In this document: in pieces, positions 1-64,000 of the stretch
How positions within the stretch are numbered: the first letter of the stretch is position 1
Layout: every line of letters begins with the position of its first letter
IMG/VR virus record: IMGVR_UViG_3300023184_000024
Location: 124,001 to 188,000 of that record
DNA length: 64,000 nucleotides
Reading direction: 5' to 3' (one strand)
The notes under the pieces: generated by a model
Told to the model about the DNA's origin: nothing
The model's database searches: none
The model's input: the letters and a program-made list of their open reading frames with translations, nothing else
Translations under genes and position numbers: made by a program

Positions 1-15
1 TTTAAGGAGAAGTGT

Positions 16-210
16 ATGAAGCACAAGATGATCGTGCCACAACGTAACCCCTTCGTTGTGTTGGCACTAAAACGCAAAGCGGGTAGTCATCGCAAGAGCA
101 ACAAAGCTCTGCGTCGATGCGAAAAATCTAGGGATCGTGGTGAAGCGGTATCACAGCAGACTTTTAATCTGCCAATCCCGAGTTCGAATCTCGGCGGTCC
201 CACCATATAA
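16..210 (+). CDS. small basic protein whose reading frame runs through tRNA-Lys
   Basis: AAGGAG at 4-9, 6 nt before ATG; Lys/Arg-rich first 38 codons; no stop until 208-210, after the tRNA CCA. Confidence 0.55.
   Translation: MKHKMIVPQRNPFVVLALKRKAGSHRKSNKALRRCEKSRDRGEAVSQQTFNLPIPSSNLGGPTI
131..205 (+). tRNA. tRNA-Lys(TTT)
   Basis: cloverleaf, GCAGA-CT TTT AA-TCTGC, TTCGAAT loop, CCA. Confidence 0.95.
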
Positions 211-271
211 AAACACATTGGTGTTGGTTTAACAAATAAGTAAACCTAGTTATAGTGTGTTTCTATATGGT
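202..271 (+). repeat. inverted-repeat stem, copy 1 of AAACACAYT/AGTGTGTTT element
   Basis: ACCATATA-A-AAACACATT pairs with AGTGTGTTT-C-TATATGGT. Confidence 0.7.
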
Positions 272-277
272 AGAGTT

Positions 278-367
278 GGAACGGTCCCATAATGGTATTG
301 GAGCGGATTGCTAATCCGTCGAGTGGTGAAAGCCGCTTTCTGGGTTCAAGTCCCAGTCGTTCCGCCA
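278..367 (+). tRNA. tRNA-Ser(GCT)
   Basis: cloverleaf with long variable arm, anticodon GCT, G73, CCA. Confidence 0.95.
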
Positions 368-374
368 ACATTTT

Positions 375-450
<76 letters not shown>

Positions 451-457
451 AACATAT

Positions 458-533
<76 letters not shown>

Positions 534-541
534 ATTTCTTA

Positions 542-633
542 ACCTCGGTAGTTTAACGGTAAAACAGCGGATTTATATCCCGTGCGCAACAGATAATTGG
601 CCAATGTGGGTTCAACTCCCGCCCGAGGTACCA
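542..633 (+). tRNA. tRNA-Ile(TAT) with atypical 22-nt variable arm
   Basis: ACCTCGG/CCGAGGT acceptor, loop TT TAT AT, T arm GTGGG-TTCAACT-CCCGC, A73, CCA. Confidence 0.85.
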
Positions 634-641
634 TCAAGTTT

Positions 642-715
642 GTATCCATAGTGTAATGGCAGCATCGCGGTCTCCAAAACCGTCAGTCTAGGTTCGAGTC
701 CTAGTGGGTACGCCA
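642..715 (+). tRNA. tRNA-Trp(CCA)
   Basis: GCGGT-CT CCA AA-ACCGT, G73, CCA. Confidence 0.95.
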
Positions 716-731
716 AATAAAGGAGCATAGT

Positions 732-1337
732 ATGCCAGCAGTATTTTTAGTCAGTGATACACACTTCGGACACGCTGGTGTGTGTCGCTTCATGCACCCC
801 GATGATCCTGAAGTAAAATTACGGCCGTGGACTGATCCCGATGAGATGGATGAGGAAATGGTGCGACGATGGAACGACCGTGTGCGACCCAACGACAAGG
901 TCTACCATTTGGGCGATGTTGTCATCAACCGTAAGGCCATGAAAACCTTGCATCGCTTGAATGGTGACAAGGTGTTGATACGCGGCAACCATGACATCTT
1001 CCGTGACGAGGAGTACAGAGAACACTTTCGTGAGTTGCGAGCATACCATGTCATGAACGGAATGATCTTGAGTCATATTCCTGTGCACGAAGCCAGCTTG
1101 GGCAGGTTTGGTACAAACATTCACGGACACTTGCACGCCAGTCGTGTAAAGAAAGTGCGTGGCTACGATGTCGAAACAGGTACCATGTTGTACAGCAACG
1201 AGATTGATCCACGCTACCATTGTGTCTGCGTAGAACAAACCGACTACACGCCCATCTTGTTTGAAGATGTGATCAAACGCATTGAAGCAGAAGGCGGTAG
1301 TGTGGGATTTAAAAACGGCAACGGACCAACTATGTAA
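732..1337 (+). CDS. calcineurin-like metallophosphoesterase
   Basis: SDTHFGH, HLGD, RGNHD, HGHLH motifs; AAGGAG RBS. Confidence 0.9.
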   Translation: MPAVFLVSDTHFGHAGVCRFMHPDDPEVKLRPWTDPDEMDEEMVRRWNDRVRPNDKVYHLGDVVINRKAMKTLHRLNGDKVLIRGNHDIFRDEEYREHFRELRAYHVMNGMILSHIPVHEASLGRFGTNIHGHLHASRVKKVRGYDVETGTMLYSNEIDPRYHCVCVEQTDYTPILFEDVIKRIEAEGGSVGFKNGNGPTM

Positions 1338-1342
1338 TACAT

Positions 1343-1417
1343 CGCGGGGTGGAGAAGTGGTAACTCATCGGGCTCATAACCCGAAGATCGACGGTTCGAA
1401 TCCGTCCCCCGCAACCA
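1343..1417 (+). tRNA. initiator tRNA-fMet(CAT)
   Basis: C1:A72 mismatch, GGG/CCC anticodon stem, CAT, CCA. Confidence 0.95.
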
Positions 1418-1418
1418 A

Positions 1419-1883
1419 TTACTGAGTAATTTGCCCTGTTACAGCATCCACATGCACAGGTTGGCGATCAGCAAATGTAAAATCATAAAAAGGATTGCCT
1501 CGATAATCAACAGTTTGGCGTAATCTACAGAACAACCAAACATTTGTGATACCTGCTTTGGTCATAGCCTGTTGTGCTTGAGCACAACTCAGTGTAGGTG
1601 GATATACAAATGCCTGACACTCAGCCACACGAGAGTCATCAAAAGTGGGACCAGTGGCATTGCCCGTAATGTCAACAGTTATAGCATAAGGCTTGGTATC
1701 TTCGGATCCTTGCCAGCAGGTATACATAGTGCCATTATGGTCAGCCTCAGCAAGATAAAATTTAGATCCGTTTTGATGTAGATCCATAAGGCTTTTGGCT
1801 CCCCAGATCTGTTGATCAAAACTCAAGGGAGACAACAACCTTAGTCGTCGTAAATACTGTTTTATACGTGTTATTATTGACAT
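1419..1883 (-). CDS. hypothetical protein
   Basis: 154-aa ORF with upstream AAAGGA and TAAATA on minus strand; C-terminal VHVDAVTGQI is PepSY-like. Confidence 0.65.
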   Translation of the reverse strand: MSIITRIKQYLRRLRLLSPLSFDQQIWGAKSLMDLHQNGSKFYLAEADHNGTMYTCWQGSEDTKPYAITVDITGNATGPTFDDSRVAECQAFVYPPTLSCAQAQQAMTKAGITNVWLFCRLRQTVDYRGNPFYDFTFADRQPVHVDAVTGQITQ

Positions 1884-1936
1884 AATTACATTTCCTTTTG
1901 TTGATAATACTTATTTAATTAATGTTAAACATCAAT

Positions 1937-2011
1937 GCCTGGTTAGTTCAGCGGTAGAACTCCGTCTTTACACGGCGGCTGTCGGCGGTTCGATCCCGTC
2001 ACCAGGTACCA
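1937..2011 (+). tRNA. tRNA-Val(TAC)
   Basis: CCGTC-TT TAC AC-GGCGG, CCA. Confidence 0.95.
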
Positions 2012-2068
2012 ATTTGACATTTAGCCTAATAGGTTGAATATTTTCAGTACTCAACTGTATAATTGTAT

Positions 2069-2797
2069 ATGTTGAAATATGTGTTATTAACTCTAGCAAT
2101 GATTGCCCCGGCCACAACTGTGGCTGATTGGGAATGGTCAAACAATTTAACTGCCAAAAGTTGGTTGGTTGCAGACGGCAACGGAGTAATACTCCAAAGC
2201 AATAACATCAATGAATCTAGAAGCATTGCCAGCATTACCAAGTTGATGACAGCAATGACTGTGATCGACGCTGGGCAGAACCCAAAAGAAATCATAGGGA
2301 AGTTTACCAGAGCACAGCATATACAGTTGGCTCTTGTTAGATCCAGCAATGAATCTGCTATTGCATTATGCGACAAATATCCTGGCGGGAAACCCAGTTG
2401 TATTAGAGACATGAATCAAAAAGCAATAGCAATGGGCATGCACAACACTAAGTTTGTTGAAGCGTCTGGCCTGAGTCCAATGAACATCAGTACTGCAACT
2501 GATTTATTAGAATTAGTTCTTTCGGCTAGTTATTACCCCGAAATTGTCAAAGCAAGTAAAACTCCACAAATAAAAATTCAAATCAGAAAGCAGTGGCTTT
2601 TCTTTGACAATACCAATCCAATCATCGGCAAACGCCATAATTTCATTGTGAGTAAAACTGGCATAACAAATGCCGCAGGCGGGTGTATTGTAATGATGCT
2701 AGACACCGAAGTCGGAAGGCGTGTTGTTGTTGTGCTCGGAAGCAAGAACGGCCAGACTAGGATACCCGAAGCTGAGTTTATTGCAACTCAGCACTGA
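2069..2797 (+). CDS. D-alanyl-D-alanine carboxypeptidase/endopeptidase (peptidase S11)
   Basis: signal peptide, SITK (SxxK), SSN (SxN), KTG motifs. Confidence 0.9.
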   Translation: MLKYVLLTLAMIAPATTVADWEWSNNLTAKSWLVADGNGVILQSNNINESRSIASITKLMTAMTVIDAGQNPKEIIGKFTRAQHIQLALVRSSNESAIALCDKYPGGKPSCIRDMNQKAIAMGMHNTKFVEASGLSPMNISTATDLLELVLSASYYPEIVKASKTPQIKIQIRKQWLFFDNTNPIIGKRHNFIVSKTGITNAAGGCIVMMLDTEVGRRVVVVLGSKNGQTRIPEAEFIATQH

Positions 2798-2827
2798 TTG
2801 TGTTGTATTTAAACAACACCTATGTGG

Positions 2828-2856
2828 TTGACCAGAAATGCTCATTTTGCTATAAT
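2828..2856 (+). promoter_or_regulatory. sigma70-type promoter P1 of RNA operon
   Basis: TTGACC-17-TATAAT with extended -10 TG. Confidence 0.85.
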
Positions 2857-2925
2857 AGAAACAAGTTAAGAAATTAACTGATGTTGCAAAAGACCCAGGA
2901 AGTTGTAGGGTTTTTGCAAAATGAA

Positions 2926-2954
2926 TTGACCGGTATATGCCATTGTGTTATACT
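2926..2954 (+). promoter_or_regulatory. sigma70-type promoter P2 of RNA operon
   Basis: TTGACC-17-TATACT with extended -10 TG. Confidence 0.8.
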
Positions 2955-2979
2955 AGAGACTAGTTAGAAATTAACTAGA

Positions 2980-2991
2980 TGTTCTTTAAAA
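2980..2991 (+). promoter_or_regulatory. boxA-like antitermination site
   Basis: TGTTCTTTAAAA, right after a hairpin downstream of P2; resembles rrn boxA TGCTCTTTAACA. Confidence 0.7.
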
Positions 2992-3029
2992 AATTATTTT
3001 TCGTATAGTAGTCTCGGACTAGTTCCGGG

Positions 3030-3274
3030 CACTATATGTAAACGCATCGGGTTACCAACCCAGTAGGCAACTTGGCAAGAGACTAATCTGTGGCCGCACA
3101 GACTCTTCCAAGTTACATGAAAGATGGAAACGAAGCCGCAAGGTGGATACTGTACAATCGCGCTGGAACTAGTTGGTCTGTAATGTGTTTGGCAAACAAG
3201 TCCGTGGACGGCACGGTAGGGCAGGTTTAAAACTGCGATCGTTGTCAAACATCCCTATGTGTTTTCATATAGTG
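3030..3274 (+). ncRNA. unidentified structured RNA, about 245 nt (contains copy 2 of the stem element)
   Basis: closing stem CACTATATG-T-AAACGCAT / ATGTGTTT-T-CATATAGTG, with several internal hairpins and GNRA loops. Confidence 0.7.
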
Positions 3275-3280
3275 AATTTT

Positions 3281-3416
3281 TAATGTTGTTAGTTCTGCCT
3301 TCTGTAAGCCCTGGGGGAAACGTCAACCCTGAGTAACTATGTGTATAAACGGTACGTCCGGCCGGCAATTCCGTTGAGCATAGCAAATAGTATAGTTGGC
3401 AGAACTAACAATATTA
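3281..3416 (+). ncRNA. unidentified structured RNA, about 136 nt
   Basis: 19-bp terminal stem 3281-3299/3398-3416, inner CTATG/CATAG and AACGG/CCGTT helices. Confidence 0.6.
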
Positions 3417-3492
3417 GGTCTTAAAGTGTTCATGGACGCACGACGGCTTGTCACGCCGTAAGAGTGGGGATCGTTACCCCCTAAGACCGCCA
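3417..3492 (+). tRNA. tRNA-Asp(GTC)
   Basis: ACGGC-TT GTC AC-GCCGT, G73, CCA; atypical T loop ATCGTTA. Confidence 0.9.
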
Positions 3493-3497
3493 AGTTT

Positions 3498-3569
3498 TGT
3501 GGTAAGGAAAGTAAAAGGAGAATGGGCAAGTTGTTGGCTAGTCAACAACCAGATACCTCACCTGCCACA
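3498..3569 (+). ncRNA. small hairpin RNA candidate
   Basis: TGTGGTA/TGCCACA closing stem, GTTGTTGGC/GTCAACAAC apical stem. Confidence 0.4.
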
Positions 3570-3580
3570 TTTTAATTTTT

Positions 3581-3644
3581 GAGAGCCACATCGCCTGGAT
3601 ACCTCCTCCTCTTAGGAGCACTGGGTCCTGCAACCGTGGCTCTC
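3581..3644 (+). ncRNA. small hairpin RNA candidate with anti-SD-like motif
   Basis: GAGAGCCAC/GTGGCTCTC stem, CTCCT/AGGAG apical stem. Confidence 0.5.
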
Positions 3645-3652
3645 CCTTATTT

Positions 3653-3727
3653 GCTCGATTCGTCTATCGGTTAGGACATGCGGTTTTCATCCGCATAAGA
3701 GCGGTTCGACTCCGCTATCGAGTACCA
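3653..3727 (+). tRNA. tRNA-Glu(TTC)
   Basis: TGCGG-TT TTC AT-CCGCA, CCA. Confidence 0.95.
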
Positions 3728-3732
3728 TACAT

Positions 3733-3817
3733 GGAGATGCCGCCGCAATGGTGTGGCAGGGGACTGTAAATCCTCCGACTTCGGTCACGATAGGTTCGAT
3801 CCCTATCATCTCCACCA
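3733..3817 (+). tRNA. tRNA-Tyr(GTA)
   Basis: GGGGA-CT GTA AA-TCCTC, long variable arm, CCA. Confidence 0.95.
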
Positions 3818-4010
3818 GAACGTTCCGAGTGTCTTCGGATACTGTGACCCGCAGGATGAGAAGTAGTGTGACAACTACGGGTGGTAGTCTTCGAACCTAA
3901 AGGCCGCTGGCAATGCGAGAACTGTCCCTGTCGGGAAGCGGGTGGAAGGTACGTGTGAGGGGTATGATAGCGTCATATCTTTCTGTACTATAATTACCGC
4001 CGGGGGATGC
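3818..4010 (+). ncRNA. unidentified structured, probably pseudoknotted RNA, about 190 nt
   Basis: UUCG-capped hairpin, GTAGT/ACTAC hairpin, 3880-3888/3993-4001 stem, crossing ACCCGC/GCGGGT pairing. Confidence 0.65.
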
Positions 4011-4011
4011 A

Positions 4012-4084
4012 GAGCATATTGAAGCACATTGTGTGTCGGCTTGCTGATAAACTTTAAGTAGAGATAGTGTGTTTCAATATGCTT
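4012..4084 (+). repeat. inverted-repeat stem, copy 3 of AAACACAYT/AGTGTGTTT element
   Basis: GAGCATATTGAAGCACATT pairs with AGTGTGTTTCAATATGCTT. Confidence 0.7.
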
Positions 4085-4089
4085 TTTAT

Positions 4090-4167
4090 GCACAGGTGGC
4101 AGAGTGGTCCAATGCAACGGATTGCAAATCCGTAAAACCGTGAGTTCAAATCTCACCCTGTGTTCCA
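4090..4167 (+). tRNA. tRNA-Cys(GCA)
   Basis: ACGGA-TT GCA AA-TCCGT, U73, CCA. Confidence 0.95.
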
Positions 4168-4175
4168 ATAAGGTT

Positions 4176-4251
4176 GCCTCCATAGCTCAGTTGGTAGAGC
4201 ACTGTGTTGATAACGCAGTGGTCCCTGGTTCGAGTCCAGGTGGCGGCACCA
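4176..4251 (+). tRNA. tRNA-Ile(GAT)
   Basis: CTGTG-TT GAT AA-CGCAG, CCA. Confidence 0.95.
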
Positions 4252-4266
4252 TGTAAGATATAAATT

Positions 4267-4340
4267 GCGGGGTTCGTATAGTGGTAATACCTCAGCCTTC
4301 CAAGCTGATGCGGAGAGTTCGATTCTCTTACCCCGCTCCA
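4267..4340 (+). tRNA. tRNA-Gly(TCC)
   Basis: TCAGC-CT TCC AA-GCTGA, U73, CCA. Confidence 0.95.
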
Positions 4341-4345
4341 TACAC

Positions 4346-4541
4346 CCGGTTACACTTTGACGTCTAAAGTGGGTGGGGCAGTCACCATAGAAAGTGCTGG
4401 GTTTGTAGTGCAACGACCATCCGTACTCTGTCGTGGAGTGGCGGGAACGCATTAGGGGGAGAACACAACTTAAACCCAAAGCGAAAAATGTGTGGACAGA
4501 GTAACAGCTCGGTCCGGGGCCTATGTGGTGTAGGTAGCCGG
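4346..4541 (+). ncRNA. unidentified multi-branched RNA, about 196 nt
   Basis: CCGGTTAC/GTAGCCGG closing stem; CACTTT/AAAGTG, GGTG/CACC, TGGGTTT/AAACCCA, TAGTGC/GCATTA, GGAC/GTCC helices. Confidence 0.7.
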
Positions 4542-4554
4542 ACACTTATAAAAT

Positions 4555-4630
4555 GCGGGATTAGCTCAGTTGGTAGAGCGATACCTTGCCAAGGTATAGG
4601 TCGAGAGTTCGAGCCTCTTATCCCGCTCCA
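4555..4630 (+). tRNA. tRNA-Gly(GCC)
   Basis: ATACC-TT GCC AA-GGTAT, CCA. Confidence 0.95.
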
Positions 4631-5424
4631 TCAAATTCTAAATACTCAAATTCCAATGTTGGTTGTTGTACTGCAATCAGTAGATCGTCAGTGTTGACGA
4701 CTCGCCCCACAACCGGGTGTCCGGTGAATTGTTTTATTTTTTCAATTCCGTGTGTGGCAACAAACTCTGGTGCATGAGTATTGAACCAGTTGATGTAACT
4801 GTTCCAATCAAAATAATTGTCAGTGCCTGTGTTAGTATTGATTACTAGATTAATGCCGGGCTTGACTTGATCATGGAAGCGGCAAGTTTGCATGACGTTG
4901 GTGTCGTCTTGTTGTTCATACAGATACAACGGATGATGCCCTACATGCGGATTTTGCAAACGTATATCACCAAATTCAAGATTGATCTTGGCAGGGTATT
5001 CCAGTGGATCTATTGCAAACATTGTATCGTTGAACCATTCAATCTGCAACCAACTATTACGAAGGCTTCCGCTTTCAAGTGCGTGTAGTGCAAAATGTAG
5101 TTCGTGTAATATGTCATCATGTTCTGCAGGTATGTTTTCAAATCCATTGGCAAGATAAGCTTCAATGTCCTTGTGTAATTTTGTGGTCACTGCAACATTG
5201 TAAGAGTCACGTTGCCAATCCCAACCCAATTCTTGTTTGGCACGATGCACAAGTTTTTCAAAATATTGTATGGTGTATTTTTGAGGATCACGAAAAATAG
5301 CGTGTGGGTCAACGGTCCATTGTTGTTTAATCAAAGATAGATATTTCTTTGCCAAATTTGTATCGTTTAACTTGCAATACAAGGGCGGAATGTTATAAAA
5401 TTTTACAACAAAATCATGAGTCAT
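4618..5424 (-). CDS. hypothetical protein
   Basis: 268-aa ORF, TAAATA just upstream; stop lies within tRNA-Gly 3' end. Confidence 0.75.
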   Translation of the reverse strand: MTHDFVVKFYNIPPLYCKLNDTNLAKKYLSLIKQQWTVDPHAIFRDPQKYTIQYFEKLVHRAKQELGWDWQRDSYNVAVTTKLHKDIEAYLANGFENIPAEHDDILHELHFALHALESGSLRNSWLQIEWFNDTMFAIDPLEYPAKINLEFGDIRLQNPHVGHHPLYLYEQQDDTNVMQTCRFHDQVKPGINLVINTNTGTDNYFDWNSYINWFNTHAPEFVATHGIEKIKQFTGHPVVGRVVNTDDLLIAVQQPTLEFEYLEFDGAG

Positions 5425-5460
5425 TGATTATTTACAAGTTATTTTTGAACCGTTAGTTTT

Positions 5461-5535
5461 CTGGCCATAGTATAATGGATAATACAGCGGCCTTCTAAGC
5501 CGTCAATCTAGGTTCGATTCCTAGTGGCCGGACCA
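5461..5535 (+). tRNA. tRNA-Arg(TCT)
   Basis: GCGGC-CT TCT AA-GCCGT, CCA. Confidence 0.95.
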
Positions 5536-5545
5536 ATTAACCCGT

Positions 5546-5621
5546 GGGGGTGTAGCTCAGTTGGGAGAGCGTTTGCTTTGCAAGCAAAATGTCGCAGGTT
5601 CGATCCCTGTCACCTCCACCA
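5546..5621 (+). tRNA. tRNA-Ala(TGC)
   Basis: G3:U70, TTTGC-TT TGC AA-GCAAA, CCA. Confidence 0.95.
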
Positions 5622-5668
5622 TTTAATAATATTGTCACATTTAAAATGATATATACAGGTATACAACC

Positions 5669-6103
5669 ATGCTACATTTAATCAAAAGCGTCACTGACTC
5701 CTTAATGGACTTTCTCAGTCAAGATCCTGTGCGTCCGCACATTCCCAGATCTGTTAGAGTTGGCAATAATCGAGACATTTTTGTGGCTCGCAAAGACGAT
5801 CAAAGCGTCAAAGCAATAACCTGTGTTAGTTATCAAAACATAATCCCCACTTCCGAAGGTGAATTGTTTGAACTCACCGAGTCTCCAGATGTTGTGGTAT
5901 TTTACACTATCTGGAGTTACGAGCCAGGTGCAGGTCGCGAGTTAATTTTTGAAGCCCGGGATTGGATTCAAAAAAATCGACCCGAAATTAAAAGATTTGT
6001 TACTCTAAGCCCTCCCACAGAAATGGCTCGTCGGTTTCACATCAAGAATGGTGCATTAGTACATCGCATCAATCCCGAAACTGTTAACTACGAGTATCAG
6101 TGA
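5669..6103 (+). CDS. hypothetical protein, GNAT-like fold
   Basis: VFYTIWS..GAGRELI, FVTLSP, ARRFHIKNGA motifs. Confidence 0.6.
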   Translation: MLHLIKSVTDSLMDFLSQDPVRPHIPRSVRVGNNRDIFVARKDDQSVKAITCVSYQNIIPTSEGELFELTESPDVVVFYTIWSYEPGAGRELIFEARDWIQKNRPEIKRFVTLSPPTEMARRFHIKNGALVHRINPETVNYEYQ

Positions 6104-6111
6104 TCCTATAT

Positions 6112-6189
6112 TGGGGTTTCGCCAAGTTGGTCTAAGGCACCGGATTTTGATTCCGGCATCCCTAGGTTCGAATCCTAGAACCCCAGCCA
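6112..6189 (+). tRNA. tRNA-Gln(TTG)
   Basis: U1-A72, CCGGA-TT TTG AT-TCCGG, CCA. Confidence 0.95.
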
Positions 6190-6264
6190 GGTAATGTAGC
6201 ATAATGGTAGTGCACCTCCTTCATACGGAGCAAAGTGCTAGTTCGACTCTAGTCATTACCACCA
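6190..6264 (+). tRNA. tRNA with CAT anticodon (elongator Met, or Ile2)
   Basis: GGTAATG/CATTACC acceptor, loop TT CAT AC, CCA; directly abuts tRNA-Gln. Confidence 0.85.
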
Positions 6265-6269
6265 AAATT

Positions 6270-6346
6270 CGGAGTGTAGCACAGCCCGGTAGTGCGCCTG
6301 CTTTGGGAGCAGGAGGTCCAAGGTTCGAATCCTTGTATTCCGACCA
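6270..6346 (+). tRNA. tRNA-Pro(TGG)
   Basis: C1-G72, CCTGC-TT TGG GA-GCAGG, CCA. Confidence 0.95.
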
Positions 6347-6353
6347 TTTTTAC

Positions 6354-6429
6354 GGAGTTGTTAGTGTAACGGTTAACACCACGGATTGTGATTCCGTTAA
6401 TACGGGTTCGATTCCCGTACGACTCCCCA
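6354..6429 (+). tRNA. tRNA-His(GTG)
   Basis: encoded G-1:C73, ACGGA-TT GTG AT-TCCGT, CCA. Confidence 0.95.
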
Positions 6430-6451
6430 AAGCTCAAGATAAATAATTTAT

Positions 6452-8011
6452 ATGTTTGATAATACTAAACCCAATATTGTAATCTTAACCGACCATACCG
6501 ACCCTTTACTGATGCTCAAGCTGTTTGGTGCCAGTAAAGTTGCCGCAGAATTGCGCATGGCCGGTTTTCAAGTGGCAGTGATTAATCACCTACATCTATT
6601 TACAGTAGAAGAAATTAAAAACATACTAGTACAACTAGTCAGTGATCAAACTGTGTTTGTTGGCACTAGTCCGTTTTTCTATAAAAATATCGAGAATGTG
6701 TTGACTGATCATGAATTTGATCACGAGCAAGGCGGTAAAAAATATGGAACCAAAGAATTAGGCAGTTTTTTGCCACACGGAATCAAGTACAATCAAGAAA
6801 TCAAGCACTTGATCAAAGGAATTAACCCCAACTGTAAGTTTGTCATTGGCGGCCCCGACGCACAAGATCGACAGTACAACAAAGACTACGATTATGTCAT
6901 TGTTGGCTACGGAGACAACAGTGGTCCCAATTTGGCCAGACATTTGGCCTACGGCGAACCTTTGGAAAAATCGCATCGTAGTTTGTACGGACCAGTCATT
7001 GTCGACGATAGATTGGCATCTAATTATAACTTTAATTCGTCGCTGATGAGCTACGAAGATCATGATGCTCTGCTGCCTGGAGAGACCATGCTGACCGAAA
7101 TTGCACGTGGTTGTATTTTCCGCTGTGGCTTTTGCAGTTACCCTCTGAATGGTAAGAAGAAATTAGATCATATTAAATTAGATGACATTCTCTATCAAGA
7201 ATTCATGGACAACTACGAAAAGTACGGTATAACAAGATACATGTTCAGTGATGATACCTACAACGACAGTGTAGATAAAATTAAGATGATGCATGCAGTC
7301 AGTAAACGTTTGCCATTTCAACTTGAATACTGGGCTTGCTTGCGTTTAGATTTACTAGGAGCACACCCCGAAACAATCGATTTGCTGTATGAAAGCGGTC
7401 TTCGTGCCATGATGTTTGGCATCGAAACACTGCATGAAAAAGCCAGTAAGATTATTGGCAAGGGCGGCAGTCGAGCCAAGCAAATTGCCACCATCAATTA
7501 CATCAAAGAAAAGTACGGCAACAATGTAATGATGCACGGGTCCTTTATATTTGGACTTCCTGAAGAGCCAATAGAGTCTATGTTGGACACAGCTGATCGA
7601 TTGGTGTCAGGAGAAATCAAACTTGACTCCTGGGCCATTCATGCATTTAGATTACAACACAAAGGTATGAGTTATACCAGCGAGTTTGATTTGAATCCTG
7701 AAAAGTATGGATACGAACCATACGATAATACATTAGGCGGCAATCGCCTAATTTGGAAAAACAAGTTTACCAACTTTTACGAGTGCGAGAAACTGGCACA
7801 AGAAACACTCAAGCGCGGCGCCATTAAACTAAAACTTAACAAAATTGCCGGTGTAACCAGTATGTTTATTGCAGGGCTGGGTTTTGATTTACAGTACTCG
7901 GCTAATAAAAACGTTGTAGACTTTGACTGGCATCAAATTGATTTGGCCAAACAACGACGCAGTGCAGAATACAAAGAATTGTTGTACAAACAACTCAACA
8001 TTCAACCATAA
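6452..8011 (+). CDS. B12-binding-type radical SAM protein
   Basis: ARGCIFRCGFC (CxxxCxxC), VIGGP, FSDDT, FGIET, FIFGLP motifs. Confidence 0.85.
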   Translation: MFDNTKPNIVILTDHTDPLLMLKLFGASKVAAELRMAGFQVAVINHLHLFTVEEIKNILVQLVSDQTVFVGTSPFFYKNIENVLTDHEFDHEQGGKKYGTKELGSFLPHGIKYNQEIKHLIKGINPNCKFVIGGPDAQDRQYNKDYDYVIVGYGDNSGPNLARHLAYGEPLEKSHRSLYGPVIVDDRLASNYNFNSSLMSYEDHDALLPGETMLTEIARGCIFRCGFCSYPLNGKKKLDHIKLDDILYQEFMDNYEKYGITRYMFSDDTYNDSVDKIKMMHAVSKRLPFQLEYWACLRLDLLGAHPETIDLLYESGLRAMMFGIETLHEKASKIIGKGGSRAKQIATINYIKEKYGNNVMMHGSFIFGLPEEPIESMLDTADRLVSGEIKLDSWAIHAFRLQHKGMSYTSEFDLNPEKYGYEPYDNTLGGNRLIWKNKFTNFYECEKLAQETLKRGAIKLKLNKIAGVTSMFIAGLGFDLQYSANKNVVDFDWHQIDLAKQRRSAEYKELLYKQLNIQP

Positions 8012-8014
8012 TCG

Positions 8015-8043
8015 TTGACTGCTGACTCAACATCTGTTATAAT
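8015..8043 (+). promoter_or_regulatory. sigma70-type promoter
   Basis: TTGACT-17-TATAAT with TG extension, upstream of tRNA-Leu. Confidence 0.85.
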
Positions 8044-8054
8044 ACAATAATTAA

Positions 8055-8131
8055 GCCCAGGTGATGGAATTGGTATACGTGTTGGTCTTAGAAGCCAAAT
8101 TTTGCGAGTTCGAGTCTCGCCCTGGGCACCA
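8055..8131 (+). tRNA. tRNA-Leu(TAG), short variable loop
   Basis: TTGGT-CT TAG AA-GCCAA, only 5-nt variable region, A73, CCA. Confidence 0.9.
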
Positions 8132-8139
8132 ATAAATGT

Positions 8140-8225
8140 GCGACTGTGGTGAAATAGGTAGACACAAAAGACTTAAAATCTTTCGCTGTAATGGCATGCC
8201 GGTTCGATTCCGGCCAGTCGCACCA
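8140..8225 (+). tRNA. tRNA-Leu(TAA)
   Basis: AAAGA-CT TAA AA-TCTTT, long variable arm, CCA. Confidence 0.95.
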
Positions 8226-8229
8226 ATAT

Positions 8230-8303
8230 GCTCCTGTAGTATAATGGTAATACACGCCCTTGGTAAGGGCGAGCCACAAGTTCAATTCTTGTCTGGAGCA
8301 CCA
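8230..8303 (+). tRNA. tRNA-Thr(GGT)
   Basis: CGCCC-TT GGT AA-GGGCG, CCA. Confidence 0.95.
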
Positions 8304-8307
8304 TATT

Positions 8308-8457
8308 ATGAAACTGTTCGAAGCAACAATAAAAATTAACGGTCGAGAATTCAAAGATCGTGTGGGCGCAAATAATGCCGAAGAAGCACGATTGCTTTTA
8401 CAACAACGTCATGGGCCTAGGGCAGTGCCTTATTTGCCCAAAATGATACCAAGTTAA
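8308..8457 (+). CDS. small hypothetical protein (49 aa)
   Basis: MKLFEATIKING... exactly fills the gap between two tRNAs. Confidence 0.6.
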   Translation: MKLFEATIKINGREFKDRVGANNAEEARLLLQQRHGPRAVPYLPKMIPS

Positions 8458-8459
8458 CA

Positions 8460-8549
8460 GGAAGCGTGGTCGAGTCTGGTTTATGGCAACAGTCTTGAAA
8501 ACTGTCGACTCGCAAGGGTCCGTGAGTTCGAATCTCACCGCTTCCACCA
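8460..8549 (+). tRNA. tRNA-Ser(TGA)
   Basis: ACAGT-CT TGA AA-ACTGT, long variable arm, CCA. Confidence 0.95.
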
Positions 8550-8564
8550 ATATGGAGTATTACT

Positions 8565-8864
8565 ATGTCAAACGAAAACGATAAATTCAACCATAGCAAG
8601 CGTTTGCTCAAAGATGACAATGCAGTCAACAAGCAGGTTAAAATTGCTAAATCACATGGGTTGACCAACAAGGACAAGGCAGTAAAAGAGCCACATCGTT
8701 TGGCCAAACATCATGCCATGGACTGTGGCCGTCCTGGGTGTATGCTATGTGGTAACCCACGCAAAACGTTTAAAGAACTCACTGCTCAGGAAAAACGACT
8801 GTATCAAGATGTTGACAATCCACCATCTAAGCATACAAACGGTACTTTGCCTCCTGAAGAATAA
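8565..8864 (+). CDS. basic hypothetical protein with Cys cluster
   Basis: GGAG RBS; CGRPGCMLCGNPR putative zinc-binding motif. Confidence 0.75.
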   Translation: MSNENDKFNHSKRLLKDDNAVNKQVKIAKSHGLTNKDKAVKEPHRLAKHHAMDCGRPGCMLCGNPRKTFKELTAQEKRLYQDVDNPPSKHTNGTLPPEE

Positions 8865-8867
8865 TAT

Positions 8868-8943
8868 GCCGCGGTAGCTCATCAGGTAGAGCAGCAGACT
8901 GAAAATCTGTGTGTGGCTGGTTCGAGTCCAGCTCGTGGCACCA
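8868..8943 (+). tRNA. tRNA-Phe(GAA)
   Basis: GCAGA-CT GAA AA-TCTGT, CCA. Confidence 0.95.
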
Positions 8944-8947
8944 ACAA

Positions 8948-9022
8948 CGGTCCTTAGTTCAATGGATAGAATGCTTGGCTTCGAACCAAGCGGTGTGGGT
9001 TCGATTCCTGCAGGACCGGCCA
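8948..9022 (+). tRNA. tRNA-Arg(TCG)
   Basis: CTTGG-CT TCG AA-CCAAG, CCA. Confidence 0.92.
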
Positions 9023-9032
9023 GGCCATATAT

Positions 9033-9764
9033 ATGTACATGCATTATGTACAGGAAATTAACCCTTGCCCCAGTGACTGGGCAACACAGTTTAAGTTAAC
9101 TGATTTCTATCAGCACATAGCCAAAGATTATAATCACGTAATCAGTAGTCACAAAGAAATGACTGTGTTAAAGGCAGCATTGCACCACACAGTGTACGAA
9201 ACTGGTCGCAGGTTTTGTGACCAATACGGCATACTCGATGCCACTCCGTACTATTACATTTTATCTTTGCTAGATATCAATCCAGAAAAAATTGTTGACC
9301 TAGGCTGTGGAGACAATGTTTTTTCCAAAACAATTCCTGGACTTGTTGGCATTGATGCTGATCCAAAAAGCAAGTGCGACATTCATGATTTTTTTGATCA
9401 AGATTTTGTCACGGGCCATAAAGAATTCTGTGATGCATTGATCACTATCAACACCATACATTTTTCATCGCTGGATACTATCACCCAAAGACTAAACTGG
9501 TGCCAACAGTTATTAAAACCCGGTGGGCGTGCTTTTGTTTCATTTAACATAGAAACTTGGTTAATGCACACAACAACACAACGATGTCAAGAATTATTTG
9601 GGCCTTGGCCCAGAGTTGAAGATGTAATTGCTTTTGTTGATCGGGCCGTCACCGATGCTGATTTAAAATTGTTGATCTATGATTTTCCTATATCACGGGT
9701 GTCTGCGGTGTCGAGCATACGTGACGACTACAATGGGAACATAAGATTGGTATTCCAAAAATGA
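9033..9764 (+). CDS. class I SAM-dependent methyltransferase
   Basis: IVDLGCG, GID, LLKPGG motifs. Confidence 0.8.
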   Translation: MYMHYVQEINPCPSDWATQFKLTDFYQHIAKDYNHVISSHKEMTVLKAALHHTVYETGRRFCDQYGILDATPYYYILSLLDINPEKIVDLGCGDNVFSKTIPGLVGIDADPKSKCDIHDFFDQDFVTGHKEFCDALITINTIHFSSLDTITQRLNWCQQLLKPGGRAFVSFNIETWLMHTTTQRCQELFGPWPRVEDVIAFVDRAVTDADLKLLIYDFPISRVSAVSSIRDDYNGNIRLVFQK

Positions 9765-10435
9765 TCAAACACGTATTTTTATTTTTTATTCCTGGGAGTG
9801 CCGGGAATTTTGTTTCAAGGTGTTTGAACTTGGTTGATGAGAATTGCCATTGTTGGGCAACCGAAGAACAAGCAGTTAGGTCACTGCCGATGACTCAAAG
9901 ACAAGACTTGCTGTGTTATACAGAACAAAAACAATATAAAAAATGGACGGACTTTGAACATCGACTTGAATTACACACTCGTCGATTTTTGCTAACAGAC
10001 CTGCCAGATAACTCAGTCAGTATTTGGCCAACCCACCCTGACTATGCTGTGCTCGATCGTGGCATTGCCGGCGGTGATGATCAATCATTTGTGTTTTACA
10101 TCGACCCCAGTGATAACATGGATTGGGTTGTGTTAAATGCGCTGTACAAAGACAGTTTTATCAATCGACGATGGTTAGAAATTGGAGAAAAGATGAGATT
10201 AGATTCAGAAATCAATAAAATTAACTTGACTAGCATCATCAATGGTGCTACAATATGTTGTAATGAGATTCAACGTATCTGCGACTTAATTGGCCAACCT
10301 TTTTCTGACCAAGCTAGATCAAGGATAATTGACCTTTGGCAACAGTGGCATAACACTACTTTGGCAAAAGATCGATTTGCTGAATTTCAAAAACAAATCG
10401 GGTTTAACCTAAGGAGTAATCATGTCCAAACTTAA
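9761..10435 (+). CDS. hypothetical protein
   Basis: 224-aa ORF coupled by ATGA overlap; N-terminal PGSAGN loop. Confidence 0.7.
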   Translation: MIKHVFLFFIPGSAGNFVSRCLNLVDENCHCWATEEQAVRSLPMTQRQDLLCYTEQKQYKKWTDFEHRLELHTRRFLLTDLPDNSVSIWPTHPDYAVLDRGIAGGDDQSFVFYIDPSDNMDWVVLNALYKDSFINRRWLEIGEKMRLDSEINKINLTSIINGATICCNEIQRICDLIGQPFSDQARSRIIDLWQQWHNTTLAKDRFAEFQKQIGFNLRSNHVQT

Positions 10436-10892
10436 CTTAGAAGAAGTTAAACGTTTCATTCAGGCCCAAGGTCCAGATACTAAAATTTATCTAGGTGCTG
10501 ACAGCGAGCGTTTTAAACTTGATAAAGTATGGTGGGCAGAATACACTGTGGCCATTGTGGTACACATCAACGGCAAGAATGGTTGTAAGATTTTTGGTGA
10601 GATATCCAAGGAACGTGACTATGATCAACGTGCAGACCGACCAAGCATGCGTTTAATGAACGAAGTTTATCGTGTCAGTGAAATGTTTCAACGCTTACAA
10701 GAAGCATTGGTTGACCGCAGTGTGGAAGTACATTTGGACATTAACCCCAATGAAATGCATGGATCGAGTTGTGTAATTCAACAGGCCATTGGATATATTC
10801 GCGGAACTTGCAATGTGATTCCAATGGTCAAACCCGATGCATTTGCCGCAAGCTACGCCGCAGATCGGTTGCGTAGTTTAAAAGTTGCTTAA
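10422..10892 (+). CDS. RNase H-like protein, YkuK/DUF458 family
   Basis: IYLGADS, EVHLDIN, KPDAFAASYAAD motifs; AAGGAG RBS. Confidence 0.8.
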   Translation: MSKLNLEEVKRFIQAQGPDTKIYLGADSERFKLDKVWWAEYTVAIVVHINGKNGCKIFGEISKERDYDQRADRPSMRLMNEVYRVSEMFQRLQEALVDRSVEVHLDINPNEMHGSSCVIQQAIGYIRGTCNVIPMVKPDAFAASYAADRLRSLKVA

Positions 10893-10905
10893 CTTGGAGA
10901 AAAAA

Positions 10906-11142
10906 ATGGCAAGAATTGTCAGTGAAGATGCTGTAAAAGCAGTGGAGAATCGATTCGATTTAGTTTTAATTGCGTCAAGACGAGTTCGAGAACTTCGTAA
11001 TGGATGGCAAAGGAAAGTAGACAGCGACAACGGTGATTTAGTCACTGCATTGCGTGAAATAGAGCAAGGATTGGTTGGTAGAGATTACTTACTTAAGCCC
11101 ACTGACATTGATCGGCGCAGGAAAAAAACTTCAGAGAAGTAA
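10906..11142 (+). CDS. rpoZ: RNA polymerase omega subunit homologue
   Basis: MARI..EDA...VENRFDLVLIASRR.REL, VTALREI signature. Confidence 0.9.
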   Translation: MARIVSEDAVKAVENRFDLVLIASRRVRELRNGWQRKVDSDNGDLVTALREIEQGLVGRDYLLKPTDIDRRRKKTSEK

Positions 11143-11215
11143 TTCAATAATAACTATATGATGAGTCAAATATAGGTCAAGTACATTGACCTATTACAAT
11201 TTTAAAGGAAAACAA

Positions 11216-12115
11216 ATGACAACAACAATCACAATCAAAGATAAAGCAGTAAACACCACATACCAAAATGTTACAGGATTAACAGGTGGTTCTGGAGATG
11301 GTGCCGTATTTGACGTTACAAAGACCAACGGGGTTTACTCTGTAGTTCTTGACAGTCTTGCCGCCAGCGCAGGACATGGCTATGTTGCCGGAGACACGAT
11401 CACTCTTGCTGGTACAGCATTGGGTGGCACAGTTACTAACAACTTAATCGTTACAGTAGCCACAGTTGGCACATCGGGTAAAATTGCTACGTTTGGCGTA
11501 GTAGGTACAGGTCGTGTCGGCGACGGCTCGGTTGATGTCACTGTAGATGTCACAGGCACCACAGGTGTTGACACATACACCATGGGTGGTGCTAGTACTG
11601 AATATACAATTACTAAGACTGCTGACAATGTAAAGTTAGCCAGCGGATTGGTTAGTAATATGGAATTCAACCTTGCTGATCATGAGCGTGTTGTGTTCAC
11701 GGACAAAGCTATTGCTTATGATGCCGCAGGTCGTGCAGGCGATGTGTATGCATTGTTGGCAGCCGCACTAGGTGTCGCTGATGTTACCAAAGCCTACACA
11801 GGTATTGGCATCGATCTTGCTGATAAAGGCTGGACAAATAAACAATTAGCAACAGCATTGTTGTCTACAGATGTTTACAAAACTGATGCTGGTGGTGTTA
11901 GTGATGAGACATTTATCAAGCACGTTTACAAGAATGTGTTTGGCACCGATGCTACACTAGCACAGGTCACAGACTACACAGCATGGATGACCAACAGCAA
12001 GTTGTCGCAGGCTGATGTGCTAGTTGCTGCCAGTGAGTTGTCTGCGTTTGAAACCACAATTGGCCTGGTTGGATTGGCAACCACTGGTATTGAGTATACT
12101 CCAGTAACAGTGTAA
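11216..12115 (+). CDS. Thr/Gly-rich surface protein with C-terminal DUF4214-like (S-layer-associated) domain
   Basis: ERVVFTDKAIAYD and SDETFIKHVYKNVFG motifs; AAAGGA RBS. Confidence 0.7.
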   Translation: MTTTITIKDKAVNTTYQNVTGLTGGSGDGAVFDVTKTNGVYSVVLDSLAASAGHGYVAGDTITLAGTALGGTVTNNLIVTVATVGTSGKIATFGVVGTGRVGDGSVDVTVDVTGTTGVDTYTMGGASTEYTITKTADNVKLASGLVSNMEFNLADHERVVFTDKAIAYDAAGRAGDVYALLAAALGVADVTKAYTGIGIDLADKGWTNKQLATALLSTDVYKTDAGGVSDETFIKHVYKNVFGTDATLAQVTDYTAWMTNSKLSQADVLVAASELSAFETTIGLVGLATTGIEYTPVTV

Positions 12116-12117
12116 CC

Positions 12118-12756
12118 TTGCCGGTACATTTAATCAATCCACTGCCGATATATCAAGAAGAGTCTGGCTATACTTTGTCAGACTCTGAATTATCGATACT
12201 CAACAATATCAAATATAACTCAGTGAGCAAGCCGTTTATCTGGGAATATGCATCAGAGTATACAATATTAGATCACCCTGGACTGGCAGATCTAAAGGCT
12301 GTATTACAACAGCACTTGGATAGGTATCGCAAAGAAATATGTGGTGTGGTTGATCAAGAGTTTTATATTACCAACAGTTGGTTAAGTAAAATCGAAGCTA
12401 TCCAAGGTAACTTATCTGAACATTCGCACGACAACAGTTTAATCAGTGGTGTGTTTTACATTGATGTCCCGCCCGACACTCCTTTGTGTTTTCGTAATCA
12501 TAGTCAGATTTTTAAAAAACATGATTTTTATTTTTCAAACAGTGTTGATACACAATACCGACAAGAAACATATTGTGTACCAGTAAAATCTGGAGACATT
12601 GTGCTATTCCCAAGTTGGGTAGATCATTACGTTGAAAAAAATCAAACAAGTCATGTTCGAAGAAGTTTGGCATTTGATAGTTTTGTTCGAGGGCTGTTTG
12701 ATGGTAAAATGTTGCACAACGATAAAACTGGTTTTAGTACGCTAATGATTAAATAA
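12118..12756 (+). CDS. putative 2OG-Fe(II) oxygenase (TIGR02466-like)
   Basis: HSH.NS.ISGVFY, GDIVLFPSWVDHYV, RRSLAF motifs. Confidence 0.8.
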   Translation: MPVHLINPLPIYQEESGYTLSDSELSILNNIKYNSVSKPFIWEYASEYTILDHPGLADLKAVLQQHLDRYRKEICGVVDQEFYITNSWLSKIEAIQGNLSEHSHDNSLISGVFYIDVPPDTPLCFRNHSQIFKKHDFYFSNSVDTQYRQETYCVPVKSGDIVLFPSWVDHYVEKNQTSHVRRSLAFDSFVRGLFDGKMLHNDKTGFSTLMIK

Positions 12757-12760
12757 AAGT

Positions 12761-13083
12761 TAAGACTGTATGAAGTAGAGAGAAAAGGATTCAAGACGCG
12801 GGGGCAGTGCCCGCCAGGTCCACCAAAAACACACTGCCAGTCGCGCTGGTTGTATGGTACTATTCTAGAAATAAGGTTCGAATCCTTAGTGTGTTTTTGA
12901 TGGGCCTGACACAGGATCGATTGGGTCAAGAGTATTGAAATGGACAGTCCGGCAATGTAGAAGCCGTTAGGGTTGGGGGAACTCGGCCGAAGACACAAAA
13001 ACCGTAAATGCAAACGACGAACAGTTCGCTTTAGCCGCCTAAACTCGGCTTAGGGTAGGAAATACCTCGTAACAGAAACCACC
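12761..13083 (+). ncRNA. ssrA: two-piece (circularly permuted) tmRNA
   Basis: acceptor piece ends ...GCGGG-GGCAGTG-CCCGC-CAGGTCC-ACCA (12825) before the coding piece starting GGGCCTG (12902); G3:U70; tag ANDEQFALAA* at 13010-13042; 5' end approximate. Confidence 0.92.
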
Positions 13084-13107
13084 AGCCCGCTTCGGCGGGC
13101 TTTTTTT
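13084..13107 (+). terminator. intrinsic terminator
   Basis: AGCCCGC-TTCG-GCGGGCT followed by a T run. Confidence 0.9.
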
Positions 13108-13120
13108 CTTGGAGTAAACT

Positions 13121-13360
13121 ATGGGCAATCAAACCGATTATTTTGAACGCATTGGCTACAAACCCACCTGGTATCTAGGAGATAGGGTGTTTGGGCATTG
13201 GAATAAAATTCCTTTTGTTGGAACAGTGGGCAATGATACTGTGATTAATCATACTGAAGGGCCACGGATCACTATTCATTTAGACCTTCCCATCAAGTAC
13301 AAGAGTCAAATACACAATATTATTGTAGTTAATCATAAAGATATCAAGCTTTACAAGTAA
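13121..13360 (+). CDS. hypothetical protein
   Basis: GGAG RBS, 79-aa ORF. Confidence 0.7.
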   Translation: MGNQTDYFERIGYKPTWYLGDRVFGHWNKIPFVGTVGNDTVINHTEGPRITIHLDLPIKYKSQIHNIIVVNHKDIKLYK

Positions 13361-13443
13361 TAATCTAACAAAATAGTAGATTTTGCATCATTATGCGGGC
13401 AAACAAAAAGCATAAATATCCGTAACAACGGAGCGAATCTACA

Positions 13444-16218
13444 ATGGCTTACATAGTCAACAACAGCCGAGGCCAAATTATTGCGGTGGTGCAAGATGGT
13501 ACTGTAAACATCACTGCAACTAGCCAAACTTTAGTCGGCAAAAACGTAACACCTTACGGGGAGTATGAGGTTGAAAATCTTGTACACCAATTAGAAAATT
13601 TTGCTAATAGTACGCCGCCTGGAAATCCAATTGAAGGACAACTTTGGTGGGATTCTGACAATGACCTAATCAAAGCATACACAGGAACCGGTTGGAAAAA
13701 TGTTAATGGAATCACTGTAGCTACATCTGCGCCATTGATGGATCCTAGTCCTATGGTCGGGGATCTGTGGTTTAATTCATCAACCAAAGCTCTTAGTATA
13801 TATTCTAGTACCAGCACTGGATATGCCTGGATCCCGGTTAATATAGTAAATGTGGCTTCGAGTGCTCCTACAGCCAACGTTGCTGGTGAAGTATACTATA
13901 ATAGCACCAGCAGTCAATTGTTTATATGGAACGGCACACAATGGAATCTAGTAGGGCCAGAGAATGTACTAGGCTTTGCTACCACACGCTGGACCAGTAC
14001 CACTCTATTAGATACCAACAGCGCCGAGCATGCAGTCATTGAAGCTGTGGTTGAAGGTATTGTCATTGCTATTATTTCCTCTGACGAATTTACTATATAC
14101 GGATCCCAGGCTCCGGCTGGCTTTACAAAACTCTATCCCGGAATCAACATGAGCAGTAGTTATGTTCTAGCCGGTCGTGCAACCAATGCTGATCAGTTAA
14201 CCACAGCTAGAACAATTAACGGTGTTGCATTTGATGGTACAACTAATATTACCATAGCCAATAATGGAGAATTAACAGCCGGCACTTACCTGGTTGGCAC
14301 CCCATACTCAGGAGCGGCTAATCAAACCTGGACAGTTGATGCAACTTTTACCAATACTCCCAGCAAGGTAGTGGCTCGAAATAGCAGTGGTGATTTTTCT
14401 GCACGTACAATCACTGCCAATGTGACCGGTAATGTAACAGGATATTCAACCAACGTCACTGGTATAGTTGCCGCAGACCACGGCGGTACTGGCTACTCTA
14501 GTTTTATTGAAGGCCAAATTTTAGTTGGCAATTCACTGGGCGGGCTTAATCGAGCCAACATAACCGGCAGTGGTCCTATAGAGGTCAGCAGTGACGGCAA
14601 CGGTATATCTATTTCTTATGCTGGTGGAACTGGCAGTGGCAATGTCACCTATGTAGGCATTACTGCTGGCACAGGTATTGGAGTTTCTGGTAGCCCAATT
14701 ACGTCTGCAGGTAACATCACAATCACCAACTCGGGTGTTACAAAAATAACACCGGGTTCGGGTGTCTCAATCAACTCAGGCAGCGGCAATGTTGTTGTCA
14801 CCAACAGCGGTGTCATTCGAGCTGTCGCTGGCACTGGCATTGGCCTTAATCAAGAAACTGGCCAAGTTACAATCACCAACTCGGGTGTGACCAGCATTGT
14901 TGCTGGCACAAACATCAGTGTTAACCAAAGCAATGGTGCAGTCACCATTAGTTCAACTGGCGGTGGTGGCGGAACTTACAGTTTACCGGCTGCAACGGCC
15001 AGCACCCTAGGCGGTGTTAAAGTGGGTGCTGGGTTAAGTGTCACACCCGGTGGTACATTGTCTGCACTGGCAAGTAGCGCAGTGACACAAATTGTTGCAG
15101 GTAACGGTTTAACTGGTGGCACTATTACATCAACTGGCACCATTGGCATTGACAGCACAGTGATGACCACTACTGGAACACAGACAGTCACAGGAAAGAA
15201 AGCGTACACTGGTGGCATTGTTAGTCAAACATATAATTTTTCAGACACAGGGTATAGTATCTTTTATGCTGACCCAACTTTCCCCGGATACACAGAATCT
15301 GTGGTACAGATAGCCGTTGCTAATGCTTTTTCTCACCAATTTTATAGAAAACGTTTTGTAGTAGAAGGTAGTGCAGATGTGCCACCAGGAACTACTAGAC
15401 CAGCTGGTGCAGTCATCACCGGCATTGACAACGGTAATACTGGCGGAGCTGGCATACAAGGTTGGCATACAAGCAGTGTTCCCGGATTGGGGATTGGCAC
15501 TGGTGCTCTTACCACCAGCGGATTATTCACTGGCGCATTGTTTCAAAGTAATGCAAGCCGAACCAAAGGCCCACAATTTGTACAAATTAGATGTTATTCG
15601 AGTACAAGTTCAACTCCCGATCCAGTGTTTGTGGTCAACGGACAAGGCGATGTTTCCTATGATGGTAACATAACTACTCCTGCCAGCGACTATGCTGAAT
15701 ATTTTGAATGGTCTGACGGTAATCCCAATGCTGATGATCGTGTTGGCTACTCTGTGACGTTGTCAGGTAACCAAATTCAACTAGCACAATCCGGCGATAC
15801 TGTGCTTGGTGTGGTGTCAGCCATGCCTGCTATCATTGGCGATGGCGCTGAACTCAAATGGAAAGACATGTACTTGACCGACGACTGGGGTCGGCCAATC
15901 ACAGAACCATATTATGAAATGACCTGGACTGATGAAAAGGGCGATAAACAAAGTTGTGCCAGCTTTGAAGATCAATCCGGTGTTCCCGGTAATGCAGTGC
16001 GTGTAGATGTAGATCCTGCTGGTAACCCACTTGTTAGAATAGTGGTCAACCCCGAATACGATCCAAGTATCAAGTACACTCCACGTAGCAAACGCAAGGA
16101 GTGGTCTCCTGTTGGTCTACTAGGTAAATTGCGTGTGCGCAAAGGTCAGCCAGTTGGTACTAACTGGGTCAAGTTGCGAGACATCACTGCCAACATCGAA
16201 GAATGGTTGATTAGATAA
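13444..16218 (+). CDS. tail fibre / receptor-binding protein with C-terminal autocleaving chaperone (peptidase G2-like) domain
   Basis: GQLWWD/GDLWF repeats, RTINGVAFDGT motif, Gly/Thr-rich 24-aa repeats, DYAEYFEW...WSPVGLLGKL. Confidence 0.8.
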   Translation: MAYIVNNSRGQIIAVVQDGTVNITATSQTLVGKNVTPYGEYEVENLVHQLENFANSTPPGNPIEGQLWWDSDNDLIKAYTGTGWKNVNGITVATSAPLMDPSPMVGDLWFNSSTKALSIYSSTSTGYAWIPVNIVNVASSAPTANVAGEVYYNSTSSQLFIWNGTQWNLVGPENVLGFATTRWTSTTLLDTNSAEHAVIEAVVEGIVIAIISSDEFTIYGSQAPAGFTKLYPGINMSSSYVLAGRATNADQLTTARTINGVAFDGTTNITIANNGELTAGTYLVGTPYSGAANQTWTVDATFTNTPSKVVARNSSGDFSARTITANVTGNVTGYSTNVTGIVAADHGGTGYSSFIEGQILVGNSLGGLNRANITGSGPIEVSSDGNGISISYAGGTGSGNVTYVGITAGTGIGVSGSPITSAGNITITNSGVTKITPGSGVSINSGSGNVVVTNSGVIRAVAGTGIGLNQETGQVTITNSGVTSIVAGTNISVNQSNGAVTISSTGGGGGTYSLPAATASTLGGVKVGAGLSVTPGGTLSALASSAVTQIVAGNGLTGGTITSTGTIGIDSTVMTTTGTQTVTGKKAYTGGIVSQTYNFSDTGYSIFYADPTFPGYTESVVQIAVANAFSHQFYRKRFVVEGSADVPPGTTRPAGAVITGIDNGNTGGAGIQGWHTSSVPGLGIGTGALTTSGLFTGALFQSNASRTKGPQFVQIRCYSSTSSTPDPVFVVNGQGDVSYDGNITTPASDYAEYFEWSDGNPNADDRVGYSVTLSGNQIQLAQSGDTVLGVVSAMPAIIGDGAELKWKDMYLTDDWGRPITEPYYEMTWTDEKGDKQSCASFEDQSGVPGNAVRVDVDPAGNPLVRIVVNPEYDPSIKYTPRSKRKEWSPVGLLGKLRVRKGQPVGTNWVKLRDITANIEEWLIR

Positions 16219-16278
16219 CTTAGAGGTTGATTTAGTTGGGCAATAAGTATATAATTATTGCACTAACTAAACTTCCTT

Positions 16279-17427
16279 ATGCATCTCATAGACTATCCAG
16301 TCACTGATCGTTTCGGCTACTATCAAATTGGCCAACAAAAATTTTATTCCAAATATCTGGCCATTCAGGAACATACCCGAACAGGCATACATCCCGAGTG
16401 GCATTTTAATGACGAAGTTTTTTCTAGCTACAATTGGAAGGAAGAGCCTGCGGAATCGCTGGACAAACTGTATCAACAACGTGCTGAACAGCTAAGAAAC
16501 AAATATGATTATCTTGTGTTGTTGTACAGTGGAGGCTCAGATAGCCACAACATATTAGATGTTTTTATTAACAACAACATCAAGCTTGACGAAATTTGTA
16601 CCTATCACAATTTAAGTGCGCCCGGTCAACAAGATCTTGGCACCAATGCTGAAGTTCTACGTGCGGCATTTCCATACATGGAACATGTACGATCTACGCA
16701 CCCTGAAATACGTCAACGCATTGTGGACATAACCCCAAACCAGGTATCCTATTGGCTCAATGACCAATACGGTCAACTTTGGCTGGAAAACCTTTCCAAC
16801 AATTTTCATTTGGGAAGTATTCAAAGTCAAATAAAATACTCGCTGGATCCCGAGTACGCACAAATGCGAGATCGTGGCGTAAAAATTGGATTTATTGTGG
16901 GCACAGATAAGCCCAGAGTCTGGCAGATTGATGGTCGCTGGTGTGTAAGGTTCATTGATACATTTACAGATTTTATATTTCATTGCCAAGACGATGGTAC
17001 TGAGTTTTTTTATTGGTCACCGGACTTGCCCAAACTAATTATTAAACAGTCGCACATTGTCAAACGTTATCTTGAGCAGGCCACAGAATCAACACCGTTT
17101 GTTAGTACCACAAAAAAAATTGAGTTGGCCTGCAAGGAACACAATGGAAAAAAACTTTGGCTAAGTGACCATGGTGTACACAGTTTGCTTTACCCAACCT
17201 GGAACATCAATACATTTAGTCTAGGCAAAGATCCGCACAAGGCCTGGGGAATTAGAGATATCTGGTTTAGAGATACTCTACACAAAGAAAATCATCAAAG
17301 CTTTAAAAACTACAAACATCAATTTGATACTTGGTGGAATTCGGTTCCGGACTATTGGAAAAATGATCCAGTTGATCGTAATCGAGGACAAAAGCTTTGT
17401 TGGAGCAGACCGTATTATCTTAATTGA
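16279..17427 (+). CDS. PP-loop (adenine nucleotide alpha hydrolase-like) protein
   Basis: LLYSGGSDS motif. Confidence 0.65.
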   Translation: MHLIDYPVTDRFGYYQIGQQKFYSKYLAIQEHTRTGIHPEWHFNDEVFSSYNWKEEPAESLDKLYQQRAEQLRNKYDYLVLLYSGGSDSHNILDVFINNNIKLDEICTYHNLSAPGQQDLGTNAEVLRAAFPYMEHVRSTHPEIRQRIVDITPNQVSYWLNDQYGQLWLENLSNNFHLGSIQSQIKYSLDPEYAQMRDRGVKIGFIVGTDKPRVWQIDGRWCVRFIDTFTDFIFHCQDDGTEFFYWSPDLPKLIIKQSHIVKRYLEQATESTPFVSTTKKIELACKEHNGKKLWLSDHGVHSLLYPTWNINTFSLGKDPHKAWGIRDIWFRDTLHKENHQSFKNYKHQFDTWWNSVPDYWKNDPVDRNRGQKLCWSRPYYLN

Positions 17428-17434
17428 GGAAAAC

Positions 17435-18325
17435 ATGTTAAAAAAATTCGCAACATCAATGTTAATCGCAGTTAGTTCAACTGTGTGGGCACAGTCAGAA
17501 CCTTTGCGTTTTCTGTTGCCATATGCACCTGGTGGATCAATTGATAAAATTGCCAGGGCCATTGAAAAGCCCTTGGAAAAAGAACTAGGACGACCGGTTG
17601 TGGTTGACTACAAGGCAGGTGCTGGTGGTCTAGTTGGCGCACAGTGGCTTAAAAATCATCAAAGCAAGACACCAACAATCATGCTTATGCCTGCGCCAAG
17701 TTTGGCATTCACTGATGAAGTCGACGCGGTTGCGGACTTCCCCCCAGTTTATTATGTTGGATACATTCCTGAGATGCTGGTGGCCCGGCCAGAATTTAAA
17801 TACAATACCTTGTCCCAGCTCATGAACGACAAGAATCGAGGAAAACTCAACTTGGCCACAGTTGCCAAAGGAGACCCCACTTCCACATTGCATGCTCGAC
17901 TGAACGACAGTAATGCTGTGCTGGTACCATACAAAGGTTCTAGTCAAAGCATAGTTGATGTAATGGCCGGGCATGTGGACCTTGCTGGCACATCAACCAC
18001 TGCGGTCCTGGAAATGATAGCTGCCGGTAAATTAAAAGGCCTAGGCGTTGGTGGTCCACGGAGATCGTCGGCGTTGCCCAACATACCAACATTTGATGAG
18101 CAAGGCATTGGTTGGAAGGCCACTCTAAGGTATTTTATCTTTGTAAATCGCTCTGCCGATGCCGACGAAGTTAAAACCATTGTATCTGCCCTGAATCGTG
18201 CTGTACGTAGTCCGGAGTTTGTGCAATCTAAAAAACAAATGGATCTGCATGACGAACCGTACCAAGGTACTGTTGCCCAATTTTTCTCACTGGCACTAGA
18301 ACAAACACGGCAAAACCGCCCTTGA
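17435..18325 (+). CDS. Bug/TctC tripartite tricarboxylate transporter substrate-binding protein
   Basis: signal peptide, PYAPGGSID..AR, VDYKAGAGG, VPYKG, LPNIPTFDEQG; GAGGA RBS. Confidence 0.9.
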   Translation: MLKKFATSMLIAVSSTVWAQSEPLRFLLPYAPGGSIDKIARAIEKPLEKELGRPVVVDYKAGAGGLVGAQWLKNHQSKTPTIMLMPAPSLAFTDEVDAVADFPPVYYVGYIPEMLVARPEFKYNTLSQLMNDKNRGKLNLATVAKGDPTSTLHARLNDSNAVLVPYKGSSQSIVDVMAGHVDLAGTSTTAVLEMIAAGKLKGLGVGGPRRSSALPNIPTFDEQGIGWKATLRYFIFVNRSADADEVKTIVSALNRAVRSPEFVQSKKQMDLHDEPYQGTVAQFFSLALEQTRQNRP

Positions 18326-18392
18326 TTGCTTGATTTGCAAGTGTGGCATAAAACCCACACTTTTTTTGTGGCCAAAATATTGCATAAAACAG

Positions 18393-18421
18393 TTGACACA
18401 ATAATGTAGATTTTGTATAAT
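18393..18421 (+). promoter_or_regulatory. consensus sigma70 promoter
   Basis: TTGACA-17-TATAAT. Confidence 0.9.
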
Positions 18422-18455
18422 ACGTGTACATTAAAACTTTTAAAGAAAGAGCCCT

Positions 18456-19559
18456 ATGTCAAAAGCAAGTGTAAGCGATAGTCGTACAGTCACCGCAATT
18501 GGTGCCAAAAAAGCAATTAAAAAATGCTTTGATAAAAAACGTCCAATTTTCCTATGGGGTCCTCCCGGAATTGGCAAAAGTGAAGTTGTTGCAGGTATTA
18601 CGCAAGATCTCAGTGGATTAATGATTGACCTACGCCTAGGTCAGATGGATCCCACCGACATCCGAGGTATTCCGTTTTACAACAAAGAACTAGGGAAAAT
18701 GGATTGGGCGCCGCCCATCGACTTGCCCGACGAAGAAACTGCTAGCCAGTATCCCATTGTGGTGTTGTTTCTTGATGAAATGAACTCGGCGGCACCCGGC
18801 GTTCAGTCAGCCGCTTACCAACTTATTTTGAACCGACGGGTAGGCAAGTATAAACTGCCCGACAACGTTGTTATGGTGGCCGCAGGAAATCGTGAAAGTG
18901 ATAAAGGCGTTACCTATCGTATGCCTACTCCGTTGGCAAATCGTTTCATCCATGCTGAGATGCGAGTAGACTTCCAAAGTTGGTTAGAGTGGGCTACTAA
19001 TAACAGAATTCACAAAGATGTTGTGGGATATTTGAGTTTTGCAAAACAAGATTTGTACGACTTTGACGCTCGCTCTAGCTCACGTGCCTTTGCTACTCCA
19101 CGTAGCTGGACATTCGTCAGCGAACTGTTGGAAGAAGATGACACAGAAGATGTCACGCTCACAGACTTAATTGCCGGCAGTGTCGGTGAAGGCCTTGCTG
19201 TTAAGTTCATGGCTCACCGTAAAATTGCGGGTAAACTGCCCAAGCCCGAAGAGGTGTTGTCCGGCAAGGTCAAGGACTTAAAGGTCAAAGAGGTGAGTGC
19301 CATGTACAGTCTTGTTATCAGCCTGTGCTATGAACTCAAAGATGCTATAGAAGTAAGAAAAGTCTCTGACAAAGATTTCCACGCAATGAGTGACAATTTC
19401 TTCCGTTACATGATGGATAATTTTGAAACTGAGCTTGTTGTTATGGGTGCTCGTATTGCACTTACCACATACAACTTACCATTCCAACCTACCAAGTTAA
19501 AAAACTTTGACGAGTTCCATCAGCGTTATGGCAAGTACATCTTGCAAGCCAACTCTTAA
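18456..19559 (+). CDS. MoxR-like AAA+ ATPase
   Basis: GPPGIGKS Walker A, LFLDE Walker B, AAGN sensor, LANRF, TPRSW. Confidence 0.9.
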   Translation: MSKASVSDSRTVTAIGAKKAIKKCFDKKRPIFLWGPPGIGKSEVVAGITQDLSGLMIDLRLGQMDPTDIRGIPFYNKELGKMDWAPPIDLPDEETASQYPIVVLFLDEMNSAAPGVQSAAYQLILNRRVGKYKLPDNVVMVAAGNRESDKGVTYRMPTPLANRFIHAEMRVDFQSWLEWATNNRIHKDVVGYLSFAKQDLYDFDARSSSRAFATPRSWTFVSELLEEDDTEDVTLTDLIAGSVGEGLAVKFMAHRKIAGKLPKPEEVLSGKVKDLKVKEVSAMYSLVISLCYELKDAIEVRKVSDKDFHAMSDNFFRYMMDNFETELVVMGARIALTTYNLPFQPTKLKNFDEFHQRYGKYILQANS

Positions 19560-19602
19560 AGAGTTTTGGGGTTGGGTCGCTCCGTAACAGGGACATAGGG
19601 CT

Positions 19603-19839
19603 ATGTCGAACCCAACCCCTCTCTATACCACTGTAAGGATCAGCTTTGATCCTTACAGCCATGATCAAGTACAAGACTTGCTTCGTAAAGTTCAGCGCGA
19701 CTTTGGCCGAGACCGATCACGTTGGTATTACCAAAGTCCGTTACTTGGCATGGACACCCAGGTCAATACTTGGACTGTTGATTTTTGCTTTCGAGAGCCA
19801 CATGATGCCACGTTGTTCGGACTCAAGTACTTGAGGTGA
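19603..19839 (+). CDS. hypothetical protein
   Basis: 78-aa ORF ending in F.....DATLFGLKY, resembling the C-termini of 20838..21206 and 25362..25685. Confidence 0.6.
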   Translation: MSNPTPLYTTVRISFDPYSHDQVQDLLRKVQRDFGRDRSRWYYQSPLLGMDTQVNTWTVDFCFREPHDATLFGLKYLR

Positions 19840-20805
19840 TTGTATAATGGTTTCAAGTTGGCCATCGATGCTACAACTGTCAGAATTCTTAAACTCTGAG
19901 AGTGCCGGCACCAACCATTCGTAGTCTACTTTGTAGTTGTGTCTTATTCGATTCTCCAACCAAAATTGATTGGTCATATGAGTCCAAGGACTGATGCCTT
20001 GCAGTCCAGAAAAGGTAACTCCCATGTCTTTGCATAGATCACGATAACTTAGAATTTCTTTGTAGTTTCCGTATTGTACAACAAATTGAGTTATAACAGG
20101 AATTCCTAAATCAATCACTTGCTTCATTCCTTTAACCATAATACCAAAGTTACCGCCACGTATTTTTTGATATGTTTCAGGGGTGCTAGCATCCATAGAC
20201 ACTGTTATTCCAGAAATTCGATTTTTAATCTTGGCTATTAGATCAATGTTTTTTGATAGTAGATTACCGTTTGAATTTATACTCAATTTGAAACACGATG
20301 GCAATCTATCTGAACTTAGGAAATCCAAATATGCAGTACTCATCAGCATTTCTCCGCGGCCATCCCCTTGTATCAAAACGGTGTGATCAAAATTTTGATA
20401 TTCCTCAATCAGACTGTTCAGTACGTGTCTGGCACCTGGATTGATTTCTTTGGTATGATAAAAATCACTGCGACAACTTGGGCAAGCAAGATTACAACTT
20501 CGGTCCAGATCTTGCAAATAGATATTCGTAGGCAAAGAAGGTGTTGGTATATTCGATAAATCAGTTACCGAATCCATGGACCAGTATCGTCCACACACAT
20601 TCGAATCACAGAATTTAAAGCTTTGATTATAAATGCTGTTTCTGAATTCTTGGGTTTTAGGTGATGCAAAAATATCGTGGAGTGTTTGGCTATTCAAATT
20701 CCCAGCAGGACCTTGTGTTTGCCAGCCTGGACATAAACATAGCACTACATCACCGTTCTGACTAATATTAACAGTGTTCCAAGGGCTATCACAAAATTTT
20801 AACAT
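19741..20805 (-). CDS. radical SAM protein with N-terminal SPASM/twitch-like domain
   Basis: FCDSPW..CLC, CNLACPSC, SMDA..ETY..IRGG; paralogous to 43617..44693. Confidence 0.85.
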   Translation of the reverse strand: MLKFCDSPWNTVNISQNGDVVLCLCPGWQTQGPAGNLNSQTLHDIFASPKTQEFRNSIYNQSFKFCDSNVCGRYWSMDSVTDLSNIPTPSLPTNIYLQDLDRSCNLACPSCRSDFYHTKEINPGARHVLNSLIEEYQNFDHTVLIQGDGRGEMLMSTAYLDFLSSDRLPSCFKLSINSNGNLLSKNIDLIAKIKNRISGITVSMDASTPETYQKIRGGNFGIMVKGMKQVIDLGIPVITQFVVQYGNYKEILSYRDLCKDMGVTFSGLQGISPWTHMTNQFWLENRIRHNYKVDYEWLVPALSEFKNSDSCSIDGQLETIIQSPQVLESEQRGIMWLSKAKINSPSIDLGVHAK

Positions 20806-20837
20806 ATAACAATATTTAGTAACCTTAAATAACAGAT

Positions 20838-21206
20838 ATGAAATACACTATACAAAAACTAGATGGAAGATTTAGTTATAATAATGATTTTAATTATTGC
20901 ATCAAGTTTAGTAACCGAATGAGTGGCAATAATGGTCCTTTGGAGTTTACTAGGTCGCACCAGTGGTTTGTTAACACGTACGGCTGGAGTGCCGAAATAC
21001 GACAATGGAGTGAAATCCGTAATTGGTACACCAAATCGGTACCAATGATGTCTGCCAAGGGCGGATGGGGTAGACCCGTTTCACCAAATACACCTCCCGA
21101 GTGCAATCCGATTTGGAGTTGGTCCAATGGGTACGAGGATTTGAGGATTTATGTTGCCAGTGACAAAGAGCTTGCATTTTTTAAGCTTGCTCATCAGGTT
21201 GACTAA
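20838..21206 (+). CDS. hypothetical protein
   Basis: 122-aa ORF directly after TAAATA. Confidence 0.7.
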   Translation: MKYTIQKLDGRFSYNNDFNYCIKFSNRMSGNNGPLEFTRSHQWFVNTYGWSAEIRQWSEIRNWYTKSVPMMSAKGGWGRPVSPNTPPECNPIWSWSNGYEDLRIYVASDKELAFFKLAHQVD

Positions 21207-21227
21207 TAAATTGATTTTATATATAAT
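21199..21227 (+). promoter_or_regulatory. sigma70-type promoter
   Basis: TTGACT-17-TATAAT. Confidence 0.8.
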
Positions 21228-21260
21228 AACACTATACACATTAAGGAGCGTCACAAGATT

Positions 21261-22556
21261 ATGACTACTACTACAGAAAACAAAAAAGAATTGGCAAAGA
21301 AGTTTGCCAATTTAATCGGACCGACGGATTTCAAATTGGATCGTGAAGTTCGAGAGTTGTTAGTCACTGCCCGTGTGGGCATGTTGCTCAAGGCATCGTT
21401 TTTTGGCAATTTGGCAACTCGTTTAAAACTAGTGAATGCCGATGAGTGGTGCGCCACTGCCGCGACTGATGGCAGAAACTTTTACTACAATACCCGATTT
21501 ATTAAAATGCTCAAGCCCAAAGAACTCGAGTTCTTGTTTGGACATGAGGTACTGCACTGTGTCTATGACCACTTTGGGCGTAGAGGTGAGCGAGATCATC
21601 AGTTGTGGAACATTGCCAATGACTATTGTGTTAATGGTGATTTGAAAAAACACAAAGTAGGAGACTTTATTACATCTGTACCTTGCTTGTATGATGCCAA
21701 GTACGAAGGTATGAGCTCGGAAGAAGTCTATGATATCCTGTATGAAAATGCAGAAAAGCTTGACCTAAATGGATTGTTAGACAAAATAATCGATGAGCAC
21801 ATGGACGGTGATGAAGAAGGCGATGGCAATAGCGTCGGTAACCGTGACGGGGACAAAGAAGGCAAAGGCCGTCCAAAGTTGACCGAAGAAGAACGTGCCA
21901 AAATCCGTGACGAGATAAAAGAAGCTGTGTTATCTGCGGCACAGACATGCGATGCCGGTAACTTGCCAGCAGGTGTAAAACGGCTAATCCAAAATTTAAC
22001 TGAGCCTGTACTAAATTGGCGTGAGTTGTTGCGTATGCAATTGGAATCAACTATTAAAAGCGATTACAGTTGGATGAGAGCCAGTCGCAAGGGTTGGGAC
22101 ATGGATGCCATTATGCCCGGAATGAAAAAGACCGATGCCATTGATATTGCTGTGGCCATTGACACGTCCGGTTCGATATCTGAGGAACAGGCAAGAGATT
22201 TCTTAAGTGAGATCAAAGGTATCATGGAATCGTTTGACAGTTACAACATACATGTATTCACTTTTGATACCGAAACTTACAATCCTCAAGTTTACACATC
22301 GGACAATTTAGAAAACATCGAGGATTACGATGTCCAAGGTGGCGGTGGCACCGAATTTACAGCAATTTTTAGATATCTTAAAGATGCCGAGATTGAACCT
22401 AAAAAACTAGTGGTGTTCACAGATGGATTTCCGTTTGGATCATGGGGCGATCCCAACTACTGTGACACAGTTTGGATTATACATAGTAACCCAAATCCTG
22501 ATCCACCGTTTGGTGTCTGGGCCGAGTACGGCAACAGTGAGTATGATTGCGATTAA
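21261..22556 (+). CDS. DUF2201-type metallopeptidase + vWA domain protein (MoxR partner)
   Basis: TAATDG, HEVLH (HExxH), DTSGS MIDAS, GGGGT, FTDG. Confidence 0.9.
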   Translation: MTTTTENKKELAKKFANLIGPTDFKLDREVRELLVTARVGMLLKASFFGNLATRLKLVNADEWCATAATDGRNFYYNTRFIKMLKPKELEFLFGHEVLHCVYDHFGRRGERDHQLWNIANDYCVNGDLKKHKVGDFITSVPCLYDAKYEGMSSEEVYDILYENAEKLDLNGLLDKIIDEHMDGDEEGDGNSVGNRDGDKEGKGRPKLTEEERAKIRDEIKEAVLSAAQTCDAGNLPAGVKRLIQNLTEPVLNWRELLRMQLESTIKSDYSWMRASRKGWDMDAIMPGMKKTDAIDIAVAIDTSGSISEEQARDFLSEIKGIMESFDSYNIHVFTFDTETYNPQVYTSDNLENIEDYDVQGGGGTEFTAIFRYLKDAEIEPKKLVVFTDGFPFGSWGDPNYCDTVWIIHSNPNPDPPFGVWAEYGNSEYDCD

Positions 22557-22607
22557 CGGCATTGATAAAAAAATATCAAGTCAAGTATTGCGATTAAATA
22601 TCATACT

Positions 22608-22823
22608 ATGAGCACACCCACACAACTAACCATAAACGACTTAGCTGAATTAAGGGCTATGATCGAAGCCGCTGTAGAGCGCGGGGCCTTCAAGGCCAAC
22701 GAAGTCAAAGCTGTGGGCGAAGTTTATGATAGACTCAATTTATTTGTTGAGCATATTATTAAACAAGCCCAAGTGGCGGCTGAGACAGATACCAAACCCA
22801 ATAAGGAAAATCAAAATGATTAA
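22608..22823 (+). CDS. hypothetical protein
   Basis: 71-aa ORF after TAAATA; LTINDL...RGAFKANE. Confidence 0.7.
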   Translation: MSTPTQLTINDLAELRAMIEAAVERGAFKANEVKAVGEVYDRLNLFVEHIIKQAQVAAETDTKPNKENQND

Positions 22824-23514
22824 ACACGTAGGTAAACACGGTGACCGAAAGGTTGCCATTATATTTAGAGAAGTGCCAAGCGAAGAGCATATGGCTCTGG
22901 TAATTTACCCAGAGACTTTGCCTGTTTCCATGCATGACAGCATAATGCGTACAATTGAAAGCAAGGAAGGCCAATCGGCAGAAAATCTTGGAGATGCATT
23001 ATTTCGTAGTCTATTTCCAGATGGTCGGCCTATGTTACAAACTTTGCATGCCGAAGGTATGCTTAAAAAAGTACAGACTAAACAAGTGGTAGTCACGCCA
23101 AATCCAAGTAGCCACGTTAATCTTGAAGAAATGAATCGTATCATTAAAGAGATGAAAATGGGCGAAGAAGCAATCAAGAAGATGTCTGACATTGACAACA
23201 ATCGAGGCATGAGTAACTACAAACGCAAAGACGACTTTGGTAGAGAAATTGGCGGACCTGCTGGCGGCCGTGGCTCACAAGTTGCCGGCAGTGATGCCGC
23301 TCGTGCGCTAGATGATGCCGCGCTTGCTGACAACTTCCGTGATCAGGCTACAAGAATGGCTGCCGAGGCAAAAAGTCTGTTAGCCGAGAGCGCAAGATTA
23401 ATGAAAGAGGCTGCGTTGATGGGCGGTGCTACTCTAGAAACTAGTACTCCATCTGTTGAGCCAAAGAAACGAGGCCGACCTAGTAAAACTAAGGCGGCGG
23501 ATGCAACTCTCTGA
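22816..23514 (+). CDS. hypothetical protein with C-terminal KKRGRP AT-hook-like tail
   Basis: AAGGA RBS, start MIKHVGKHG. Confidence 0.75.
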   Translation: MIKHVGKHGDRKVAIIFREVPSEEHMALVIYPETLPVSMHDSIMRTIESKEGQSAENLGDALFRSLFPDGRPMLQTLHAEGMLKKVQTKQVVVTPNPSSHVNLEEMNRIIKEMKMGEEAIKKMSDIDNNRGMSNYKRKDDFGREIGGPAGGRGSQVAGSDAARALDDAALADNFRDQATRMAAEAKSLLAESARLMKEAALMGGATLETSTPSVEPKKRGRPSKTKAADATL

Positions 23515-23803
23515 TGATTGGCTGACGCAATGGGAAATCATTGTTAATGACGTAGAAAAAGAACACATTCCATTGGAGTGTGTTAAAAAAATAGTTTTTA
23601 AATTGGTTAATTCAAAACAAAAAACTATTAATCTACGTGTGTTAAAAAAACAAGGTCTTGATGTTGAAGACATACAAAATGTAGTTCAGAGGTACATTGA
23701 TGCCACTCAAGATCTAATCACTAACATGGAATTTGTGTTAGACATCGAAGCCGTGGCTCAACTTTTACAACCCGAAACAGACCATCTTTTAAAAAATCTA
23801 TGA
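23501..23803 (+). CDS. hypothetical protein
   Basis: MQLSDDW..., coupled to thyX by ATGA overlap. Confidence 0.65.
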   Translation: MQLSDDWLTQWEIIVNDVEKEHIPLECVKKIVFKLVNSKQKTINLRVLKKQGLDVEDIQNVVQRYIDATQDLITNMEFVLDIEAVAQLLQPETDHLLKNL

Positions 23804-24468
23804 ATGTTCGACTACTATCCTATTCACAGCCAACAGAGAAATTTGCAGATATGGGCGTTGCAGATGCGCAGGAACTCATTGCGTATTGCGCCCGTGTCAG
23901 CAATCCCTCCAATCAGCTCAACACAGAGACGTCAGACAAACTTATTAGATACTTGGTCAAGCACCAACACTGGAGCCCACTTGAAATGGTCTCAGCCTGT
24001 CTCGAAATTACCACAACCCGAGACATTGCTAGACAGATCCTTAGACACAGAAGCTTTAGTTTCCAAGAGTTCAGTCAACGCTATGCTGACCCAACGAAAG
24101 ATCTCAATTTTGTTACAAGAGAAGCTAGACTCCAAGACCCCAAGAACAGACAGAACAGCGTCGAAGTAGATGATCAACTGTTACAAAATGAATGGTACAG
24201 AGCTCAACAACGAGTCATCTATGCTGCCAAAAGAGAATACGAGTGGGCTATTAAGAATGGCATAGCCAAGGAACAAGCTCGTGCAGTATTACCCGAAGGC
24301 TTGATCGAAAGTCGTTTATATATGAATGGTACCTTGCGTTCGTGGATTCACTTCATCGAATTACGCAGTGCCAATGGTACACAAAAAGAACATCAAGAAG
24401 TTGCAATTGCATGCGCACAAGCTATTGCTAATATTTTCCCAATGACCACTGAGTTTATCGCTGGTTAA
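23800..24468 (+). CDS. thyX: FAD-dependent thymidylate synthase
   Basis: HWSPLE and RHRSFSFQEFSQRY ThyX motif. Confidence 0.95.
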   Translation: MNVRLLSYSQPTEKFADMGVADAQELIAYCARVSNPSNQLNTETSDKLIRYLVKHQHWSPLEMVSACLEITTTRDIARQILRHRSFSFQEFSQRYADPTKDLNFVTREARLQDPKNRQNSVEVDDQLLQNEWYRAQQRVIYAAKREYEWAIKNGIAKEQARAVLPEGLIESRLYMNGTLRSWIHFIELRSANGTQKEHQEVAIACAQAIANIFPMTTEFIAG

Positions 24469-24477
24469 TTTCATGGC

Positions 24478-25359
24478 ATGATAGAAACTCTTTGGCAACA
24501 GTTTTATAACAATGTTAAAGATACGTCCTGGCCCGACTGCCCAACAGAACAGGATTTTGATCAGTTGCCCGACCACATTAAACAAGAAATACTTGTACAA
24601 CACAACGGCGGCAAGTATCTAACTCGGTCAAATCAAAAATCCAACACCGACTTATTACACTATAATCCTATTTTAGAAACTGAAAACGATCAAAATCAGG
24701 ATTATCTGTATCAAGTCGATTTTGAACCCGAATGTGCAAAAACATTTGATGCCAATGGTATATGTGTGCACTACGATGCCTACATGGATTACGGTGGCAA
24801 GGATTTTGGGCAAAACTACTCTAGGGTAATACAACACATACACCCGGGCAGAAAATTTAACCATTGCCTTGAATGGTGCGCTGGTTCCGGTGCTGTGGGA
24901 TTTCGATTGTTGGCCGATGATGTTTGCACATATCTCGATTTAGCAGACATATATCAACCCAGTTTATCGGCTTGCAAAAAAACTATTGCCAACTTGGATA
25001 AAAAATATCAAGGTCGAGCAACTACTCATCATATTCAATACTTAGAATCTATACCACAAAATTGCACTTACGACTTAATTGTAGGAATCCCTCCTTGGTT
25101 TAGTCGTCGGGTATTCGGGTCAAGTGGTTACGAAACACGCCGAGGTATTGACACAAATTGGCAAATACACAACAACTTCTTTTCAAACGTTGGTAAGTAT
25201 TTAGATCCCAATGGATCTATATTATTATTGGAGAATCCTTGGGGCTCGGGCCCAGATGATTTTGCAGAAATCATTGACAAAAGTGGACTAAAGATAGTAC
25301 AATGTTTCATGGAACAACAAGAACGTAACTATTATTACCTTGAAGTAAAGCATCAATAA
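24478..25359 (+). CDS. SAM-dependent methyltransferase (HemK-like motifs)
   Basis: LEWCAGSGAVG, YDLIVGIPPWF. Confidence 0.75.
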   Translation: MIETLWQQFYNNVKDTSWPDCPTEQDFDQLPDHIKQEILVQHNGGKYLTRSNQKSNTDLLHYNPILETENDQNQDYLYQVDFEPECAKTFDANGICVHYDAYMDYGGKDFGQNYSRVIQHIHPGRKFNHCLEWCAGSGAVGFRLLADDVCTYLDLADIYQPSLSACKKTIANLDKKYQGRATTHHIQYLESIPQNCTYDLIVGIPPWFSRRVFGSSGYETRRGIDTNWQIHNNFFSNVGKYLDPNGSILLLENPWGSGPDDFAEIIDKSGLKIVQCFMEQQERNYYYLEVKHQ

Positions 25360-25361
25360 CA

Positions 25362-25685
25362 ATGGCACGAACTCAGGACGATGAGCTAACGCTCTACAAA
25401 AAAGAAGAGGTTAAGGTCATCGGTGATCGGGCTGTGCGTTTTCGTGACGTATGTGTGCACGAATTCAAAATGGGTGATGTTGATGACGTTGAAATTTATG
25501 CGGCTGAACCAATTTGGAAGTGGCAGCAAACAGAAGCAGGCAAATGGGTCATGGAAAATGCTTTTGAGCCGCCTTACTGGATACGTCAATCTGACTATGC
25601 CACGTGGGGACATGTATATCGTATCATGGCCAGACTAAGCGAACAACACGAAACCTTCTGGACATTAAAATGGGGCAACAAATGA
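25362..25685 (+). CDS. hypothetical protein
   Basis: 107-aa ORF in operon. Confidence 0.7.
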   Translation: MARTQDDELTLYKKEEVKVIGDRAVRFRDVCVHEFKMGDVDDVEIYAAEPIWKWQQTEAGKWVMENAFEPPYWIRQSDYATWGHVYRIMARLSEQHETFWTLKWGNK

Positions 25686-26650
25686 AAATATTAGTAACAG
25701 GCGGCCTAGGTCTCATCGGGCACAACGTTGTGCAACGATTAGAAGCTCTAGAGCACGAAGTAATCATCACCGACACTCGTACAACCTACGGCATCATCCC
25801 GCAGACAGAGATTGATTACTTGATGACGGAACGATTAAAGAAGATATCAGGCAACAACATTTATCACATTGATATCACTAATGCTGACAACGTTGATTGG
25901 CTAGTAAACAAGCACAAGCCAGAAGTCATCATCCATATGGCAAGCTTTCCCCGACAGAAAGTTGTCAACGCTAATCCTGCATGGGGAAGTCGTGTTATGA
26001 TGGAAGGCTTGATCAATGTTTGTGAGAGTGCCAAAAAGCACAATGTACAACGTGTAGTGTACATTTCTAGCTCAATGGTGTACGGCGACTTTGAAGATCA
26101 AGTCGAAGAAGACTACAACTGCCGGCCTATTGGGCAGTATGGCATTATGAAATTAACAGGAGAAGACATTGTCAAAGATTATCATCGTCGCGGCGCTTTT
26201 GATTATGCTATTATACGTCCCAGTGCAGTTTATGGACCGCTTGACGTCGAAGACCGAGTTGTTGCCAAATTCATGCTCACAGCCATGCGAGGTGGAACCC
26301 TCAAGGTCAATGGAGCAGGGGAGACGCTAGACTTTACCTATGTGGATGATGCCGCTGATGGTATTGTGGCAGCTGCCACCCTTGACCATGCTGGCAACAA
26401 TACCTACAATATTACTAAAAGTCATTCAGTGAGCTTGTTAGAAGCCGCTGAAATGATTGTGAAGATTGTGGGGCAGGGCGAGATTGAGTGCAGAGACAAA
26501 GATGCAGACTTTCCCAGTCGTGGTGCATTAAACATTGATCGTGCAAAAACTATCTTGGGCTACGATCCCCGAGTAGATGTAGAGGAAGGATTCCAAAATT
26601 ACTTCAACTGGCTTAACAATTCCGTTTACTGGTCTCCGAAAACAGTATAA
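25682..26650 (+). CDS. NAD-dependent nucleotide-sugar epimerase/dehydratase
   Basis: ILVTGGLGLIG, ISSSMVYG, YGIMK (YxxxK), DFTYVDD. Confidence 0.92.
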   Translation: MKILVTGGLGLIGHNVVQRLEALEHEVIITDTRTTYGIIPQTEIDYLMTERLKKISGNNIYHIDITNADNVDWLVNKHKPEVIIHMASFPRQKVVNANPAWGSRVMMEGLINVCESAKKHNVQRVVYISSSMVYGDFEDQVEEDYNCRPIGQYGIMKLTGEDIVKDYHRRGAFDYAIIRPSAVYGPLDVEDRVVAKFMLTAMRGGTLKVNGAGETLDFTYVDDAADGIVAAATLDHAGNNTYNITKSHSVSLLEAAEMIVKIVGQGEIECRDKDADFPSRGALNIDRAKTILGYDPRVDVEEGFQNYFNWLNNSVYWSPKTV

Positions 26651-27710
26651 CAATCTCCGTACAGAGATTTTAGATGCCACCGACGAGGTGCTTCGCAGTG
26701 GCCAACTCATGAACGGAAATAACACCGCAGAATTTGAAGATTGGCTTGCTAAAAAGAATCATGTGCGTTATGCAGTGACTTGTCATTCGGGCACACATGC
26801 GCTTGAGATTTTAGCCAGTTACTGGGCAACATGCGACCGGCTTGGGCCGCATCCTCCTACGGTGTTGATCCCCTCAATGACGTATGTGGCCACTGCCAAT
26901 GCATTTATACGTACAGGATGGGACGTACACATCATTGACACTGATGCACATGGGCTGATTGATATTAACAAAATACCACATGGTCTGAGTTATCAAGCTG
27001 TTGTGTTAGTTGGACTGTATGGTGCATCTGTCACACATCATGGCAACTATCGTGCATGGAACGAATGGTTGCGTCATGACACTGTTGTTATAGAAGATGC
27101 CGCACAACACTGGCTTTCTGCTGACTGCACAAGAACTGGACGTGGTGGCGGTGCTATTAGTTTTGACCCTATGAAAAATCTTGCCAGTTACGGCAATGGC
27201 GGTGCTGTGGTCACTGACAATATTGACTTGGCAGAATATGCCAGAGTTTGGAGAGACAACGGTAAACCTGCACATCGCAATACCGGAACCAATAGTCGTA
27301 TGAGTGAACTAGATTGCGCCCACATGTTAGTTAAATCTCGGCACATTGATCGTTGGCAGGCCCGTAGACAAAAAATTGCAGACCACTGGCGTGAACGATT
27401 CAAGGACACAGGTATACGTTGTTTAATTGATGATTCTAACGCACACAATCATGCTGTGCATAAGTTTGTAATAGATGTCAACGGGCGCGATACTTTAAAA
27501 GCAAACCTTGCATTGCGCAAAATTGATACACGAGTGCATTATGCAAATCCCTTGCACGAATTGCCGTTGTATAGATCCTATCCTGGTCCAGATATGTTGG
27601 CTGTGAGCTCTAGTTTTGCTCGTCGTGTACTGAGCTTGCCTATCTACCCTGAGCTGACAGACTTAGAAGTTGAATATATCAGCGATCAGGTGTTAGGCTG
27701 CGTCGCATAA
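26598..27710 (+). CDS. DegT/DnrJ/EryC1/StrS PLP-dependent sugar aminotransferase
   Basis: SGTHAL, IEDAAQ, SFDPMKNL, SLPIYP; conserved IPFTGLRKQY N-terminus lies upstream of GTG 26688; start inferred at ATT 26598. Confidence 0.88.
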   Translation: MTSTGLTIPFTGLRKQYNNLRTEILDATDEVLRSGQLMNGNNTAEFEDWLAKKNHVRYAVTCHSGTHALEILASYWATCDRLGPHPPTVLIPSMTYVATANAFIRTGWDVHIIDTDAHGLIDINKIPHGLSYQAVVLVGLYGASVTHHGNYRAWNEWLRHDTVVIEDAAQHWLSADCTRTGRGGGAISFDPMKNLASYGNGGAVVTDNIDLAEYARVWRDNGKPAHRNTGTNSRMSELDCAHMLVKSRHIDRWQARRQKIADHWRERFKDTGIRCLIDDSNAHNHAVHKFVIDVNGRDTLKANLALRKIDTRVHYANPLHELPLYRSYPGPDMLAVSSSFARRVLSLPIYPELTDLEVEYISDQVLGCVA

Positions 27711-29508
27711 ATGCATAGCTTGCAAGCCATTCCCACTCATAGCTCTTTTTAAGGGCTTCAAAATCCCCGCCCACTTCATTGTAGTATTCCACAGCGTCTT
27801 GTGCACCTTTGTGACTCCAGTGTCCATTTGCAATGGTACCCGAATCTTCTCTCAACCAAGCCTTTAATCTATATTCGTTCTCTATGTCTGGCAGACTATG
27901 TTGTAGTTTTAACACTTCACGGAATGCTGTGCGCCATGCCATCCAAGGTGATTCAGCATAGTTAGCTGTGCCTGATATGATGGGCACAACTTCATGTGGC
28001 TGTTCTAGTGTAAAGTCTAATCCATCCCCCACGGTTTCTAACACTAATTTCTTGTTGTAAGCAATCATGGCTTGATGACCATATACCAAGCCATTTACAG
28101 GATTGCCAGCATGGAAAATATAGTGCTTGGCTTGTTGCATACGATCAGGTTGCCAGTTCCAATCAAATCTGTGATCTACTTCTAGCTTGGCAAACACAGC
28201 AAAGAACCAAGGCGTTGTGCTTAATCTGGCAGCGGTTTGATATGCTGCCACACGACCGTTTACACCTGCACTGTGATGAATGTGATTGCAGTCCAACCCC
28301 TCCATTTGTACTGCCCACACCAAGTGTTGGTAATTAAACTCAGCATAAGGTTCGCCATTGCTGATAAACACAATGTCCAACGGCTGGTCCTTTAGTGCCC
28401 TGTGTGTTTTGTCAATGTAAGGATAATCATACAACTGTGTCTTAATGTACGGAACTGCTGTCTTGGGGACAACTGTGCTTGTGGCACCCATACTTAAGGG
28501 AACAATTGTTTTAGTTTTTTCTCTCCATAGCGGAACAATCACCGTGTTGTGTTGTACATAATCTGTGTTTGTAAATATTGCCAATGGTCCTTTAAACTCT
28601 AAACTACGCACGGCATCGGCCTGACTGTCATAGTTATGGTGTATAACCGGCATAGGTCTACGTGGAACCGGAGTACCAATGAAATTACAGTCATACCATT
28701 CTAACAATTCAAATTGATTGGCACGTTGAACAAACGTAGGTACATGCATGAAAAAAGTGTCGCCAAATTTTTCGGTGTTGCTGGCAAAAACATGCAACAT
28801 TGTCGCTTGCCATTGTTCAGGATGCCAACTGAAATCAAAATTTGAGTAATCACACACGCTTGAACATATCCAAATAAACTCATGTTGTTCTACGTCAGCA
28901 TTTTTTGCAATGCGTTTTAATGTGTCAAAATAATTGTCAAAATATCTAACACACTTTGTGGTATTGGCAATTTGCCCAACATTCCCATCCATGTGATCAA
29001 TTTCGTAAATTGCTGTGGCAACACGATTAGATTTTGCTTGTATCTGATCAACAAACTTAATATCAGTTGCACCCGGAATACAGTACTGTGGGCCGCCTGT
29101 GCGTTGATGTTGTGTGCCAAATTGATAAATGTAAGGAGGATCAGTTGGGTCTGGATGCCAGCTGAAATCAAAGTTTGTAACATCCACTCCCAAAGGTACT
29201 TTCCAATATTTGTCCGTGTCGACTCTTTTTAAAATTTGATCGTTATGATAATTAGTATCAGTGTAGCCCAATTTTGGTATTAAGTACGTACCTGAATCTT
29301 TTTGCCACTGGCTTGCCCAGGCATGCCGTTGACTTGACTGCCAGGGGGCTGGCTCCCAAAGCCAATTCCACCCAGTGTAGTCTACTAAGTAGTTTAAAAT
29401 CCAGAAATATCTTGTGCGTGATAATTGTTGAGCTTGTTCAATGCTTGTCACTGCCCGTTCGTGAGGGAACAAGTTTGGGGGGTTTCCGATATAAAAAACA
29501 TCAAACAT
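27679..29508 (-). CDS. glycosyltransferase-like multidomain protein
   Basis: internal repeats F.W.P..WQ; C-terminal domain paralogous to 44687..45613. Confidence 0.6.
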   Translation of the reverse strand: MFDVFYIGNPPNLFPHERAVTSIEQAQQLSRTRYFWILNYLVDYTGWNWLWEPAPWQSSQRHAWASQWQKDSGTYLIPKLGYTDTNYHNDQILKRVDTDKYWKVPLGVDVTNFDFSWHPDPTDPPYIYQFGTQHQRTGGPQYCIPGATDIKFVDQIQAKSNRVATAIYEIDHMDGNVGQIANTTKCVRYFDNYFDTLKRIAKNADVEQHEFIWICSSVCDYSNFDFSWHPEQWQATMLHVFASNTEKFGDTFFMHVPTFVQRANQFELLEWYDCNFIGTPVPRRPMPVIHHNYDSQADAVRSLEFKGPLAIFTNTDYVQHNTVIVPLWREKTKTIVPLSMGATSTVVPKTAVPYIKTQLYDYPYIDKTHRALKDQPLDIVFISNGEPYAEFNYQHLVWAVQMEGLDCNHIHHSAGVNGRVAAYQTAARLSTTPWFFAVFAKLEVDHRFDWNWQPDRMQQAKHYIFHAGNPVNGLVYGHQAMIAYNKKLVLETVGDGLDFTLEQPHEVVPIISGTANYAESPWMAWRTAFREVLKLQHSLPDIENEYRLKAWLREDSGTIANGHWSHKGAQDAVEYYNEVGGDFEALKKSYEWEWLASYAFMRRSLTPDR

Positions 29509-30628
29509 GATCAGAATCGACGAAATTTACAATAATACATTTTGGCCTTTTATCAAAAAAAATCTACCATTAACTCGTATGTGGTTTCACGACCCACCCG
29601 GGTCAACCGCAGTCGACACGCTGATGGTCAATGGCAACGGCAATTCTCGCACAGAGTTTAATTATATATTGTTTCACGACCAAGAGCCAATATATCCGGA
29701 CATACACAGAGAATTATTTGTTCAAATTGAGATGCTAAACTCTGATCTTTGTGACATGAACTTTGGGGCAATCAGAAAAGGCATTGTCACCAGTGAATAC
29801 AACAGCGATGCGCTAAAGCATATATGCAACCTCAATCAGTGGAACAGCTATTATTATTTTTTCCACGGTTGGGCAGCCTTAGATTGGTATCGTGGATATG
29901 ACAAAACTTACTTGATGTCTGCACCCGAAGATCGTGTGTGCAACAAGGCATTCATTAATCCCAACAGAATCATAGGTGGTAAACGAGATCATCGAGTTTT
30001 GTTAATGTATCATATTTTAAAAAGCCAAAGTTTAGATGCGTGGATTAGCTGTCCAAAAGTTTGTCCGGTTGAAGATATGTCTATAAATGACATTGCCATG
30101 AAATTTATTCCAAGGTACAATGACATTGTTGATGTGCTATCCAGCGCAACCTTGCCCATGCACATGCCCGATGAATATGATCATCCCATGCACAGTTGTT
30201 GGTTAAGCTTGTTTGACCAATGCAACGAAACCCTGGCATACGTGGTCACCGAAACTGCGTTTTTTGGGCGTAAGAATCATTTAACTGAAAAAACATTTAA
30301 ACCTATTTGTTTACGCATGCCTTTTGTACTGGCATCAACTGCTGGCAGTCTTGAATACTTAAAAATGTATGGATTTAAAACATTCGATAGTATCTGGGAT
30401 GAAAGCTATGATTCAGAAACAGATGATCTTTTGAGATTGGAAAAAATAGCCGCGTTGTTGAAATCGTTGAATGACTTGTCTGTGGACCAACGAACTAGTA
30501 TGCTCAAAGCTTGTATACCGATATTAGAACATAATTATCAACATTTCTATGGCGGTGGATTTGAAAAAATCCTCTGGGCCGAGTTACAAGGTATGTTAAA
30601 TCAAATGCAAATTGATTATAGTCTATGA
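29507..30628 (+). CDS. glycosyltransferase-like protein (GT10-like TEK motif)
   Basis: VVTET...LTEKTFKP...PF, GFKTF..IWDESYD. Confidence 0.55.
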   Translation: MIRIDEIYNNTFWPFIKKNLPLTRMWFHDPPGSTAVDTLMVNGNGNSRTEFNYILFHDQEPIYPDIHRELFVQIEMLNSDLCDMNFGAIRKGIVTSEYNSDALKHICNLNQWNSYYYFFHGWAALDWYRGYDKTYLMSAPEDRVCNKAFINPNRIIGGKRDHRVLLMYHILKSQSLDAWISCPKVCPVEDMSINDIAMKFIPRYNDIVDVLSSATLPMHMPDEYDHPMHSCWLSLFDQCNETLAYVVTETAFFGRKNHLTEKTFKPICLRMPFVLASTAGSLEYLKMYGFKTFDSIWDESYDSETDDLLRLEKIAALLKSLNDLSVDQRTSMLKACIPILEHNYQHFYGGGFEKILWAELQGMLNQMQIDYSL

Positions 30629-31809
30629 TAAGTTTTTGCTATGACAAGTTAGCACAACCCGACATTGGTTATCCAAATTTGGCACGGCACCAGGCGCAAC
30701 CCTATACAACAGGCTGGAGAGAATTTGACCATCATTGGCCAAGAACTACACCTCTTAGACTATTAATGTACTTGCGGCAAGCATCTATTCCATTTACGGT
30801 AGTTACTGTAAACTCTAATTCGGTTGCCGGCTCCTGGTATCCGATCGCACTGGCCTGGTTTGATTTTTCACTGGATTATTTTGAACTTTTAACACCAACT
30901 GTTCGCCAGTTGTTGTCTAATAAAGTTGTTAAAATTCTATTTTACTATCACGAAGGTGATAATCCAGTGCGCATCAAGCATCGGCTCGATGACCTTTGCC
31001 GGCAACATCAACTGCCCGATGACTGTTATTTTTTTGTTAGTGCAAATACTGCTGCCAGCAAATTAAAAAACTTTGCTTATTTTTCTGAACATGAATTCTT
31101 TTTTAGATATGTTAACCGCTATCAACAAGCAAAGTTTGTTGGCACTAGGTCTAAAATTTTTACTGCATTAAATAGAACTCATAAATGGTGGCGTGCCAGC
31201 TGTATGAGTGATTTATATTTTTCTGGGTTGCTCGAAAACAGCACATGGAGTTATAACACCGATTGTACCATCAACGACAACGAGGACGACAACCCGCTTG
31301 AACTGGATTCAGTAGATAGGTGGAGAGATAATGTACATAATTTTATAAATCAAGGTCCATATACCTGCGACAATTATACCAGCGCCAGTCACAACGATCA
31401 TCATGACGTCAACGTTGAGTTATATCAAAGTTACTGTCATATTGTGCTTGAAACACACTTTGATGCTGACCAAAGCCAAGGAACGTTTATAACAGAAAAA
31501 ACCTGGAAGGTAATTAAATATGGGCAACCATTTGTTATAATTGGTCCTGTTGGTAGTCTTCAATCCTTGCGTGATTCAGGCTATCGCGTGTTTGATCATG
31601 CAATTGACAACTCTTACGATGGCATAGTTGACAACACACAACGATGGTTTGCTGTTAAAAAAGCATTGACTGCTGTACAAAACTCCAACTTACCAAAATG
31701 GTTCGACACGTGTCAATCAGATATTCAACACAATCAACAATTATTTGATAGTCGTCTGTTTTTGCCATTAAATATCTTACTAGGACAAATAAATGAACAA
31801 CATAGTTAG
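30625..31809 (+). CDS. glycosyltransferase-like protein (GT10-like TEK motif)
   Basis: IVLET...ITEKTWK...QPF, GYRVF..IDNSYD. Confidence 0.55.
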   Translation: MISFCYDKLAQPDIGYPNLARHQAQPYTTGWREFDHHWPRTTPLRLLMYLRQASIPFTVVTVNSNSVAGSWYPIALAWFDFSLDYFELLTPTVRQLLSNKVVKILFYYHEGDNPVRIKHRLDDLCRQHQLPDDCYFFVSANTAASKLKNFAYFSEHEFFFRYVNRYQQAKFVGTRSKIFTALNRTHKWWRASCMSDLYFSGLLENSTWSYNTDCTINDNEDDNPLELDSVDRWRDNVHNFINQGPYTCDNYTSASHNDHHDVNVELYQSYCHIVLETHFDADQSQGTFITEKTWKVIKYGQPFVIIGPVGSLQSLRDSGYRVFDHAIDNSYDGIVDNTQRWFAVKKALTAVQNSNLPKWFDTCQSDIQHNQQLFDSRLFLPLNILLGQINEQHS

Positions 31810-32833
31810 CAGTTACACAAGTTGGCAACCATTAGAGGAAGTAATTGTTGGGCGGGTATACACTCCAGATTATTTTAGCTTTATTGATAATCCCAACGTT
31901 CGTTCACAATTGGGGCAAATACTTGAGGAATCAGCAGAGGACCTTGACAATTTGCAACGCACCATTGAGCAGTACGGTGCCAAGGTTCGTAGACCCGAAT
32001 TGCCTGATATTAACAAATTTCACAATAATCAAATTAGAGACCAAGGTGTTCCTATCCCGCCGTTGACTCCTAGAGACTGGCAAATTACCATGGGAGAAAA
32101 ATTACTGCGAGTATTAAACGTAGACGAAATGACTAACATTTGTCGGGAGTATGAAAATGCACAACCGGGGTGCGTAGTCTCGCCACATCAAAATAGATAT
32201 CAGCCTGATCATGTCATGGCCAATGCTGTGGCTAGTTGTATTGTGCGGGTCGGTACTGATGTGTTTTTTGACAACTCGGAATGGATGACAACTGATCAAA
32301 TGCATTGGATCAGGGACAATGTGCTGGATTCAAGATATCGTGTTCGCAGAGCAGTTACCAACGGTCACGGTGATGCTGTGTTTGCAATTTTAAAACCTGG
32401 TGTTATTATCAGCAGTATACACGATGCAGATATTAACTATAAACAAGATTTTCCTGGATGGGAAGTGTATAAAGTATGGGATCCAACTATCTGGGCTGCC
32501 ATGGAAATAGGCAAATTTAAATATGAAACCAGTCCTGGTGCATGGTACGTGCAAGGGCAAACTCCTTCGCCCGAGTTCACTGACTTTGTCAACACTTACT
32601 TGACCAAGTGGACTGGATTTGTTGCCGAAACAGTGTTTGATGTCAACTGTTTGGTGCTCGATGAGTCACATGTGATTTTCAGTAGCTACAATCAAGGTGT
32701 GTTTGATTTTTGCAGAAAACACAAAATTGAACCTATTATATCTGAACTTCGACACAAGTATTTTTGGGACGGTGGTATCAGTTGTTGTACCCAGGACGTT
32801 CGACGTCGTGGTGGATTAGAAACTTATCTCTAA
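31793..32833 (+). CDS. amidinotransferase family protein
   Basis: W.PLEEVIVGR, TPRD, GHGD, FDVN.L, WDGGISCCT catalytic Cys region. Confidence 0.85.
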   Translation: MNNIVSSYTSWQPLEEVIVGRVYTPDYFSFIDNPNVRSQLGQILEESAEDLDNLQRTIEQYGAKVRRPELPDINKFHNNQIRDQGVPIPPLTPRDWQITMGEKLLRVLNVDEMTNICREYENAQPGCVVSPHQNRYQPDHVMANAVASCIVRVGTDVFFDNSEWMTTDQMHWIRDNVLDSRYRVRRAVTNGHGDAVFAILKPGVIISSIHDADINYKQDFPGWEVYKVWDPTIWAAMEIGKFKYETSPGAWYVQGQTPSPEFTDFVNTYLTKWTGFVAETVFDVNCLVLDESHVIFSSYNQGVFDFCRKHKIEPIISELRHKYFWDGGISCCTQDVRRRGGLETYL

Positions 32834-32835
32834 TC

Positions 32836-34314
32836 TCATGAGCAAACCTTTACTCCATATAGTGCTTCAAAACGATCTGCGTCGTTGCGATCATTGACTA
32901 TGGGTTCGCCCCTAACATTCAAACTGGTGTTCAACAACATGGGACAACCGGTCTTTGCATACCAAGCTTCTAGTAGTTGTCTAATTCCACTTCCATCTCG
33001 CGGCACAGTCTGTACACGACTAGTGTTGTCAACATGACACACAGCAGGAAATAGGTCAGGATGCCGGCAACGAGCGATTGACTGCATGTACCTACTAGTA
33101 CCGAAGCCATGAGGCATATCAAAGTAATTGTCAACATGCTCTTCCAAAATGACTGGCGCAAATGGTCTGAATTTTTGTCTACGTTTGATTTCATTTACAC
33201 GATCCTTGATGTCTATGCCACGCGGGTCAGCGAGTAGACTGCGGTTACCCAACGCACGGGGTCCGAACTCGGCTCGACCACTAGCAACCCCAACAATCCC
33301 AGTATCCAATAGATGAGCCATTGCAGTGTGGACAGGATAAGGGCCAGTAATGTTGCGGCCCAAAAAAGCAGTGTGCCAATGTAAACGGCCACCGTGGGCA
33401 AGAGCGGCGGCGCCAAGACTAGAACCAGCATCGCCAGGACAAGGTAGTATCCAAATTTTTTCAAAATATTTTCCCAAATGTCTATTGGCCAGGCAATTTA
33501 GTGCAACCCCGCCCATGTATACAAGATTTGTGCTCCACCCAAAATTTCTTGCACGTTGCATGACGTTTTGAATTAGATCTTCAGTGATCAACTGTGCCGC
33601 ACATGCAATATCTTCGTTGGTGGCTGATTCTAAAAATGTCGAGTCAAACCCAACATGCAAATTGTTAGCAAATTCAATGTTTTCAAAATCCTTGATAACG
33701 TTTGTGGCCATACTGCGATACCATGTATCTTTGCCCCAGGCGGCCATGCCCATGGTGATGTATTCTTCGTCTAAGGGGTGTAACCCCACCCTGCTAGTAA
33801 TTGCACTGTAGAACAGTCCAATTGAATGCGGATAATTTTTTTGCCAAAGTTTACGATACTTTGCCATGCCTGTTTGATCATATTCTGCTCCCCAAATTGT
33901 TATAGTTTCCCATTCGCCAATGGCGTCAATTACAACCACCGTGGCTCGTTGATAGGGACTGGTTTGAAATCCAGCGGCTGCATGACTGAGATGATGATTG
34001 TAGTTGAGCACACGCTCAGGCTCAATTTGACCGCCCAGTTGTTTTTTTAATATTTGCTGTACAGTAAATTTGTCCCACTCAATGCCCTGTCCTGCATACC
34101 ATTGACGCAGTTGTTTCAGCCAAGGACGTTCGTAGTATGCAACCACATCTGGCCCATGTTCCAGCACATCATCCAACAGTCCTTGGCAAAAGTCAGGATC
34201 GTTTTTCTTTTTTGAGTAACGTTCTGAATGTCCAGCAAACAATATCTCCCCGTTGGGAGAAATCACAGTTGCGGCTGCATCATGGAATCCGGCACTGATA
34301 CCTAGTATATTCAT
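32836..34314 (-). CDS. carbamoyltransferase, NodU/CmcH/TobZ family
   Basis: HDAAA, HHLSHA, GGVALNC, GRAEFGPRALGNRS, RPFAP, LNTSLN. Confidence 0.95.
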   Translation of the reverse strand: MNILGISAGFHDAAATVISPNGEILFAGHSERYSKKKNDPDFCQGLLDDVLEHGPDVVAYYERPWLKQLRQWYAGQGIEWDKFTVQQILKKQLGGQIEPERVLNYNHHLSHAAAGFQTSPYQRATVVVIDAIGEWETITIWGAEYDQTGMAKYRKLWQKNYPHSIGLFYSAITSRVGLHPLDEEYITMGMAAWGKDTWYRSMATNVIKDFENIEFANNLHVGFDSTFLESATNEDIACAAQLITEDLIQNVMQRARNFGWSTNLVYMGGVALNCLANRHLGKYFEKIWILPCPGDAGSSLGAAALAHGGRLHWHTAFLGRNITGPYPVHTAMAHLLDTGIVGVASGRAEFGPRALGNRSLLADPRGIDIKDRVNEIKRRQKFRPFAPVILEEHVDNYFDMPHGFGTSRYMQSIARCRHPDLFPAVCHVDNTSRVQTVPRDGSGIRQLLEAWYAKTGCPMLLNTSLNVRGEPIVNDRNDADRFEALYGVKVCS

Positions 34315-34412
34315 TTGTAGATAAATGGGTCTCGTTTGCGTAGTTCTTTGATTTTTCGACGATATTTAATTTCTAAAACTATTCTATTGTAAATTCTTAA
34401 AATCCATTTCAT
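34311..34412 (-). CDS. 33-aa peptide MKWILRIYNRIVLEIKYRRKIKELRKRDPFIYK
   Basis: ATGA-coupled on both sides; below the ORF track cutoff. Confidence 0.7.
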   Translation of the reverse strand: MKWILRIYNRIVLEIKYRRKIKELRKRDPFIYK

Positions 34413-35497
34413 GTTGCATTCCTTGATTGGTAGTCATAGCCTGGCCGCATTTGATCAATTTGTTGTTGTTCGTAATCAGCATCACTCCAACAGTAGTTGT
34501 AAACTGCCTTGGTATCTTTTATTTCTACAGAGTATATATCTAAATGAGTACCGAGTATGTTCCAAATATCTTGATAATTTTCGGTGCCAAAGCTCTGTTT
34601 AAGATTTACTTGTCCCACTGGCAAATGCCCTAGGCTCAATTTGGGATCTTGAGGGTCTAACCCATTATTGCTCAACCATTCCCGAAATGAACCAATTGTT
34701 TTGTCGTGCCAAGGATGCTTGCCGCCCAGAGTAATATCATTGCCCCACTCTATATCAAACTCGCCCGAGTAATATTCTAAATGCGTGATAGCTTCGCACA
34801 CTGTGGCTGTAAGTTCTGGAGCGCCTTCGTCTCTAAACACCTCCATCAGAGTTTTACCAATCTGTGCCCAGTGCATGTACACGCCGCCAAACACACGATC
34901 ATATCCGTTGGAGACAAAGCCTTGGCGATGTTCATCTTCTAGCTTGTATCGAGGAGCATTAATCCAAGTAGTAATCTGACTTGGACGCAACCAGTATGGA
35001 TTTGTTTCTGCTTTGCGTAAACCCAATATTAGATTTTCTGCTTCGTGACAAATTAAATTTAACTGTCGTATAGCATACTTGGTTGCATAGTCAGCTCGTT
35101 GATAATACACACTTAGATTTCCTACTGTGCCTTGCAGTACCTCAAAATGGTTGTGTAGTTTATTAAACAACTCGTGATTTACCCCATTGGGACTATGGTC
35201 TGTGGCAAGCACATTGGTTGTTGTAAATACTTCATCAATTTGATATCCCGATAGGTTGGTATTAATTGTGCTGATATGACGGTTAAGCTCGTTACACAAA
35301 TATTCAATGTCACGGGCAGTCTTAGGAAATCCCATAAAACAAAAGTTTTTTTCTAATAAGTTTCCTGAATTCAATAACTTCTTGAGTGCAACTACCCAGT
35401 CAACTGCCAATTGATGATCCTGCACATCAATGACATAATCTACTGTGTCATTTTTATGCAAAGGGTTGCGTAAAATAATTTTAACCTGGGATTTCAT
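34409..35497 (-). CDS. hypothetical protein
   Basis: 362-aa ORF in operon; some resemblance to 4618..5424 (KLH..FE, LN..CH..E). Confidence 0.75.
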   Translation of the reverse strand: MKSQVKIILRNPLHKNDTVDYVIDVQDHQLAVDWVVALKKLLNSGNLLEKNFCFMGFPKTARDIEYLCNELNRHISTINTNLSGYQIDEVFTTTNVLATDHSPNGVNHELFNKLHNHFEVLQGTVGNLSVYYQRADYATKYAIRQLNLICHEAENLILGLRKAETNPYWLRPSQITTWINAPRYKLEDEHRQGFVSNGYDRVFGGVYMHWAQIGKTLMEVFRDEGAPELTATVCEAITHLEYYSGEFDIEWGNDITLGGKHPWHDKTIGSFREWLSNNGLDPQDPKLSLGHLPVGQVNLKQSFGTENYQDIWNILGTHLDIYSVEIKDTKAVYNYCWSDADYEQQQIDQMRPGYDYQSRNAT

Positions 35498-36776
35498 TCC
35501 ACCACCTTGTTACTTCTTCACGGCCGGACAATATTTGTTGCATGCTGGTTGCACTTGTTCTTATGTTTTCTAATCTCAACACTCGCTGTTTTCCGCGAAC
35601 AAGTGCATCCTGATACCGGTCTGGCCATTGTTCTGCAAAGGTAGGACGATTTTTTAATTGTAGTAGAACATCACGCATGGCACCTGTAGAGCGTCCTGCT
35701 AATTCGTCAACCCAGGGATCTAATAACTCTCGAGGTAGAGCTAATGGGCTCATTACTACATCTGGAGTAAAACTAAAAATCACTTTGGCCAACAATTCTA
35801 CATTGTAGTCACGAGCCAACTCTTGAATAGCATCTACTTCAAACATGCCTGGCAATGTCAGTGTAAAGTCTAATCGCATTTGTCTACGATTCTTCTGGTA
35901 CTTTAATCCTTGCTCAAAGTTGTCACAGAACTGTTTGTAATCAAGTCCTGTTCGGATGTATTCTCCTGTGGTTCCTGTTCCGTCGAGGCTGGCGCAAATT
36001 TGCCAATCTCGAACATTAGATAAAATATCACGATATAGATTACTACCCCGAAAATCAACGCGACTAAGATTGGTGTTATACCTTGCATATACTTGTCCTC
36101 CATCCCCTAATTCAATTATACGTTTCATGTATCTCCAGTGTTGCTCGTACATCAAAGGCTCGCCGCCTACCCAATATACTTCTTCCACTCGATGTTGCTC
36201 TACAGCTAGAGCGAACTCTGCTTCAATTTGTTGGTCCTGAAATTGGCTTATTTCTGCTCGAACTTCAGGCCTCATCCATGTGTTTTTAGGGTTGCCCCAA
36301 TCAATCATGTCATGTTGTCGCTGTTCGCTTTCCCATGCACTACTTAACATATCGCCACATGTGCGACATTTAAAATTGCAAAGATTACTAAAACGATAAT
36401 CCCAACTCACCGGTTTCATTGTTGTGGTGCCATCTTCTGTGGTTGAATCGACTACCTCATCCCACTTGTGTTTAAACAAATGCCAGAAATATGTACGGTA
36501 AACATCAGTATTCAGCAACTTGTTGTTGCAGACGTCACACTCGGGCAATGTATCTCCGTTTAACATGCGTCGACGCACACTTCGCATATGGTCACTGTTC
36601 CAATGCTGATCTAGGGTGATGGGTATATACTTACCAGTGCCCGCTGTTGTGTCAATGTACTGTTGAAAATTCTGGGCGGGTTCTCTGCTGGCGCAACACA
36701 TCCTGCGCTCAGTTTGCGGGCTCAAGTATGTGTGCGTCCAAGGCGCCATGCAAAAATTATTCGGTGGCGAGATCAT
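35481..36776 (-). CDS. twitch-domain radical SAM protein
   Basis: FCMAPW..MCC, CNFKCRTC, GGEP, NTN, SLDG. Confidence 0.9.
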   Translation of the reverse strand: MISPPNNFCMAPWTHTYLSPQTERRMCCASREPAQNFQQYIDTTAGTGKYIPITLDQHWNSDHMRSVRRRMLNGDTLPECDVCNNKLLNTDVYRTYFWHLFKHKWDEVVDSTTEDGTTTMKPVSWDYRFSNLCNFKCRTCGDMLSSAWESEQRQHDMIDWGNPKNTWMRPEVRAEISQFQDQQIEAEFALAVEQHRVEEVYWVGGEPLMYEQHWRYMKRIIELGDGGQVYARYNTNLSRVDFRGSNLYRDILSNVRDWQICASLDGTGTTGEYIRTGLDYKQFCDNFEQGLKYQKNRRQMRLDFTLTLPGMFEVDAIQELARDYNVELLAKVIFSFTPDVVMSPLALPRELLDPWVDELAGRSTGAMRDVLLQLKNRPTFAEQWPDRYQDALVRGKQRVLRLENIRTSATSMQQILSGREEVTRWWNEIPG

Positions 36777-37980
36777 AGTCTAGCAGGGTTGCCAATTCGG
36801 GCGCCACAGTTTTTAAATTTTGAGATCTACGAACATCAAGATGTTTAATTTGGCTTTTGGTCATGAAGCCATCTGTGCTGGCTCCATTGTTCATGAAATC
36901 AATGATTCGATCAAATTCGGTTTGAAATTTTGCAGGAATTTCAGCGTTTTGTAAATGTTGAGTGATGACTTTCTTGGCAGTGTCGGGTAGATTGGCAATA
37001 CTAAAATACCAAGCATCGTGCATCATATTCCAATACACAAAATTAAACGGTTTATGTTCCAACCACTGTGCCACTTGATCAATGTAGCGTACATTAAACA
37101 CATTCACCGTGGTGCATACCTGCAGTTGTATCGTCATGGGCAGGTAACGTTTTAATTCAAAAAACTTTTTAATATTTTCTTGTACTTCTGTCCATACAGC
37201 ATTACTGCGTTGGTATTCAAATCTTTCCCCAATGTCGTCGATGCTGAATGCTATTTCTACTGTTTTAAAATGCTGCCAAATGTCTGGACCTCTTTCAGGG
37301 AATATTGTACCATTGGTGTTGTAGTGTATTTCTACATTGCCTGCAATGCCTCTTTCAACAATGCGTTCCAACATGTCAAAATGCTCTTGTATCATAAACG
37401 GTTCGCCGCCTGTGAATTCAATATACTGTATGTGGTCGAGTACTTGATCAATTTCTGACCAAAATGTTTGGTTTTTTCTGGGCCAGGCACCTTTTCTAAG
37501 CATGATATAATGTTCGCTGGATTTTTTATCTTCGTGTTCAGGAAGACTGTTGATTTCTTCTGAGGCAAACGTGCTTGAACTCCAGGAACCGCAAATGCGA
37601 CATTTTAGATTACAAATATTTCCCAGTTTGAGATCAAGAAATTGCAAAGGTTTTGATTCATCGGTCCATTCTTGATCAGGGATCACATGCTTTAATCGAT
37701 TGATAGTGTGCATTCGTTTACTAGTGCGACCGGCAGCTTCCTCTTTCCAGCACTTGCGACAAGTTTGCGGACGTTCGCCATCTAAGAACTGTTGTCTAAG
37801 TTTTTTCATAGACTGACTGTCTTGTATCTCTACAAAGCTTGCAGTGTTCAAATCAAACTTTTGTCCTTGATCATTGCGAATTTCGTCGTCGGCCAGGCAA
37901 CATGGTCTCACTGTGCCTATTGGACTAGTCTCTAAACTTATCCAGGGCAATACACAGAATTTATCGTGTGGGATATTCAT
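36757..37980 (-). CDS. twitch-domain radical SAM protein
   Basis: FCVLPW..PCC, CNLKCRIC, GGEP, NTNG. Confidence 0.9.
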   Translation of the reverse strand: MNIPHDKFCVLPWISLETSPIGTVRPCCLADDEIRNDQGQKFDLNTASFVEIQDSQSMKKLRQQFLDGERPQTCRKCWKEEAAGRTSKRMHTINRLKHVIPDQEWTDESKPLQFLDLKLGNICNLKCRICGSWSSSTFASEEINSLPEHEDKKSSEHYIMLRKGAWPRKNQTFWSEIDQVLDHIQYIEFTGGEPFMIQEHFDMLERIVERGIAGNVEIHYNTNGTIFPERGPDIWQHFKTVEIAFSIDDIGERFEYQRSNAVWTEVQENIKKFFELKRYLPMTIQLQVCTTVNVFNVRYIDQVAQWLEHKPFNFVYWNMMHDAWYFSIANLPDTAKKVITQHLQNAEIPAKFQTEFDRIIDFMNNGASTDGFMTKSQIKHLDVRRSQNLKTVAPELATLLDYDLATE

Positions 37981-39239
37981 AACAGTGCCTTTAACTCGGG
38001 TATTACATTACTCCAAGACTCATTTCTAATGCTATCTAACTCATGCGTTTTGCGCCAGAACGTGTCGATTAAATGAGTGTTGTCTGTGGTGTTCATGAAA
38101 GTAATAGCACTTTCAAATCCTGTGGTAGCACGGTGCAACGGATCTTGATCACGCAACCATTCCAAATGTTGCTCATATTTTTCTTGTATACGAGCTTTGT
38201 ATTCTGCTGGTGCAATGTCTATTCTATAGTGTGCAGGATCTTGCAAGATGTTTACATTTAAATCCTGTGCTCGAATAAGACCTTGATCAACCCAGGCACG
38301 ATGGAAGTCGGGCAAATGCAACGCATTCATTATGCTTAATGTAGGACTGATATAAAAGTCCACGTTGGGGCAAATGGCCATCATATCTCGACGATTTTGT
38401 TGTACCACAGCCCAGTCTGTACCTTTGCGTATGTACTCTCCACGAACACCCATATCATCTAAACTGGCGCCAACTGCAACAGACTGGAACTGTTTCCAAT
38501 ACTCAAATACACTACGTCCTTTTAAGTCTGTGTGAGTGAAGTTTGTGTTGTATATTAAGCGCACATCAAATCGTCGGCGGCGAACCAATTCATCTAGGAT
38601 ACGATAATGCTCTTCCATTAACAATGGCTCACCACCGGCAAAATAGATTTGTTCTACGTAGTCTAAATGCGGTTCTAGTTGTTGCCACATGTCCGTTTCT
38701 GTGCGGCCGGCATAGTTTAGCACAGTGTTGCGTTCTTTCCAATCGCCACCGGCCAGCTTGGCTTGGTCCTGGTACCATTGACTGCTAAAGATATGACCAC
38801 AGCTACGGCATTTTAAATTACACAAATTGCTGAAACGAATATCCCAATAAGTCATTTCAAAAGGATTGGTCTCTAGCTTTTTAATATGATGTCCGTGGTG
38901 CTTGTTGGCACTACGTCGACCACTAAAGAATCCCGACTCTTCTTGTTCATAACAACGTGTGCAGGCTGCATTGGGTGTTTCACTCAGCATGTCTGTGCGT
39001 AGTCGTTGCATGGGTTTGTCACGCCAGATTTCTTCAAGTGTGTTTGTTCTACAATTGCCCACTACACCGGGTTTCATTTCGGCATGGCAGCAAGGGTATG
39101 CCTCGCCCGTGGGGTAAGCATGTAAATGAATCCAGGGATAGATACAAAATGTTTTTGAGTCTTGTAACAAGAACTGTTCACGCTGTGTTAGTTCTACTGG
39201 TTTCACTAAGTCAGTTGAATTATAGTTATAATCTGCCAT
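37977..39239 (-). CDS. twitch-domain radical SAM protein
   Basis: FCIYPW..PCC, CNLKCRSC, GGEP. Confidence 0.9.
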   Translation of the reverse strand: MADYNYNSTDLVKPVELTQREQFLLQDSKTFCIYPWIHLHAYPTGEAYPCCHAEMKPGVVGNCRTNTLEEIWRDKPMQRLRTDMLSETPNAACTRCYEQEESGFFSGRRSANKHHGHHIKKLETNPFEMTYWDIRFSNLCNLKCRSCGHIFSSQWYQDQAKLAGGDWKERNTVLNYAGRTETDMWQQLEPHLDYVEQIYFAGGEPLLMEEHYRILDELVRRRRFDVRLIYNTNFTHTDLKGRSVFEYWKQFQSVAVGASLDDMGVRGEYIRKGTDWAVVQQNRRDMMAICPNVDFYISPTLSIMNALHLPDFHRAWVDQGLIRAQDLNVNILQDPAHYRIDIAPAEYKARIQEKYEQHLEWLRDQDPLHRATTGFESAITFMNTTDNTHLIDTFWRKTHELDSIRNESWSNVIPELKALL

Positions 39240-40548
39240 ACCACTCTTTTAAATTAGGGAACGTTTCATTAAAATTTTTATATCGTCGAGCATCGTACTG
39301 CAAATGGAACTCTTTAAAATCATGCAACAATGTTGGCATGTCAAATGTTTCACTGTGCGGAGTTTTTACAACGTCCAAGTAATCAATTAATCTTTGTGTG
39401 TGATTTATTTCGTGCTCGTGCAAGTAACTGTGGTCTTTGTGTCGCATTAACCACTCAGTCAGATTCTGTTTGTAATGTTCTCGCAAATCCTCACTCAGTA
39501 CTAAAGCACTCTGAAAGCTGGGAAAACGCAAGATGTTTAATGTAAAATTAAGGTACTCACGACCGTATTGTTTTTTCCAAGCAACTAATTGATCTAAATG
39601 GTCAGACAAGCTGTCCAAGCACAAGGCATTAATGGTGCACATACAATGAACTACTATACCTGCATCCAATAGTTTTAACACATTGTTGCACCAAGCACGG
39701 TAATCCAACCCGTCACGGATGTATTCGGCTTGGCTTCCTGTGGCTTCCATGGAAGTGTAGATTTCAACTTGTAAGCCCTTGGTGCTGGCCAACAGTCGAT
39801 CTACATCTACGTCTGCTCCTAGATTTGAATTAATAGCCAGGCGTGTATTAGTTCGCCCAGGGTTGTTTTTAAACCAATCAATCAGTTTCCAGGTGTAGCC
39901 ACTCATTAGCGGCTCTCCGCCGGTGATTCTTAGTTCTTGTAGTGTTCTGTGGAGGTCTGATTCCCACCATTCAAAGAACGCTTCCACGTACGGATTAGTT
40001 TCACCGAATTTATACAATTGAGCACTATTATGCTCGTGAGTAAAATGGTTACGACCGTCTGACTCCAGTTTAAGGTAAGGTCCGTTCTTTTTAATGTCGT
40101 TGACCCATGTACTACTAAAAGCAGGATTGCAATAACTGCAAGCAAACTGGCAAGTTCTATCAAACGCAATTTCCAAGGTGCGGAGATCAACGTCTTGGTC
40201 AACAGGAGTGTTATATGCTTCATTCAAGGCCTTTATAGGATAAATTTTACTTTTGTACACACGGTCACTGACAGCATTGGTGTCCATGTCTTCAATTTTC
40301 CAGCAGTATTCGCAACCAGGTGGACGTTCGCCAGCTAGCATCTGGCGCCGGTCTTCTTTCTTTTGTGCTGTATTATGTATTGCTTTGGGATTGGTTTTGA
40401 ACTCAGCACCAATGGTGTGTGCAGGAGGATGATGGCAACTGGTTGTTTGTCCTGAACCTAACCATATAGTAGCATTATACCATTTGGCCGCACAAAAGCT
40501 TGAACTTTTAGTGTCTAATATTTGCGTTTTAAAGTCGCGATCGTTCAC
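39226..40548 (-). CDS. twitch-domain radical SAM protein
   Basis: FCAAKW..SCHHP, CEYCW, CQFACSYC, GGEP. Confidence 0.9.
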   Translation of the reverse strand: MNDRDFKTQILDTKSSSFCAAKWYNATIWLGSGQTTSCHHPPAHTIGAEFKTNPKAIHNTAQKKEDRRQMLAGERPPGCEYCWKIEDMDTNAVSDRVYKSKIYPIKALNEAYNTPVDQDVDLRTLEIAFDRTCQFACSYCNPAFSSTWVNDIKKNGPYLKLESDGRNHFTHEHNSAQLYKFGETNPYVEAFFEWWESDLHRTLQELRITGGEPLMSGYTWKLIDWFKNNPGRTNTRLAINSNLGADVDVDRLLASTKGLQVEIYTSMEATGSQAEYIRDGLDYRAWCNNVLKLLDAGIVVHCMCTINALCLDSLSDHLDQLVAWKKQYGREYLNFTLNILRFPSFQSALVLSEDLREHYKQNLTEWLMRHKDHSYLHEHEINHTQRLIDYLDVVKTPHSETFDMPTLLHDFKEFHLQYDARRYKNFNETFPNLKEWYGRL

Positions 40549-41687
40549 TGTGTATTTTCTCTGATGAAATTTAAAAATCGGTTTGGAAAGTTGTCAACCA
40601 AATCTCTGCGATATTCTGCTAGTCGTTGTTGATTATATTTACAAATATCTTGCGAGGCTGCTAGGAAATCAACTAAATCTCCGCGACATAAATCTTCAAC
40701 CACTTCGGCAATTCTTTCGATGCGATCTAAATCATGTTCTATACTGTCAAAACTTTCATCAATTAAATTGCCAAAAGTTTTAAATCCAATTCTATGCATG
40801 TCTCGATAAAACCCTGCATTGGCCACAGCAATCCAGGGATGGGCCATGGCAATAGGTTTCCATATCTTCTCGGTGCGGAAGCTGTAGGGATTATGAAAAA
40901 TAGTTTCAGTTACTAGGCTAAAGTATGTGTCAATGTACGGCTCGGCCTTGAGGTATGCTTCGCCCCATTCGTTGTTGAACAAGCTGTGTTTGACCAAACT
41001 TGTATTGGTGGTATCTAAATTATCAAGCTGATCGCTGTATCTATCAACTTCGTAGTGTTTGGGCAATAGGCGCAGTGGTGATTCTTTAGCCATTAAGTTT
41101 TCCCCGTTGTGCCATAATGGTAGACGAGTTGCACCTGCTGTGCCCAATGTACTAAGACAAGTATACAGACTGTGTTCTAGTAGTCCAGTTGTTCTAAATT
41201 TTTCCAACAACCATTTACGATGCTGACGATGCCGTCCATTTAAAAATAAAAACTTATAGGGCTTATGTGTTTTTTTGTAGATGTCAGTCCATCTCTGAGC
41301 AACAACATCATTGTCATCAAGTTTGAGCAAATTATCAACAAATCCATCGTAGTTGTAATAACAGAATTCTGGGCTCATGTCGCCGCCGGCCAGCAACATT
41401 ATTTTTCTTTCACGTGCCAACTCTGTTATATTATATCGACGCAACTGCCCTATCATTGTGTCGGCACCTTCCCAGGGATTGCTAAAAATAATGTTGGCTT
41501 GGCCAGATTGTGCAACTTCTTCTATTAGTTTGTGGTAATGCTCAAATTGCCAAGGCCCCAACAGATATGTAGCGCCAGGCTCGATATTAATCTTATCAAA
41601 GAACTGGAACTCGCCGTCTAATGCCGAGCCGATAATATCGTAAATTCCGCAGTGGTATCCACTGTACAACTTAACGTTTTTTTGCAT
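40545..41687 (-). CDS. glycosyltransferase-like protein (GT10-like TEK motif)
   Basis: FLFLNGR.R.HR, SLVTET, TEKIWKP, GFKTF..LIDESFD. Confidence 0.55.
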   Translation of the reverse strand: MQKNVKLYSGYHCGIYDIIGSALDGEFQFFDKINIEPGATYLLGPWQFEHYHKLIEEVAQSGQANIIFSNPWEGADTMIGQLRRYNITELARERKIMLLAGGDMSPEFCYYNYDGFVDNLLKLDDNDVVAQRWTDIYKKTHKPYKFLFLNGRHRQHRKWLLEKFRTTGLLEHSLYTCLSTLGTAGATRLPLWHNGENLMAKESPLRLLPKHYEVDRYSDQLDNLDTTNTSLVKHSLFNNEWGEAYLKAEPYIDTYFSLVTETIFHNPYSFRTEKIWKPIAMAHPWIAVANAGFYRDMHRIGFKTFGNLIDESFDSIEHDLDRIERIAEVVEDLCRGDLVDFLAASQDICKYNQQRLAEYRRDLVDNFPNRFLNFIRENTQ

Positions 41688-43620
41688 GGTACTCGCACTC
41701 AGCCCACCAAGACTGCATTTCAGGAAATGCTGTTAAGAAACTAGTCCCTCGTCGACGGTCGTGCTCTGAGAAGAATTGATAAAAGTCTCCTTTGGCTGTG
41801 CTATGATCATCCAATTGCTTTTGCCGCATCCACGAGATGTCTCTTTCTAGTCGTTGCACTTCGTAGTCCTTGAATCCTTGAAATGGCGATAGATTGGATT
41901 CTAGATTGTTGGACATAAAAGTCTTGGAAGATTCTAACACACAGGCATAGCTTTCGGGAAGTATTTGTAAGCTTTGCCAACTGGGTTGTCGTAGTACCGG
42001 TGTATCAAACCACACACGCTGATATGTCTTACTGTGTTTTTTTCTTAGTTCTAAAATTCCGTTAAGCAGTTTCTGGAAACTAGTAACCGATAAATTATTC
42101 ATGGTCACAATGAAAGTCAAACTATTATAACTAGGAACTTGTGTTAGATATTGATCGACCCTGCTCCAAACAAGATCAAAATCCATGCCGTGTCTAATGT
42201 ATTCGGCTTGACTTCCCCAGGCATCCAAACTTACATACTGCATGAAATGTTCAATCTGCCCATTGCAAATTTTCTTAACATAATCTAGGTATCGATCAAA
42301 TAGCCGTTGTTCCACTGAAAAATTAGAAGTCACATTGAGGTGTAATTTAGGATTGGGATTCTCTAACACGTAATCAAACACCTTGTAGGTATTCTTATCC
42401 ATTAGGGGTTCTCCACCAGTCATGCGAAAGTGTTCAAGCTCAGGATATAACTCGGGCCACCATTTCCAGAACGCATCAACATAGGGGTTGTCTTCGCGTA
42501 CCGGTATTGGTTTGTTATGTCCAACAAAATGCTCAGGTGCATTGTGTGGAGTTGACGTCGGATATGCACCGAATCGATCTATTTCGTCTTGCCAACTTGA
42601 GCTAAACTGAGGGCTACAATAACTACATTTAAGATTGCAGGCATGATTAAAATTAACTTCAACATAGCTGGGATTGATATTATCAGTCCACTCTGCACTA
42701 ACAATTTTACCAAAGTCTTTGGCTGCCCAAGGTTCTCCACTACGATAAAATCTATCGCTGAGATTGCCAAGGTCCTCCATGTTCCAGCAATAGCTACACT
42801 CACTGGGACGTTTGCCGTTGAGCATGAGCCTTCGCTGTTCTTTTTTGTGCGTTGTATTGTGCAGGGCACTGGGGCTACGAGTTATATCCTCAATGGGAAT
42901 ACGGTGTAACGGTGGGTGGTAACAACTGTTGTTTAATCCGGTGGGCAGGTGCAGGCTGACCTGTTTCCATTTGGCCAAACACAGGCTGGGACTATACTCA
43001 TCCAATCTCATGCGCATTTTTTCTGCATCATCTAGAAACTTTGATTTGAATCCATCTTCGACTTTTTCTGTTGGCAATTCTGCTAGGCTTTTTGCTTTTA
43101 ATCGATTGAGGTATGTGAGTGTGCGATCAAATATATCACTGCTGGATAATTCTAATTCTTGTTTCATCATTTGCGCAAACTCACCGAGATCTGTGTCAAT
43201 GTCAATTACCAAATCTGCACCTGTGGTATCCAGAGGATATTGTGCATAATAATTTAAATGATAGGAAATGGTGCTTTGAGCATTTTCCATCGGGTCGTCT
43301 AACTGTCTTTTATTTGCTCGTTGTTGACCGGCCAGCACCCATTCGCGTCTAATGCACTTGTCAAGATTCCCATGTATGATTACCACTGGCCGGTCCGGCC
43401 AATGTTGCTTGAGCAATGGTACATTCACACAGTGGGTTAGTATTATTGGTTCTGATTCAAGCCCAATTGTGTCATTGGATAGATATCGAAATTTTGTTTG
43501 ATCGCCTTTATTTTCATAGAATTGTTGATCATAAACAAAATTAGATTTAAAGTCTCGCTGACCTTGTGAATACAAGTAGTAACGGTTGCCTCCTGCACCT
43601 GGATAGTAGCCAATAATCAT
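41671..43620 (-). CDS. twitch-domain radical SAM protein with extra N-terminal domain
   Basis: N-terminal YPGAGGN domain; LCLAKW..SCYHP, CNLKCSYC, GGEP. Confidence 0.88.
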   Translation of the reverse strand: MIIGYYPGAGGNRYYLYSQGQRDFKSNFVYDQQFYENKGDQTKFRYLSNDTIGLESEPIILTHCVNVPLLKQHWPDRPVVIIHGNLDKCIRREWVLAGQQRANKRQLDDPMENAQSTISYHLNYYAQYPLDTTGADLVIDIDTDLGEFAQMMKQELELSSSDIFDRTLTYLNRLKAKSLAELPTEKVEDGFKSKFLDDAEKMRMRLDEYSPSLCLAKWKQVSLHLPTGLNNSCYHPPLHRIPIEDITRSPSALHNTTHKKEQRRLMLNGKRPSECSYCWNMEDLGNLSDRFYRSGEPWAAKDFGKIVSAEWTDNINPSYVEVNFNHACNLKCSYCSPQFSSSWQDEIDRFGAYPTSTPHNAPEHFVGHNKPIPVREDNPYVDAFWKWWPELYPELEHFRMTGGEPLMDKNTYKVFDYVLENPNPKLHLNVTSNFSVEQRLFDRYLDYVKKICNGQIEHFMQYVSLDAWGSQAEYIRHGMDFDLVWSRVDQYLTQVPSYNSLTFIVTMNNLSVTSFQKLLNGILELRKKHSKTYQRVWFDTPVLRQPSWQSLQILPESYACVLESSKTFMSNNLESNLSPFQGFKDYEVQRLERDISWMRQKQLDDHSTAKGDFYQFFSEHDRRRGTSFLTAFPEMQSWWAECEYHAKKR

Positions 43621-44693
43621 AGTTCTAACAGTTGTAATAATCTATGTGAAAAAAATATGTTTTTGTTATTTTGATTTTTAATTTTAGAAACAAGTTCTTT
43701 ACATTGCAAATAATCAACATGCGTTTTTGACAGCACATCGTGATCAATGTATGTACCGTTGTTAATCTCCCACGAGTCCGGAGTTGGTGTTGGTGTTCTG
43801 CTCCAAGTTCCCCAGTCGTCTAGTTGATGTAGTACTCCTTTGAACCCATAGTCGCAACAAATGCGAACAAAATTTTCCATGTCTAAAAAGTTATTTTTTT
43901 GCACAGCAAAATTTAATGTTGTGATATGTTGCTTATTGATTGTTTTTACATAATCAAAGTTCTCTAAAAGTATTTTCCAACTTCCGCCTAATCTAACATT
44001 TTCATAGACCTCAGACGACCCTGCATCAACACTGATTCCTAAATCTACAATATTGTTTAAAATTGGACTGTCAGACAGTTGTTTTTTAATCAGTAGCCCG
44101 TTGGTAAGCAATTTAAAAATCTGTGTGCTTTTTGGTTTCCAAGACTTAATAAGAGGTCGGGTAATCTGACTGGCCAGCGGGTCGCCGTTGCCTGACATGG
44201 TAATTCTGATAGGTCTTTCAAAATTGTCAAGCCATTGGATGATGCGTTCAACGTCTTTCTTTTTACTTTCAACAACATCACCGTCTAAATGCATGATTGG
44301 GGCTCGTCGGCAACTGGGGCAATGTAAATTGCAACTATCATCAATGTTGATGCTTATGGTGTTTATCTGATTGATGATATTTTGTTTTTTAATTCCGCAA
44401 TGATCTACTGCGCACCAGGTAAACTTTTTATTTTCAACGTCATCTTGCAAAGTTTTTGCAATTGGACTATTCCATAGTTCGTCAAGACTATTAAAATCTT
44501 TTACTTTACCAACCGGGATTGGCAACCAACCGTCACAGGTGCATACAAAACAATCAGAATTGGAATCAACAATCAACGACATGTAAGGAACATTGCAACT
44601 ATTTGTAATAGTTTCTGTTGCGCCTTTGCCTCTAGGCATGGATTTAAGCTTGTGTGCCAGTCCCGGAGTTAGATCAAAATATGACATTACCAA
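43617..44693 (-). CDS. radical SAM protein with N-terminal Cys-rich domain
   Basis: CFVCTC.GWLP, CNLHCPSC, SVDA..VYENVR.GG. Confidence 0.85.
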   Translation of the reverse strand: MVMSYFDLTPGLAHKLKSMPRGKGATETITNSCNVPYMSLIVDSNSDCFVCTCDGWLPIPVGKVKDFNSLDELWNSPIAKTLQDDVENKKFTWCAVDHCGIKKQNIINQINTISINIDDSCNLHCPSCRRAPIMHLDGDVVESKKKDVERIIQWLDNFERPIRITMSGNGDPLASQITRPLIKSWKPKSTQIFKLLTNGLLIKKQLSDSPILNNIVDLGISVDAGSSEVYENVRLGGSWKILLENFDYVKTINKQHITTLNFAVQKNNFLDMENFVRICCDYGFKGVLHQLDDWGTWSRTPTPTPDSWEINNGTYIDHDVLSKTHVDYLQCKELVSKIKNQNNKNIFFSHRLLQLLEL

Positions 44694-45613
44694 CCTTCTT
44701 GCTGACGTATTACATCAATTTCGCGGACCATGACTCCTTGATTGTGCCAGTTACTTCGATAGTGATGTTTAAAAAACCCACTACCGCGGTCATCTAACAA
44801 TACAATGGGAAGATCGAGTTGTGTTGATAAATCTTCGGCCACTCTTCCTGCTACTACTTCTGGATCATGGTCTTTGACAGTATCCCAAAGCTCGGCCAGC
44901 ACATCAAAATTTTGCACTAGTTTATAGTCCCAGTTACTCAACATTGTCATGTAGGTTCCCTGCCTTGCTCCTGCAATTGACCAAGCGCCATTTTCTACAT
45001 CTCTTCCAACGTTGTGCCAAATCGTTAAATTCTCAAGATTCTTTTTATGAACCATGGTTCGAAAATCATTGACACTGGGCTTTGCGCCTTTGTTAAGACA
45101 CATTTTAACACCTTCACGGAATCCTGCTCGCCATGCCTGGAATGGAGACCCATTTGGGTAGGTTGTTGAGTAGCAGTCGTGCATTGCCCAATACAAGGGG
45201 TCGAAACAAAATTCAACCAATGTTTCATCACGTCCATCAGAGTTTTCGTGTGTGCGCATATTCCAAATATGTTCACGTGTCCACGAACTAATTCCTCCGT
45301 TGCCGTACATGAGGCCGTTGACATGATTTCGAGCTCTCCATCTATAAACTGCTTTGGCCCAATCATCATTGGTGTATTCTAAGGTAAGATTAAAAAACTT
45401 TTCGTCGGGCAAATTATCTCCGTCGATTAAAATAAACCGTTCAGTTGTGCTGGCATCTGCGGCTGCTTTATGGGCCGCATCACTGCCGTTGACTCCGTCA
45501 ACTCTGATTGCCCAAGGAATTGCATTTTTAATCTTTACCCAAAATTCTTCTTTTTGTGGCTCGTCATAGCTTAGATAAACACAATCAAGATCAGCAATAT
45601 CAATTTGTTCCAT
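44687..45613 (-). CDS. glycosyltransferase-like (GT-A, DxD) protein
   Basis: YLSYDEP, FILIDGDN. Confidence 0.6.
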   Translation of the reverse strand: MEQIDIADLDCVYLSYDEPQKEEFWVKIKNAIPWAIRVDGVNGSDAAHKAAADASTTERFILIDGDNLPDEKFFNLTLEYTNDDWAKAVYRWRARNHVNGLMYGNGGISSWTREHIWNMRTHENSDGRDETLVEFCFDPLYWAMHDCYSTTYPNGSPFQAWRAGFREGVKMCLNKGAKPSVNDFRTMVHKKNLENLTIWHNVGRDVENGAWSIAGARQGTYMTMLSNWDYKLVQNFDVLAELWDTVKDHDPEVVAGRVAEDLSTQLDLPIVLLDDRGSGFFKHHYRSNWHNQGVMVREIDVIRQQEGW

Positions 45614-45938
45614 TATTTTTTAAACTCCATTTGGTGTGTAACTGGTCACAGTTTACTATCACGGCCACATCACAGGGATCACAGCATGCCCCTTGAGTCT
45701 GATGTGGTTTTAATTTTTGTACAAAATTGTTGACATTTAACACAATTTTGTTATCTTTAACATGTATATTGCGCAGTGATTGGGCAAACTGTTCTTTGGT
45801 TATTTCAATGTAATTACCTGGTAGGTCTTCCATTGCGTAAAATGTCGGCTGTCCGTTGCCGTCATAGTAAAGTCTATAAAATATAGGGCCAGGCAAAGGA
45901 ATATCATGTAGTATTGTCCAAAACTCATCGGGCGTCAT
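45600..45938 (-). CDS. hypothetical protein
   Basis: 112-aa ORF in operon. Confidence 0.7.
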   Translation of the reverse strand: MTPDEFWTILHDIPLPGPIFYRLYYDGNGQPTFYAMEDLPGNYIEITKEQFAQSLRNIHVKDNKIVLNVNNFVQKLKPHQTQGACCDPCDVAVIVNCDQLHTKWSLKNNGTN

Positions 45939-46713
45939 TGAGCCATTCCTTTACATTATAGTGAAATGCGCCCCACTGAGCAATGGTGTTTATGCGAAGA
46001 TTGTCGTTCCATTCCCACACAAGCTCGTCTGTCCAATTTTCAGTGGCTGTGCCTGCGATATGTTTTTTCATATGTACAATTTTTGGATATTCACTGAACG
46101 GCAATGTGCATTTTTCCGGGCCAATTATTTGAGCGGCCATTGCATATACAAGATCTGTTGTGGGCACTTTGTCAGGAAATTTTAATATCTTTTGAAATTT
46201 GTCCCAATTTTCAAATATGCTTTTAACAAGATTAAAAAACTCTTGCGCATCCTTGCTAAGCCGCCAATATGTTATTGCATTGTAAACATCGGGTAAGTTG
46301 TTTTCATCAAATGTGCGTCGGTAATGCCGTGCATCACTGACTTCATCTTTCCAGTTTCTACACCCGGTACTGACAACAATATCTCTATGTCTAAACATAT
46401 TCCACCAGTGTTCAATTGAACTAGTAATCAACATGTCTGCTTCAAGTTTAATTGTTTCTCTAAATGGGGTCGCATGAAATACTTGCCAATCATTGCACTG
46501 ATGGTTGCCGCCGTTGCTTTGATCTCCGTTGGGCAAAGGCACGACATGATCAAACACAGGATCACTGCAACGATTTAATGTCATGACAGCAATTCTAGCA
46601 TCGGGGTGAAACTTTCTTATACTCTGAGCCAGTATTGACGCACACGCAACATAATCAACACTGTCTGTGTTCAGTGCCGGTATAAGGTAGCCTTGTTCTT
46701 CAATGGGCTTCAA
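45925..46713 (-). CDS. GT8-like glycosyltransferase
   Basis: DYVACA..LA.SI, TPF.ETIKLEADM, VHMK. Confidence 0.65.
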   Translation of the reverse strand: MKPIEEQGYLIPALNTDSVDYVACASILAQSIRKFHPDARIAVMTLNRCSDPVFDHVVPLPNGDQSNGGNHQCNDWQVFHATPFRETIKLEADMLITSSIEHWWNMFRHRDIVVSTGCRNWKDEVSDARHYRRTFDENNLPDVYNAITYWRLSKDAQEFFNLVKSIFENWDKFQKILKFPDKVPTTDLVYAMAAQIIGPEKCTLPFSEYPKIVHMKKHIAGTATENWTDELVWEWNDNLRINTIAQWGAFHYNVKEWLNDAR

Positions 46714-47503
46714 TTATTTTCCCCAAATGCTTTTTACCCATGACATGTAGGTCGGTGCCAAAAAATCCAATATTTCTACGAGCCCCTTTAACATCAACCC
46801 AATGTATATCAAACGAATCTTGTGCCAGCTGTGTAATTGCGTGGTCTGGCATGATTGTTGCAAGGTCCCATGGAATACTATCCACAGCCAGTGTGTGCCC
46901 GTTAACAATGCCCAATGCAATGCTCAATGCATAATCGTTGCGATAGGTTGATCGTTGTATGCCATACAAGTTTCTATAGTGCTGCCAATTATTTTTAATC
47001 ATCTGCATTGAATCAAAAATATATTGTGCGGTATTTGATTTACGAAACAGCATCACTGTTGCCCACCACATGGGCAACTTGTAATTGCCAAACCAATTAG
47101 ACTCATCAAAGTATCCAGGGCCTGTAATGTCCCAAGCGGTACGATGACACACAAAATCTAGATTAGAATTAAACAATACTTTCAATTTTGAACTGGCCAC
47201 AATATAATCAGCATCCAATACCAACGTTTGATCGTAGGGAGTTAACCTATATGCATCAACCCGGTTGGCATTGTACCAAGGAACAGTATGACCAATGTCG
47301 GAAAAATGCCGTTGGCCTCCCAATTCTTTGTCTACGACTATTACCTGTTCAAAATTAAAATTATCTGGAACCCGAGTGTTATCTGTTACCACTGTGGTAC
47401 CAATGCCAAGGTGTCTGCGAATATTTGCTGCACTCCAGTTGGCCATAGACAAATAATCTATGTCATCGTTGTTAAATGCAAAAATTAATGCGCCTGTGCT
47501 CAT
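46700..47503 (-). CDS. GT8-like glycosyltransferase
   Basis: TPYDQTLVLDADY (DxD), RNDYA, LHVMGK. Confidence 0.7.
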   Translation of the reverse strand: MSTGALIFAFNNDDIDYLSMANWSAANIRRHLGIGTTVVTDNTRVPDNFNFEQVIVVDKELGGQRHFSDIGHTVPWYNANRVDAYRLTPYDQTLVLDADYIVASSKLKVLFNSNLDFVCHRTAWDITGPGYFDESNWFGNYKLPMWWATVMLFRKSNTAQYIFDSMQMIKNNWQHYRNLYGIQRSTYRNDYALSIALGIVNGHTLAVDSIPWDLATIMPDHAITQLAQDSFDIHWVDVKGARRNIGFFGTDLHVMGKKHLGKIIEAH

Positions 47504-47808
47504 CTTTTTTGACTTACTTCAGCATAGTCAAGCAACCAGGCATTCATCTGTTCTTGCCAACGTTGTTGTGCTGCCAATTCTAGTTCATCGACGTCGATAC
47601 GCACAGGATTTTCATACAAGTCAAGAATCACTGCTGATTCTCTGTCAGGGCATGCACTTAGTACAGTCAATAGTTCAGGACCTGCTCGCCACATGCCACC
47701 GGCATACGCAAAAATCATTTTTGCCTGGTATTTTTCTTTGAGCACTCGTTTGGCTGCTTGATGATCAAAACGTGCTTTTGAATGTGAAATTAATTGATTG
47801 GTATCCAT
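47500..47808 (-). CDS. hypothetical protein
   Basis: 102-aa ORF heading the minus-strand modification operon. Confidence 0.7.
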   Translation of the reverse strand: MDTNQLISHSKARFDHQAAKRVLKEKYQAKMIFAYAGGMWRAGPELLTVLSACPDRESAVILDLYENPVRIDVDELELAAQQRWQEQMNAWLLDYAEVSQKR

Positions 47809-47835
47809 AATGTTTTAATTATACAGGAATAATTG

Positions 47836-47863
47836 AAAAAAGTAAAGGGCCCGCAGGCCCTTT
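47836..47863 (-). terminator. intrinsic terminator after structural genes
   Basis: AAAGGGCC-TGCG-GGCCCTTT then ACTTTTTT on minus strand. Confidence 0.75.
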
Positions 47864-47882
47864 GAATAGGTTGGTTGTCCAA

Positions 47883-48878
47883 TTACGCCACTGATGCGGC
47901 TATAGTTGGTGTTCCCCAGCTAGCTGTCAAATATGTAGTCGATGGGGGGAAATAGGTAACAACTGTTGCCGGTGCTGTTCCAAACGAACCAAGTGGTGAT
48001 GCTGTGTCAGTTCCGCCAGTAATTTCATCACTGGATCCTGCTCCTGAACCACCAGGATCAACCCAAGTAGTTGTAAGAACTAATTGTGTTCCTGAACTGG
48101 CTGTTTTTGCATTAAGAGCAATGTATTGACCGGTGTAAGGTGCGGTGTCAGCATACTGTCTGTACAGCAACGTATCAGTGGTGCTCAAATTGTACCACCC
48201 AGTAGTGGTAGCCAACGTGTTGGGTGTACCAGTTCCGCCTGATTTAGTTGTTCCAGTATAGCTTGTGCCAGCAATGGTTTGAGCGGCTCCATTAACTCGT
48301 CCGGTGATAAAGATATCTCCGCACAAGGTTGTTGCCAAGTCGTTCCATTCAGCATCGGCTAATAAGCCGGTTGAAGATTTATTGGTTTCCCATTTAATAC
48401 GTCCACCAGCATTGAAAAAATAACGAGCAGCATCGGCACTGGCAAATTGTATGGTGTGTGTAAATGTTATTGTCCATGCATTAGTGCCCGAGCCAGTATT
48501 TGTTGTTTTTGCTGAGCTACCTGACCATGATGTGATCTGTGCGCCGGTTCCGGCAGCATTGCCACGATTGGTGGTAAGATTTGTTAAATCTGTGTTCATT
48601 GCTGCCAACACAGTAATTGTGTTTCCGGCAACTGGAGCACTTCTTGAGGTAATAGTGGTACCTTGCTGGTTTGCCACAGCGGTAATGCTGTTAACTAGAC
48701 TGGCCCATTGAGTGGCAGTAATAGTGCTAGATGCCGAGACAGTGGACAAGGGAGTTTGCCCGTAACCTTTGTCAGTTGCACCTGTACCATAAATGTCATT
48801 AAGATTTGCTCCGCTTGTTGTACTAACAAATCCGTTATAGTCTGTAGCTTGTATTAATCCACCCGATGAGTAAGTCAT
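47883..48878 (-). CDS. virion structural protein (tail/baseplate)
   Basis: Thr/Ser/Gly-rich; F...AARYFFNAGG motif; within structural operon. Confidence 0.7.
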   Translation of the reverse strand: MTYSSGGLIQATDYNGFVSTTSGANLNDIYGTGATDKGYGQTPLSTVSASSTITATQWASLVNSITAVANQQGTTITSRSAPVAGNTITVLAAMNTDLTNLTTNRGNAAGTGAQITSWSGSSAKTTNTGSGTNAWTITFTHTIQFASADAARYFFNAGGRIKWETNKSSTGLLADAEWNDLATTLCGDIFITGRVNGAAQTIAGTSYTGTTKSGGTGTPNTLATTTGWYNLSTTDTLLYRQYADTAPYTGQYIALNAKTASSGTQLVLTTTWVDPGGSGAGSSDEITGGTDTASPLGSFGTAPATVVTYFPPSTTYLTASWGTPTIAASVA

Positions 48879-48887
48879 TTTTTTTCC

Positions 48888-50264
48888 TTATTTTGTTGCC
48901 ACAATAGCTTCGACTAACCCAGCTTCTCTGGTTAGTTTATCTTCTAATGCGCGACCAATTACATTAAACGCAGTAGCTTCTCCGGGCATGGCTGCTCTTG
49001 CATAGCCATCACCAGCAGATACTAACCGATCCCCTTTTCGAATTGTTCCAACAGCTTTTACCGGAACTCGTCCAGTCATTGCCACAGGCGGGTGTGTGTC
49101 GTCTGATCCGGCACCACCGTTCATTAAATATGCGGCTCTGGTGCTGATAACACCAAACACGGTATCACTTAATTCAAATCGTGATAATGTAATTTCCTTG
49201 TCGCCGCCCAATTCAACCACTGTTCCTGGTTCTAATAATGTGTCTGCTTCAAATCGTTCTGCAACGTCAGCATACAAAGCAGTGCTAGCGGTGGCAAAAA
49301 TAGTGTTGAAGTAACCAGTTGAATTACCGATGTTTCCAACACCATTGGCATTGTTGTTTGTTAGGGTAGAAATATTCAACACAGTGGGTATTGTGACCAC
49401 TGCTGTGGCGCCGTTGACTGCTATAACAGTTTTTACAACTCCGCCATCATTTACTTTGATACTAATGTTAGCATCCTGTGTTTGGTTTTGTAAAGTCACT
49501 TCTGACGTGGCTGTTGCAACACTGATTTTGGCATCTTGGTCAGCGCCAATAGTTAAACCTGTGTCGTTTAAAACGCCAAGTGTGCCCGATGTGGTATCAT
49601 TGGCATCACTGCGTAAGAATTGTGAACTATCGAGTCCATCAACTGTTTGTGCATCAGTTGCTGTGCCACGGAATAATGCGGCTGATACATTGGTGCTTAA
49701 TTGAATACCTGGACCAATTGTGGTAAATCCAGCCACAGCCACTTGAGGAGTAAACGTTGCATCTTTGGAGATTATGCCTACTATAGTATTTTGTACATAT
49801 AACTGAACTACAACGTGATCAATGCTGAGGTTATCAGTGATTGAAGTAACAATTGCACCTGACGTGCCTTGCCCAGATGTAGATGCTGGTCCAACCAGAA
49901 CCCAGGTTGATCCATTGTATACTTTTAACTGTTGGTTTGTGGTGTCGAACCACAAATCGCCAGCAACGTTGCTAGTTGGTGCACTGGCACTGGCAGTAGA
50001 TGCACTAATAACTTTAAAAGTAGTACCGTTGTACACTTTCATTGTATTAGTGGTTTTATCCCACCAAAGTTGACCAGTTAAAGGTGCTCCGGGTGCTGTA
50101 GTATTTGCGCCATTTTCTAATAAATGCACAAAGTTTTCGTCCAAAAATTCACCGTAACCGGCGTAGTTTTTGCCTACTAGAACCATGCTAGAACTGGTGT
50201 TGATGGTACCATCTGCAATTGTTGCAAAAATGCTACCATCAGTTAAATTAATTGTATATGCCAT
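48888..50264 (-). CDS. tail fibre/baseplate protein
   Basis: N-terminus paralogous to 13444..16218; C-terminal YADVAE...GRVPVK..G.I.KGD.LVS chaperone-like domain. Confidence 0.75.
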   Translation of the reverse strand: MAYTINLTDGSIFATIADGTINTSSSMVLVGKNYAGYGEFLDENFVHLLENGANTTAPGAPLTGQLWWDKTTNTMKVYNGTTFKVISASTASASAPTSNVAGDLWFDTTNQQLKVYNGSTWVLVGPASTSGQGTSGAIVTSITDNLSIDHVVVQLYVQNTIVGIISKDATFTPQVAVAGFTTIGPGIQLSTNVSAALFRGTATDAQTVDGLDSSQFLRSDANDTTSGTLGVLNDTGLTIGADQDAKISVATATSEVTLQNQTQDANISIKVNDGGVVKTVIAVNGATAVVTIPTVLNISTLTNNNANGVGNIGNSTGYFNTIFATASTALYADVAERFEADTLLEPGTVVELGGDKEITLSRFELSDTVFGVISTRAAYLMNGGAGSDDTHPPVAMTGRVPVKAVGTIRKGDRLVSAGDGYARAAMPGEATAFNVIGRALEDKLTREAGLVEAIVATK

Positions 50265-50318
50265 TTGTTTTTCACTCCGTCATCTGTGAGTATTTACCTT
50301 ATAATTTTCTATACATAT

Positions 50319-50924
50319 TTATGCGGCGCTTAAATTGGTCAGCGTTTGTATACGAATAGTATAGTCAATTTGAATTTGTCTGTTCAAGCTTTTTTGTACT
50401 GGGTGGAAAATAACATGTGTCAACAGTATTAAATCGTTGGATTCGCCTTCCCAGGCTTTGAGTCCCAACTCGTCAAACACAAATTCACCATTGAAATTAG
50501 TTGAATTGTCAAATGCTTGCTGGCCTGGTGGCTCGCCATAATCTAACAAACAAGTAACCAGGATATCAGTGTACACTTTACCCGGGGTATGCAATACTGC
50601 TAGTTTATTTCGAGTTGGGTCTGTGTTGGCAGCAGAATTGTTATCCACAACTTTGACATAAGTTTGGTTATACAGATCGGCATTTTGCCCTGTTGTGTTA
50701 GGCGGCAAGTATGTAATAACCCCTGTGGGGTCCACGGCTGATCCGCCATTGCCAAATGCCATGGCATAAATGTAACCAAGGTTTTTGTTGGCCAAACTCT
50801 GTGCCAGTGCAATACTCATGTTTTCATAATGAATTGCATTGTGCTTGTCTACAAAAACTTCGCCGTTGTTTGGATCGTAGATTTTTAAAAATCCTTCAAT
50901 TTTAGCCGGAGATAGATTTATCAT
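50319..50924 (-). CDS. virion structural protein
   Basis: MAFGNGG, FDELGL, HVIFHPVQKSLNR motifs; structural context. Confidence 0.7.
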   Translation of the reverse strand: MINLSPAKIEGFLKIYDPNNGEVFVDKHNAIHYENMSIALAQSLANKNLGYIYAMAFGNGGSAVDPTGVITYLPPNTTGQNADLYNQTYVKVVDNNSAANTDPTRNKLAVLHTPGKVYTDILVTCLLDYGEPPGQQAFDNSTNFNGEFVFDELGLKAWEGESNDLILLTHVIFHPVQKSLNRQIQIDYTIRIQTLTNLSAA

Positions 50925-51055
50925 GCTCGTTTCTCCACAAAAACTTCTCCGTTATTCGGATCGTGTATTTTTACATGTGCTTCCACATTCAACGATCCAA
51001 TTTCATTTGGGCGTTGCGGTTGCACCGGCTGTGGTGTGTGTTGTTGATCGATCAT
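50921..51055 (-). CDS. 44-aa protein MIDQQHTPQPVQPQRPNEIGSLNVEAHVKIHDPNNGEVFVEKRA
   Basis: TAAATA just upstream, ATGA-coupled to next gene; below the ORF track cutoff. Confidence 0.7.
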   Translation of the reverse strand: MIDQQHTPQPVQPQRPNEIGSLNVEAHVKIHDPNNGEVFVEKRA

Positions 51056-51067
51056 GACTTATTTACC

Positions 51068-54000
51068 TTAACTATTACTCCGTATAAACCTTGCTGCCTC
51101 TGTTTCGGTTACTTGTAAAGCTACCCCTGATCCCGGACTGTACCATGACCGACCGCGCTCTACTTCTATTACAATTTCATATCCAGCCGGAGGGGCAATG
51201 CCAAATTCTATAGTGACTGGTTCTCCATCTGTTATGATATACTCATTGTAAGCAGTCAGTTTAATTCCGCCCACAAATACTCCAATTGCACTGGCATTAA
51301 TTTCAGTAGAACCAACGTCAGCAATAGAAATATTATCAGCTACAAACGTTGTAGTAGAGCCATCTCCCATGAACGTGTTTGATACTATATAATTCTGATA
51401 CTGTACTGGCAAGATATTGCCTGGTCCAATATTATAAACATAGGAGCCGACATGATGACTGGCCACACCGGTTCCGGCTGTGCCTCTTCTTAGCCCGCTG
51501 ACTGTATTAGTAATTGTGTCTCTGTTACGATATGTTATGCGTTCACCGTTGATGGTTATTAACCCAAATAATCCATATTCTAAATCAGGCTCGTCGAGAT
51601 GTGTAACATCGTCAACGTAGATAATATTATCATATTCAGTCAGCGGCTGTGTTAATACTGTAGTTGTTTGAGCATTGATACGGTAAGAGGTTTGCAAGCC
51701 CCGCATATCTTGGAAGATTCGGAAAGCAATTGCGCCCGGTGCCACACTTTGCGTAAACAATGTAATTGCAATAACATCGGCCGCACCAACTGTTGGTCCA
51801 GTGATGTCGACAATCGATCCATCAATTGAGTAATCTAGGCCGGAGAACAAGAATGCACCGTTGCGGGTCACAATCACTCTGGTTGGGTCTAAAATAATTC
51901 TGCCAGTGTCAAATCGGTTGGTCTGAATCAGCAGGCCTTCACTGTAATCAAAAGATCCGGGGTCGTCGTTTATTGTGCCCACATCATACAATGTGTCATC
52001 GTATGCTTCAGTGATCTGAATACCGCTTGATGTCGGGCCAACAAACACTTCTGTTAAAATATCTTGTTGTGATGTGTCGTTGAAAGTGGTAATTCCAATG
52101 ACATCGCCAACAACTGGTGTTACTCCACCAGTTGGTTTAAAAATTAATGTGTCGCCACTGACATAGTACGGTGATGCTGTTCTAACCGAGATTAAAATTG
52201 CAGCGCCAACAGGAGGGTAATAGGCCATTGTAATGGTGCGTGTGTTAACTCCGTCCCACGGGTCTAACATAAATCCAACGCCAAGAGTCAATGGTTGACC
52301 ATTGACGTAAACAGATACGTCGTTGTCTGCAATCAATCCTTGACTAAATGCCCCTTTATCTGGCAGATAATAACTTAGACTGGATCCATCGTCGATGTAC
52401 TCAACTGCCTCAGCAGGTCGGGCTCTTATTCCGTTTTTAGTGACAATCAAGTTTGCAGGATTTGTACCTTGTAAACTATTTGTCAATATAATACTTTGAG
52501 AACCATCAGAAGTTACAGATTGTATCAATGGCACACTCCAGGAATATGATGGGTTTACTGTGTCAGTTCCCAGTGCAGTGTATGTTATTCTATCTGTTTG
52601 GCCGTATGTTATTCCAAAACCTAATAGAGTATATCCAATTCCAAATTCCCCAAAAGTGTAATTTGTTGTTACTTCTCCGTTGACAAAAATAACAAAACTA
52701 TCAATCAGCGAATAATTCATGGGAATTATCACAGATTGTCCAATGATATCTGAACCTACAATAGTATCTGTGTACAATTTGTTGCCACCACCAATTGAGT
52801 ACACATTTACGTTAACTAAATCTCCATCTAATGCTTGTGCAATTACTGTGACTGTTTTGTTAACCCAGTCAACTGTATAATCCATTCCTAGGTGTAGTTC
52901 TATGCCTTGCGTTTGATTAAAGACAATAATGTTTACAGGATAAGGCTCAGCAGATGCGTATGACACTGTAGGCATTGCTTCTGACCATGCAAAGTTAACT
53001 TCATCGGACGGGAATCCGTGACCGTTACGATCCCAATCTGCCCCAGGAGTTGTAAATACCCTCATGTCTAATGTGTCAAATATTGCGCCAGGTACCAGTT
53101 CTTCTGGCGCATGACTTGAGTAAGTATCAATGAATTCTGCACCGTCAACTATGATCGGATTTGGTCCAGTTGTTGGTGGAGCACCGTCGTATGCGGGTGC
53201 AGGCAATACACCTAAGTACGGGTCTGTAAATTCACTGCTGTAGATAGCGTCGAGAATTGCTGGATCGTAACTTGGTAACCCATCAGGTCCGTAATTAATG
53301 TTATCGTACGGAGTGTTGTCAAAATTACCAACATCAAACCCGGTATCTTCGTCAAAGTCAGGTGCATCAACTTGAACCCCTGGGTAAGCAATGCCTGAGA
53401 TTAATAAAGCAAGATCTAACCCAGGTTCGTTTACTCTAGGTTGGTAATATCCCATGGTACGATCAACCCCGCTTAGGTCGCCGGCCGGTATCAACGTCCA
53501 TTGACTAGGATCAAACGATTCTCCGACTACCTCAGAGTCTGCTTGCCATACCCGATCATCATACCGTACCAGATCGCCATAGTTGTAAGTAACGTTTGGC
53601 TCCCAGGTCAGGATGTCAGTCTGATATTGATACCTGTCATACTTGATGGTGGTGTTGATATCTCTTACTAACGAATTGCCCATGACTGCAACTGCTTGAG
53701 CACCGCCACCTTGTCCGCTTACAAGATTAATAATTGCTGTAGTTGAGTACCCAACGCCGGGATTAACAACGTCAACTGCAATTACGGCCCCGGCACTGTT
53801 GATTCGTGCAACCATTTCTGCTGGTGTAATGCAATCTCCAGTTACCACTACCTCAGGTGGTGCAATATAATTTGCTCCGCCAGCAACAATGGTGACACTT
53901 TCGATGTTTAGTAGATAATTTTGATACCACTGATCGTAAGGGAATGTTTGCCAAATACCATTGGTAGAAGGAACACTACTGGTTGTGCTTAGTCGACCAG

Positions 54001-57000
54001 TGTTGTCAAGCACCGGACTAATAAACAAGTCTTGAGCAGGATCCCAGTAAGCCGGCAAATCAAAGTCAGTTGCACTGCCATTGTATTGATCATAACCTTG
54101 ATATTTTAAATTAAATTCACGTATTTGTACGTGGTAAGGTTTGACTTCGTTGATGTAATCAAGTACAAAGTCTTGATTATCCTTGCGATAAATTTGGAAC
54201 GGCAACAACTCTCGTATCGTGTGCTCAACATCAATTAAACTGGTCTTGGTAAGCCAATCTGGTGCTTCTTCTTCGGACATGATGTAATTAAAGACTAAGA
54301 TGAGTAATTTATTACGTTCAATTGCCAAATCGTCAATCAGTATTTCTTGATTCAGTGCTTTTAAAATTTGTCGTGTTTCGATAATCGGTGCTTGATCATA
54401 ATACTGTGCATCAAACACTTCGATATCAAAACCAAACCTACCAATGTTATAATCCCAAATAGCGGCCGATATTTCAACTGTGCCGTCTTCTAGGCCTACT
54501 CTGCGCCAGGTGCCAGTTTCTAATAGATAGATTTCATATTTTCCTTGGGCATTCGACGCTACTTTCACACTGCTGCCGTTGGGCACAGTTAAAGTGGTCA
54601 ATGCAGAATAAGTTGGTACTTCGACTAATACTCTGGTTAATGGGTTGTACCCAGGAGCAAACCAGTTGATGTAGTTCCAATATTTTTTAGTATCGTAATT
54701 TTGAACACGAACCAACGACAGATATTTAGAGATTGATAATGGGTCAAGTAGTACTTCGTAGATTGCCCAAAGCCCACCGTTTGTGCTATCACTGTTTACT
54801 AGGTATAGATACCCAGCTGGGACTTCTTCCAAGTCCTGGAATGTTAATTCTTCATAATTTGCTACTTCGTAGTTCCATTGTCCAGACCCAGCAGTCGGCC
54901 TAGGCTCCTCGCTGTTCAATAAACTAAACTTTTTAGTCTCAGAAATTGGCAATTGAGCCATCACGGTATTGGCACTTTGAAGATAATTCTCAAGTGCTAA
55001 AAATCTATTAATGACCATGCTTTGCCGAGGACGGAACTGTACACCGTACTTTTCACTTGGGCTTAAAAACGGATCCGGCACAGGGTTCCCGGCAGTGTCT
55101 GAGCCGGTTAAACTATCTAGGAATTTTCTATATAATGTGTCATTTAAAAATCCATCAGCACGATTTTGCGGAATTAATTGGTACTCAACGTGTACAGCAT
55201 CTTCGTTCAGCTGTTGGTCAAACTCAACGTGAATAACAGTATCTTGTGCAGAAATATACTCTAGGCCATTGTAGATTGCAAGTGTGCTAGAATTTATTGG
55301 TGCAACATACGGAATGCCACTGCTACGTGGGTTTTCAATGTACTGAGTCAACGCAGTAATACTCAATGTTTTGCCTGCATCTCTATCAACGTTGCGTATT
55401 CCGCCTACCCAGAAGAAATAGTTTACACCAAATATGCCTTGCTCGTTGATATACGGAGTTGCAACATAACTTTCAGTGTTGTATGGTGTTCCTGGTCCGG
55501 CATAATTCATTGGCGGAACACTGCTAGAAATCCATTGGTATATGTCAACAGTACTACCCGGGAACAACTGTCCCCACCGTCGGCTGGCATAAACTATATC
55601 GTCTTGTTTTGGGTCAATGAATCTAGCACGGCTAGTATTCCACCAAATATTGCCAACTTTGGTTGCTCCCCACGAATTGCCATAGTTGTTAACTGGACCG
55701 TAATTATAGGCTGCGGGATCTACCGCTCCAATGTAATCTAAATTCTGACGTACTGGTCCTAGTAAGCGACCTTGAGTTGGATCAAAAAAGTCAAAGTAGT
55801 TTTTGTTTTTATTTGTAACTCGATCATACATGTATATTGTATTCATCAACTCAGTGTTGACTGCTGGCACCTGAACTCTGGTTGGTAACCAGGCTGGTAA
55901 CAAACTTAGATTAATTTGTTGTGCTACTTGTCCATAATTGAGTTGGCTGTCTTCAAGGTCAGATCCTGGTATACCAATCAATAGAGTACCGGTGGTATAA
56001 TCTATGGCTGCACCATATTGATCCAATGCTTGTAGTCCAGGATATATCACTTGTTGTCCAAATACAAACTGGCCAGGATTTGTGACCGATGCGTTGGTGG
56101 CTGGTAAGAAATCGTAGGTATAAACAGAACCGCTCTGTGTTAACGGGTCGGCAAAATTTGTGCTACGATCATCAAATAATGTGGTACCGTTATCAAAGGT
56201 AGTTGGAGCAATTGTGGTTCCATTTGGTGCACTCACAATCAAAGTTGCTGTGTTGTCTGAGATAAACAAACGCTCGCCAAAGTGTGCATAATCTTGGGGG
56301 ACTGGGCTTACAATTGTTTGTTGCATAACATAAACGGTTAGGCTTAAGTCATTGAACAGTGTTCCTGTTCCCGGAAGGACTTGTATTTTATCTGTGGACA
56401 ACACAGATTTTGCATTGGTCACTGTGAAAATAATTCTGCCCGAGACAACCACAATTCTTGATGGTTCAGTTGGTGCTGATTTAAATGTAATTTCCTGAGT
56501 TGTGTTATCATAGGTATAATTAACACCCTCGGTCTGCAATACATCATCAACATAAACTTTGGTTGTGTATGATTCGGCACCAGAATAAATTGATCCAATG
56601 TTATAAACTGTTGTTGCTCCGTCACTGACAAACACCACATCGGGTGATAACCTAACAGTGACATTGGGGAGTTTTGCCGCAACAATGTCTGCATATAAAT
56701 CTTCAATCTTGGTACCAGTACATTCAACAAAAACATCATTTATTCTAATATAGTTGCCGGCTGTCAGTACAGGATTTGCAATATTAGATTCAATTTTTCC
56801 ATATGTTCTAGCTTGATTTCTATAGTATTCAACCATGCCAGCTTCAACTCTGGTGGAATTAGTGTAAGGTGCTCCCACAAATAGGCTACAATTGTTTACA
56901 CATTGGTCAATAGCATAACCAAACTGATATCCTGCTCCTGCATCTGCGGATTCAATGACTTGTATCAAGTCAAATTGGTTGGTGCCAACTCTGATATTGT

Positions 57001-60000
57001 CACCGTATGCCAACGTGGTATTGAGAGTAAACTGATTACTATTATCAATGGTAAATGTTCCGCCATTGTTTAACTCAGTGTTGAGCAAATACTCGCCGTT
57101 GAGGCTAATCCATGTTGGTGCCACCATTGGTTGAACTGTGGTATACGCAGTCTGTGTGGCGTCAGTGACTGTAAGGCTTTGTATGCTACGGTCAAACACA
57201 TACACTTTTCCTTGACTGCCATTGGTCCTTGGTGTTCCTACTAACAGTGTTCGGCCATCAGTTGTTGTACTGATACTATGTCCAAATCGTGCATTGCTTT
57301 CGATACCGTCTACTGTTAATACAGTAACATACTCCCAGTGAGATTGGCTATCAACTAAAATTGTTGCGCCAATTGGAGGTACTGTATTAAACACAAGGTC
57401 TAGCGCCAACAATGCGCTATCGCTGTTGAATTCATAATCAATGAATGGACGGTACAACTTATCGTTGACTGTGACTGAGAACGAGAATATGTCAACTGCT
57501 GTGGCAAGATAAGGATCTAACGGAAATATACTGGTATTGCTTACGCCATAGCCCGACTGTGTAAATGCAGTAATACCCCCTAGCCCCGATGTGGTGGTCA
57601 CAGTTATAGTCAAGTCATTGCCTGGGCTTGTGCCGCCACCAATGGTGGCTGCATTTATAGTCAATACATTTCCGGGTGCATATCCCAAGCCTGGTGAGAT
57701 TAACGTAACAAAATAAACACCTCGTACACGATTAATAGTAAAAGTTGCACCAGTTCCTGACCCAGTGGCGCTATCTTGTGTAACATTGTTGTAGGTTTGT
57801 TGATCCAGTTGAAGGCCTTGCCTACGACTAATTATCAATGATTTTCCTGCTTCTGGCGACGGTGCAATTAGCACGTCGGTCGAATTTACAGTGTAATCAA
57901 CTCCGTACGTTAATAAAACGTTGTCTAGCACCACGTTCATTTGTTCAGGGTAGTTTGTAAGTTTCAAATGGTCGGACCAATTGTAGGAAAAAGTACCTGT
58001 GGTGATATATTCGATTTCCTGTTGTTGCACGTCAACTCGAGAATACGCATACACCTTATTGAGACCTGGACTGCCGATGTACATCCAGCGTTCATCCATG
58101 CTCATGGTAACCGCGTAGCCAAATTCATCTTGGTTAGGAACCTGATCGGGGATAAGCAACTGTCGTTGATCAAAGAAGTTACTGCCCGGTCTCACATAAA
58201 TCGCACAAGCATATCCTTGATTTGAATTACTTTTGCTTGCCCCGGCCACAGCCCATGATTTATTCCCAATGTCAACTGCGTTGCCGTACCCTTCTGTGTT
58301 GGCGGCACCCAGTGTTAGTATTGTATTTTGTTCGTAGACATTAAAATCAGATTTAACATAACTGTAAAAAGCGCCAGGTACGGGCGTGACATTATCAGGG
58401 TTGTATCCCGGAGCACCAATTAGTGCGCTTAAGTTACTAAGCCCTTGGCTGATACTAGACCCAAACTTGCTATTTTCAAGATTAAATCTCGGAGTCAGCG
58501 CCGAGTCTGCCACAAAAGGACTGGTTTTTTCTAATACTTCCCATCGTCCAAGACTGTTGTTATCAACCCAGGCGCGGGCACCTGGCGTCAGCAAGTCGGC
58601 ATACGGCAACGAGTTGACATCGGCTGCTTGTGCAACTCTTGCGGTGTGTAAAGTAAAGCCGATGCCAGAACCAGTTGCAGTTGTTTGAAATCCAGTAAAA
58701 GAATAATTGATCAAAACCTGTGTTGGGTTAGGCACATTTATTACTTTATAAACGCCATTAATAGCGGTATCAAAATATTTGATTATCAAGAATTCCCCAA
58801 CTGCTAAGCCGTGATCAGTTGTAAAACTCACCAAACTTAATCCATCTAAGTTATCGGTTACTTCAATTACGTTGCCCGGAACACGCTCGCAACGATAAAC
58901 ATCCCAGTTGTATTCATTTGTTTTGGCAATCCATACAGTGGTACCTTCACCGATGATGTTTAAATTTGCTGACAGGCTGGCTGTGTCATCAAGACTAAAT
59001 GCAGTGATGTCAACATCATTGAGATTGACATATCCAGCAGTGGGCAGTGCTACATCAGTGAAACTTTCTAGTGTAGTTGGTAAAATCTTTGGGCTTGTAA
59101 GCTTGTAGCTGGATTTCCAAACATTGTCAAGTAACACTGTTTGGTCTGCTCTAGATTCTTCGCCAGGTTGAATAACTTGAATTAGTGCGGGGTCACTCTG
59201 AAGCAACGCTTCGTTCATCAGTAACTCAAAATAACTCCTGTTAGCGTTGGCGCCATATGTTCCACGTAGCATGGCCCAATACTCGTAAATGTTGTATTCA
59301 GCAGTTTCTTTGCCAAGGTCGGCCAGACTAAACAGTTCAGCACTTTGTATTGTGCCTTTGATTCCTAAAAATTCTTGATACAAATTGACCTGGCTTATAT
59401 CATCCAAGTTGAGTGCTTGCATATACTGTCGTGGACGGAACCCAATTAACCCGTAACTAAACAAATCTGTTTCTTGTTCTAGGTTGGCATCGTATATACT
59501 ATATGCTTGTGCAAGCTGGTCGCTGTCGTTGGCAGCATTGGGCAACAACCCTTTTTGTACTTGGGCATAGTCACTTTTAATCCAAAGATTATAATTAAAA
59601 TCTTGACCCGGTTGGATAATTGTGCTGGCGCTGTAATATTGATCCTTGAACAGAACAATTTCACCTTTTGCATATTTCTGATTTGGTACCCAATTCACTA
59701 TATTGTCTTGATTTAAAACAAATCCAGGTGCGTTTACTGTACCATCCCAATCAGCACTCAATGTTCCTGCTACCCGAACACGACTTTGTCTTGCCCCGGT
59801 CACTGGTTGATAAATCAAGTCAGAAAAAATACTGACATTGTCAATGACTACAAGATGTTCGTATGAAGTAAATTGAAGATTCAAATAATTTATTGTTGAC
59901 TCTCCCAGCGTGGTAACTCTAAAGGTATTACCAAAACGATCAATTACCATGTCTCTGGCCGGCAACGGTTGTTTATTTTGATTTAATATAATATTTTCTG

Positions 60001-63000
60001 GTCTAGTAGGTACTAGGCTGTCAACAATTGATCCTGGCTGAGTCACTGATATACGATTGGCTCCGGGATTGAGATTGACCACAGATCCTGGTCCCCATCC
60101 TTGATTGCTCCAATATAGAAATTCCTGCGCCATTTGACGCCAGTTTACAATGTATCCATTTTCTTGTAAATCAAAAACAAAACCACGTTGTTCCAACAGT
60201 TTACCATAGCTGTACACAAAGTCACAGACTGCATTGCGATTAGTGAACACAAATCCATACGGAACTTTTACTATATTATTACTGTATTCCACAGGCACAC
60301 GAGCCGTTACGCCGCCGGTATTGATTGTTTCTGTGATTCCGCCTGGACGACTGGCCAATATTTCAAAATATGGTTGCAATGCGCTGTATCCGTACACTGC
60401 CCATCCATCATCGGTATTTTGAATAATGACCGAGCTGTATGTTGTTTCAGCAAATGGTTGATTTTTATACAGTAATAACTGATAACTTTCGTCAGGCAGC
60501 AATAAACTGGTATTCAATCCGTTGGGTGTTGATCGTTCTGCAAATATCTTCAAGTATTTTTTATCGCTGAATGCGCCCATTCTCCAACACAGGCGAACAT
60601 CAATGTTGCCCAACACTTCTGTTAGTCCTTGGGTACTGTTTATTCCAAGTTGTCTATTGTAGTCAATGATCCAGTTAAGATAACTGGCTTTGCTTGTTCC
60701 GTCGCCGTACAATGGAGTCAACTGGTTGGCATTTAATCGATAACGTTCATCCCATAGGTATTGGTTTAAAATATCATTGTAAACATAACGATCTCTGTCT
60801 GCGAACAAACTAAAAAACTTAGCCGGTTTAGTTAGTGCAAGCAATCGCATAACTGCAAACGGATACGCAGAACTAGTCCGCCAAGCGTTTTCAACTGGTC
60901 CATCATCACCGAATACCCAACTCCGACTAAAGCTTGTGGCATCGTAGTTGCCAACAGTGGCCTTCAATGGGTTTTGTAATTGCCCTGCGTCGTCAGATGG
61001 TATTACTCTTGTCAATCCAGGTCTTACATACCGAGGATCAATTCTGGGATTCAACGGGTCAGCGATAAATCCTTTTTCTAAATCGTTCCATAACACCATA
61101 TTTCCTGAGGTATACGGCGCTGGGCCGTACACTGTTTGCCACCAGGTAGGTTCTTTGCTGAACCCCAACATTTCCCAAGGTTGAGAGTTGGGATTAATTG
61201 TATCATAAAAATAATTATAAATTCCGCGCCAGGCACCCAACAAAGGTTTGCCAGTTAACCTGTCAGAGCTTTGACTATAGTTGTAGGTAAATGGGTCGTT
61301 GGCCAGATATGTTTGCGTCGTATAATCAAGGTTGTTCCAACTAACCCACGACAAGAAATCAGGTGACAATATACCATTGATCTCACTGAGTGAGTATTCA
61401 GTTTTACGGAATTGCCCTGGCACAACATCTTCAACTACTATTGGTACCGGCGTATCAATTTTTAAGTTATTAAATATACGTTTTTCAAATTCCAATAGCA
61501 CTTGATCTCGTATATCGCCAAATGCCACTGTGATACTGCCATCATGCCCTGATATAACTTCTGTGGGATTCACATAAGTTGTGTCAATGTAAATTTCTGG
61601 CTTAAACGATGGATATAATCCCATCTTAGATGGCGTGTTTGGCACATAACTACCATAGGTGGTCGGGTATTCTCGAATGACAATTTGATCACCAATCGCC
61701 AATGTTGCAGTGACGGCTATTGTTGCACTGTCGGTGCTAACAATATAGTCGTAATCTTTGACCAGCAATGTTCCGTTAAGGAATACTAACAGTCCTTGGA
61801 AATTTGAACTTGTAAAATTATATACTTGAGTTGTGTCAAATACTGCTGTGCTAATTGTTGTGTAGGTATAAGAAATTTCAGTGTAAGTTTCTCCCGACGG
61901 TATCATATCACTCCAGTAGAATGGAGAAATTGCACTGCGTCCTAGAGACAATTCTTGCAACACAGAATCAAGTATTTGTGTTGCAGTGAAATTAATAAAG
62001 TCGCCTTTGCTGGCCAAGTTTAGTAATCGATTTTTAAACTTGGTATACTCTTGACTGTTAAACTGTATAGAATTAAACAATTCGTACTGCTGTCGACGTA
62101 AAAACGTACCAGTCAATGCCAATGGTGCAGAATGTTGTACAATATTATCACCGTAAGGAATAATATTGCCCAGATCTCGAGTATTATTGGCACCATTGAT
62201 TGGACCGACTATGCTTTTTAAATTTTGTACCATGCTTTCGTAATGTGTACGAATGGTACCAAGTGTGTAGTTTGAACTATTTTCGTTTAACGGATTATTT
62301 TCTAAGTTTAACGGAACCTGGTAGTAACCAATATTGCTGGCCACTGCACTGAGTGCCTGCACTTCAACGACTGTGCCAACAGGCACAGTTGATGTAAAAG
62401 TAATCTTAGTTCCAGTATTGCTGATTTCAGTTGTGTAATTTTTTGGGTCAATGAAAACTGACTCAACAAAAATCTGCAACGATGGATACACAGTGTTGGT
62501 ATTCACTGGTACATCCAATACCAATGGCTCTCCGTTGTATGTAAATCTAAAAATTTGTCTGCTTTGATTTGGTGCGGCAGCTGTTTGCCATCCTATTAAA
62601 TCAGAAAATTCAATCCTGTTTTCGTACTGTCTTGCAAACCCAGTGCTGACATATTGTTCAGTGCTGACATTGTCGCGAACAAAAATAAATTTATCAGTAT
62701 AGAGATAGTTTTCAAATACAATATCTCCTACATTATTAAGATTTGCATATTTTAATGCAAATCCTAGTATTTCATCAACAGTCTGTGTCCCGCCGAATGC
62801 ATATCCAAATAACTTAGATCCAGTGAATGTACTACTTGGGTACACAGCACGATTGCTAAAACTTACACCATTGTTATCATATATTTCAAACAAAGGTGGC
62901 TGATTAACGTCAATTTTAGCTTGCGCCTCTAACCAATCTACTCCATCAAACCAGAAACTTTTACCCTGTTGTTTAACTCCGCTTAATGCCACCACTGCCT

Positions 63001-64000
63001 GATTGATTTGTATTTCGCCAGCCGAGTCTGGGATTAAATCTATTATCTCTGTGCCAGACAATGTGGGATCAATGAATCGAACTTCATAGACTCGATTTCT
63101 GACCTGGGGGTCTTTGTCTGATGCAAATATAACGCGGCTACCGTCGATAAAATTATAGCCATCGGTGCTAAAACCCAATTGCCCATTGATGTTTGACAAT
63201 GCATCTGTTGTTGTATAATCAATGATGTCTACCGGGCTTATGCCCTGGGTGCCGTAATTAAACAATTTGACGTTTGCTCTAAATTCAACAATTGGTCGTT
63301 TTGCTCTAAATTCATTGTTAAGCAACGGTGTTTGATTGTTGTAAGTTGCGGCAGCACGTATTACATCAATGTGGAACCATCGATTACTACGGCTCCATGC
63401 ATTTCGATCCTGTGCAGATCTGTTGATTGTAATATAATCAGGCACTAGAGGTGCATCAAGTGCAGTATCGTAAGCGCCATCGTCGAACCCTGTACTATCA
63501 TATGGCAAGGTCAGATTTTTTGTGTATGTTTCAGGAGTAACCAACGATTGTGTTGGTATTAATACAATTCCGTTTCCTATTGATGTGTTAACCGTGGGTT
63601 CTGTAGAAAGCGGTGCTCCTAGTGGAGTCCCAAAGCCATAGAACTCTAAGCTTTCTTCAACTGTTTCGTAGATATACTGCTGGAAATAACCTGTTGCTGT
63701 TGCGCCGGTAATTTTTCTCCCATTCATAATATGGAATGGACCAAAGTATGCGCGGCCGTCGATGAAACCAACACGCTTGTTAATACCAAGTCCCGTGCCC
63801 ACTCCCTCAACATAGAATGTTAAATTTTGGTATGTTGACGGTTCAGTTGTGCCACGAAACACCACTTTTAAACCGTTGGTAAATTCTACGCCATTTGGGC
63901 TTGTATATGTTTTTGCCCCGATGATGTCATTGATGTCAACTGGCTCGGCAATTTCAGAGTCAATTAATTTAATAACACCAAACAGTTCTGGGTTGGTACT
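51068..64000 (-). CDS. giant virion structural protein (>4300 aa, baseplate/tail-associated), 5' end outside window
   Basis: frame stays open from 63865 to the window edge; FG-GAP-like repeats, V..NG..L..G.DY repeats, GGANY/PGVGY repeats. Confidence 0.85.
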   Translation of the reverse strand, partial: STNPELFGVIKLIDSEIAEPVDINDIIGAKTYTSPNGVEFTNGLKVVFRGTTEPSTYQNLTFYVEGVGTGLGINKRVGFIDGRAYFGPFHIMNGRKITGATATGYFQQYIYETVEESLEFYGFGTPLGAPLSTEPTVNTSIGNGIVLIPTQSLVTPETYTKNLTLPYDSTGFDDGAYDTALDAPLVPDYITINRSAQDRNAWSRSNRWFHIDVIRAAATYNNQTPLLNNEFRAKRPIVEFRANVKLFNYGTQGISPVDIIDYTTTDALSNINGQLGFSTDGYNFIDGSRVIFASDKDPQVRNRVYEVRFIDPTLSGTEIIDLIPDSAGEIQINQAVVALSGVKQQGKSFWFDGVDWLEAQAKIDVNQPPLFEIYDNNGVSFSNRAVYPSSTFTGSKLFGYAFGGTQTVDEILGFALKYANLNNVGDIVFENYLYTDKFIFVRDNVSTEQYVSTGFARQYENRIEFSDLIGWQTAAAPNQSRQIFRFTYNGEPLVLDVPVNTNTVYPSLQIFVESVFIDPKNYTTEISNTGTKITFTSTVPVGTVVEVQALSAVASNIGYYQVPLNLENNPLNENSSNYTLGTIRTHYESMVQNLKSIVGPINGANNTRDLGNIIPYGDNIVQHSAPLALTGTFLRRQQYELFNSIQFNSQEYTKFKNRLLNLASKGDFINFTATQILDSVLQELSLGRSAISPFYWSDMIPSGETYTEISYTYTTISTAVFDTTQVYNFTSSNFQGLLVFLNGTLLVKDYDYIVSTDSATIAVTATLAIGDQIVIREYPTTYGSYVPNTPSKMGLYPSFKPEIYIDTTYVNPTEVISGHDGSITVAFGDIRDQVLLEFEKRIFNNLKIDTPVPIVVEDVVPGQFRKTEYSLSEINGILSPDFLSWVSWNNLDYTTQTYLANDPFTYNYSQSSDRLTGKPLLGAWRGIYNYFYDTINPNSQPWEMLGFSKEPTWWQTVYGPAPYTSGNMVLWNDLEKGFIADPLNPRIDPRYVRPGLTRVIPSDDAGQLQNPLKATVGNYDATSFSRSWVFGDDGPVENAWRTSSAYPFAVMRLLALTKPAKFFSLFADRDRYVYNDILNQYLWDERYRLNANQLTPLYGDGTSKASYLNWIIDYNRQLGINSTQGLTEVLGNIDVRLCWRMGAFSDKKYLKIFAERSTPNGLNTSLLLPDESYQLLLYKNQPFAETTYSSVIIQNTDDGWAVYGYSALQPYFEILASRPGGITETINTGGVTARVPVEYSNNIVKVPYGFVFTNRNAVCDFVYSYGKLLEQRGFVFDLQENGYIVNWRQMAQEFLYWSNQGWGPGSVVNLNPGANRISVTQPGSIVDSLVPTRPENIILNQNKQPLPARDMVIDRFGNTFRVTTLGESTINYLNLQFTSYEHLVVIDNVSIFSDLIYQPVTGARQSRVRVAGTLSADWDGTVNAPGFVLNQDNIVNWVPNQKYAKGEIVLFKDQYYSASTIIQPGQDFNYNLWIKSDYAQVQKGLLPNAANDSDQLAQAYSIYDANLEQETDLFSYGLIGFRPRQYMQALNLDDISQVNLYQEFLGIKGTIQSAELFSLADLGKETAEYNIYEYWAMLRGTYGANANRSYFELLMNEALLQSDPALIQVIQPGEESRADQTVLLDNVWKSSYKLTSPKILPTTLESFTDVALPTAGYVNLNDVDITAFSLDDTASLSANLNIIGEGTTVWIAKTNEYNWDVYRCERVPGNVIEVTDNLDGLSLVSFTTDHGLAVGEFLIIKYFDTAINGVYKVINVPNPTQVLINYSFTGFQTTATGSGIGFTLHTARVAQAADVNSLPYADLLTPGARAWVDNNSLGRWEVLEKTSPFVADSALTPRFNLENSKFGSSISQGLSNLSALIGAPGYNPDNVTPVPGAFYSYVKSDFNVYEQNTILTLGAANTEGYGNAVDIGNKSWAVAGASKSNSNQGYACAIYVRPGSNFFDQRQLLIPDQVPNQDEFGYAVTMSMDERWMYIGSPGLNKVYAYSRVDVQQQEIEYITTGTFSYNWSDHLKLTNYPEQMNVVLDNVLLTYGVDYTVNSTDVLIAPSPEAGKSLIISRRQGLQLDQQTYNNVTQDSATGSGTGATFTINRVRGVYFVTLISPGLGYAPGNVLTINAATIGGGTSPGNDLTITVTTTSGLGGITAFTQSGYGVSNTSIFPLDPYLATAVDIFSFSVTVNDKLYRPFIDYEFNSDSALLALDLVFNTVPPIGATILVDSQSHWEYVTVLTVDGIESNARFGHSISTTTDGRTLLVGTPRTNGSQGKVYVFDRSIQSLTVTDATQTAYTTVQPMVAPTWISLNGEYLLNTELNNGGTFTIDNSNQFTLNTTLAYGDNIRVGTNQFDLIQVIESADAGAGYQFGYAIDQCVNNCSLFVGAPYTNSTRVEAGMVEYYRNQARTYGKIESNIANPVLTAGNYIRINDVFVECTGTKIEDLYADIVAAKLPNVTVRLSPDVVFVSDGATTVYNIGSIYSGAESYTTKVYVDDVLQTEGVNYTYDNTTQEITFKSAPTEPSRIVVVSGRIIFTVTNAKSVLSTDKIQVLPGTGTLFNDLSLTVYVMQQTIVSPVPQDYAHFGERLFISDNTATLIVSAPNGTTIAPTTFDNGTTLFDDRSTNFADPLTQSGSVYTYDFLPATNASVTNPGQFVFGQQVIYPGLQALDQYGAAIDYTTGTLLIGIPGSDLEDSQLNYGQVAQQINLSLLPAWLPTRVQVPAVNTELMNTIYMYDRVTNKNKNYFDFFDPTQGRLLGPVRQNLDYIGAVDPAAYNYGPVNNYGNSWGATKVGNIWWNTSRARFIDPKQDDIVYASRRWGQLFPGSTVDIYQWISSSVPPMNYAGPGTPYNTESYVATPYINEQGIFGVNYFFWVGGIRNVDRDAGKTLSITALTQYIENPRSSGIPYVAPINSSTLAIYNGLEYISAQDTVIHVEFDQQLNEDAVHVEYQLIPQNRADGFLNDTLYRKFLDSLTGSDTAGNPVPDPFLSPSEKYGVQFRPRQSMVINRFLALENYLQSANTVMAQLPISETKKFSLLNSEEPRPTAGSGQWNYEVANYEELTFQDLEEVPAGYLYLVNSDSTNGGLWAIYEVLLDPLSISKYLSLVRVQNYDTKKYWNYINWFAPGYNPLTRVLVEVPTYSALTTLTVPNGSSVKVASNAQGKYEIYLLETGTWRRVGLEDGTVEISAAIWDYNIGRFGFDIEVFDAQYYDQAPIIETRQILKALNQEILIDDLAIERNKLLILVFNYIMSEEEAPDWLTKTSLIDVEHTIRELLPFQIYRKDNQDFVLDYINEVKPYHVQIREFNLKYQGYDQYNGSATDFDLPAYWDPAQDLFISPVLDNTGRLSTTSSVPSTNGIWQTFPYDQWYQNYLLNIESVTIVAGGANYIAPPEVVVTGDCITPAEMVARINSAGAVIAVDVVNPGVGYSTTAIINLVSGQGGGAQAVAVMGNSLVRDINTTIKYDRYQYQTDILTWEPNVTYNYGDLVRYDDRVWQADSEVVGESFDPSQWTLIPAGDLSGVDRTMGYYQPRVNEPGLDLALLISGIAYPGVQVDAPDFDEDTGFDVGNFDNTPYDNINYGPDGLPSYDPAILDAIYSSEFTDPYLGVLPAPAYDGAPPTTGPNPIIVDGAEFIDTYSSHAPEELVPGAIFDTLDMRVFTTPGADWDRNGHGFPSDEVNFAWSEAMPTVSYASAEPYPVNIIVFNQTQGIELHLGMDYTVDWVNKTVTVIAQALDGDLVNVNVYSIGGGNKLYTDTIVGSDIIGQSVIIPMNYSLIDSFVIFVNGEVTTNYTFGEFGIGYTLLGFGITYGQTDRITYTALGTDTVNPSYSWSVPLIQSVTSDGSQSIILTNSLQGTNPANLIVTKNGIRARPAEAVEYIDDGSSLSYYLPDKGAFSQGLIADNDVSVYVNGQPLTLGVGFMLDPWDGVNTRTITMAYYPPVGAAILISVRTASPYYVSGDTLIFKPTGGVTPVVGDVIGITTFNDTSQQDILTEVFVGPTSSGIQITEAYDDTLYDVGTINDDPGSFDYSEGLLIQTNRFDTGRIILDPTRVIVTRNGAFLFSGLDYSIDGSIVDITGPTVGAADVIAITLFTQSVAPGAIAFRIFQDMRGLQTSYRINAQTTTVLTQPLTEYDNIIYVDDVTHLDEPDLEYGLFGLITINGERITYRNRDTITNTVSGLRRGTAGTGVASHHVGSYVYNIGPGNILPVQYQNYIVSNTFMGDGSTTTFVADNISIADVGSTEINASAIGVFVGGIKLTAYNEYIITDGEPVTIEFGIAPPAGYEIVIEVERGRSWYSPGSGVALQVTETEAARFIRSNS

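What the first reader, a model, noticed from the sequence alone, without database searches (positions are those of the whole stretch)
4..271. Small basic ORF whose stop codon is removed by tRNA processing: ArfA-like nonstop-mRNA logic
A gene with a strong RBS encodes 38 Lys/Arg-rich residues (RNPF...KRKAGSHRKSNKALRR) and then runs without a stop into tRNA-Lys. The TAA lies beyond the CCA, inside the conserved stem. RNase P cleavage at 131 would give a nonstop mRNA whose product is tmRNA-tagged and degraded unless trans-translation is saturated. The rescue factors ArfA and BrfA (small, basic) are regulated through nonstop mRNAs in this way. With a phage tmRNA nearby, this may be a phage ribosome-rescue backup circuit (inference).
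Basis: partly seen in the sequence, partly recalled or inferred. Interest (0 to 1): 0.7.

Follow-up and report, generated by a model that had tools for sequence, protein, structure and literature searches.

The report
Phage peptide gene ending inside tRNA-Lys
A giant freshwater phage carries a conserved, translated gene for a tiny basic peptide. Its stop codon lies beyond the start of a tRNA-Lys gene, so tRNA processing should leave the message without a stop. Only the backup ribosome-rescue factors ArfA and BrfA are known to be built this way, so this may be a new family of such factors in phages and Betaproteobacteria.

Summary
In detail: AAGGAG (4-9), ATG (16), 38 codons with 12 Lys/Arg, then tRNA-Lys(UUU) at 131-205 with no stop before it. 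The first stop, TAA 208-210, lies in a hairpin after the tRNA.

The ORF is a real gene. Relatives occur on about 90 phage contigs and in 57 of 301 Burkholderiales genomes. Invariant residues carry free synonymous change, and Ser switches between TCN and AGY codons.

Of 66 distinct phage versions, 54 read straight into a tRNA (51 into tRNA-Lys). This happens in all three phases, with the stop at tRNA positions 4-126. Most of those that do not enter a tRNA hold an intrinsic terminator or a long hairpin before or around the stop. About 10 of 35 bacterial members have a terminator inside the ORF. Other ORFs in the same tRNA arrays enter a tRNA at about 1% of tRNAs.

So removal of the stop looks selected, as in arfA and brfA.

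The peptide is not a detectable homologue of ArfA, BrfA, ArfT or ArfB. It belongs to no Pfam or NCBIfam family, and its members are annotated as hypothetical. Rescue activity and tmRNA tagging are untested inferences.

Verdict: a new family with ArfA/BrfA-like regulatory anatomy, in which a tRNA/RNase P site is a new way to make the nonstop message.

The parts
4..9 (+). Shine-Dalgarno AAGGAG, 6 nt before the ATG
   Evidence: Read directly. An AGGAG/AAGGA-type motif precedes the start in nearly all homologues. The sigma-70-type promoter TTGACC-17-TATAAT lies just outside the window, at L001 1466-1494.
16..129 (+). Conserved small basic ORF: the 38 complete codons upstream of the tRNA 5' end, which is the predicted nonstop product. 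Core motif: RN-P-F-V..A..KRK-AGSHRKSNKA-LRR.
   Evidence: 26 protein homologues. 629 representatives at E<=1e-3. About 90 phage loci. Alignments A2/A3 show invariant N, G, H, R, K. Codon entropy at positions 1/2/3 is 0.77/0.71/1.35, with synonymous variation at the invariant residues.
130..210 (+). Continuation of the reading frame through tRNA-Lys to TAA 208-210. This 26-codon tail is not conserved as protein.
   Evidence: ORF list. In homologues the frame enters the tRNA in all three phases, and the stop falls anywhere from tRNA position 4 to 126. The tails look like translated tRNA, e.g. GIAQxVEQ and PLGV*.
131..205 (+). tRNA-Lys (anticodon UUU) with encoded CCA. Its 5' end (130/131) is the expected RNase P cut, which would leave the ORF without a stop.
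   Evidence: ARAGORN. Rfam RF00005, 67.4 bits. Cloverleaf in the minimum-energy fold. The cleavage itself is inferred from general tRNA biology.
204..271 (+). Hairpin after the tRNA (arms 204-217 and 256-270). It holds the TAA stop and encloses a promoter-like TTAACA-16-TATAGT (229-256).
   Evidence: Fold: -25 kcal/mol, z -4.3. Motif search finds a second copy of the arm pair at 4015-4028/4068-4081. Promoter scan. Similar stems follow the tRNA in L084 and L132.
12708..13133 (+). Phage tmRNA gene, tag ANDEQFALAA. It is the likely tagger of the nonstop product; the host tmRNA could do the same.
   Evidence: ARAGORN 12733-13133. Rfam beta_tmRNA 12708-13105 at 84 bits and permuted tmRNA at 111 bits. 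No SmpB, ArfA or RF-1/GGQ gene was found in the phage genome.

Best explanation
The ORF at 16-129 encodes a real, conserved basic peptide of about 38 residues. It is transcribed with tRNA-Lys from a sigma-70-type promoter.

Shown by comparison: the gene is built so that its stop codon lies beyond an RNA 3'-end-forming element. In this window that element is the tRNA-Lys 5' end. In relatives it is another tRNA, a long hairpin or an intrinsic terminator.

Inferred: RNase P cleavage at 130/131 releases a message that ends after codon 38 without a stop. Ribosomes stall at that end. tmRNA (phage or host) tags the peptide for degradation, so the untagged peptide builds up only when trans-translation is saturated or missing.

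Inferred from anatomy only: the peptide then acts as an ArfA/BrfA/ArfT-type alternative rescue factor. Its basic AGSHRKSNKA..RR tail would sit in the empty mRNA channel, and its hydrophobic RNPFVVLAL segment would recruit a host release factor to free stalled ribosomes during infection.

It belongs to a new family, unrelated in sequence to ArfA, BrfA and ArfT, shared by large freshwater phages and Burkholderiales bacteria.
For: (1) It is a translated gene. Strong SD and ATG are conserved. Purifying selection acts at the amino-acid level: the invariant Gly uses all 4 codons, the invariant Ser uses both TCN and AGY, and third-position entropy is about twice that of positions 1 and 2.

(2) The nonstop design is conserved. 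Of 66 distinct phage ORFs, 51 enter tRNA-Lys(UUU) and 3 enter other tRNAs (Ser, Arg, Met) with no earlier stop. There are 32-44 codons before the tRNA, always 12-16 residues after the invariant His. All three phases are used.

(3) Where no tRNA adjoins, another 3'-end element takes its place.
- L091/L092 have a 13-bp stem plus T10 terminator inside the ORF, about 50 nt before the stop.
- L164/167/172 have an 18-bp hairpin with the stop in its 3' arm.
- L143/155 have a stem of about 24 bp with the stop in its 3' arm.
- L148 and L140 have the stop in a hairpin loop.

(4) Bacterial homologues are found in 57 of 301 Burkholderiales genomes. About 10 of 35 carry a GC hairpin plus T-run inside the ORF, 12-102 nt before the stop. 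In Curvibacter L180 a hairpin with a 13-bp basal stem and further inner pairs ends at the stop.

(5) Control: other SD+ATG ORFs enter only about 1% of tRNAs in the same arrays.

(6) The only genes reported to be built this way are arfA (hairpin/RNase III or terminator) and brfA (terminator before the stop), both rescue factors repressed by trans-translation (PMC8012679).

(7) Anatomy matches. The peptide is small and has pI 11.9. The [RK]K-A-G-S-H-R-K motif with invariant G, H and K recalls KGKGS and KH in ArfA, KH in BrfA and KKGGSTNKK in ArfT.

(8) Context fits. It sits in a tRNA array with a phage tmRNA 12.6 kb away. A small GGQ (RF-1 domain) gene lies 1.6-2.8 kb downstream of the peptide in L087/L088 and in Thiobacillus denitrificans.

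(9) A niche exists. Canonical ArfA was found in 3 of the 301 Burkholderiales genomes searched and ArfB in 178. ArfB is weakly depleted in genomes that carry the family (OR 0.55, Fisher p 0.052, not corrected for phylogeny).
Against: There is no experimental or transcript evidence. Metatranscriptome contigs do not cover the ORF.

There is no detectable homology to ArfA, BrfA, ArfT/KGG or ArfB. The motif likeness is a resemblance only.

Many bacterial members have an ordinary stop. The Thiobacillus members overlap the start of nth; others have a terminator after the stop. Nonstop control is therefore not universal in the family.

About half of the family-positive genomes also have ArfB.

A leading ribosome coupled to transcription could run into the tRNA before RNase P acts and end at the in-tRNA stop.

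The near-exclusive link to tRNA-Lys, rather than to any tRNA, is not explained by the rescue model. It may be ancestry or a separate functional tie.

Two complete related phages have a tmRNA-like gene but lack the peptide.
Confidence: 0.5

Rival explanations
1. The peptide is real and its nonstop expression is selected, but it is not a release-factor-recruiting rescue factor. It could be another ribosome- or RNA-binding peptide whose level is tied to tmRNA activity. Or it could be tied to tRNA-Lys itself, for example as part of a counter-defence module against nucleases that cut the tRNA-Lys anticodon, delivered together with a replacement tRNA-Lys.
For: 51 of 54 tRNA-adjoining versions use tRNA-Lys(UUU) specifically, while the upstream neighbours vary widely (Arg, Ala, Ser, Gln, Ile, Met, Gly, Pro, His and others). 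There is no homology to any known rescue factor. The peptide is absent from two complete related phages that carry a tmRNA-like gene.
Against: The family persists without any tRNA nearby: L091/L092 and 29 of 30 bacterial chromosomal loci. It still keeps a terminator or hairpin before the stop in many of these. tRNA-Lys can be replaced by tRNA-Ser, Arg or Met. No defence or anti-defence genes were seen beside it.
Confidence: 0.25
2. The overlap has no regulatory role. The peptide is normally made by ribosomes that follow RNA polymerase into the unprocessed tRNA and stop at the first in-frame stop. The variable tail is tolerated, and the gene simply sits tightly packed in tRNA arrays.
For: Phage tRNA arrays are very compact, and spacers between the ORF and the flanking tRNAs are often only about 20 nt. 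The linker between the conserved core and the tRNA is only 3-8 codons, so lack of a stop there is not improbable for any single genome.
Against: 54 of 54 distinct tRNA-adjoining versions lack a stop, in all three phases and with unrelated tails. Other ORFs in the same arrays almost never do this. Terminators placed inside the ORF, in L091/L092 and about 10 bacterial members, cannot be read through by coupling, so those messages must be nonstop.
Confidence: 0.13
3. The ORF is a leader peptide. Its translation, which is rich in Lys codons, controls folding, processing or transcription of the downstream tRNA-Lys. The peptide itself has no function.
For: 7 of 38 codons are Lys (AAA/AAG), read by the tRNA-Lys(UUU) encoded immediately downstream. 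The physical coupling to tRNA-Lys is tight.
Against: Selection acts on specific non-Lys residues (N, P/F, A, G, S, H), with synonymous codon turnover. Homologues with the same core exist with no tRNA nearby, in phages and in bacteria.
Confidence: 0.05

Closest known systems
ArfA (E. coli YhdL; Pfam PF03889)
   Same: Small basic peptide. Its ORF contains a 3'-end-forming RNA element before the stop, so it is made from a nonstop mRNA and repressed by tmRNA (PMC8012679). The layout is also shared: a hydrophobic segment, then a Lys/Arg/Gly/Ser/His-rich tail (KGKGS..KH versus RKAGSHRK). The hairpin-type relatives (L164 and similar, Curvibacter L180) resemble arfA's hairpin.
   Different: No detectable sequence relation: the Pfam model is silent and hhalign gives 0.08%. 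The predicted product is shorter (32-44 aa versus 52-55). In the window the stop is removed by a tRNA 5' end (RNase P), not by RNase III or a terminator. It is encoded by a phage. The release-factor partner is unknown.
BrfA (B. subtilis YqkK)
   Same: A Rho-independent terminator lies inside the ORF before the stop. L091/L092 and about 10 Burkholderiales members (for example Leeia and Chitinimonas) show this arrangement. A His in a basic tail is conserved.
   Different: No sequence match: the PDB profile search at E<=10 found no chain. The lineages differ (Bacillus versus Betaproteobacteria and their phages). The window's own copy uses a tRNA, not a terminator.
ArfT (Francisella tularensis)
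   Same: About 40 residues. It has a basic C-terminal motif, KKGGSTNKK, to compare with KAGSHRKSNKA. Like ArfT, many bacterial members of the new family have an ordinary stop.
   Different: ArfT is not made from a nonstop mRNA. It was placed in the KGG-repeat-like family by Burroughs and Aravind, and no such Pfam match is seen here.
Excision of tRNAs that sets mRNA ends (mitochondrial tRNA punctuation; bacterial mRNA-tRNA co-transcripts such as E. coli secG-leuU; from my own knowledge, not checked here)
   Same: RNase P cleavage at a tRNA 5' end creates the 3' end of the upstream message.
   Different: In those cases the upstream ORF keeps or completes its stop. Here the stop is systematically left on the tRNA side of the cut.

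Membership tests
ArfA (PF03889) | Sequence match to the ArfA profile | tested here: not met
   hmmscan at E<=10 gives no hit for the window peptide or for 42 family members. A six-frame search of the whole phage genome with PF03889 gives no hit. hhalign of A2 against E. coli ArfA gives probability 0.08%. A language-model feature search put an ArfA cluster only at rank 29, score 0.82, which is a lead at best.
ArfA (PF03889) | ORF lacks a usable stop because a 3'-end-forming RNA element precedes it (nonstop mRNA) | tested here: met
   At the level of gene anatomy only. In the window, the tRNA-Lys 5' end lies 78 nt before the stop. The same holds in 54 of 54 tRNA-adjoining homologues, and most of the others have a hairpin or terminator. 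The actual RNA 3' ends were not observed.
ArfA (PF03889) | Product tagged by tmRNA and degraded; accumulates when trans-translation fails | not testable with these tools
   Needs Western or mass spectrometry in wild type versus delta-ssrA.
ArfA (PF03889) | Basic C-terminal tail with KGKGS and KH motifs that binds the empty mRNA channel | tested here: inconclusive
   The tail is basic, and G, H, R/K, K are invariant in RKAGSHRKSNKA. This is a resemblance to the published motifs, not an alignment.
ArfA (PF03889) | Recruits RF2 to hydrolyse peptidyl-tRNA on nonstop ribosomes | not testable with these tools
   One co-folding job (T. denitrificans RF2 with the peptide from the same genome) gave no verdict.
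BrfA | Rho-independent terminator inside the ORF before the stop | tested here: not met
   Not in the window's copy, which uses a tRNA. It is met in relatives: L091/L092 and about 10 bacterial loci.
BrfA | Sequence similarity to BrfA | tested here: not met
   The profile A2 finds nothing at E<=10 among all PDB chains. The PDB includes 6SZS, a ribosome structure containing BrfA (cited in PMC8012679).
ArfT / KGG-type | Match to the ArfT/KGG-repeat helix family; ordinary stop codon | tested here: not met
   No Pfam match of any kind. The window's gene has no stop before the tRNA.
ArfB (RF-1/GGQ domain) | GGQ peptidyl-tRNA hydrolase domain plus a basic tail | tested here: not met
   The peptide has 38 residues and no GGQ. 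PF00472 is not found anywhere in the phage genome.

The most novel reading that the evidence does not exclude
This is a previously unrecognised family of alternative ribosome-rescue factors, widespread in Burkholderiales and captured by their large phages. It is regulated through nonstop mRNAs made in at least three interchangeable ways. In phages the usual way is RNase P processing of a tRNA-Lys fused to the ORF. If so, it would be the first virus-encoded release-factor-dependent rescue factor and the first case of a tRNA 5' end used as a trans-translation-sensing switch.
Probability: 0.4. Interest if true: 0.9.

Novelty: new variant of a known kind. Interest (0 to 1): 0.8.

Why it matters
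Alternative rescue factors (ArfA, BrfA, ArfT) are tiny and unrelated to one another, and were found only by genetic screens. Reviews state that more probably exist but cannot be found by homology (PMC8012679).

Here a purely genomic signature picks out a candidate family: a conserved small basic ORF whose stop always lies beyond a tRNA, hairpin or terminator. The family is found in 57 of the 301 Burkholderiales genomes searched, where canonical ArfA is nearly absent and about 40% lack ArfB. It also occurs in many large freshwater phages.

If confirmed, three things follow:
- phages would be shown to carry their own tmRNA-gated backup for ribosome rescue;
- RNase P would join the ways of making a regulatory nonstop mRNA;
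- there would be a search rule for further rescue factors.

The claim can be tested directly with standard E. coli ssrA/arfA genetics and in vitro release assays.

Tried and rejected
- Pfam, NCBIfam, PHROGs and PDB sequence searches of the peptide and of family profiles found nothing.
- hhalign against E. coli ArfA found no relation.
- Synteny through the neighbouring phosphoesterase gene failed. Its 80 best relatives (80-93% identical) do not carry the ORF nearby, because the tRNA arrays are heavily rearranged.
The 64-residue alignment A1 worked.
- Megablast of the region against GenBank phages gave only tRNA matches to phiKZ-like phages.
- Co-folding of T. denitrificans RF2 (residues after the frameshift, L218:868-1911) with the 41-residue peptide from the same genome gave no answer: score 0.00, controls not run. 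This is not evidence either way. The reference RF2_THIDA was not held.
- Metatranscriptome contigs from four lake runs cover only tRNA-like parts from relatives. There is zero depth over positions 1-94, so nothing can be said about transcript ends.
- Co-occurrence with ArfA is uninformative, as only 3 genomes have it. Co-occurrence with ArfB shows weak depletion (OR 0.55, p 0.052), uncorrected for phylogeny. One of the 301 genomes in these tallies (G304) is flagged unpublished; it counts only as one family-negative, ArfB-negative genome.
- Protein-atlas feature search gave leads to DUF7230 (0.85) and to an ArfA cluster (0.82, rank 29). Pfam scans confirmed neither.
- I considered a bL34-like ribosomal protein because of a loose LKRK..SH resemblance recalled from memory. 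No Pfam hit, so it was dropped.

Full report
**1.

The window is bases 124,001-188,000 of a 352,754-bp IMG/VR phage record with direct terminal repeats. At its left edge the sequence reads AAGGAG (4-9), six bases, then ATG (16). An open frame of 64 codons follows, ending at TAA 208-210.

ARAGORN places tRNA-Lys(UUU) at 131-205 with an encoded CCA. Rfam scores it 67.4 bits. Thus 38 complete codons precede the tRNA 5' end: MKHKMIVPQRNPFVVLALKRKAGSHRKSNKALRRCEKS, with 12 K/R and pI 11.9. Codon 39 straddles the tRNA 5' end.

The TAA lies in the 5' arm of a hairpin at 204-271 (z -4.3).

Upstream in the same genome (locus L001), tRNA-Arg(ACG) is followed by TTGACC-17-TATAAT, which ends 7 nt before window position 1. 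The ORF and tRNA-Lys therefore have their own sigma-70-type promoter.

27 tRNA genes fill the first 9 kb. A tmRNA gene lies at 12.7-13.1 kb. The phage genome has no SmpB, ArfA or RF-1-domain gene.

**2. The ORF is a real, conserved gene**

A word-indexed protein search found 26 relatives of 39-75 residues. They share MKxKxxVxQRNPFVVLALKRKAGSHRKSNKALRR. Their tails diverge completely and look like translated tRNA, for example GIAQxVEQ and PLGV-stop. A profile search of 1.84 billion representatives found 629 proteins at E<=1e-3, with the match almost always at the N-terminus.

Back-translated motif scans fetched 80 phage loci. Exact look-ups added 9 more.

Across 64 distinct DNA versions, mean entropy at codon positions 1, 2 and 3 is 0.77, 0.71 and 1.35. 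The invariant Gly uses GGT/GGC/GGG/GGA (23/16/15/10). The invariant Ser uses TCG/AGT/AGC/TCA. The invariant His, Arg, Lys and Asn all vary synonymously. Selection therefore acts on the peptide, not on an RNA. An AGGAG-type SD precedes almost every start.

**3. The stop is systematically placed beyond an RNA 3'-end-forming element**

Among 66 distinct phage ORFs:
- 51 run into tRNA-Lys(UUU). One of these tRNAs was missed by ARAGORN but found by Rfam.
- One each runs into tRNA-Ser(UGA), tRNA-Arg(UCU) and tRNA-Met.
- None of these 54 has an in-frame stop before the tRNA.
- The tRNA starts after 32-44 codons, always 12-16 residues after the invariant His.
- The tRNA start falls in phase 0, 1 and 2 relative to the ORF in 10, 27 and 14 cases.
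- For the 51 tRNA-Lys cases the first stop lies at tRNA positions 6 to 126. In the tRNA-Ser case it lies at position 4.

The gene upstream of the ORF varies widely (tRNA-Arg, Ala, Ser, Gln, Ile, Met, Gly, Pro, His, Cys, Val, Trp). ORF plus tRNA-Lys therefore travels as a unit.

As a control, I checked 558 tRNAs in the window and the non-redundant loci. Only 54 are entered by an ATG+SD ORF with at least 30 upstream codons, and 48-49 of these are this family. The background is about 1%.

**4. The exceptions are the most telling**

- L091/L092 have no tRNA. A perfect intrinsic terminator (13-bp stem plus T10) lies inside the ORF, and the stop comes about 50 nt later. This is the brfA arrangement.
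- L164/L167/L172 have an 18-bp hairpin right after the conserved core (z -8.1), with TAA in its 3' arm. This is the E. coli arfA arrangement.
- L143/L155/L158 have a stem of about 24 bp enclosing about 80 nt, with the stop in the 3' arm (z -5.1).
- L148 and L140 have the stop in a hairpin loop.
- L127 is the only complete locus without a clear element.
- L096 and L100 are cut by contig ends.

Different devices thus occupy the same place.

**5. The family is also bacterial**

A scan of one genome per species found two kinds of hit:
- Phage-like tRNA arrays with the ORF reading into tRNA-Lys, in a Rhodoferax MAG, another MAG and Thiobacillus denitrificans DSM 12475.
- Chromosomal 50-residue genes in Thiobacillus and Hydrogenophilales, with a normal TGA overlapping the start of nth.

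The phage profile hit 37 of 301 Burkholderiales genomes. A mixed profile (A3) hit 57 of 301. The shared core is (K)PRNP-x-A-x-x-A-x-x-R-x-AG-x-H-x-K-x-x-K-x-x-R, with R, N, G, H, R invariant.

The bacterial loci are not next to tRNAs. About 10 of 35 have a GC-rich hairpin plus T-run inside the ORF, 12-102 nt before the stop. These include Leeia oryzae and three Chitinimonas species. Their tails read FPPFFF, the translated T-run. In Curvibacter sp. CHRR-16 a hairpin with a 13-bp basal stem and further inner pairs (z -5.0) ends exactly at the stop. Others have an ordinary stop with a terminator after it.

Every named member is annotated 'hypothetical protein'. No Pfam or NCBIfam model matches.

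**6. Comparison with what is known**

arfA contains a stem-loop that terminates transcription or is cut by RNase III. brfA contains a terminator before its stop. Both are therefore translated from nonstop mRNAs and held down by tmRNA (PMC8012679). ArfT has 40 residues and a KKGGSTNKK motif, but it is not nonstop-regulated.

ArfA, BrfA and ArfT are unrelated in sequence to one another. ArfA and BrfA share only a KH motif that binds the mRNA channel.

The present family shares the regulatory anatomy, the small size, and the layout of a hydrophobic segment followed by a basic tail with an invariant His. It does not share sequence. The Pfam ArfA model is silent on the peptide, on 42 family members and on the whole phage genome. 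hhalign against E. coli ArfA gives 0.08%. The family profile finds no PDB chain at E<=10. It should not be filed as ArfA, BrfA, ArfT or ArfB.

**7. Mechanism: what is shown and what is inferred**

Shown:
- It is a translated, conserved peptide gene.
- The stop is conserved beyond a tRNA, hairpin or terminator.
- It is co-located with tRNA arrays and, in this phage, with a tmRNA.

Inferred from general knowledge of tRNA maturation: RNase P cuts at 130/131 and leaves a message that ends after codon 38.

Inferred by analogy with arfA and brfA: ribosomes stall at that end, and tmRNA tags the product for degradation. Untagged peptide appears only when trans-translation is overloaded, which is plausible late in infection by a 350-kb phage that degrades host mRNA.

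Inferred from anatomy only: the peptide then recruits a release factor to nonstop ribosomes.

**8. Supporting hints that are weak**

- A 124-residue GGQ (RF-1 domain) gene lies 1.6 kb downstream of the peptide in L087/L088. Another lies about 2.8 kb downstream on the same T. denitrificans scaffold.
- The phage tmRNA matches the betaproteobacterial model. This fits a Burkholderiales host, the group that carries the chromosomal homologues.
- Canonical ArfA was found in only 3 of 301 Burkholderiales genomes and ArfB in 178. A published survey likewise found arfA in 37 and arfB in 709 of 1,000 Betaproteobacteria (PMC11633108).
- ArfB is somewhat less frequent in genomes with the family: 27 of 57 versus 151 of 244 (OR 0.55, Fisher p 0.052). 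This is not corrected for phylogeny. One of the 301 genomes (G304) is flagged unpublished and contributes only to these counts.

**9. What argues against, or remains open**

- No transcript or protein data exist. Lake metatranscriptome contigs do not cover the ORF.
- The co-folding test gave no verdict.
- Many bacterial members have ordinary stops, and half of the carriers also have ArfB.
- Two complete related phages have a tmRNA-like gene but no peptide.
- The near-exclusive use of tRNA-Lys is unexplained. It may be common ancestry, or it may point to a tie with tRNA-Lys itself.
- A ribosome coupled to RNA polymerase might enter the tRNA before it is processed.

**10. Literature**

Full-text searches for phage-encoded rescue factors, and for nonstop mRNAs made by RNase P, found nothing relevant. 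Within the reach of that library the family and the device appear undescribed.

**11. Verdict**

The rescue function is plausible but unproven.

My estimates:
- about 0.97 that this is a real peptide gene;
- about 0.8 that the nonstop arrangement is a selected feature;
- about 0.45-0.5 that the peptide is an alternative ribosome-rescue factor.

Noticed in passing
window 204-271 and 3997-4099; also L084 1698-1790, L132 ~1700-1760: A recurring hairpin follows some tRNAs. Its arms resemble CATATAAAAACACA / TGTGTTTCTATATG, and the loop holds a sigma-70-like promoter (TTAACA-16-TATAGT at 229-256). Relatives L164/L167/L172/L135/L173 likewise have TTGACA-18-TATAAT inside a long hairpin. It could be a combined processing site and promoter, or an operator.
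   Followed up: partly
L087 2240-2614, L088 1998-2372; L220 ~1495-1773 (T. denitrificans DSM 12475, same scaffold as L178): Small proteins with an RF-1/GGQ domain (124 aa in the phage contigs; ArfB-like but short) lie 1.6-2.8 kb downstream of the peptide-tRNA-Lys unit. None is present in the window's own genome.
   Followed up: partly
L178 (T. denitrificans DSM 12475 scaffold, 14 tRNAs in 5 kb); L175, L176 (MAG contigs): Phage-like tRNA arrays carrying the peptide-tRNA-Lys unit sit in bacterial assemblies. They may be prophages, islands or mis-binned phage contigs, and they hint at Thiobacillus and Rhodoferax as hosts.
   Followed up: no
L143 1600-1720, L155 1604-1726: The stem of about 24 bp that holds the stop encloses about 80 nt ending in a T-arm-like GGTTCGAAACTATT. 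This may be a degenerate or permuted tRNA remnant.
   Followed up: no
window 12708-13133: The phage tmRNA scores higher on Rfam's permuted-tmRNA model (111 bits) than on beta_tmRNA (84 bits, exactly at threshold). ARAGORN marks it 'tmRNA*'. Whether it is a two-piece (permuted) tmRNA was not resolved. The phage has no SmpB gene.
   Followed up: partly
window 542-633; L148 1636-1736: Unusually long tRNAs: tRNA-Ile(UAU) of 92 nt in the window, and a 101-nt tRNA with an ambiguous 4-base anticodon call in L148. They may contain introns or long variable arms.
   Followed up: no
L001 780-1010 and 1198-1390 (genome 123,280-123,890, just upstream of the window): Two further consensus sigma-70 promoters (TTGACA-17-TATAAT at L001 799-827; TTGACA-18-TACACT at 1200-1229) drive short regions without obvious genes. 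The first ends in a strong terminator (974-1007), so it may encode a small RNA.
   Followed up: no
L177, L179, L181, L182 (Thiobacillus/Hydrogenophilales): The chromosomal 50-residue homologue sits between a large upstream gene and nth (endonuclease III), and its TGA overlaps the nth ATG. This conserved position suggests co-translation with nth in that lineage.
   Followed up: no

Follow-up and report, generated by a model that had tools for sequence, protein, structure and literature searches.

A conserved promoter-hairpin-boxA leader of putative rRNA-operon type at the head of phage tRNA/ncRNA arrays

A tRNA/ncRNA operon in the 352,754 bp genome of a giant lake phage is preceded by a short leader composed of a sigma-70 promoter, a small hairpin and a perfect boxA. 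This architecture is conserved at the tRNA arrays of related phages, where the boxA is constant and the hairpin covaries, keeping its pairing while its sequence changes. The box is identical to a natural rrn boxA of the Burkholderiales, and the phage has no nus genes of its own. On balance, and by a modest margin, we favour the interpretation that this is an rrn-type boxB-boxA leader which loads host Nus factors for the tRNA/ncRNA operon, with both Nus binding and antitermination inferred.

Large phages carry arrays of 20-30 tRNA genes. To our knowledge there is no account of how such kilobase-long, ribosome-free phage tRNA transcripts escape Rho. Control by boxA is known from rrn operons, lambdoid nut sites, suhB and CRISPR arrays, and no report connecting boxA with phage tRNA arrays was found in the literature searched. 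If our interpretation is true, phages use the host complex for rRNA antitermination and chaperoning to make translation-related RNAs of their own, and the range of Nus/boxA control extends past the cases just named. The promoter-hairpin-boxA element is compact and portable, at less than 70 nt.

The tRNA region of the phage

The window, which is the whole 64,000 nucleotide stretch of DNA that was analysed, corresponds to bases 124,001-188,000 of the 352,754 bp IMG/VR virus record, and positions given here are those of the window unless stated otherwise. The record has direct terminal repeats and a G+C content of 42%, and the phage window recurs in lake and freshwater metagenomes. In the window, 27 tRNA genes along with a permuted tmRNA lie between positions 131 and 13,133, without exception on the plus strand. 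The leader region is placed between a Peptidase_S11 gene (2063-2797) and tRNA-Asp (3417), and downstream of boxA there is no plus-strand gene until 5668, the space being occupied by tRNAs and ncRNAs instead.

The phage-encoded permuted tmRNA (12733-13133, plus strand) carries the tag ANDEQFALAA. Its Rfam matches are tmRNA_permuted with 111 bits and beta_tmRNA with 84 bits. Comparison of the tmRNA DNA with about 400 (401) class-level genomes and five chosen ones gave short conserved segments only and no close match, and the host is unidentified.

Promoters, hairpins and boxA

Promoter P1 (2828-2856, plus strand) is composed of TTGACC at 2828-2833, a spacer of 17 nt and the extended -10 TGcTATAAT with the -10 hexamer at 2851-2856, which gives an 11/12 match. 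P2 (2926-2954, plus strand) has TTGACC at 2926-2931, again 17 nt, and TGtTATACT with the -10 at 2949-2954, a 10/12 match. The original prediction, made before any database search, had claimed two tandem sigma-70 promoters 98 bp apart, and both the distance between the starts and the coordinates were confirmed by the sequence and by a promoter scan. The two promoters with their leaders are a tandem duplication, in which 53 of the 69 aligned columns are identical. Both are members of a set of about 40 near-consensus sigma-70 promoters found genome-wide, nearly all on the plus strand, P1 belonging to the family GGTTGACCAGAAAT..TTTGCTATAAT; given this membership, the host RNA polymerase is the probable enzyme. 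P2 is conserved in the relative L088, which keeps the entire P1/P2 tandem at 89% identity. The pair has been seen only in this phage and L088 and is a lineage-specific duplication. A GC-rich discriminator is absent at P1 and P2, the discriminators being A/G-rich (AGAAAC, AGAGAC).

A hairpin follows each promoter, as had also been predicted: AGTTAA-GAAA-TTAACT, with a GNRA loop, behind P1 (2864-2879, plus strand; -2.5 kcal/mol) and the boxB-like CTAGTTA-GAAAT-TAACTAG behind P2 (2960-2978, plus strand; -4.7 kcal/mol). The core of the P1 hairpin, GTTAAGAAATTAAC, is also present in 51 phage sites, described below, and the P2 variant GTTA-GAAAT-TAAC recurs in L088 and in a further locus, L449. The boxA-like sequence claimed to follow the hairpins holds for P2 only. 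There GTTCTTTAAAA (2981-2991, plus strand) is a perfect match to GYTCTTTAANA, with TGTTCTTTAAAA occupying 2980-2991; the hairpin ends 2 nt before the box, and the box starts 26 nt past the P2 -10. When the two copies are aligned, the box region behind P1 (GATGTTGCAAAAGA, 2880-2893, plus strand) is a degenerate copy and not a boxA, and the P1 box region of L088 is degenerate too.

The motif GYTCTTTAANA is found twice in the 352,754 bp genome, with about 2.6 occurrences expected. This count is not above chance and therefore the window alone proves nothing. The combination of hairpin core and box is unique to this locus in the whole genome, and the significance of the leader rests on its conservation in other phages, not on the motif alone. 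A boxC (GU-rich, of the UGUGUG or GTGTG type) 3' of boxA is absent from the window and from the phage consensus. With Rfam 15 only tRNA and tmRNA scored above thresholds, and nothing credible was found on the leader (2940-3430) or at 3800-4100.

Conservation of the leader in related phages

IMG/VR was scanned with a pattern made of the hairpin core and YTCTTTAAAA, in which neither the G before the box nor the G..C pair closing the stem was required. The scan returned 72 sites in 71 loci, about 66 of which are real and 51 distinct. The two features that had been left free, the G before the box (giving GYTCTTTAAAA) and the G..C closing pair, are each present in all 51 distinct sites. The distance from the end of the -10 to the stem is 8 nt in 42 of them, and in 47 the gap between stem and boxA is 3-4 nt. 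Same-strand tRNAs lie downstream at all real sites whose locus reaches far enough and a minus-strand tRNA at none, the first tRNA being 7-20 nt or 100-1,700 nt from the boxA module. A covariance model found one strong copy of the module per phage record. Conservation in relatives was a point on which the original prediction could have failed; as the boxA does not vary among the 51 distinct sites, the prediction is not refuted.

A DNA search of related records also identified the leader in relatives. Apart from L088, these carry a single promoter followed by TGTTAA-GAAA-TTAACA, CTAGTTAA-GAAA-TTAAC(C)TAG or ATGTTAA-GAAA-TTAACAT, and the boxes behind the hairpins read TGTTCTTTAAAAA, AGTTCTTTAAAAA or CGCTCTTTAAAAA. 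Synteny through the upstream Peptidase_S11 gene gave 80 related loci, in none of which the leader adjoins the gene, and the radical-SAM gene used as anchor gave no relatives in IMG/VR.

The same pattern was run on 596 Gbp of bacterial genomes and gave 42 matches, which look like chance in A/T-rich DNA because a promoter and the G..C pair are missing from all of them except one or two. Among cultured phages (INPHARED), BLAST of the leader gave chance matches only, which lie between the tail and the head genes of RaK2 and within a CDS of KPN8, and no perfect boxA occurs in the tRNA regions of three large cultured phages, RsoM2USA, Pseudomonas D6 and KVP40.

Two single loci deserve separate mention. 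A 7.5 kb contig from a Crocinitomicaceae MAG bin (L173, JBDNIA010000359.1) carries the complete phage module and 21 tRNAs, and is likely to be a phage contig mis-binned into a bacterial MAG. In the tRNA array of KVP40 (L409, locus 5380-5455) GTTCTTCAAAA, a single mismatch away from the consensus, stands 21 nt behind a GTGTTAAGATTAACAC palindrome; this candidate was judged too weak, and it may be a decayed relative of the module or chance.

An invariant box and a replaceable hairpin

In an unbiased scan, TATAAT-N6-36-boxA, the hairpin region was left free. It gave 75 distinct sites, 48 of them inside same-strand tRNA arrays. In 15 of these 48 array leaders the box comes directly after the promoter and the hairpin is absent, and in a complete phage of 172 kb (G006) both array promoters are hairpin-less. 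In the 33 longer array leaders a hairpin folds in 31, with 19 different 5' arms and with the loops GAAA (12), GCAA (4), GAGA, GCGA and GAUAA (3), so that 18 of the 31 are of the GNRA type. The modal gap between hairpin and boxA is 3 nt. The mean minimum free energy of the free segment is -4.55 kcal/mol, compared with -1.10 ± 0.22 kcal/mol for shuffled sequences, and the compensatory variants GTTAG-GAAA-CTAAC and GTTGA-GAAA-TCAAC are found in place of GTTAA-GAAA-TTAAC.

Covariation of the hairpin is clear only in this wider set. In the close clade the sixth pair of the consensus stem gave no significant covariation (34/51 paired, shuffle p = 0.14). Taken over both sets, the boxA is the invariant element and the hairpin a structurally conserved, replaceable accessory. 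An invariant box with an accessory hairpin is the relationship known for boxA and boxB of rrn operons, and the phage leaders are alike in this respect.

A scan of IMG/VR with the other main variant, GCTCTTTAACAA, added 11 further tRNA-array leaders, some of them with GNRA hairpins and one of them L449, which shares the hairpin variant of P2. The alternative host variant GCTCTTTAACA is borne by other phage tRNA arrays.

At the expected -35 position a number of loci (L274, L281, L286, L311, L317, L338, L339, L297) have GTGTACAAT or TGTACA and not TTGACA. Such boxA leaders without a TTGACA -35 could represent a different promoter class or host group.

Comparison with rrn leaders and other boxA systems

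The functional boxA consensus GYTCTTTAANA is given by Baniulyte et al. (PMC5725501). According to Stagno et al. (PMC3177189), NusB-NusE recognises 8 nt of boxA, of which G2, C5 and U6 are critical, and the phage box retains all three. Natural rrn boxes were surveyed in 27 sampled loci from the order of G025 (an Oxalobacteraceae MAG, Burkholderiales), at 91-250 nt upstream of 16S, where GCTCTTTAACA was found 12 times, GTTCTTTAAAA six times and GATCTTTAACA four times. As GTTCTTTAAAA stands in 6 of the 27 leaders, the phage box is a natural rrn boxA of that order, which fits the match of the phage tmRNA to the betaproteobacterial tmRNA model. Since phage boxA variants match host rrn variants, the variant could mark the host for prediction. 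Genes for NusB, NusG and S10 were not found in the phage genome, and therefore host factors would be used.

The leader of E. coli rrnB consists of the hairpin GCCGC...GCGGC, AC, TGCTCTTTAACAA and TTTATCAG; many phage copies consist of the hairpin, 3-4 nt, GTTCTTTAAAA and ATTTATCC. As in E. coli rrnB, about 3 nt separate the phage hairpin from boxA, and in many copies the box is followed by ATTTATC. As in bacterial rrn operons generally, one or more strong sigma-70 promoters, a hairpin and boxA head a long untranslated operon of stable RNA. Differences are equally evident. The phage leader precedes tRNAs and ncRNAs and not rRNA, its hairpin is only 5-7 bp long and A/U-rich, its discriminators are A/G-rich, and neither boxC nor a second, spacer boxA was found, whereas Burkholderiales and E. 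coli leaders have boxC. The tandem P1/P2 is a recent duplication of this sub-lineage only, and its likeness to the P1/P2 of rrn operons is superficial. Thus of the rrn P1/P2-boxB-boxA likeness that had been claimed, the boxB-boxA part holds, the P1/P2 part does not go beyond appearance, and boxC is missing.

With the lambdoid nut sites (boxA-boxB and N) the phage leader shares a phage RNA with boxA and a GNRA-type hairpin, which would engage host Nus factors. It differs in the reversed order, the hairpin being 5' of boxA, in the non-coding nature of the operon and in the dispensability of the hairpin in many phage relatives. No N homologue or RNA-binding protein was identified for the phage module, bearing in mind that N-like genes are not searchable by homology. 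Stringer et al. (2020, eLife) are reported to have described a boxA ahead of the CRISPR arrays of bacteria, Salmonella among them. The principle is shared, in that a boxA close to the promoter shields a long untranslated array of repetitive RNA genes from Rho, but the CRISPR case concerns a host locus, has no conserved hairpin and yields crRNAs rather than tRNAs. The system described in 2017 (PMC5725501) has the same GYTCTTTAANA outside rRNA; there, however, the Nus complex represses a protein-coding gene, while the phage array downstream is untranslated.

The downstream transcription unit

The interval from boxA to the first tRNA is a structured untranslated RNA (2996-3416, plus strand; minimum free energy -143.6 kcal/mol, z -5.25) with two domains, each closed by a long stem, and it is partly conserved in three related genomes (G005, G007 and G022). 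No Rfam family was found for this RNA or for the inter-tRNA spacers. Behind it follow the genes for tRNA-Asp, Glu, Tyr, Cys, Ile, Gly and Gly with structured spacers (3417-4630, plus strand). Between tRNA-Tyr and tRNA-Cys lies a conserved structured ncRNA of about 200 nt (3818-4035, plus strand), without an Rfam match and homologous in about 20 (18-29) related phage loci; of its 50 predicted pairs, 20 have compensatory changes. The ncRNA is extremely abundant in contigs of relatives from lake metatranscriptomes, where its depth is as high as about 4,000. Contigs from RNA libraries of relatives also map onto 2939-3222 and 3039-3168, and in one relative an RNA contig joins the hairpin region straight to tRNA-Glu, which is the layout of that relative. 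Being contigs, and from relatives, these metatranscriptome data are unable to reveal transcription starts, and DNA may be among them.

As to the RNA behind boxA, its closing stems are near-perfect (about 19 bp at 3282-3416) and reminiscent of RNase III processing stems. In many relatives the region behind boxA has a TATAG...CTATA hairpin followed by GGTTACC..TAGG.

A terminator-like hairpin with a T-rich tail (4712-4725, plus strand) is a possible end of the boxA-led unit. Antisense to the operon lies an ORF of 268 aa (4618-5424, minus strand) with gene-like codon usage, scoring 0.280 bits per codon as compared with 0.273 ± 0.078 in the training genes. It has no Pfam or PHROG match and no homologue in related loci, and appears to be a lineage-specific insertion which P2 transcription would cross in antisense. 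Because this minus-strand gene follows, the unit may end near 4712-4735, after about 1.75 kb; tRNA-Arg and tRNA-Ala (5461-5621, plus strand) are reachable from P2 only via antisense read-through. From 2960 to about 4730, the boxA-led unit therefore has a minimum length of about 1.75 kb; about 2.7 kb is attained only with antisense read-through of the ORF. A composition scan of the operon RNA for rut sites found no strong C>G tract, the RNA being G-rich and highly structured; this outcome is neutral, and therefore the need for protection against Rho cannot be demonstrated from sequence.

Proposed mechanism

In the mechanism which we propose, host sigma-70 RNA polymerase would start at P2 and also at P1, 98 bp upstream. 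Within the first 35 nt or so of the RNA, a short hairpin, in most cases with a GNRA cap, would be followed after 3-4 nt by a single-stranded boxA (GUUCUUUAAAA). This boxA is predicted to bind host NusB-NusE(S10) and so to seed on the polymerase a Nus complex of the rrn type (NusA, NusG, SuhB). Modified in this way, the enzyme would transcribe the untranslated, ribosome-free tRNA/ncRNA array fast and without Rho-dependent termination, covering at least 2996-4630 and possibly continuing through the antisense stretch to 5621. The hairpin would act as does boxB of rrn operons, as an accessory which prevents boxA from pairing and perhaps shields the 5' end.

The recruitment of host Nus factors, as originally claimed, is supported and remains inferred, there being no binding or read-through data. 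Against it stand the missing boxC-like GUGUG, the single 11-mer at chance level, other tRNA sub-clusters of the same phage without boxA (e.g. that of the promoter at 8015), the unidentified host and the negative result for three cultured phages.

Alternative explanations

The alternatives are all weaker than this mechanism, and none can be ruled out. The one that survives best, which we nevertheless regard as unlikely, is a lambda-N-like system, in which the GNRA hairpin is a true boxB for an unidentified small phage-encoded RNA-binding antiterminator; with boxA and Nus factors, the polymerase would also become resistant to intrinsic terminators. In favour of this are the GNRA tetraloops in 18 of 31 independent hairpins, with GAUAA pentaloops in three more, the invariance of stem and loop of GTTAAGAAATTAAC in a large clade, as would be expected of a protein-recognised hairpin, and the presence of terminator-like sites in the array. 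Against it, the order of hairpin then boxA is that of rrn and not that of the lambda nut site (boxA then boxB), 15 of the 48 array leaders are hairpin-less and others are non-GNRA, and no candidate protein was identified. A bolder form, also improbable, holds that the GNRA hairpin and boxA are a complete nut-type site with a polarity opposite to that of lambda. Its reader would be an undiscovered small phage antiterminator or a host protein cooperating with Nus factors. Were this bolder reading true, a large clade of uncultured lake phages would own a processive antitermination dedicated to tRNA/ncRNA arrays, and the leader RNA, being abundant, might in addition deprive host rrn operons of Nus factors.

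A role in stability or processing only, without Nus factors, is also doubtful. In this reading the terminal hairpin blocks decay that depends on the 5' end, and RNase E enters or cuts in the A/U-rich single strand and thereby frees the first tRNA. The hairpin does stand about 2-3 nt from the inferred start, given the distance of 8 nt from the -10 to the stem at 42 of the 51 sites, and the box is A/U-rich and often just 7-20 nt from the first tRNA. Nevertheless, a cleavage site would not fix the G, the C and every T of an 11-mer in lineages with wholly diverged hairpins, nor would it match both of the main rrn boxA variants found in one host order.

Still less probable is an operator at the DNA level, where the inverted repeat (+3 to +16) is the binding site of a dimeric repressor, from phage or host, which sets the timing of tRNA expression. 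The repeat is perfect and lies just past the start, and palindromes flank other promoters of the phage. However, 19 stem types covary with pairing kept and their loops are GNRA-enriched, which is a property of RNA, and the repeat is missing in many leaders that retain boxA. Equally remote is a Nus-factor decoy, titrating NusB/NusE off host rrn operons and so aiding the shutdown of host ribosome synthesis, for which the very strong tandem promoters, the identity of boxA with one rrn boxA of a host order and the abundant RNA of the region in relatives' metatranscriptomes would speak, and against which the single copy per genome and the constant tie to tRNA arrays point to a role in cis.

Some further readings of the hairpin were tried and rejected. 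A leaderless mini-ORF over it (ATG-TTA-AGA-AAT-TAA, encoding MLRN) has the T of its ATG replaced in 21 of the 51 copies (AAG or ACG), and in the window the ATG position reads AAG and TAG. As an IHF site the hairpin has, by inspection, two mismatches in the core, and as an RNase III site its stem is just 5-7 bp.

Other features of the phage promoters

Directly upstream of the P1 -35 is the palindrome GTGTTGT-ATTTAA-ACAACAC (2800-2819, plus strand). Palindromes of this type, (G)TGTTG(T), an A-rich loop and (A)CAACA(C), stand 5-25 nt upstream of the -35; within 55 nt upstream they are found in 13 of 55 strong promoters of this phage, compared with a background of 2.2%. A TGTTG-type palindrome also precedes the boxA promoters of many relatives. 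It is conceivable that these palindromes are a factor site or an insulator hairpin.

The phage also has an early-type promoter family, GGTTGACC(A/G)GAAAT..TTTGCTATAAT, whose members are near-identical and are followed by a conserved 5' UTR, ACTTGTATAGTAATTAAAAAGGAG; examples are at full-genome positions 1359, 2549, 116726, 117031, 284042 and 319936. The leader of P1, AGAAACAAGTTAAGAAA, resembles the UTR variant AGAAGTATAGTAAGAAACAAGGAG of this family.

What the first reader, a model, noticed from the sequence alone, without database searches (positions are those of the whole stretch)
3030..3274. First RNA of the operon: 245 nt, clamped by a processing-type stem, with a T-arm-like module
It occupies the place where 16S rRNA would lie after boxA and is enclosed by a ~20-bp stem of the recurrent family. 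The 5' domain has nested AACTTGG/CCAAGTT, AAGAG/CTCTT and TCTGTG/CACAGA helices and GAAA/GCAA loops. The 3' domain (TGTTTGGCAA/TTGTCAAACA) holds CCGTG/CACGG and a T-arm-like GCAG-GTTTAAAA-CTGC, so partial tRNA mimicry or decoy function is possible (inference).
Basis: partly seen in the sequence, partly recalled or inferred. Interest (0 to 1): 0.68.

Follow-up and report, generated by a model that had tools for sequence, protein, structure and literature searches.

The report
New structured RNA of freshwater jumbo phages
The 245-nt stretch is a real member of an apparently undescribed, strongly covarying family of about 200-280-nt structured RNAs that huge freshwater phages transcribe from strong early promoters, usually at the head of their tRNA gene arrays; it is not a tRNA or Y-RNA mimic, and its function is unknown.

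Summary
The window is part of a 352,754-bp phage genome with terminal repeats that carries 27 tRNA genes and a tmRNA.

The RNA has about 70 homologues (66 distinct sequences) on IMG/VR and lake-metagenome contigs. None was found in GenBank phages, in representative bacterial genomes, or in the T4 tRNA cluster. No Rfam 15 family matches it.

On a sequence-only alignment of 40 members, 87% of cells pair, against 38-44% in slid controls, and 56 of 72 pairs change on both sides.

The architecture is a 22-bp clamp P1, a rod P2a-c ending in a three-way junction (P3, P4), and a side domain P5/P6 with a conserved GACGN pentaloop.

Copies lie either 0-8 nt from a tRNA or directly behind a consensus sigma-70 promoter. 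In the window the RNA follows tandem promoters, a boxB-like hairpin and a boxA-like TGTTCTTTAAAAA.

The "T-arm-like" hairpin is specific to one subgroup. YrlA, tRNA, Ro60 and RtcB tests are negative.

Metatranscriptome contigs cover the RNA. One joins 3265 back to 3039, two opposed positions inside P1.

Best reading: an abundant early trans-acting RNA excised at P1. Function unknown.

The parts
2828..2856 (+). Upstream sigma-70-type promoter (TTGACC-17-TATAAT, TG-extended)
   Evidence: Consensus scan, 11 of 12 matches. The same double-promoter leader is 82-88% identical in relatives such as L106, L168, L115 and L165.
2926..2954 (+). Second, proximal sigma-70-type promoter (TTGACC-17-TATACT, TG-extended)
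   Evidence: Consensus scan, 10 of 12 matches. Conserved in L079/L106.
2960..2978 (+). boxB-like hairpin CTAGTTA-GAAAT-TAACTAG of the leader
   Evidence: Read from the sequence. Conserved in array-leading relatives. Calling it boxB-like is an inference from the order of elements in rrn leaders.
2980..2992 (+). boxA-like word TGTTCTTTAAAAA
   Evidence: Exact match to TGYTCTTTAAMAA. From memory, the E. coli rrn boxA is TGCTCTTTAACAA. Relatives carry TGTTCTTTAACAA or ...AAAAA at the same place. The word count in the window alone is not significant.
3013..3029 (+). Small G+C hairpin CUCGG-ACUAGUU-CCGGG directly 5' of the clamp
   Evidence: Read from the sequence. Analogous hairpins sit before P1 in L106, L108, L151 and L154.
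3030..3051 (+). P1 clamp, 5' strand
   Evidence: Inverted repeat I4. 21 modelled pairs, 93.8% of cells paired, 18 pairs with changes on both sides.
3052..3064 (+). 5' strands of P2a (UUA), P2b (CCAAC) and P2c (CCAGU)
   Evidence: They pair with 3181-3183, 3172-3176 and 3162-3166. P2b is CCUAC/GUAGG in the major type and CCAAC/GUUGG here. P2c is CCGU/RCGG in the major type, CCAG/CUGG here and CCAC/GUGG in G001.
3069..3114 (+). P3 long hairpin with GCCG tetraloop (3093-3096)
   Evidence: Covariation in P3a-c. The loop is GCCG, GACG or GGCA across the family.
3115..3123 (+). Junction strand J3/4, containing the near-invariant AUGAA
   Evidence: Invariant or nearly invariant columns in A4.
3124..3159 (+). 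P4 region (variable; GNRA-capped hairpin, here with GCAA at 3138-3141)
   Evidence: Alignment A4. The helix covaries. Its length is variable.
3160..3185 (+). Conserved 3' strands of P2c, P2b and P2a, with bulges (GCGCUGGAACUAGUUGGUCUGUAAUG)
   Evidence: The most conserved block of the family...GCGGCGGAG.AUGUAGGCAGUAAUGA....
3186..3251 (+). P5/P6 side domain: P5 3186-3195/3242-3251; P6 3202-3206/3212-3216 with pentaloop GACGG 3207-3211; subgroup-specific hairpin 3221-3236
   Evidence: P5 and P6 covary strongly. The pentaloop is GACGN in most members and GAUGC in 5. The 3221-3236 hairpin occurs only in the window-type subgroup.
3253..3274 (+). P1 clamp, 3' strand
   Evidence: A metatranscriptome contig joins 3265 back to 3039, the opposed U.U mismatch of P1.

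Best explanation
Window 3030-3274 is the gene of a stable, highly structured non-coding RNA. It belongs to a family found so far only in uncultivated, mostly jumbo (200-380 kb) freshwater phages.

Shown:
- The fold: a 22-bp clamp P1 stacked on a bulged rod P2a-b-c, which ends in a three-way junction with hairpins P3 and P4. A second domain, P5/P6, branches between P2a and P1 and has a conserved GACGN pentaloop.
- The fold is maintained by compensatory changes in about 66 distinct sequences.
- The gene is always promoter-proximal. It either starts at about +1 of a consensus sigma-70 promoter, or follows an rrn-like leader (tandem promoters, boxB-like hairpin, boxA-like word) at the head of a tRNA array.
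- It often abuts a tRNA within 0-8 nt.
- Relatives occur in contigs of RNA libraries, some at high depth.

Inferred:
- Host RNA polymerase makes it early and abundantly.
- It is cut out of the precursor by a double-strand-specific nuclease (host RNase III) acting in the middle of P1, and by RNase P at the adjoining tRNA.
- That leaves an RNA of about 227 nt whose ends are held in a P1 stub of about 12 pairs, and are possibly joined.
- The conserved core, with its two GNYR-type loops and conserved junction strands, acts in trans as a binding platform or decoy for a host or phage factor during early infection.
- The RNA is about 46% identical between contigs whose flanks are 88-97% identical. 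This fits a component under diversifying selection or cassette exchange.
For: Family and fold:
- A pattern scan plus the covariance model R1 find about 70 full-length members.
- On a plain MAFFT alignment, 87.1% of cells pair against 38-44% when slid, 56 of 72 pairs change on both sides, and the covariation score is 0.422 against 0.07-0.10.
- On the model-fitted alignment of 66 distinct rows, 90.6% of cells pair.
- A blind mutual-information ranking recovers the helices.

Not coding: lengths fall in all three mod-3 classes, and the longest open frames are 32-81 aa.

Context:
- ARAGORN distances show the RNA 0-8 nt upstream of tRNA-Asp, Ser, Leu, Glu, Cys, Ala or Lys, or flush behind tRNA-Glu.
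- Stand-alone copies begin directly behind TTGACA-17-TATAAT and are followed by another promoter.
- The window has tandem promoters and a boxA-like word.

Expression and ends:
- In the two runs whose contigs lie along the RNA (X15 and X17), they cover about 3020-3283, while 3284-3371 has none in any of the four runs.
- Divergent relatives of the P5/P6 domain reach depths of 3021 and 135.
- One contig joins 3265 to 3039 with a single T between.
- That junction is absent from DNA collections, whereas the linear 5' end is found in 25 metagenome contigs.

Copy number and variability:
- One copy per complete genome.
- Hypervariability against conserved flanks.
Against: - No experiment exists. The RNA evidence is from assembled contigs only, which cannot rank expression or show true ends, and RNA libraries can contain DNA.
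- The back-joint rests on one contig in one run.
- No partner protein was identified. Neighbouring small ORFs have no annotation.
- The phage encodes no RNase III, RtcB or Rnl1. Its one RNA-ligase-family hit is an ATP-dependent DNA ligase.
- No intrinsic terminator follows stand-alone copies, so a cis role on read-through transcription is not excluded.
- The family was collected mainly with a 5' motif pattern, so conservation of that motif is inflated. G001 shows that it can vary.
Confidence: 0.55

Rival explanations
1. A cis-acting leader element. The structure modifies the transcribing polymerase, as put or EAR-type processive antitermination RNAs do, or it organises processing of the downstream tRNA precursor. 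It has no life of its own.
For: - It is always promoter-proximal, directly behind a promoter or behind a boxA-like leader.
- No terminator follows it.
- It is often flush with a tRNA 5' end.
Against: - Stand-alone copies are followed within 10-40 nt by a fresh consensus promoter, so the downstream genes do not depend on read-through.
- In L082, L139, L153 and similar loci it lies between tRNAs rather than at the start.
- At about 220 nt, with two junctions, it is far more elaborate than known antitermination RNAs.
- The downstream tRNA varies (Asp, Ser, Leu, Glu, Cys, Ala, Lys).
- RNA contigs of relatives reach very high depth by themselves.
Confidence: 0.13
2. A circular or end-joined RNA. 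After both strands of P1 are cut, the ends are ligated by a host ligase or by the RNA itself. The functional form is then a covalently closed, exonuclease-resistant RNA of about 230-290 nt.
For: - Metatranscriptome run X17, contig 17 (321 nt, depth 21.8, 3 differences over 130 nt), lies on 3039-3168.
- The tool lists a joint from 3265 back to 3039 with one T between. These two positions face each other as the U.U mismatch in P1.
- The junction word is absent from related IMG/VR contigs and from 241 million metagenome records, while the linear form occurs 25 times.
Against: - It is a single contig in a single run, and the contig could not be inspected.
- Template switching by reverse transcriptase between abundant processed molecules gives the same joint.
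- A tandem arrangement exists in DNA (L162, two copies 2 nt apart), although there P1 is full length.
- The phage has no RtcB, no Rnl1 and no Rnl2.
- P1 has no bulge-helix-bulge motif.
- The U.U mismatch is not conserved; many members have a perfect 22-bp P1.
Confidence: 0.12
3. A tRNA-binding RNA. The conserved P6 pentaloop presents an Asp codon (GAC, or GAU in the variant group) to the anticodon of tRNA-Asp, in the manner of a T-box specifier. The RNA would sequester, chaperone or sense that tRNA.
For: - GAY is kept in the P6 loop of nearly all of the 66 distinct members (GACGG, GACGU, GACGA, GAUGC).
- tRNA-Asp is by far the commonest immediate downstream neighbour.
- GACGG can pair with U32-C36 of the window's tRNA-Asp loop UUGUCAC (3 Watson-Crick and 2 wobble pairs, by reading).
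Against: - The loop is a 5-nt loop closed by a Watson-Crick pair, not a 7-nt specifier-type loop.
- The loop does not change when the neighbour is tRNA-Ser, Leu, Glu, Cys, Ala or Lys.
- Sequence conservation alone fits a protein site equally well.
- There is no T-box or other Rfam match.
- No platform for the tRNA elbow is evident.
Confidence: 0.07
4. One reading: a Y-RNA-like or tRNA-mimicking decoy with a T-arm, working with Ro60/Rsr or RtcB.
For: - The 5' and 3' ends pair in a long helix, as in Y RNAs.
- In the window subgroup the 3221-3236 hairpin has loops such as GUUCGAAA or GUUCAAAA that resemble a T-loop.
- It lies among tRNA genes.
Against: - There is no YrlA, Y_RNA or tRNA model match at E up to 10 in the window, or up to 5 in 8 homologues.
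- ARAGORN is silent at these coordinates.
- The hairpin has 4 bp and an 8-nt loop, and is absent from the majority of the family.
- The complete phage genome has no TROVE/Ro60 and no RtcB.
Confidence: 0.04
5. A chance palindrome, or part of a protein gene (the 84-aa open frame at 2994-3248 on the minus strand).
For: An open frame of 84 aa exists, and gene callers have called similar frames on three other contigs.
Against: - The frame is not conserved.
- Members differ by indels of every length class.
- The variation is compensatory in helices.
- The strand of the flanking promoters and tRNAs is +.
Confidence: 0.01

Closest known systems
Phage T4 stable RNAs species 1 (rnaC) and species 2 (rnaD) in the T4 tRNA gene cluster
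   Same: - Both are non-tRNA stable RNAs of unknown function.
- Both are encoded inside a phage tRNA cluster, directly abutting a tRNA gene, and are released from the tRNA precursor. The T4 annotation is: rnaD starts 2 nt after tRNA-Arg.
- From memory, T4 species 1 RNA is a substrate of RNase III in vitro.
   Different: - No homology: model R2, with filters off, gives nothing above noise on rnaC or rnaD.
- The T4 RNAs are 139 and 119 nt, and rnaC carries a true T-arm, GGGUUCGAAUCCC.
- This RNA is 200-280 nt, has two junctions and a 22-bp clamp, and lies at the promoter-proximal end.
Bacterial rRNA operon design (tandem P1/P2 promoters, boxB-boxA-boxC antitermination leader, 16S enclosed in an RNase III processing stem, spacer tRNAs)
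   Same: Tandem sigma-70 promoters, a hairpin followed by a boxA-like word, then an RNA enclosed by a helix of about 22 bp formed by its flanks, then tRNAs.
   Different: - The enclosed RNA is 245 nt and is not an rRNA. No rRNA model matches.
- The unit is in a phage.
- Many family members lack the leader and start at +1 of their own promoter.
- RNase III cleavage is inferred, not shown.
Bacterial Y RNAs (YrlA) with Ro60/Rsr
   Same: A terminal helix made by the 5' and 3' ends, a location near tRNA genes in some phages, and, in the window subgroup only, a T-loop-like hairpin.
   Different: - No match to RF02553.
- No conserved tRNA-like domain.
- No Ro60 in the phage.
Orphan large structured RNAs of phages and lake metagenomes (GOLLD, ROOL, and the IMG/VR candidate structured RNAs of Fremin et al. 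2023, PMC10690425)
   Same: - Found by comparative genomics in uncultivated or lake phages.
- Often near tRNA genes, rich in covariation, function unknown.
- That catalogue mentions a motif (DNAVirus_1850) found 27 times that touches a tRNA-Asp call once.
   Different: - GOLLD and ROOL are 2-4 times larger and are in Rfam; they do not match.
- Whether this family is one of the 8,495 IMG/VR candidates could not be checked, because no supplement is held.

Membership tests
YrlA / bacterial Y RNA (RF02553) | Match to the family covariance model | tested here: not met
   There is no YrlA hit at 3030-3274 at E up to 10. There is none on the RNA coordinates of 8 homologues at E up to 5. The only YrlA hit (21.7 bits, cut-off 69) lies on two tRNAs of L166.
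YrlA / bacterial Y RNA (RF02553) | Conserved tRNA-like domain with T-arm | tested here: not met
   The 3221-3236 hairpin has a 4-bp stem and an 8-nt loop. It is present only in the window-type subgroup. The majority type has GUAGACAUAGAU instead.
YrlA / bacterial Y RNA (RF02553) | Genomic or functional link to Ro60/Rsr (TROVE domain) | tested here: not met
   PF05731 is absent from the complete 352,754-bp phage genome, and the control genomes rang. The host is unknown, so a host Ro60 cannot be excluded.
tRNA / tRNA-like (RF00005, ARAGORN) | Cloverleaf detected by the tRNA models | tested here: not met
   ARAGORN finds 27 tRNAs and a tmRNA in the window, but nothing at 3030-3274. RF00005 gives no hit there, even at E up to 10.
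rRNA-operon-type processing stem (RNase III substrate) | Helix of about two turns (20 bp or more) formed by the sequences flanking the mature RNA | tested here: met
   The arms are 22 nt. 21 modelled pairs are 93.8-95.5% paired across the family, and 16-18 of them covary.
rRNA-operon-type processing stem (RNase III substrate) | Staggered cleavage of both strands by RNase III | not testable with these tools
   The only hint is a single RNA contig that joins 3265 to 3039, opposed positions in the middle of P1. The phage has no RNase III of its own.
rrn-type antitermination leader | boxA word (E. coli rrn consensus TGCTCTTTAACAA, from memory) between promoter and first RNA, preceded by a hairpin | tested here: met
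   TGTTCTTTAAAAA lies at 2980-2992, 26 nt after the -10 element and after the hairpin at 2960-2978. It is conserved as TGTTCTTTAAMAA in array-leading relatives. Binding of NusB/S10 was not tested.
T4 rnaC / rnaD stable RNAs | Sequence and structure homology | tested here: not met
   Model R2 with filters off gives at most 3.1 bits on T4 70908-71171.
Any Rfam 15 family (4227 models, including group I introns, RNase P, 6S, pRNA, T-box, ribozymes, GOLLD, ROOL, HEARO) | Match at or near the gathering score | tested here: not met
   The gathering scan of the window gives only tRNAs and tmRNA. The E-value scans give nothing on the + strand of the RNA or on its homologues.

The most novel reading that the evidence does not exclude
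A DNA phage of bacteria makes a covalently closed (or end-joined) structured RNA. The 22-bp rrn-like processing stem is cut on both strands at opposed positions (3039/3265), and the ends are ligated. This would resemble the circular pre-rRNA and sRNA intermediates of archaea, but in a bacterial virus that encodes no RtcB, Rnl1 or splicing endonuclease. The circle would then be the abundant early effector.
Probability: 0.15. Interest if true: 0.85.

Novelty: new variant of a known kind. Interest (0 to 1): 0.62.

Why it matters
Phage tRNA arrays are now read mainly as codon-supply or counter-defence modules. The non-tRNA RNAs inside them, known since T4 species 1 and 2, have never been explained.

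This is a large family with very clean covariation and a complex two-junction fold. It has its own strong early promoters or an rrn-like antitermination leader, signs of high expression in lake metatranscriptomes, and cassette-like hypervariability inside conserved flanks.

That makes it a concrete, testable candidate for a new functional RNA class in jumbo phages: an RNP scaffold, a decoy, or possibly a circular RNA. It is also a good target for structure determination. The same operon holds at least two further conserved unknown RNAs, so the locus may be a hub of phage RNA biology.

Tried and rejected
1. Relatives through the neighbouring S11 peptidase gene (80 loci). Only one locus (L079) has the RNA nearby, so synteny with that gene is not conserved.

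2. blastn of the RNA against GenBank phages. No match for either subtype.

3. The 5' motif pattern in 185,579 representative bacterial and archaeal genomes. It gave 62 hits, and none is a family member by model R2.

4. Kissing interaction between the P3 and P6 loops. The loop combinations are mixed (GCCG or GACG with GACGG, GACGU or GACGA). Only the GGCA/GAUGC group correlates, which may be phylogenetic. The mutual-information scan found no pseudoknot.

5. A conserved partner protein. Neighbours of stand-alone copies are small unannotated ORFs at variable distances.

6. Retrieving the junction contig through gene calls that overlap the RNA. Only three DNA-metagenome contigs came back.

7. The next clamp element (3281-3416) and 3818-4089 as repeated mobile elements. 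Both are single-copy in the genome.

8. An RNA ligase in the phage. The PF09414 hit is an ATP-dependent DNA ligase. The Rnl1 search found nothing, but its control rang nowhere.

9. The supplement of the IMG/VR structured-RNA catalogue is not held.

10. The first covariance model, R1, was built from 3 sequences with a partly wrong RNAalifold structure. It was used only to collect members.

Full report
**Where the finding lies.** The window is bases 124,001-188,000 of a 352,754-bp IMG/VR virus record with direct terminal repeats, judged 100% complete. The first 13 kb of the window hold 27 tRNA genes and a permuted-type tmRNA, all on the + strand. The setting is therefore a jumbo-phage tRNA array, not an rRNA operon. 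The nearest GenBank phages share only tRNA genes with this stretch.

**The observation.** The repeat finder reports arms 3030-3051 and 3253-3274 (22 nt, 86% complementary) as pair I4. They are also reproduced by the minimum-free-energy fold of -85.3 kcal/mol, z = -3.9, which no shuffle matches.

Upstream lie two sigma-70-like promoters (2828-2856 and 2926-2954). They are followed by a hairpin at 2960-2978 and the word TGTTCTTTAAAAA at 2980-2992. From memory, that word differs at two positions from the E. coli rrn boxA, TGCTCTTTAACAA. A second clamp of 26 nt (3281-3306/3391-3416) follows before tRNA-Asp at 3417.

**Relatives.** Searching through the neighbouring peptidase gene gave 80 related phage loci, but only one (L079) had the RNA next to it. 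A 202-kb complete phage (G005) has a copy exactly filling the gap between tRNA-Glu and tRNA-Cys.

From these three sequences I took the motif AGGTTACCWACMCNGTWRG. It hits 89 stretches in IMG/VR, and nearly all of the 80 loci returned are full-length matches to a first covariance model.

A second model (R2) also finds a divergent copy in a 354-kb phage (G001). Neither BLAST nor the pattern saw it, and it again lies 2 nt upstream of tRNA-Asp. The window and G000 hold one copy. L162 holds two copies in tandem.

The family was not found elsewhere:
- None of 62 pattern hits in 185,579 representative prokaryote genomes is a member.
- GenBank phages have none by blastn.
- The T4 tRNA cluster, with its stable RNAs rnaC and rnaD, does not match.
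- Rfam 15 has no family for it, either for the window or for eight homologues.

**Structure.** I drew a structure by hand on the majority type and projected it on a plain MAFFT alignment of 40 distinct members, A4.

- P1: 22 bp, closed by the 5' and 3' ends.
- P2a: UUA/UAA.
- P2b: CCUAC/GUAGG in the majority type, CCAAC/GUUGG in the window.
- P2c: CCGU/RCGG in the majority type, CCAG/CUGG in the window, CCAC/GUGG in G001.
- A three-way junction with the long hairpin P3 (loop GCCG, GACG or GGCA), the strand AUGAA, the GNRA-capped P4 and an A-rich strand.
- A second domain between P2a and P1. It consists of P5, which covaries through five or more pair types, and P6, whose pentaloop is GACGN.

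On this alignment, which was not fitted to any structure, the counts are as follows:
- 87.1% of cells are standard pairs, against 38-44% with partners slid.
- 56 of 72 pairs have changes on both sides.
- The covariation score is 0.422, against 0.07-0.10.
- No shuffle of 500 reaches any measure.

On the model-fitted alignment of 66 distinct rows the figures are 90.6% and 0.478. A blind mutual-information ranking puts the proposed pairs on top. It adds one pair to P5 and shows no pseudoknot.

The family is not coding. Lengths of 184-280 nt fall equally in the three mod-3 classes, and no frame is kept open.

**What is and is not conserved.** The near-invariant parts are:
- GGUUACC.AC
- AUGAA
- GCGRCGGA..AUGUAGGCAGUAAUGA
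- the P6 loop
- in the majority type, GUAGACAUAGAU and ACAAUGG

The first of these is inflated by the search pattern, as G001 shows.

In the window subgroup its loop reads GUUUAAAA, GUUCAAAA or GUUCGAAA, which does recall a T-loop. The majority of the family has no hairpin there. The tRNA-mimic idea therefore rests on a subgroup-specific module. The formal tests fail: no tRNA or YrlA match, and no Ro60 or RtcB in the complete phage genome.

**Genomic grammar.** Of about 70 copies, most lie 0-8 nt upstream of a same-strand tRNA. That tRNA is most often Asp, but also Ser, Leu, Glu, Cys, Ala or Lys. Several copies lie flush behind tRNA-Glu.

About twenty have no tRNA within 3 kb. These begin a few bases behind a consensus TTGACA-17-TATAAT promoter and are followed, without a terminator, by another promoter or by another conserved RNA-like element.

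Array-leading copies share the window's leader: promoter, hairpin, boxA-like word and a small G+C hairpin. The RNA is thus always promoter-proximal and driven by host-type early promoters.

Between the window and contigs such as L135, the leader is 88% identical and the element at 3818-4030 is 97% identical, yet the RNA is only 46% identical. It behaves as a hypervariable or exchangeable cassette.

**Expression.** The stretch occurs in lake and freshwater metagenomes of 18 studies and in six RNA libraries. Four metatranscriptomes were laid on 2800-4100, as assembled contigs only.

- In X15 and X17, contigs lie along about 3020-3283. In X20 and X16 they lie only on the P5/P6 part.
- There are none on 3284-3371 in any of the four runs.
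- Upstream of about 3020, X17 has none, and the other three runs have scattered contigs at low to moderate depth.
- One 315-nt contig spans 2939-3222.
- Contigs of depth 3021 (X20) and 135 (X16) match only the P5/P6 domain, with unlike upstream sequence. These are divergent, abundant relatives.

These data show presence in RNA libraries. They do not show levels or ends, and DNA carry-over cannot be excluded.

**The back-joint.** In run X17, a 321-nt contig (depth 21.8, 3 differences) lies on 3039-3168. The tool lists a joint from 3265 back to 3039 with a single T between (table 5c). By the sequence, U3039 and U3265 are the opposed mismatch in the middle of P1, 9 pairs from its open end and 12 pairs from the core.

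The junction word is not found in related IMG/VR contigs, nor in the metagenome collection. The linear 5' end is found in 25 metagenome contigs.

The joint therefore seems to arise at the RNA level. It could be circularisation, or reverse-transcriptase template switching between processed molecules. Either reading would place the mature ends inside P1, as expected for a double-strand-specific cut.

It is one contig, and I could not inspect it. The mismatch is not conserved. The phage has no RNase III, RtcB or Rnl1, and its ligase-family gene is a DNA ligase. I treat it as a lead.

**Interpretation.**
- Shown: a real, conserved, non-coding, elaborately folded RNA family of uncultivated freshwater (mostly jumbo) phages, with its own early promoters or an rrn-like leader, and present in RNA libraries.
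- Inferred: excision at P1 by host RNase III and by RNase P at the neighbouring tRNA, and a trans-acting role of the conserved core as a binding platform or decoy in early infection. The hypervariability fits an arms-race component.
Each is weighed in its own section.
- Function: it remains unknown. My commitment is to the stable, processed, trans-acting RNA.

**Comparison and novelty.** In kind it is closest to the T4 species 1 and 2 RNAs: orphan stable RNAs co-transcribed with phage tRNAs. In layout it is closest to bacterial rRNA operons. It is homologous to neither.

It may be among the thousands of unnamed IMG/VR candidate motifs of PMC10690425, which I could not check.

I rate it a new variant of a known kind, with interest 0.62. 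If the circular form is real, it would be a new kind.

Noticed in passing
window 3818-4089 (core about 3837-4030): A non-tRNA element between tRNA-Tyr and tRNA-Cys. It has by far the highest depth in four metatranscriptomes (up to 11,182 in X20) and many variant contigs. It is conserved at 93-97% in the best-matching of the 32 family loci that hold it. It gives only weak but recurrent tmRNA_permuted hits (19-23 bits, model 36-95). Bases 3882-3899 are complementary to the T-arm of the adjacent tRNA-Tyr (3791-3808). A homologue follows the RNA in L147.
   Followed up: partly
window 3281-3416: A second element closed by a 26-nt inverted repeat, between the RNA and tRNA-Asp. It is single-copy in the genome. 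Homologues of about 80% identity occur in only 5 other family loci. It is absent where the RNA abuts tRNA-Asp (L093, L079). No metatranscriptome contig lies on 3284-3371.
   Followed up: partly
window 3493-3652: A 160-nt spacer between tRNA-Asp and tRNA-Glu, matched in 32 related loci (86-96% over its full length in the closest ones). It is probably a further conserved RNA of the operon.
   Followed up: no
window 12733-13133: A phage-encoded tmRNA with tag peptide ANDEQFALAA. It scores 111 bits on the permuted-tmRNA model and 84 bits on the betaproteobacterial model, which may hint at the host.
   Followed up: no
L162 77-300 and 303-531 (minus strand): Two divergent copies of the RNA family in tandem, 2 nt apart, upstream of tRNA-Asp. 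This is the only duplicated case seen.
   Followed up: no
L109, L112 and L103, directly downstream of their copies of the RNA: A further shared motif, CCACGCNNAGTTCGCAACTNNG..., follows the RNA. It is possibly another conserved structured RNA of these phages.
   Followed up: no
window 3003-3038: The leader word GUAUAGU (3003-3009) repeats the 3' end of P1 (UAUAGU, 3268-3273) and can pair with the start of P1 (ACUAUAU, 3031-3037) across the small G+C hairpin. The same word stands in the leaders of L108, L151 and L154. It may be an alternative, co-transcriptional pairing.
   Followed up: no
window 6452-8011, 35481-43620 and 51068-63865: A B12-binding radical-SAM gene lies inside the tRNA array. 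A run of radical-SAM-like genes and a Nol-like carbamoyltransferase lie on the minus strand. There is also a giant open frame of 4,265 aa.
   Followed up: no
window 542-633: ARAGORN calls a 92-nt tRNA-Ile (anticodon UAU), which is unusually long for that identity. Rfam tRNA scores it at 54 bits.
   Followed up: no
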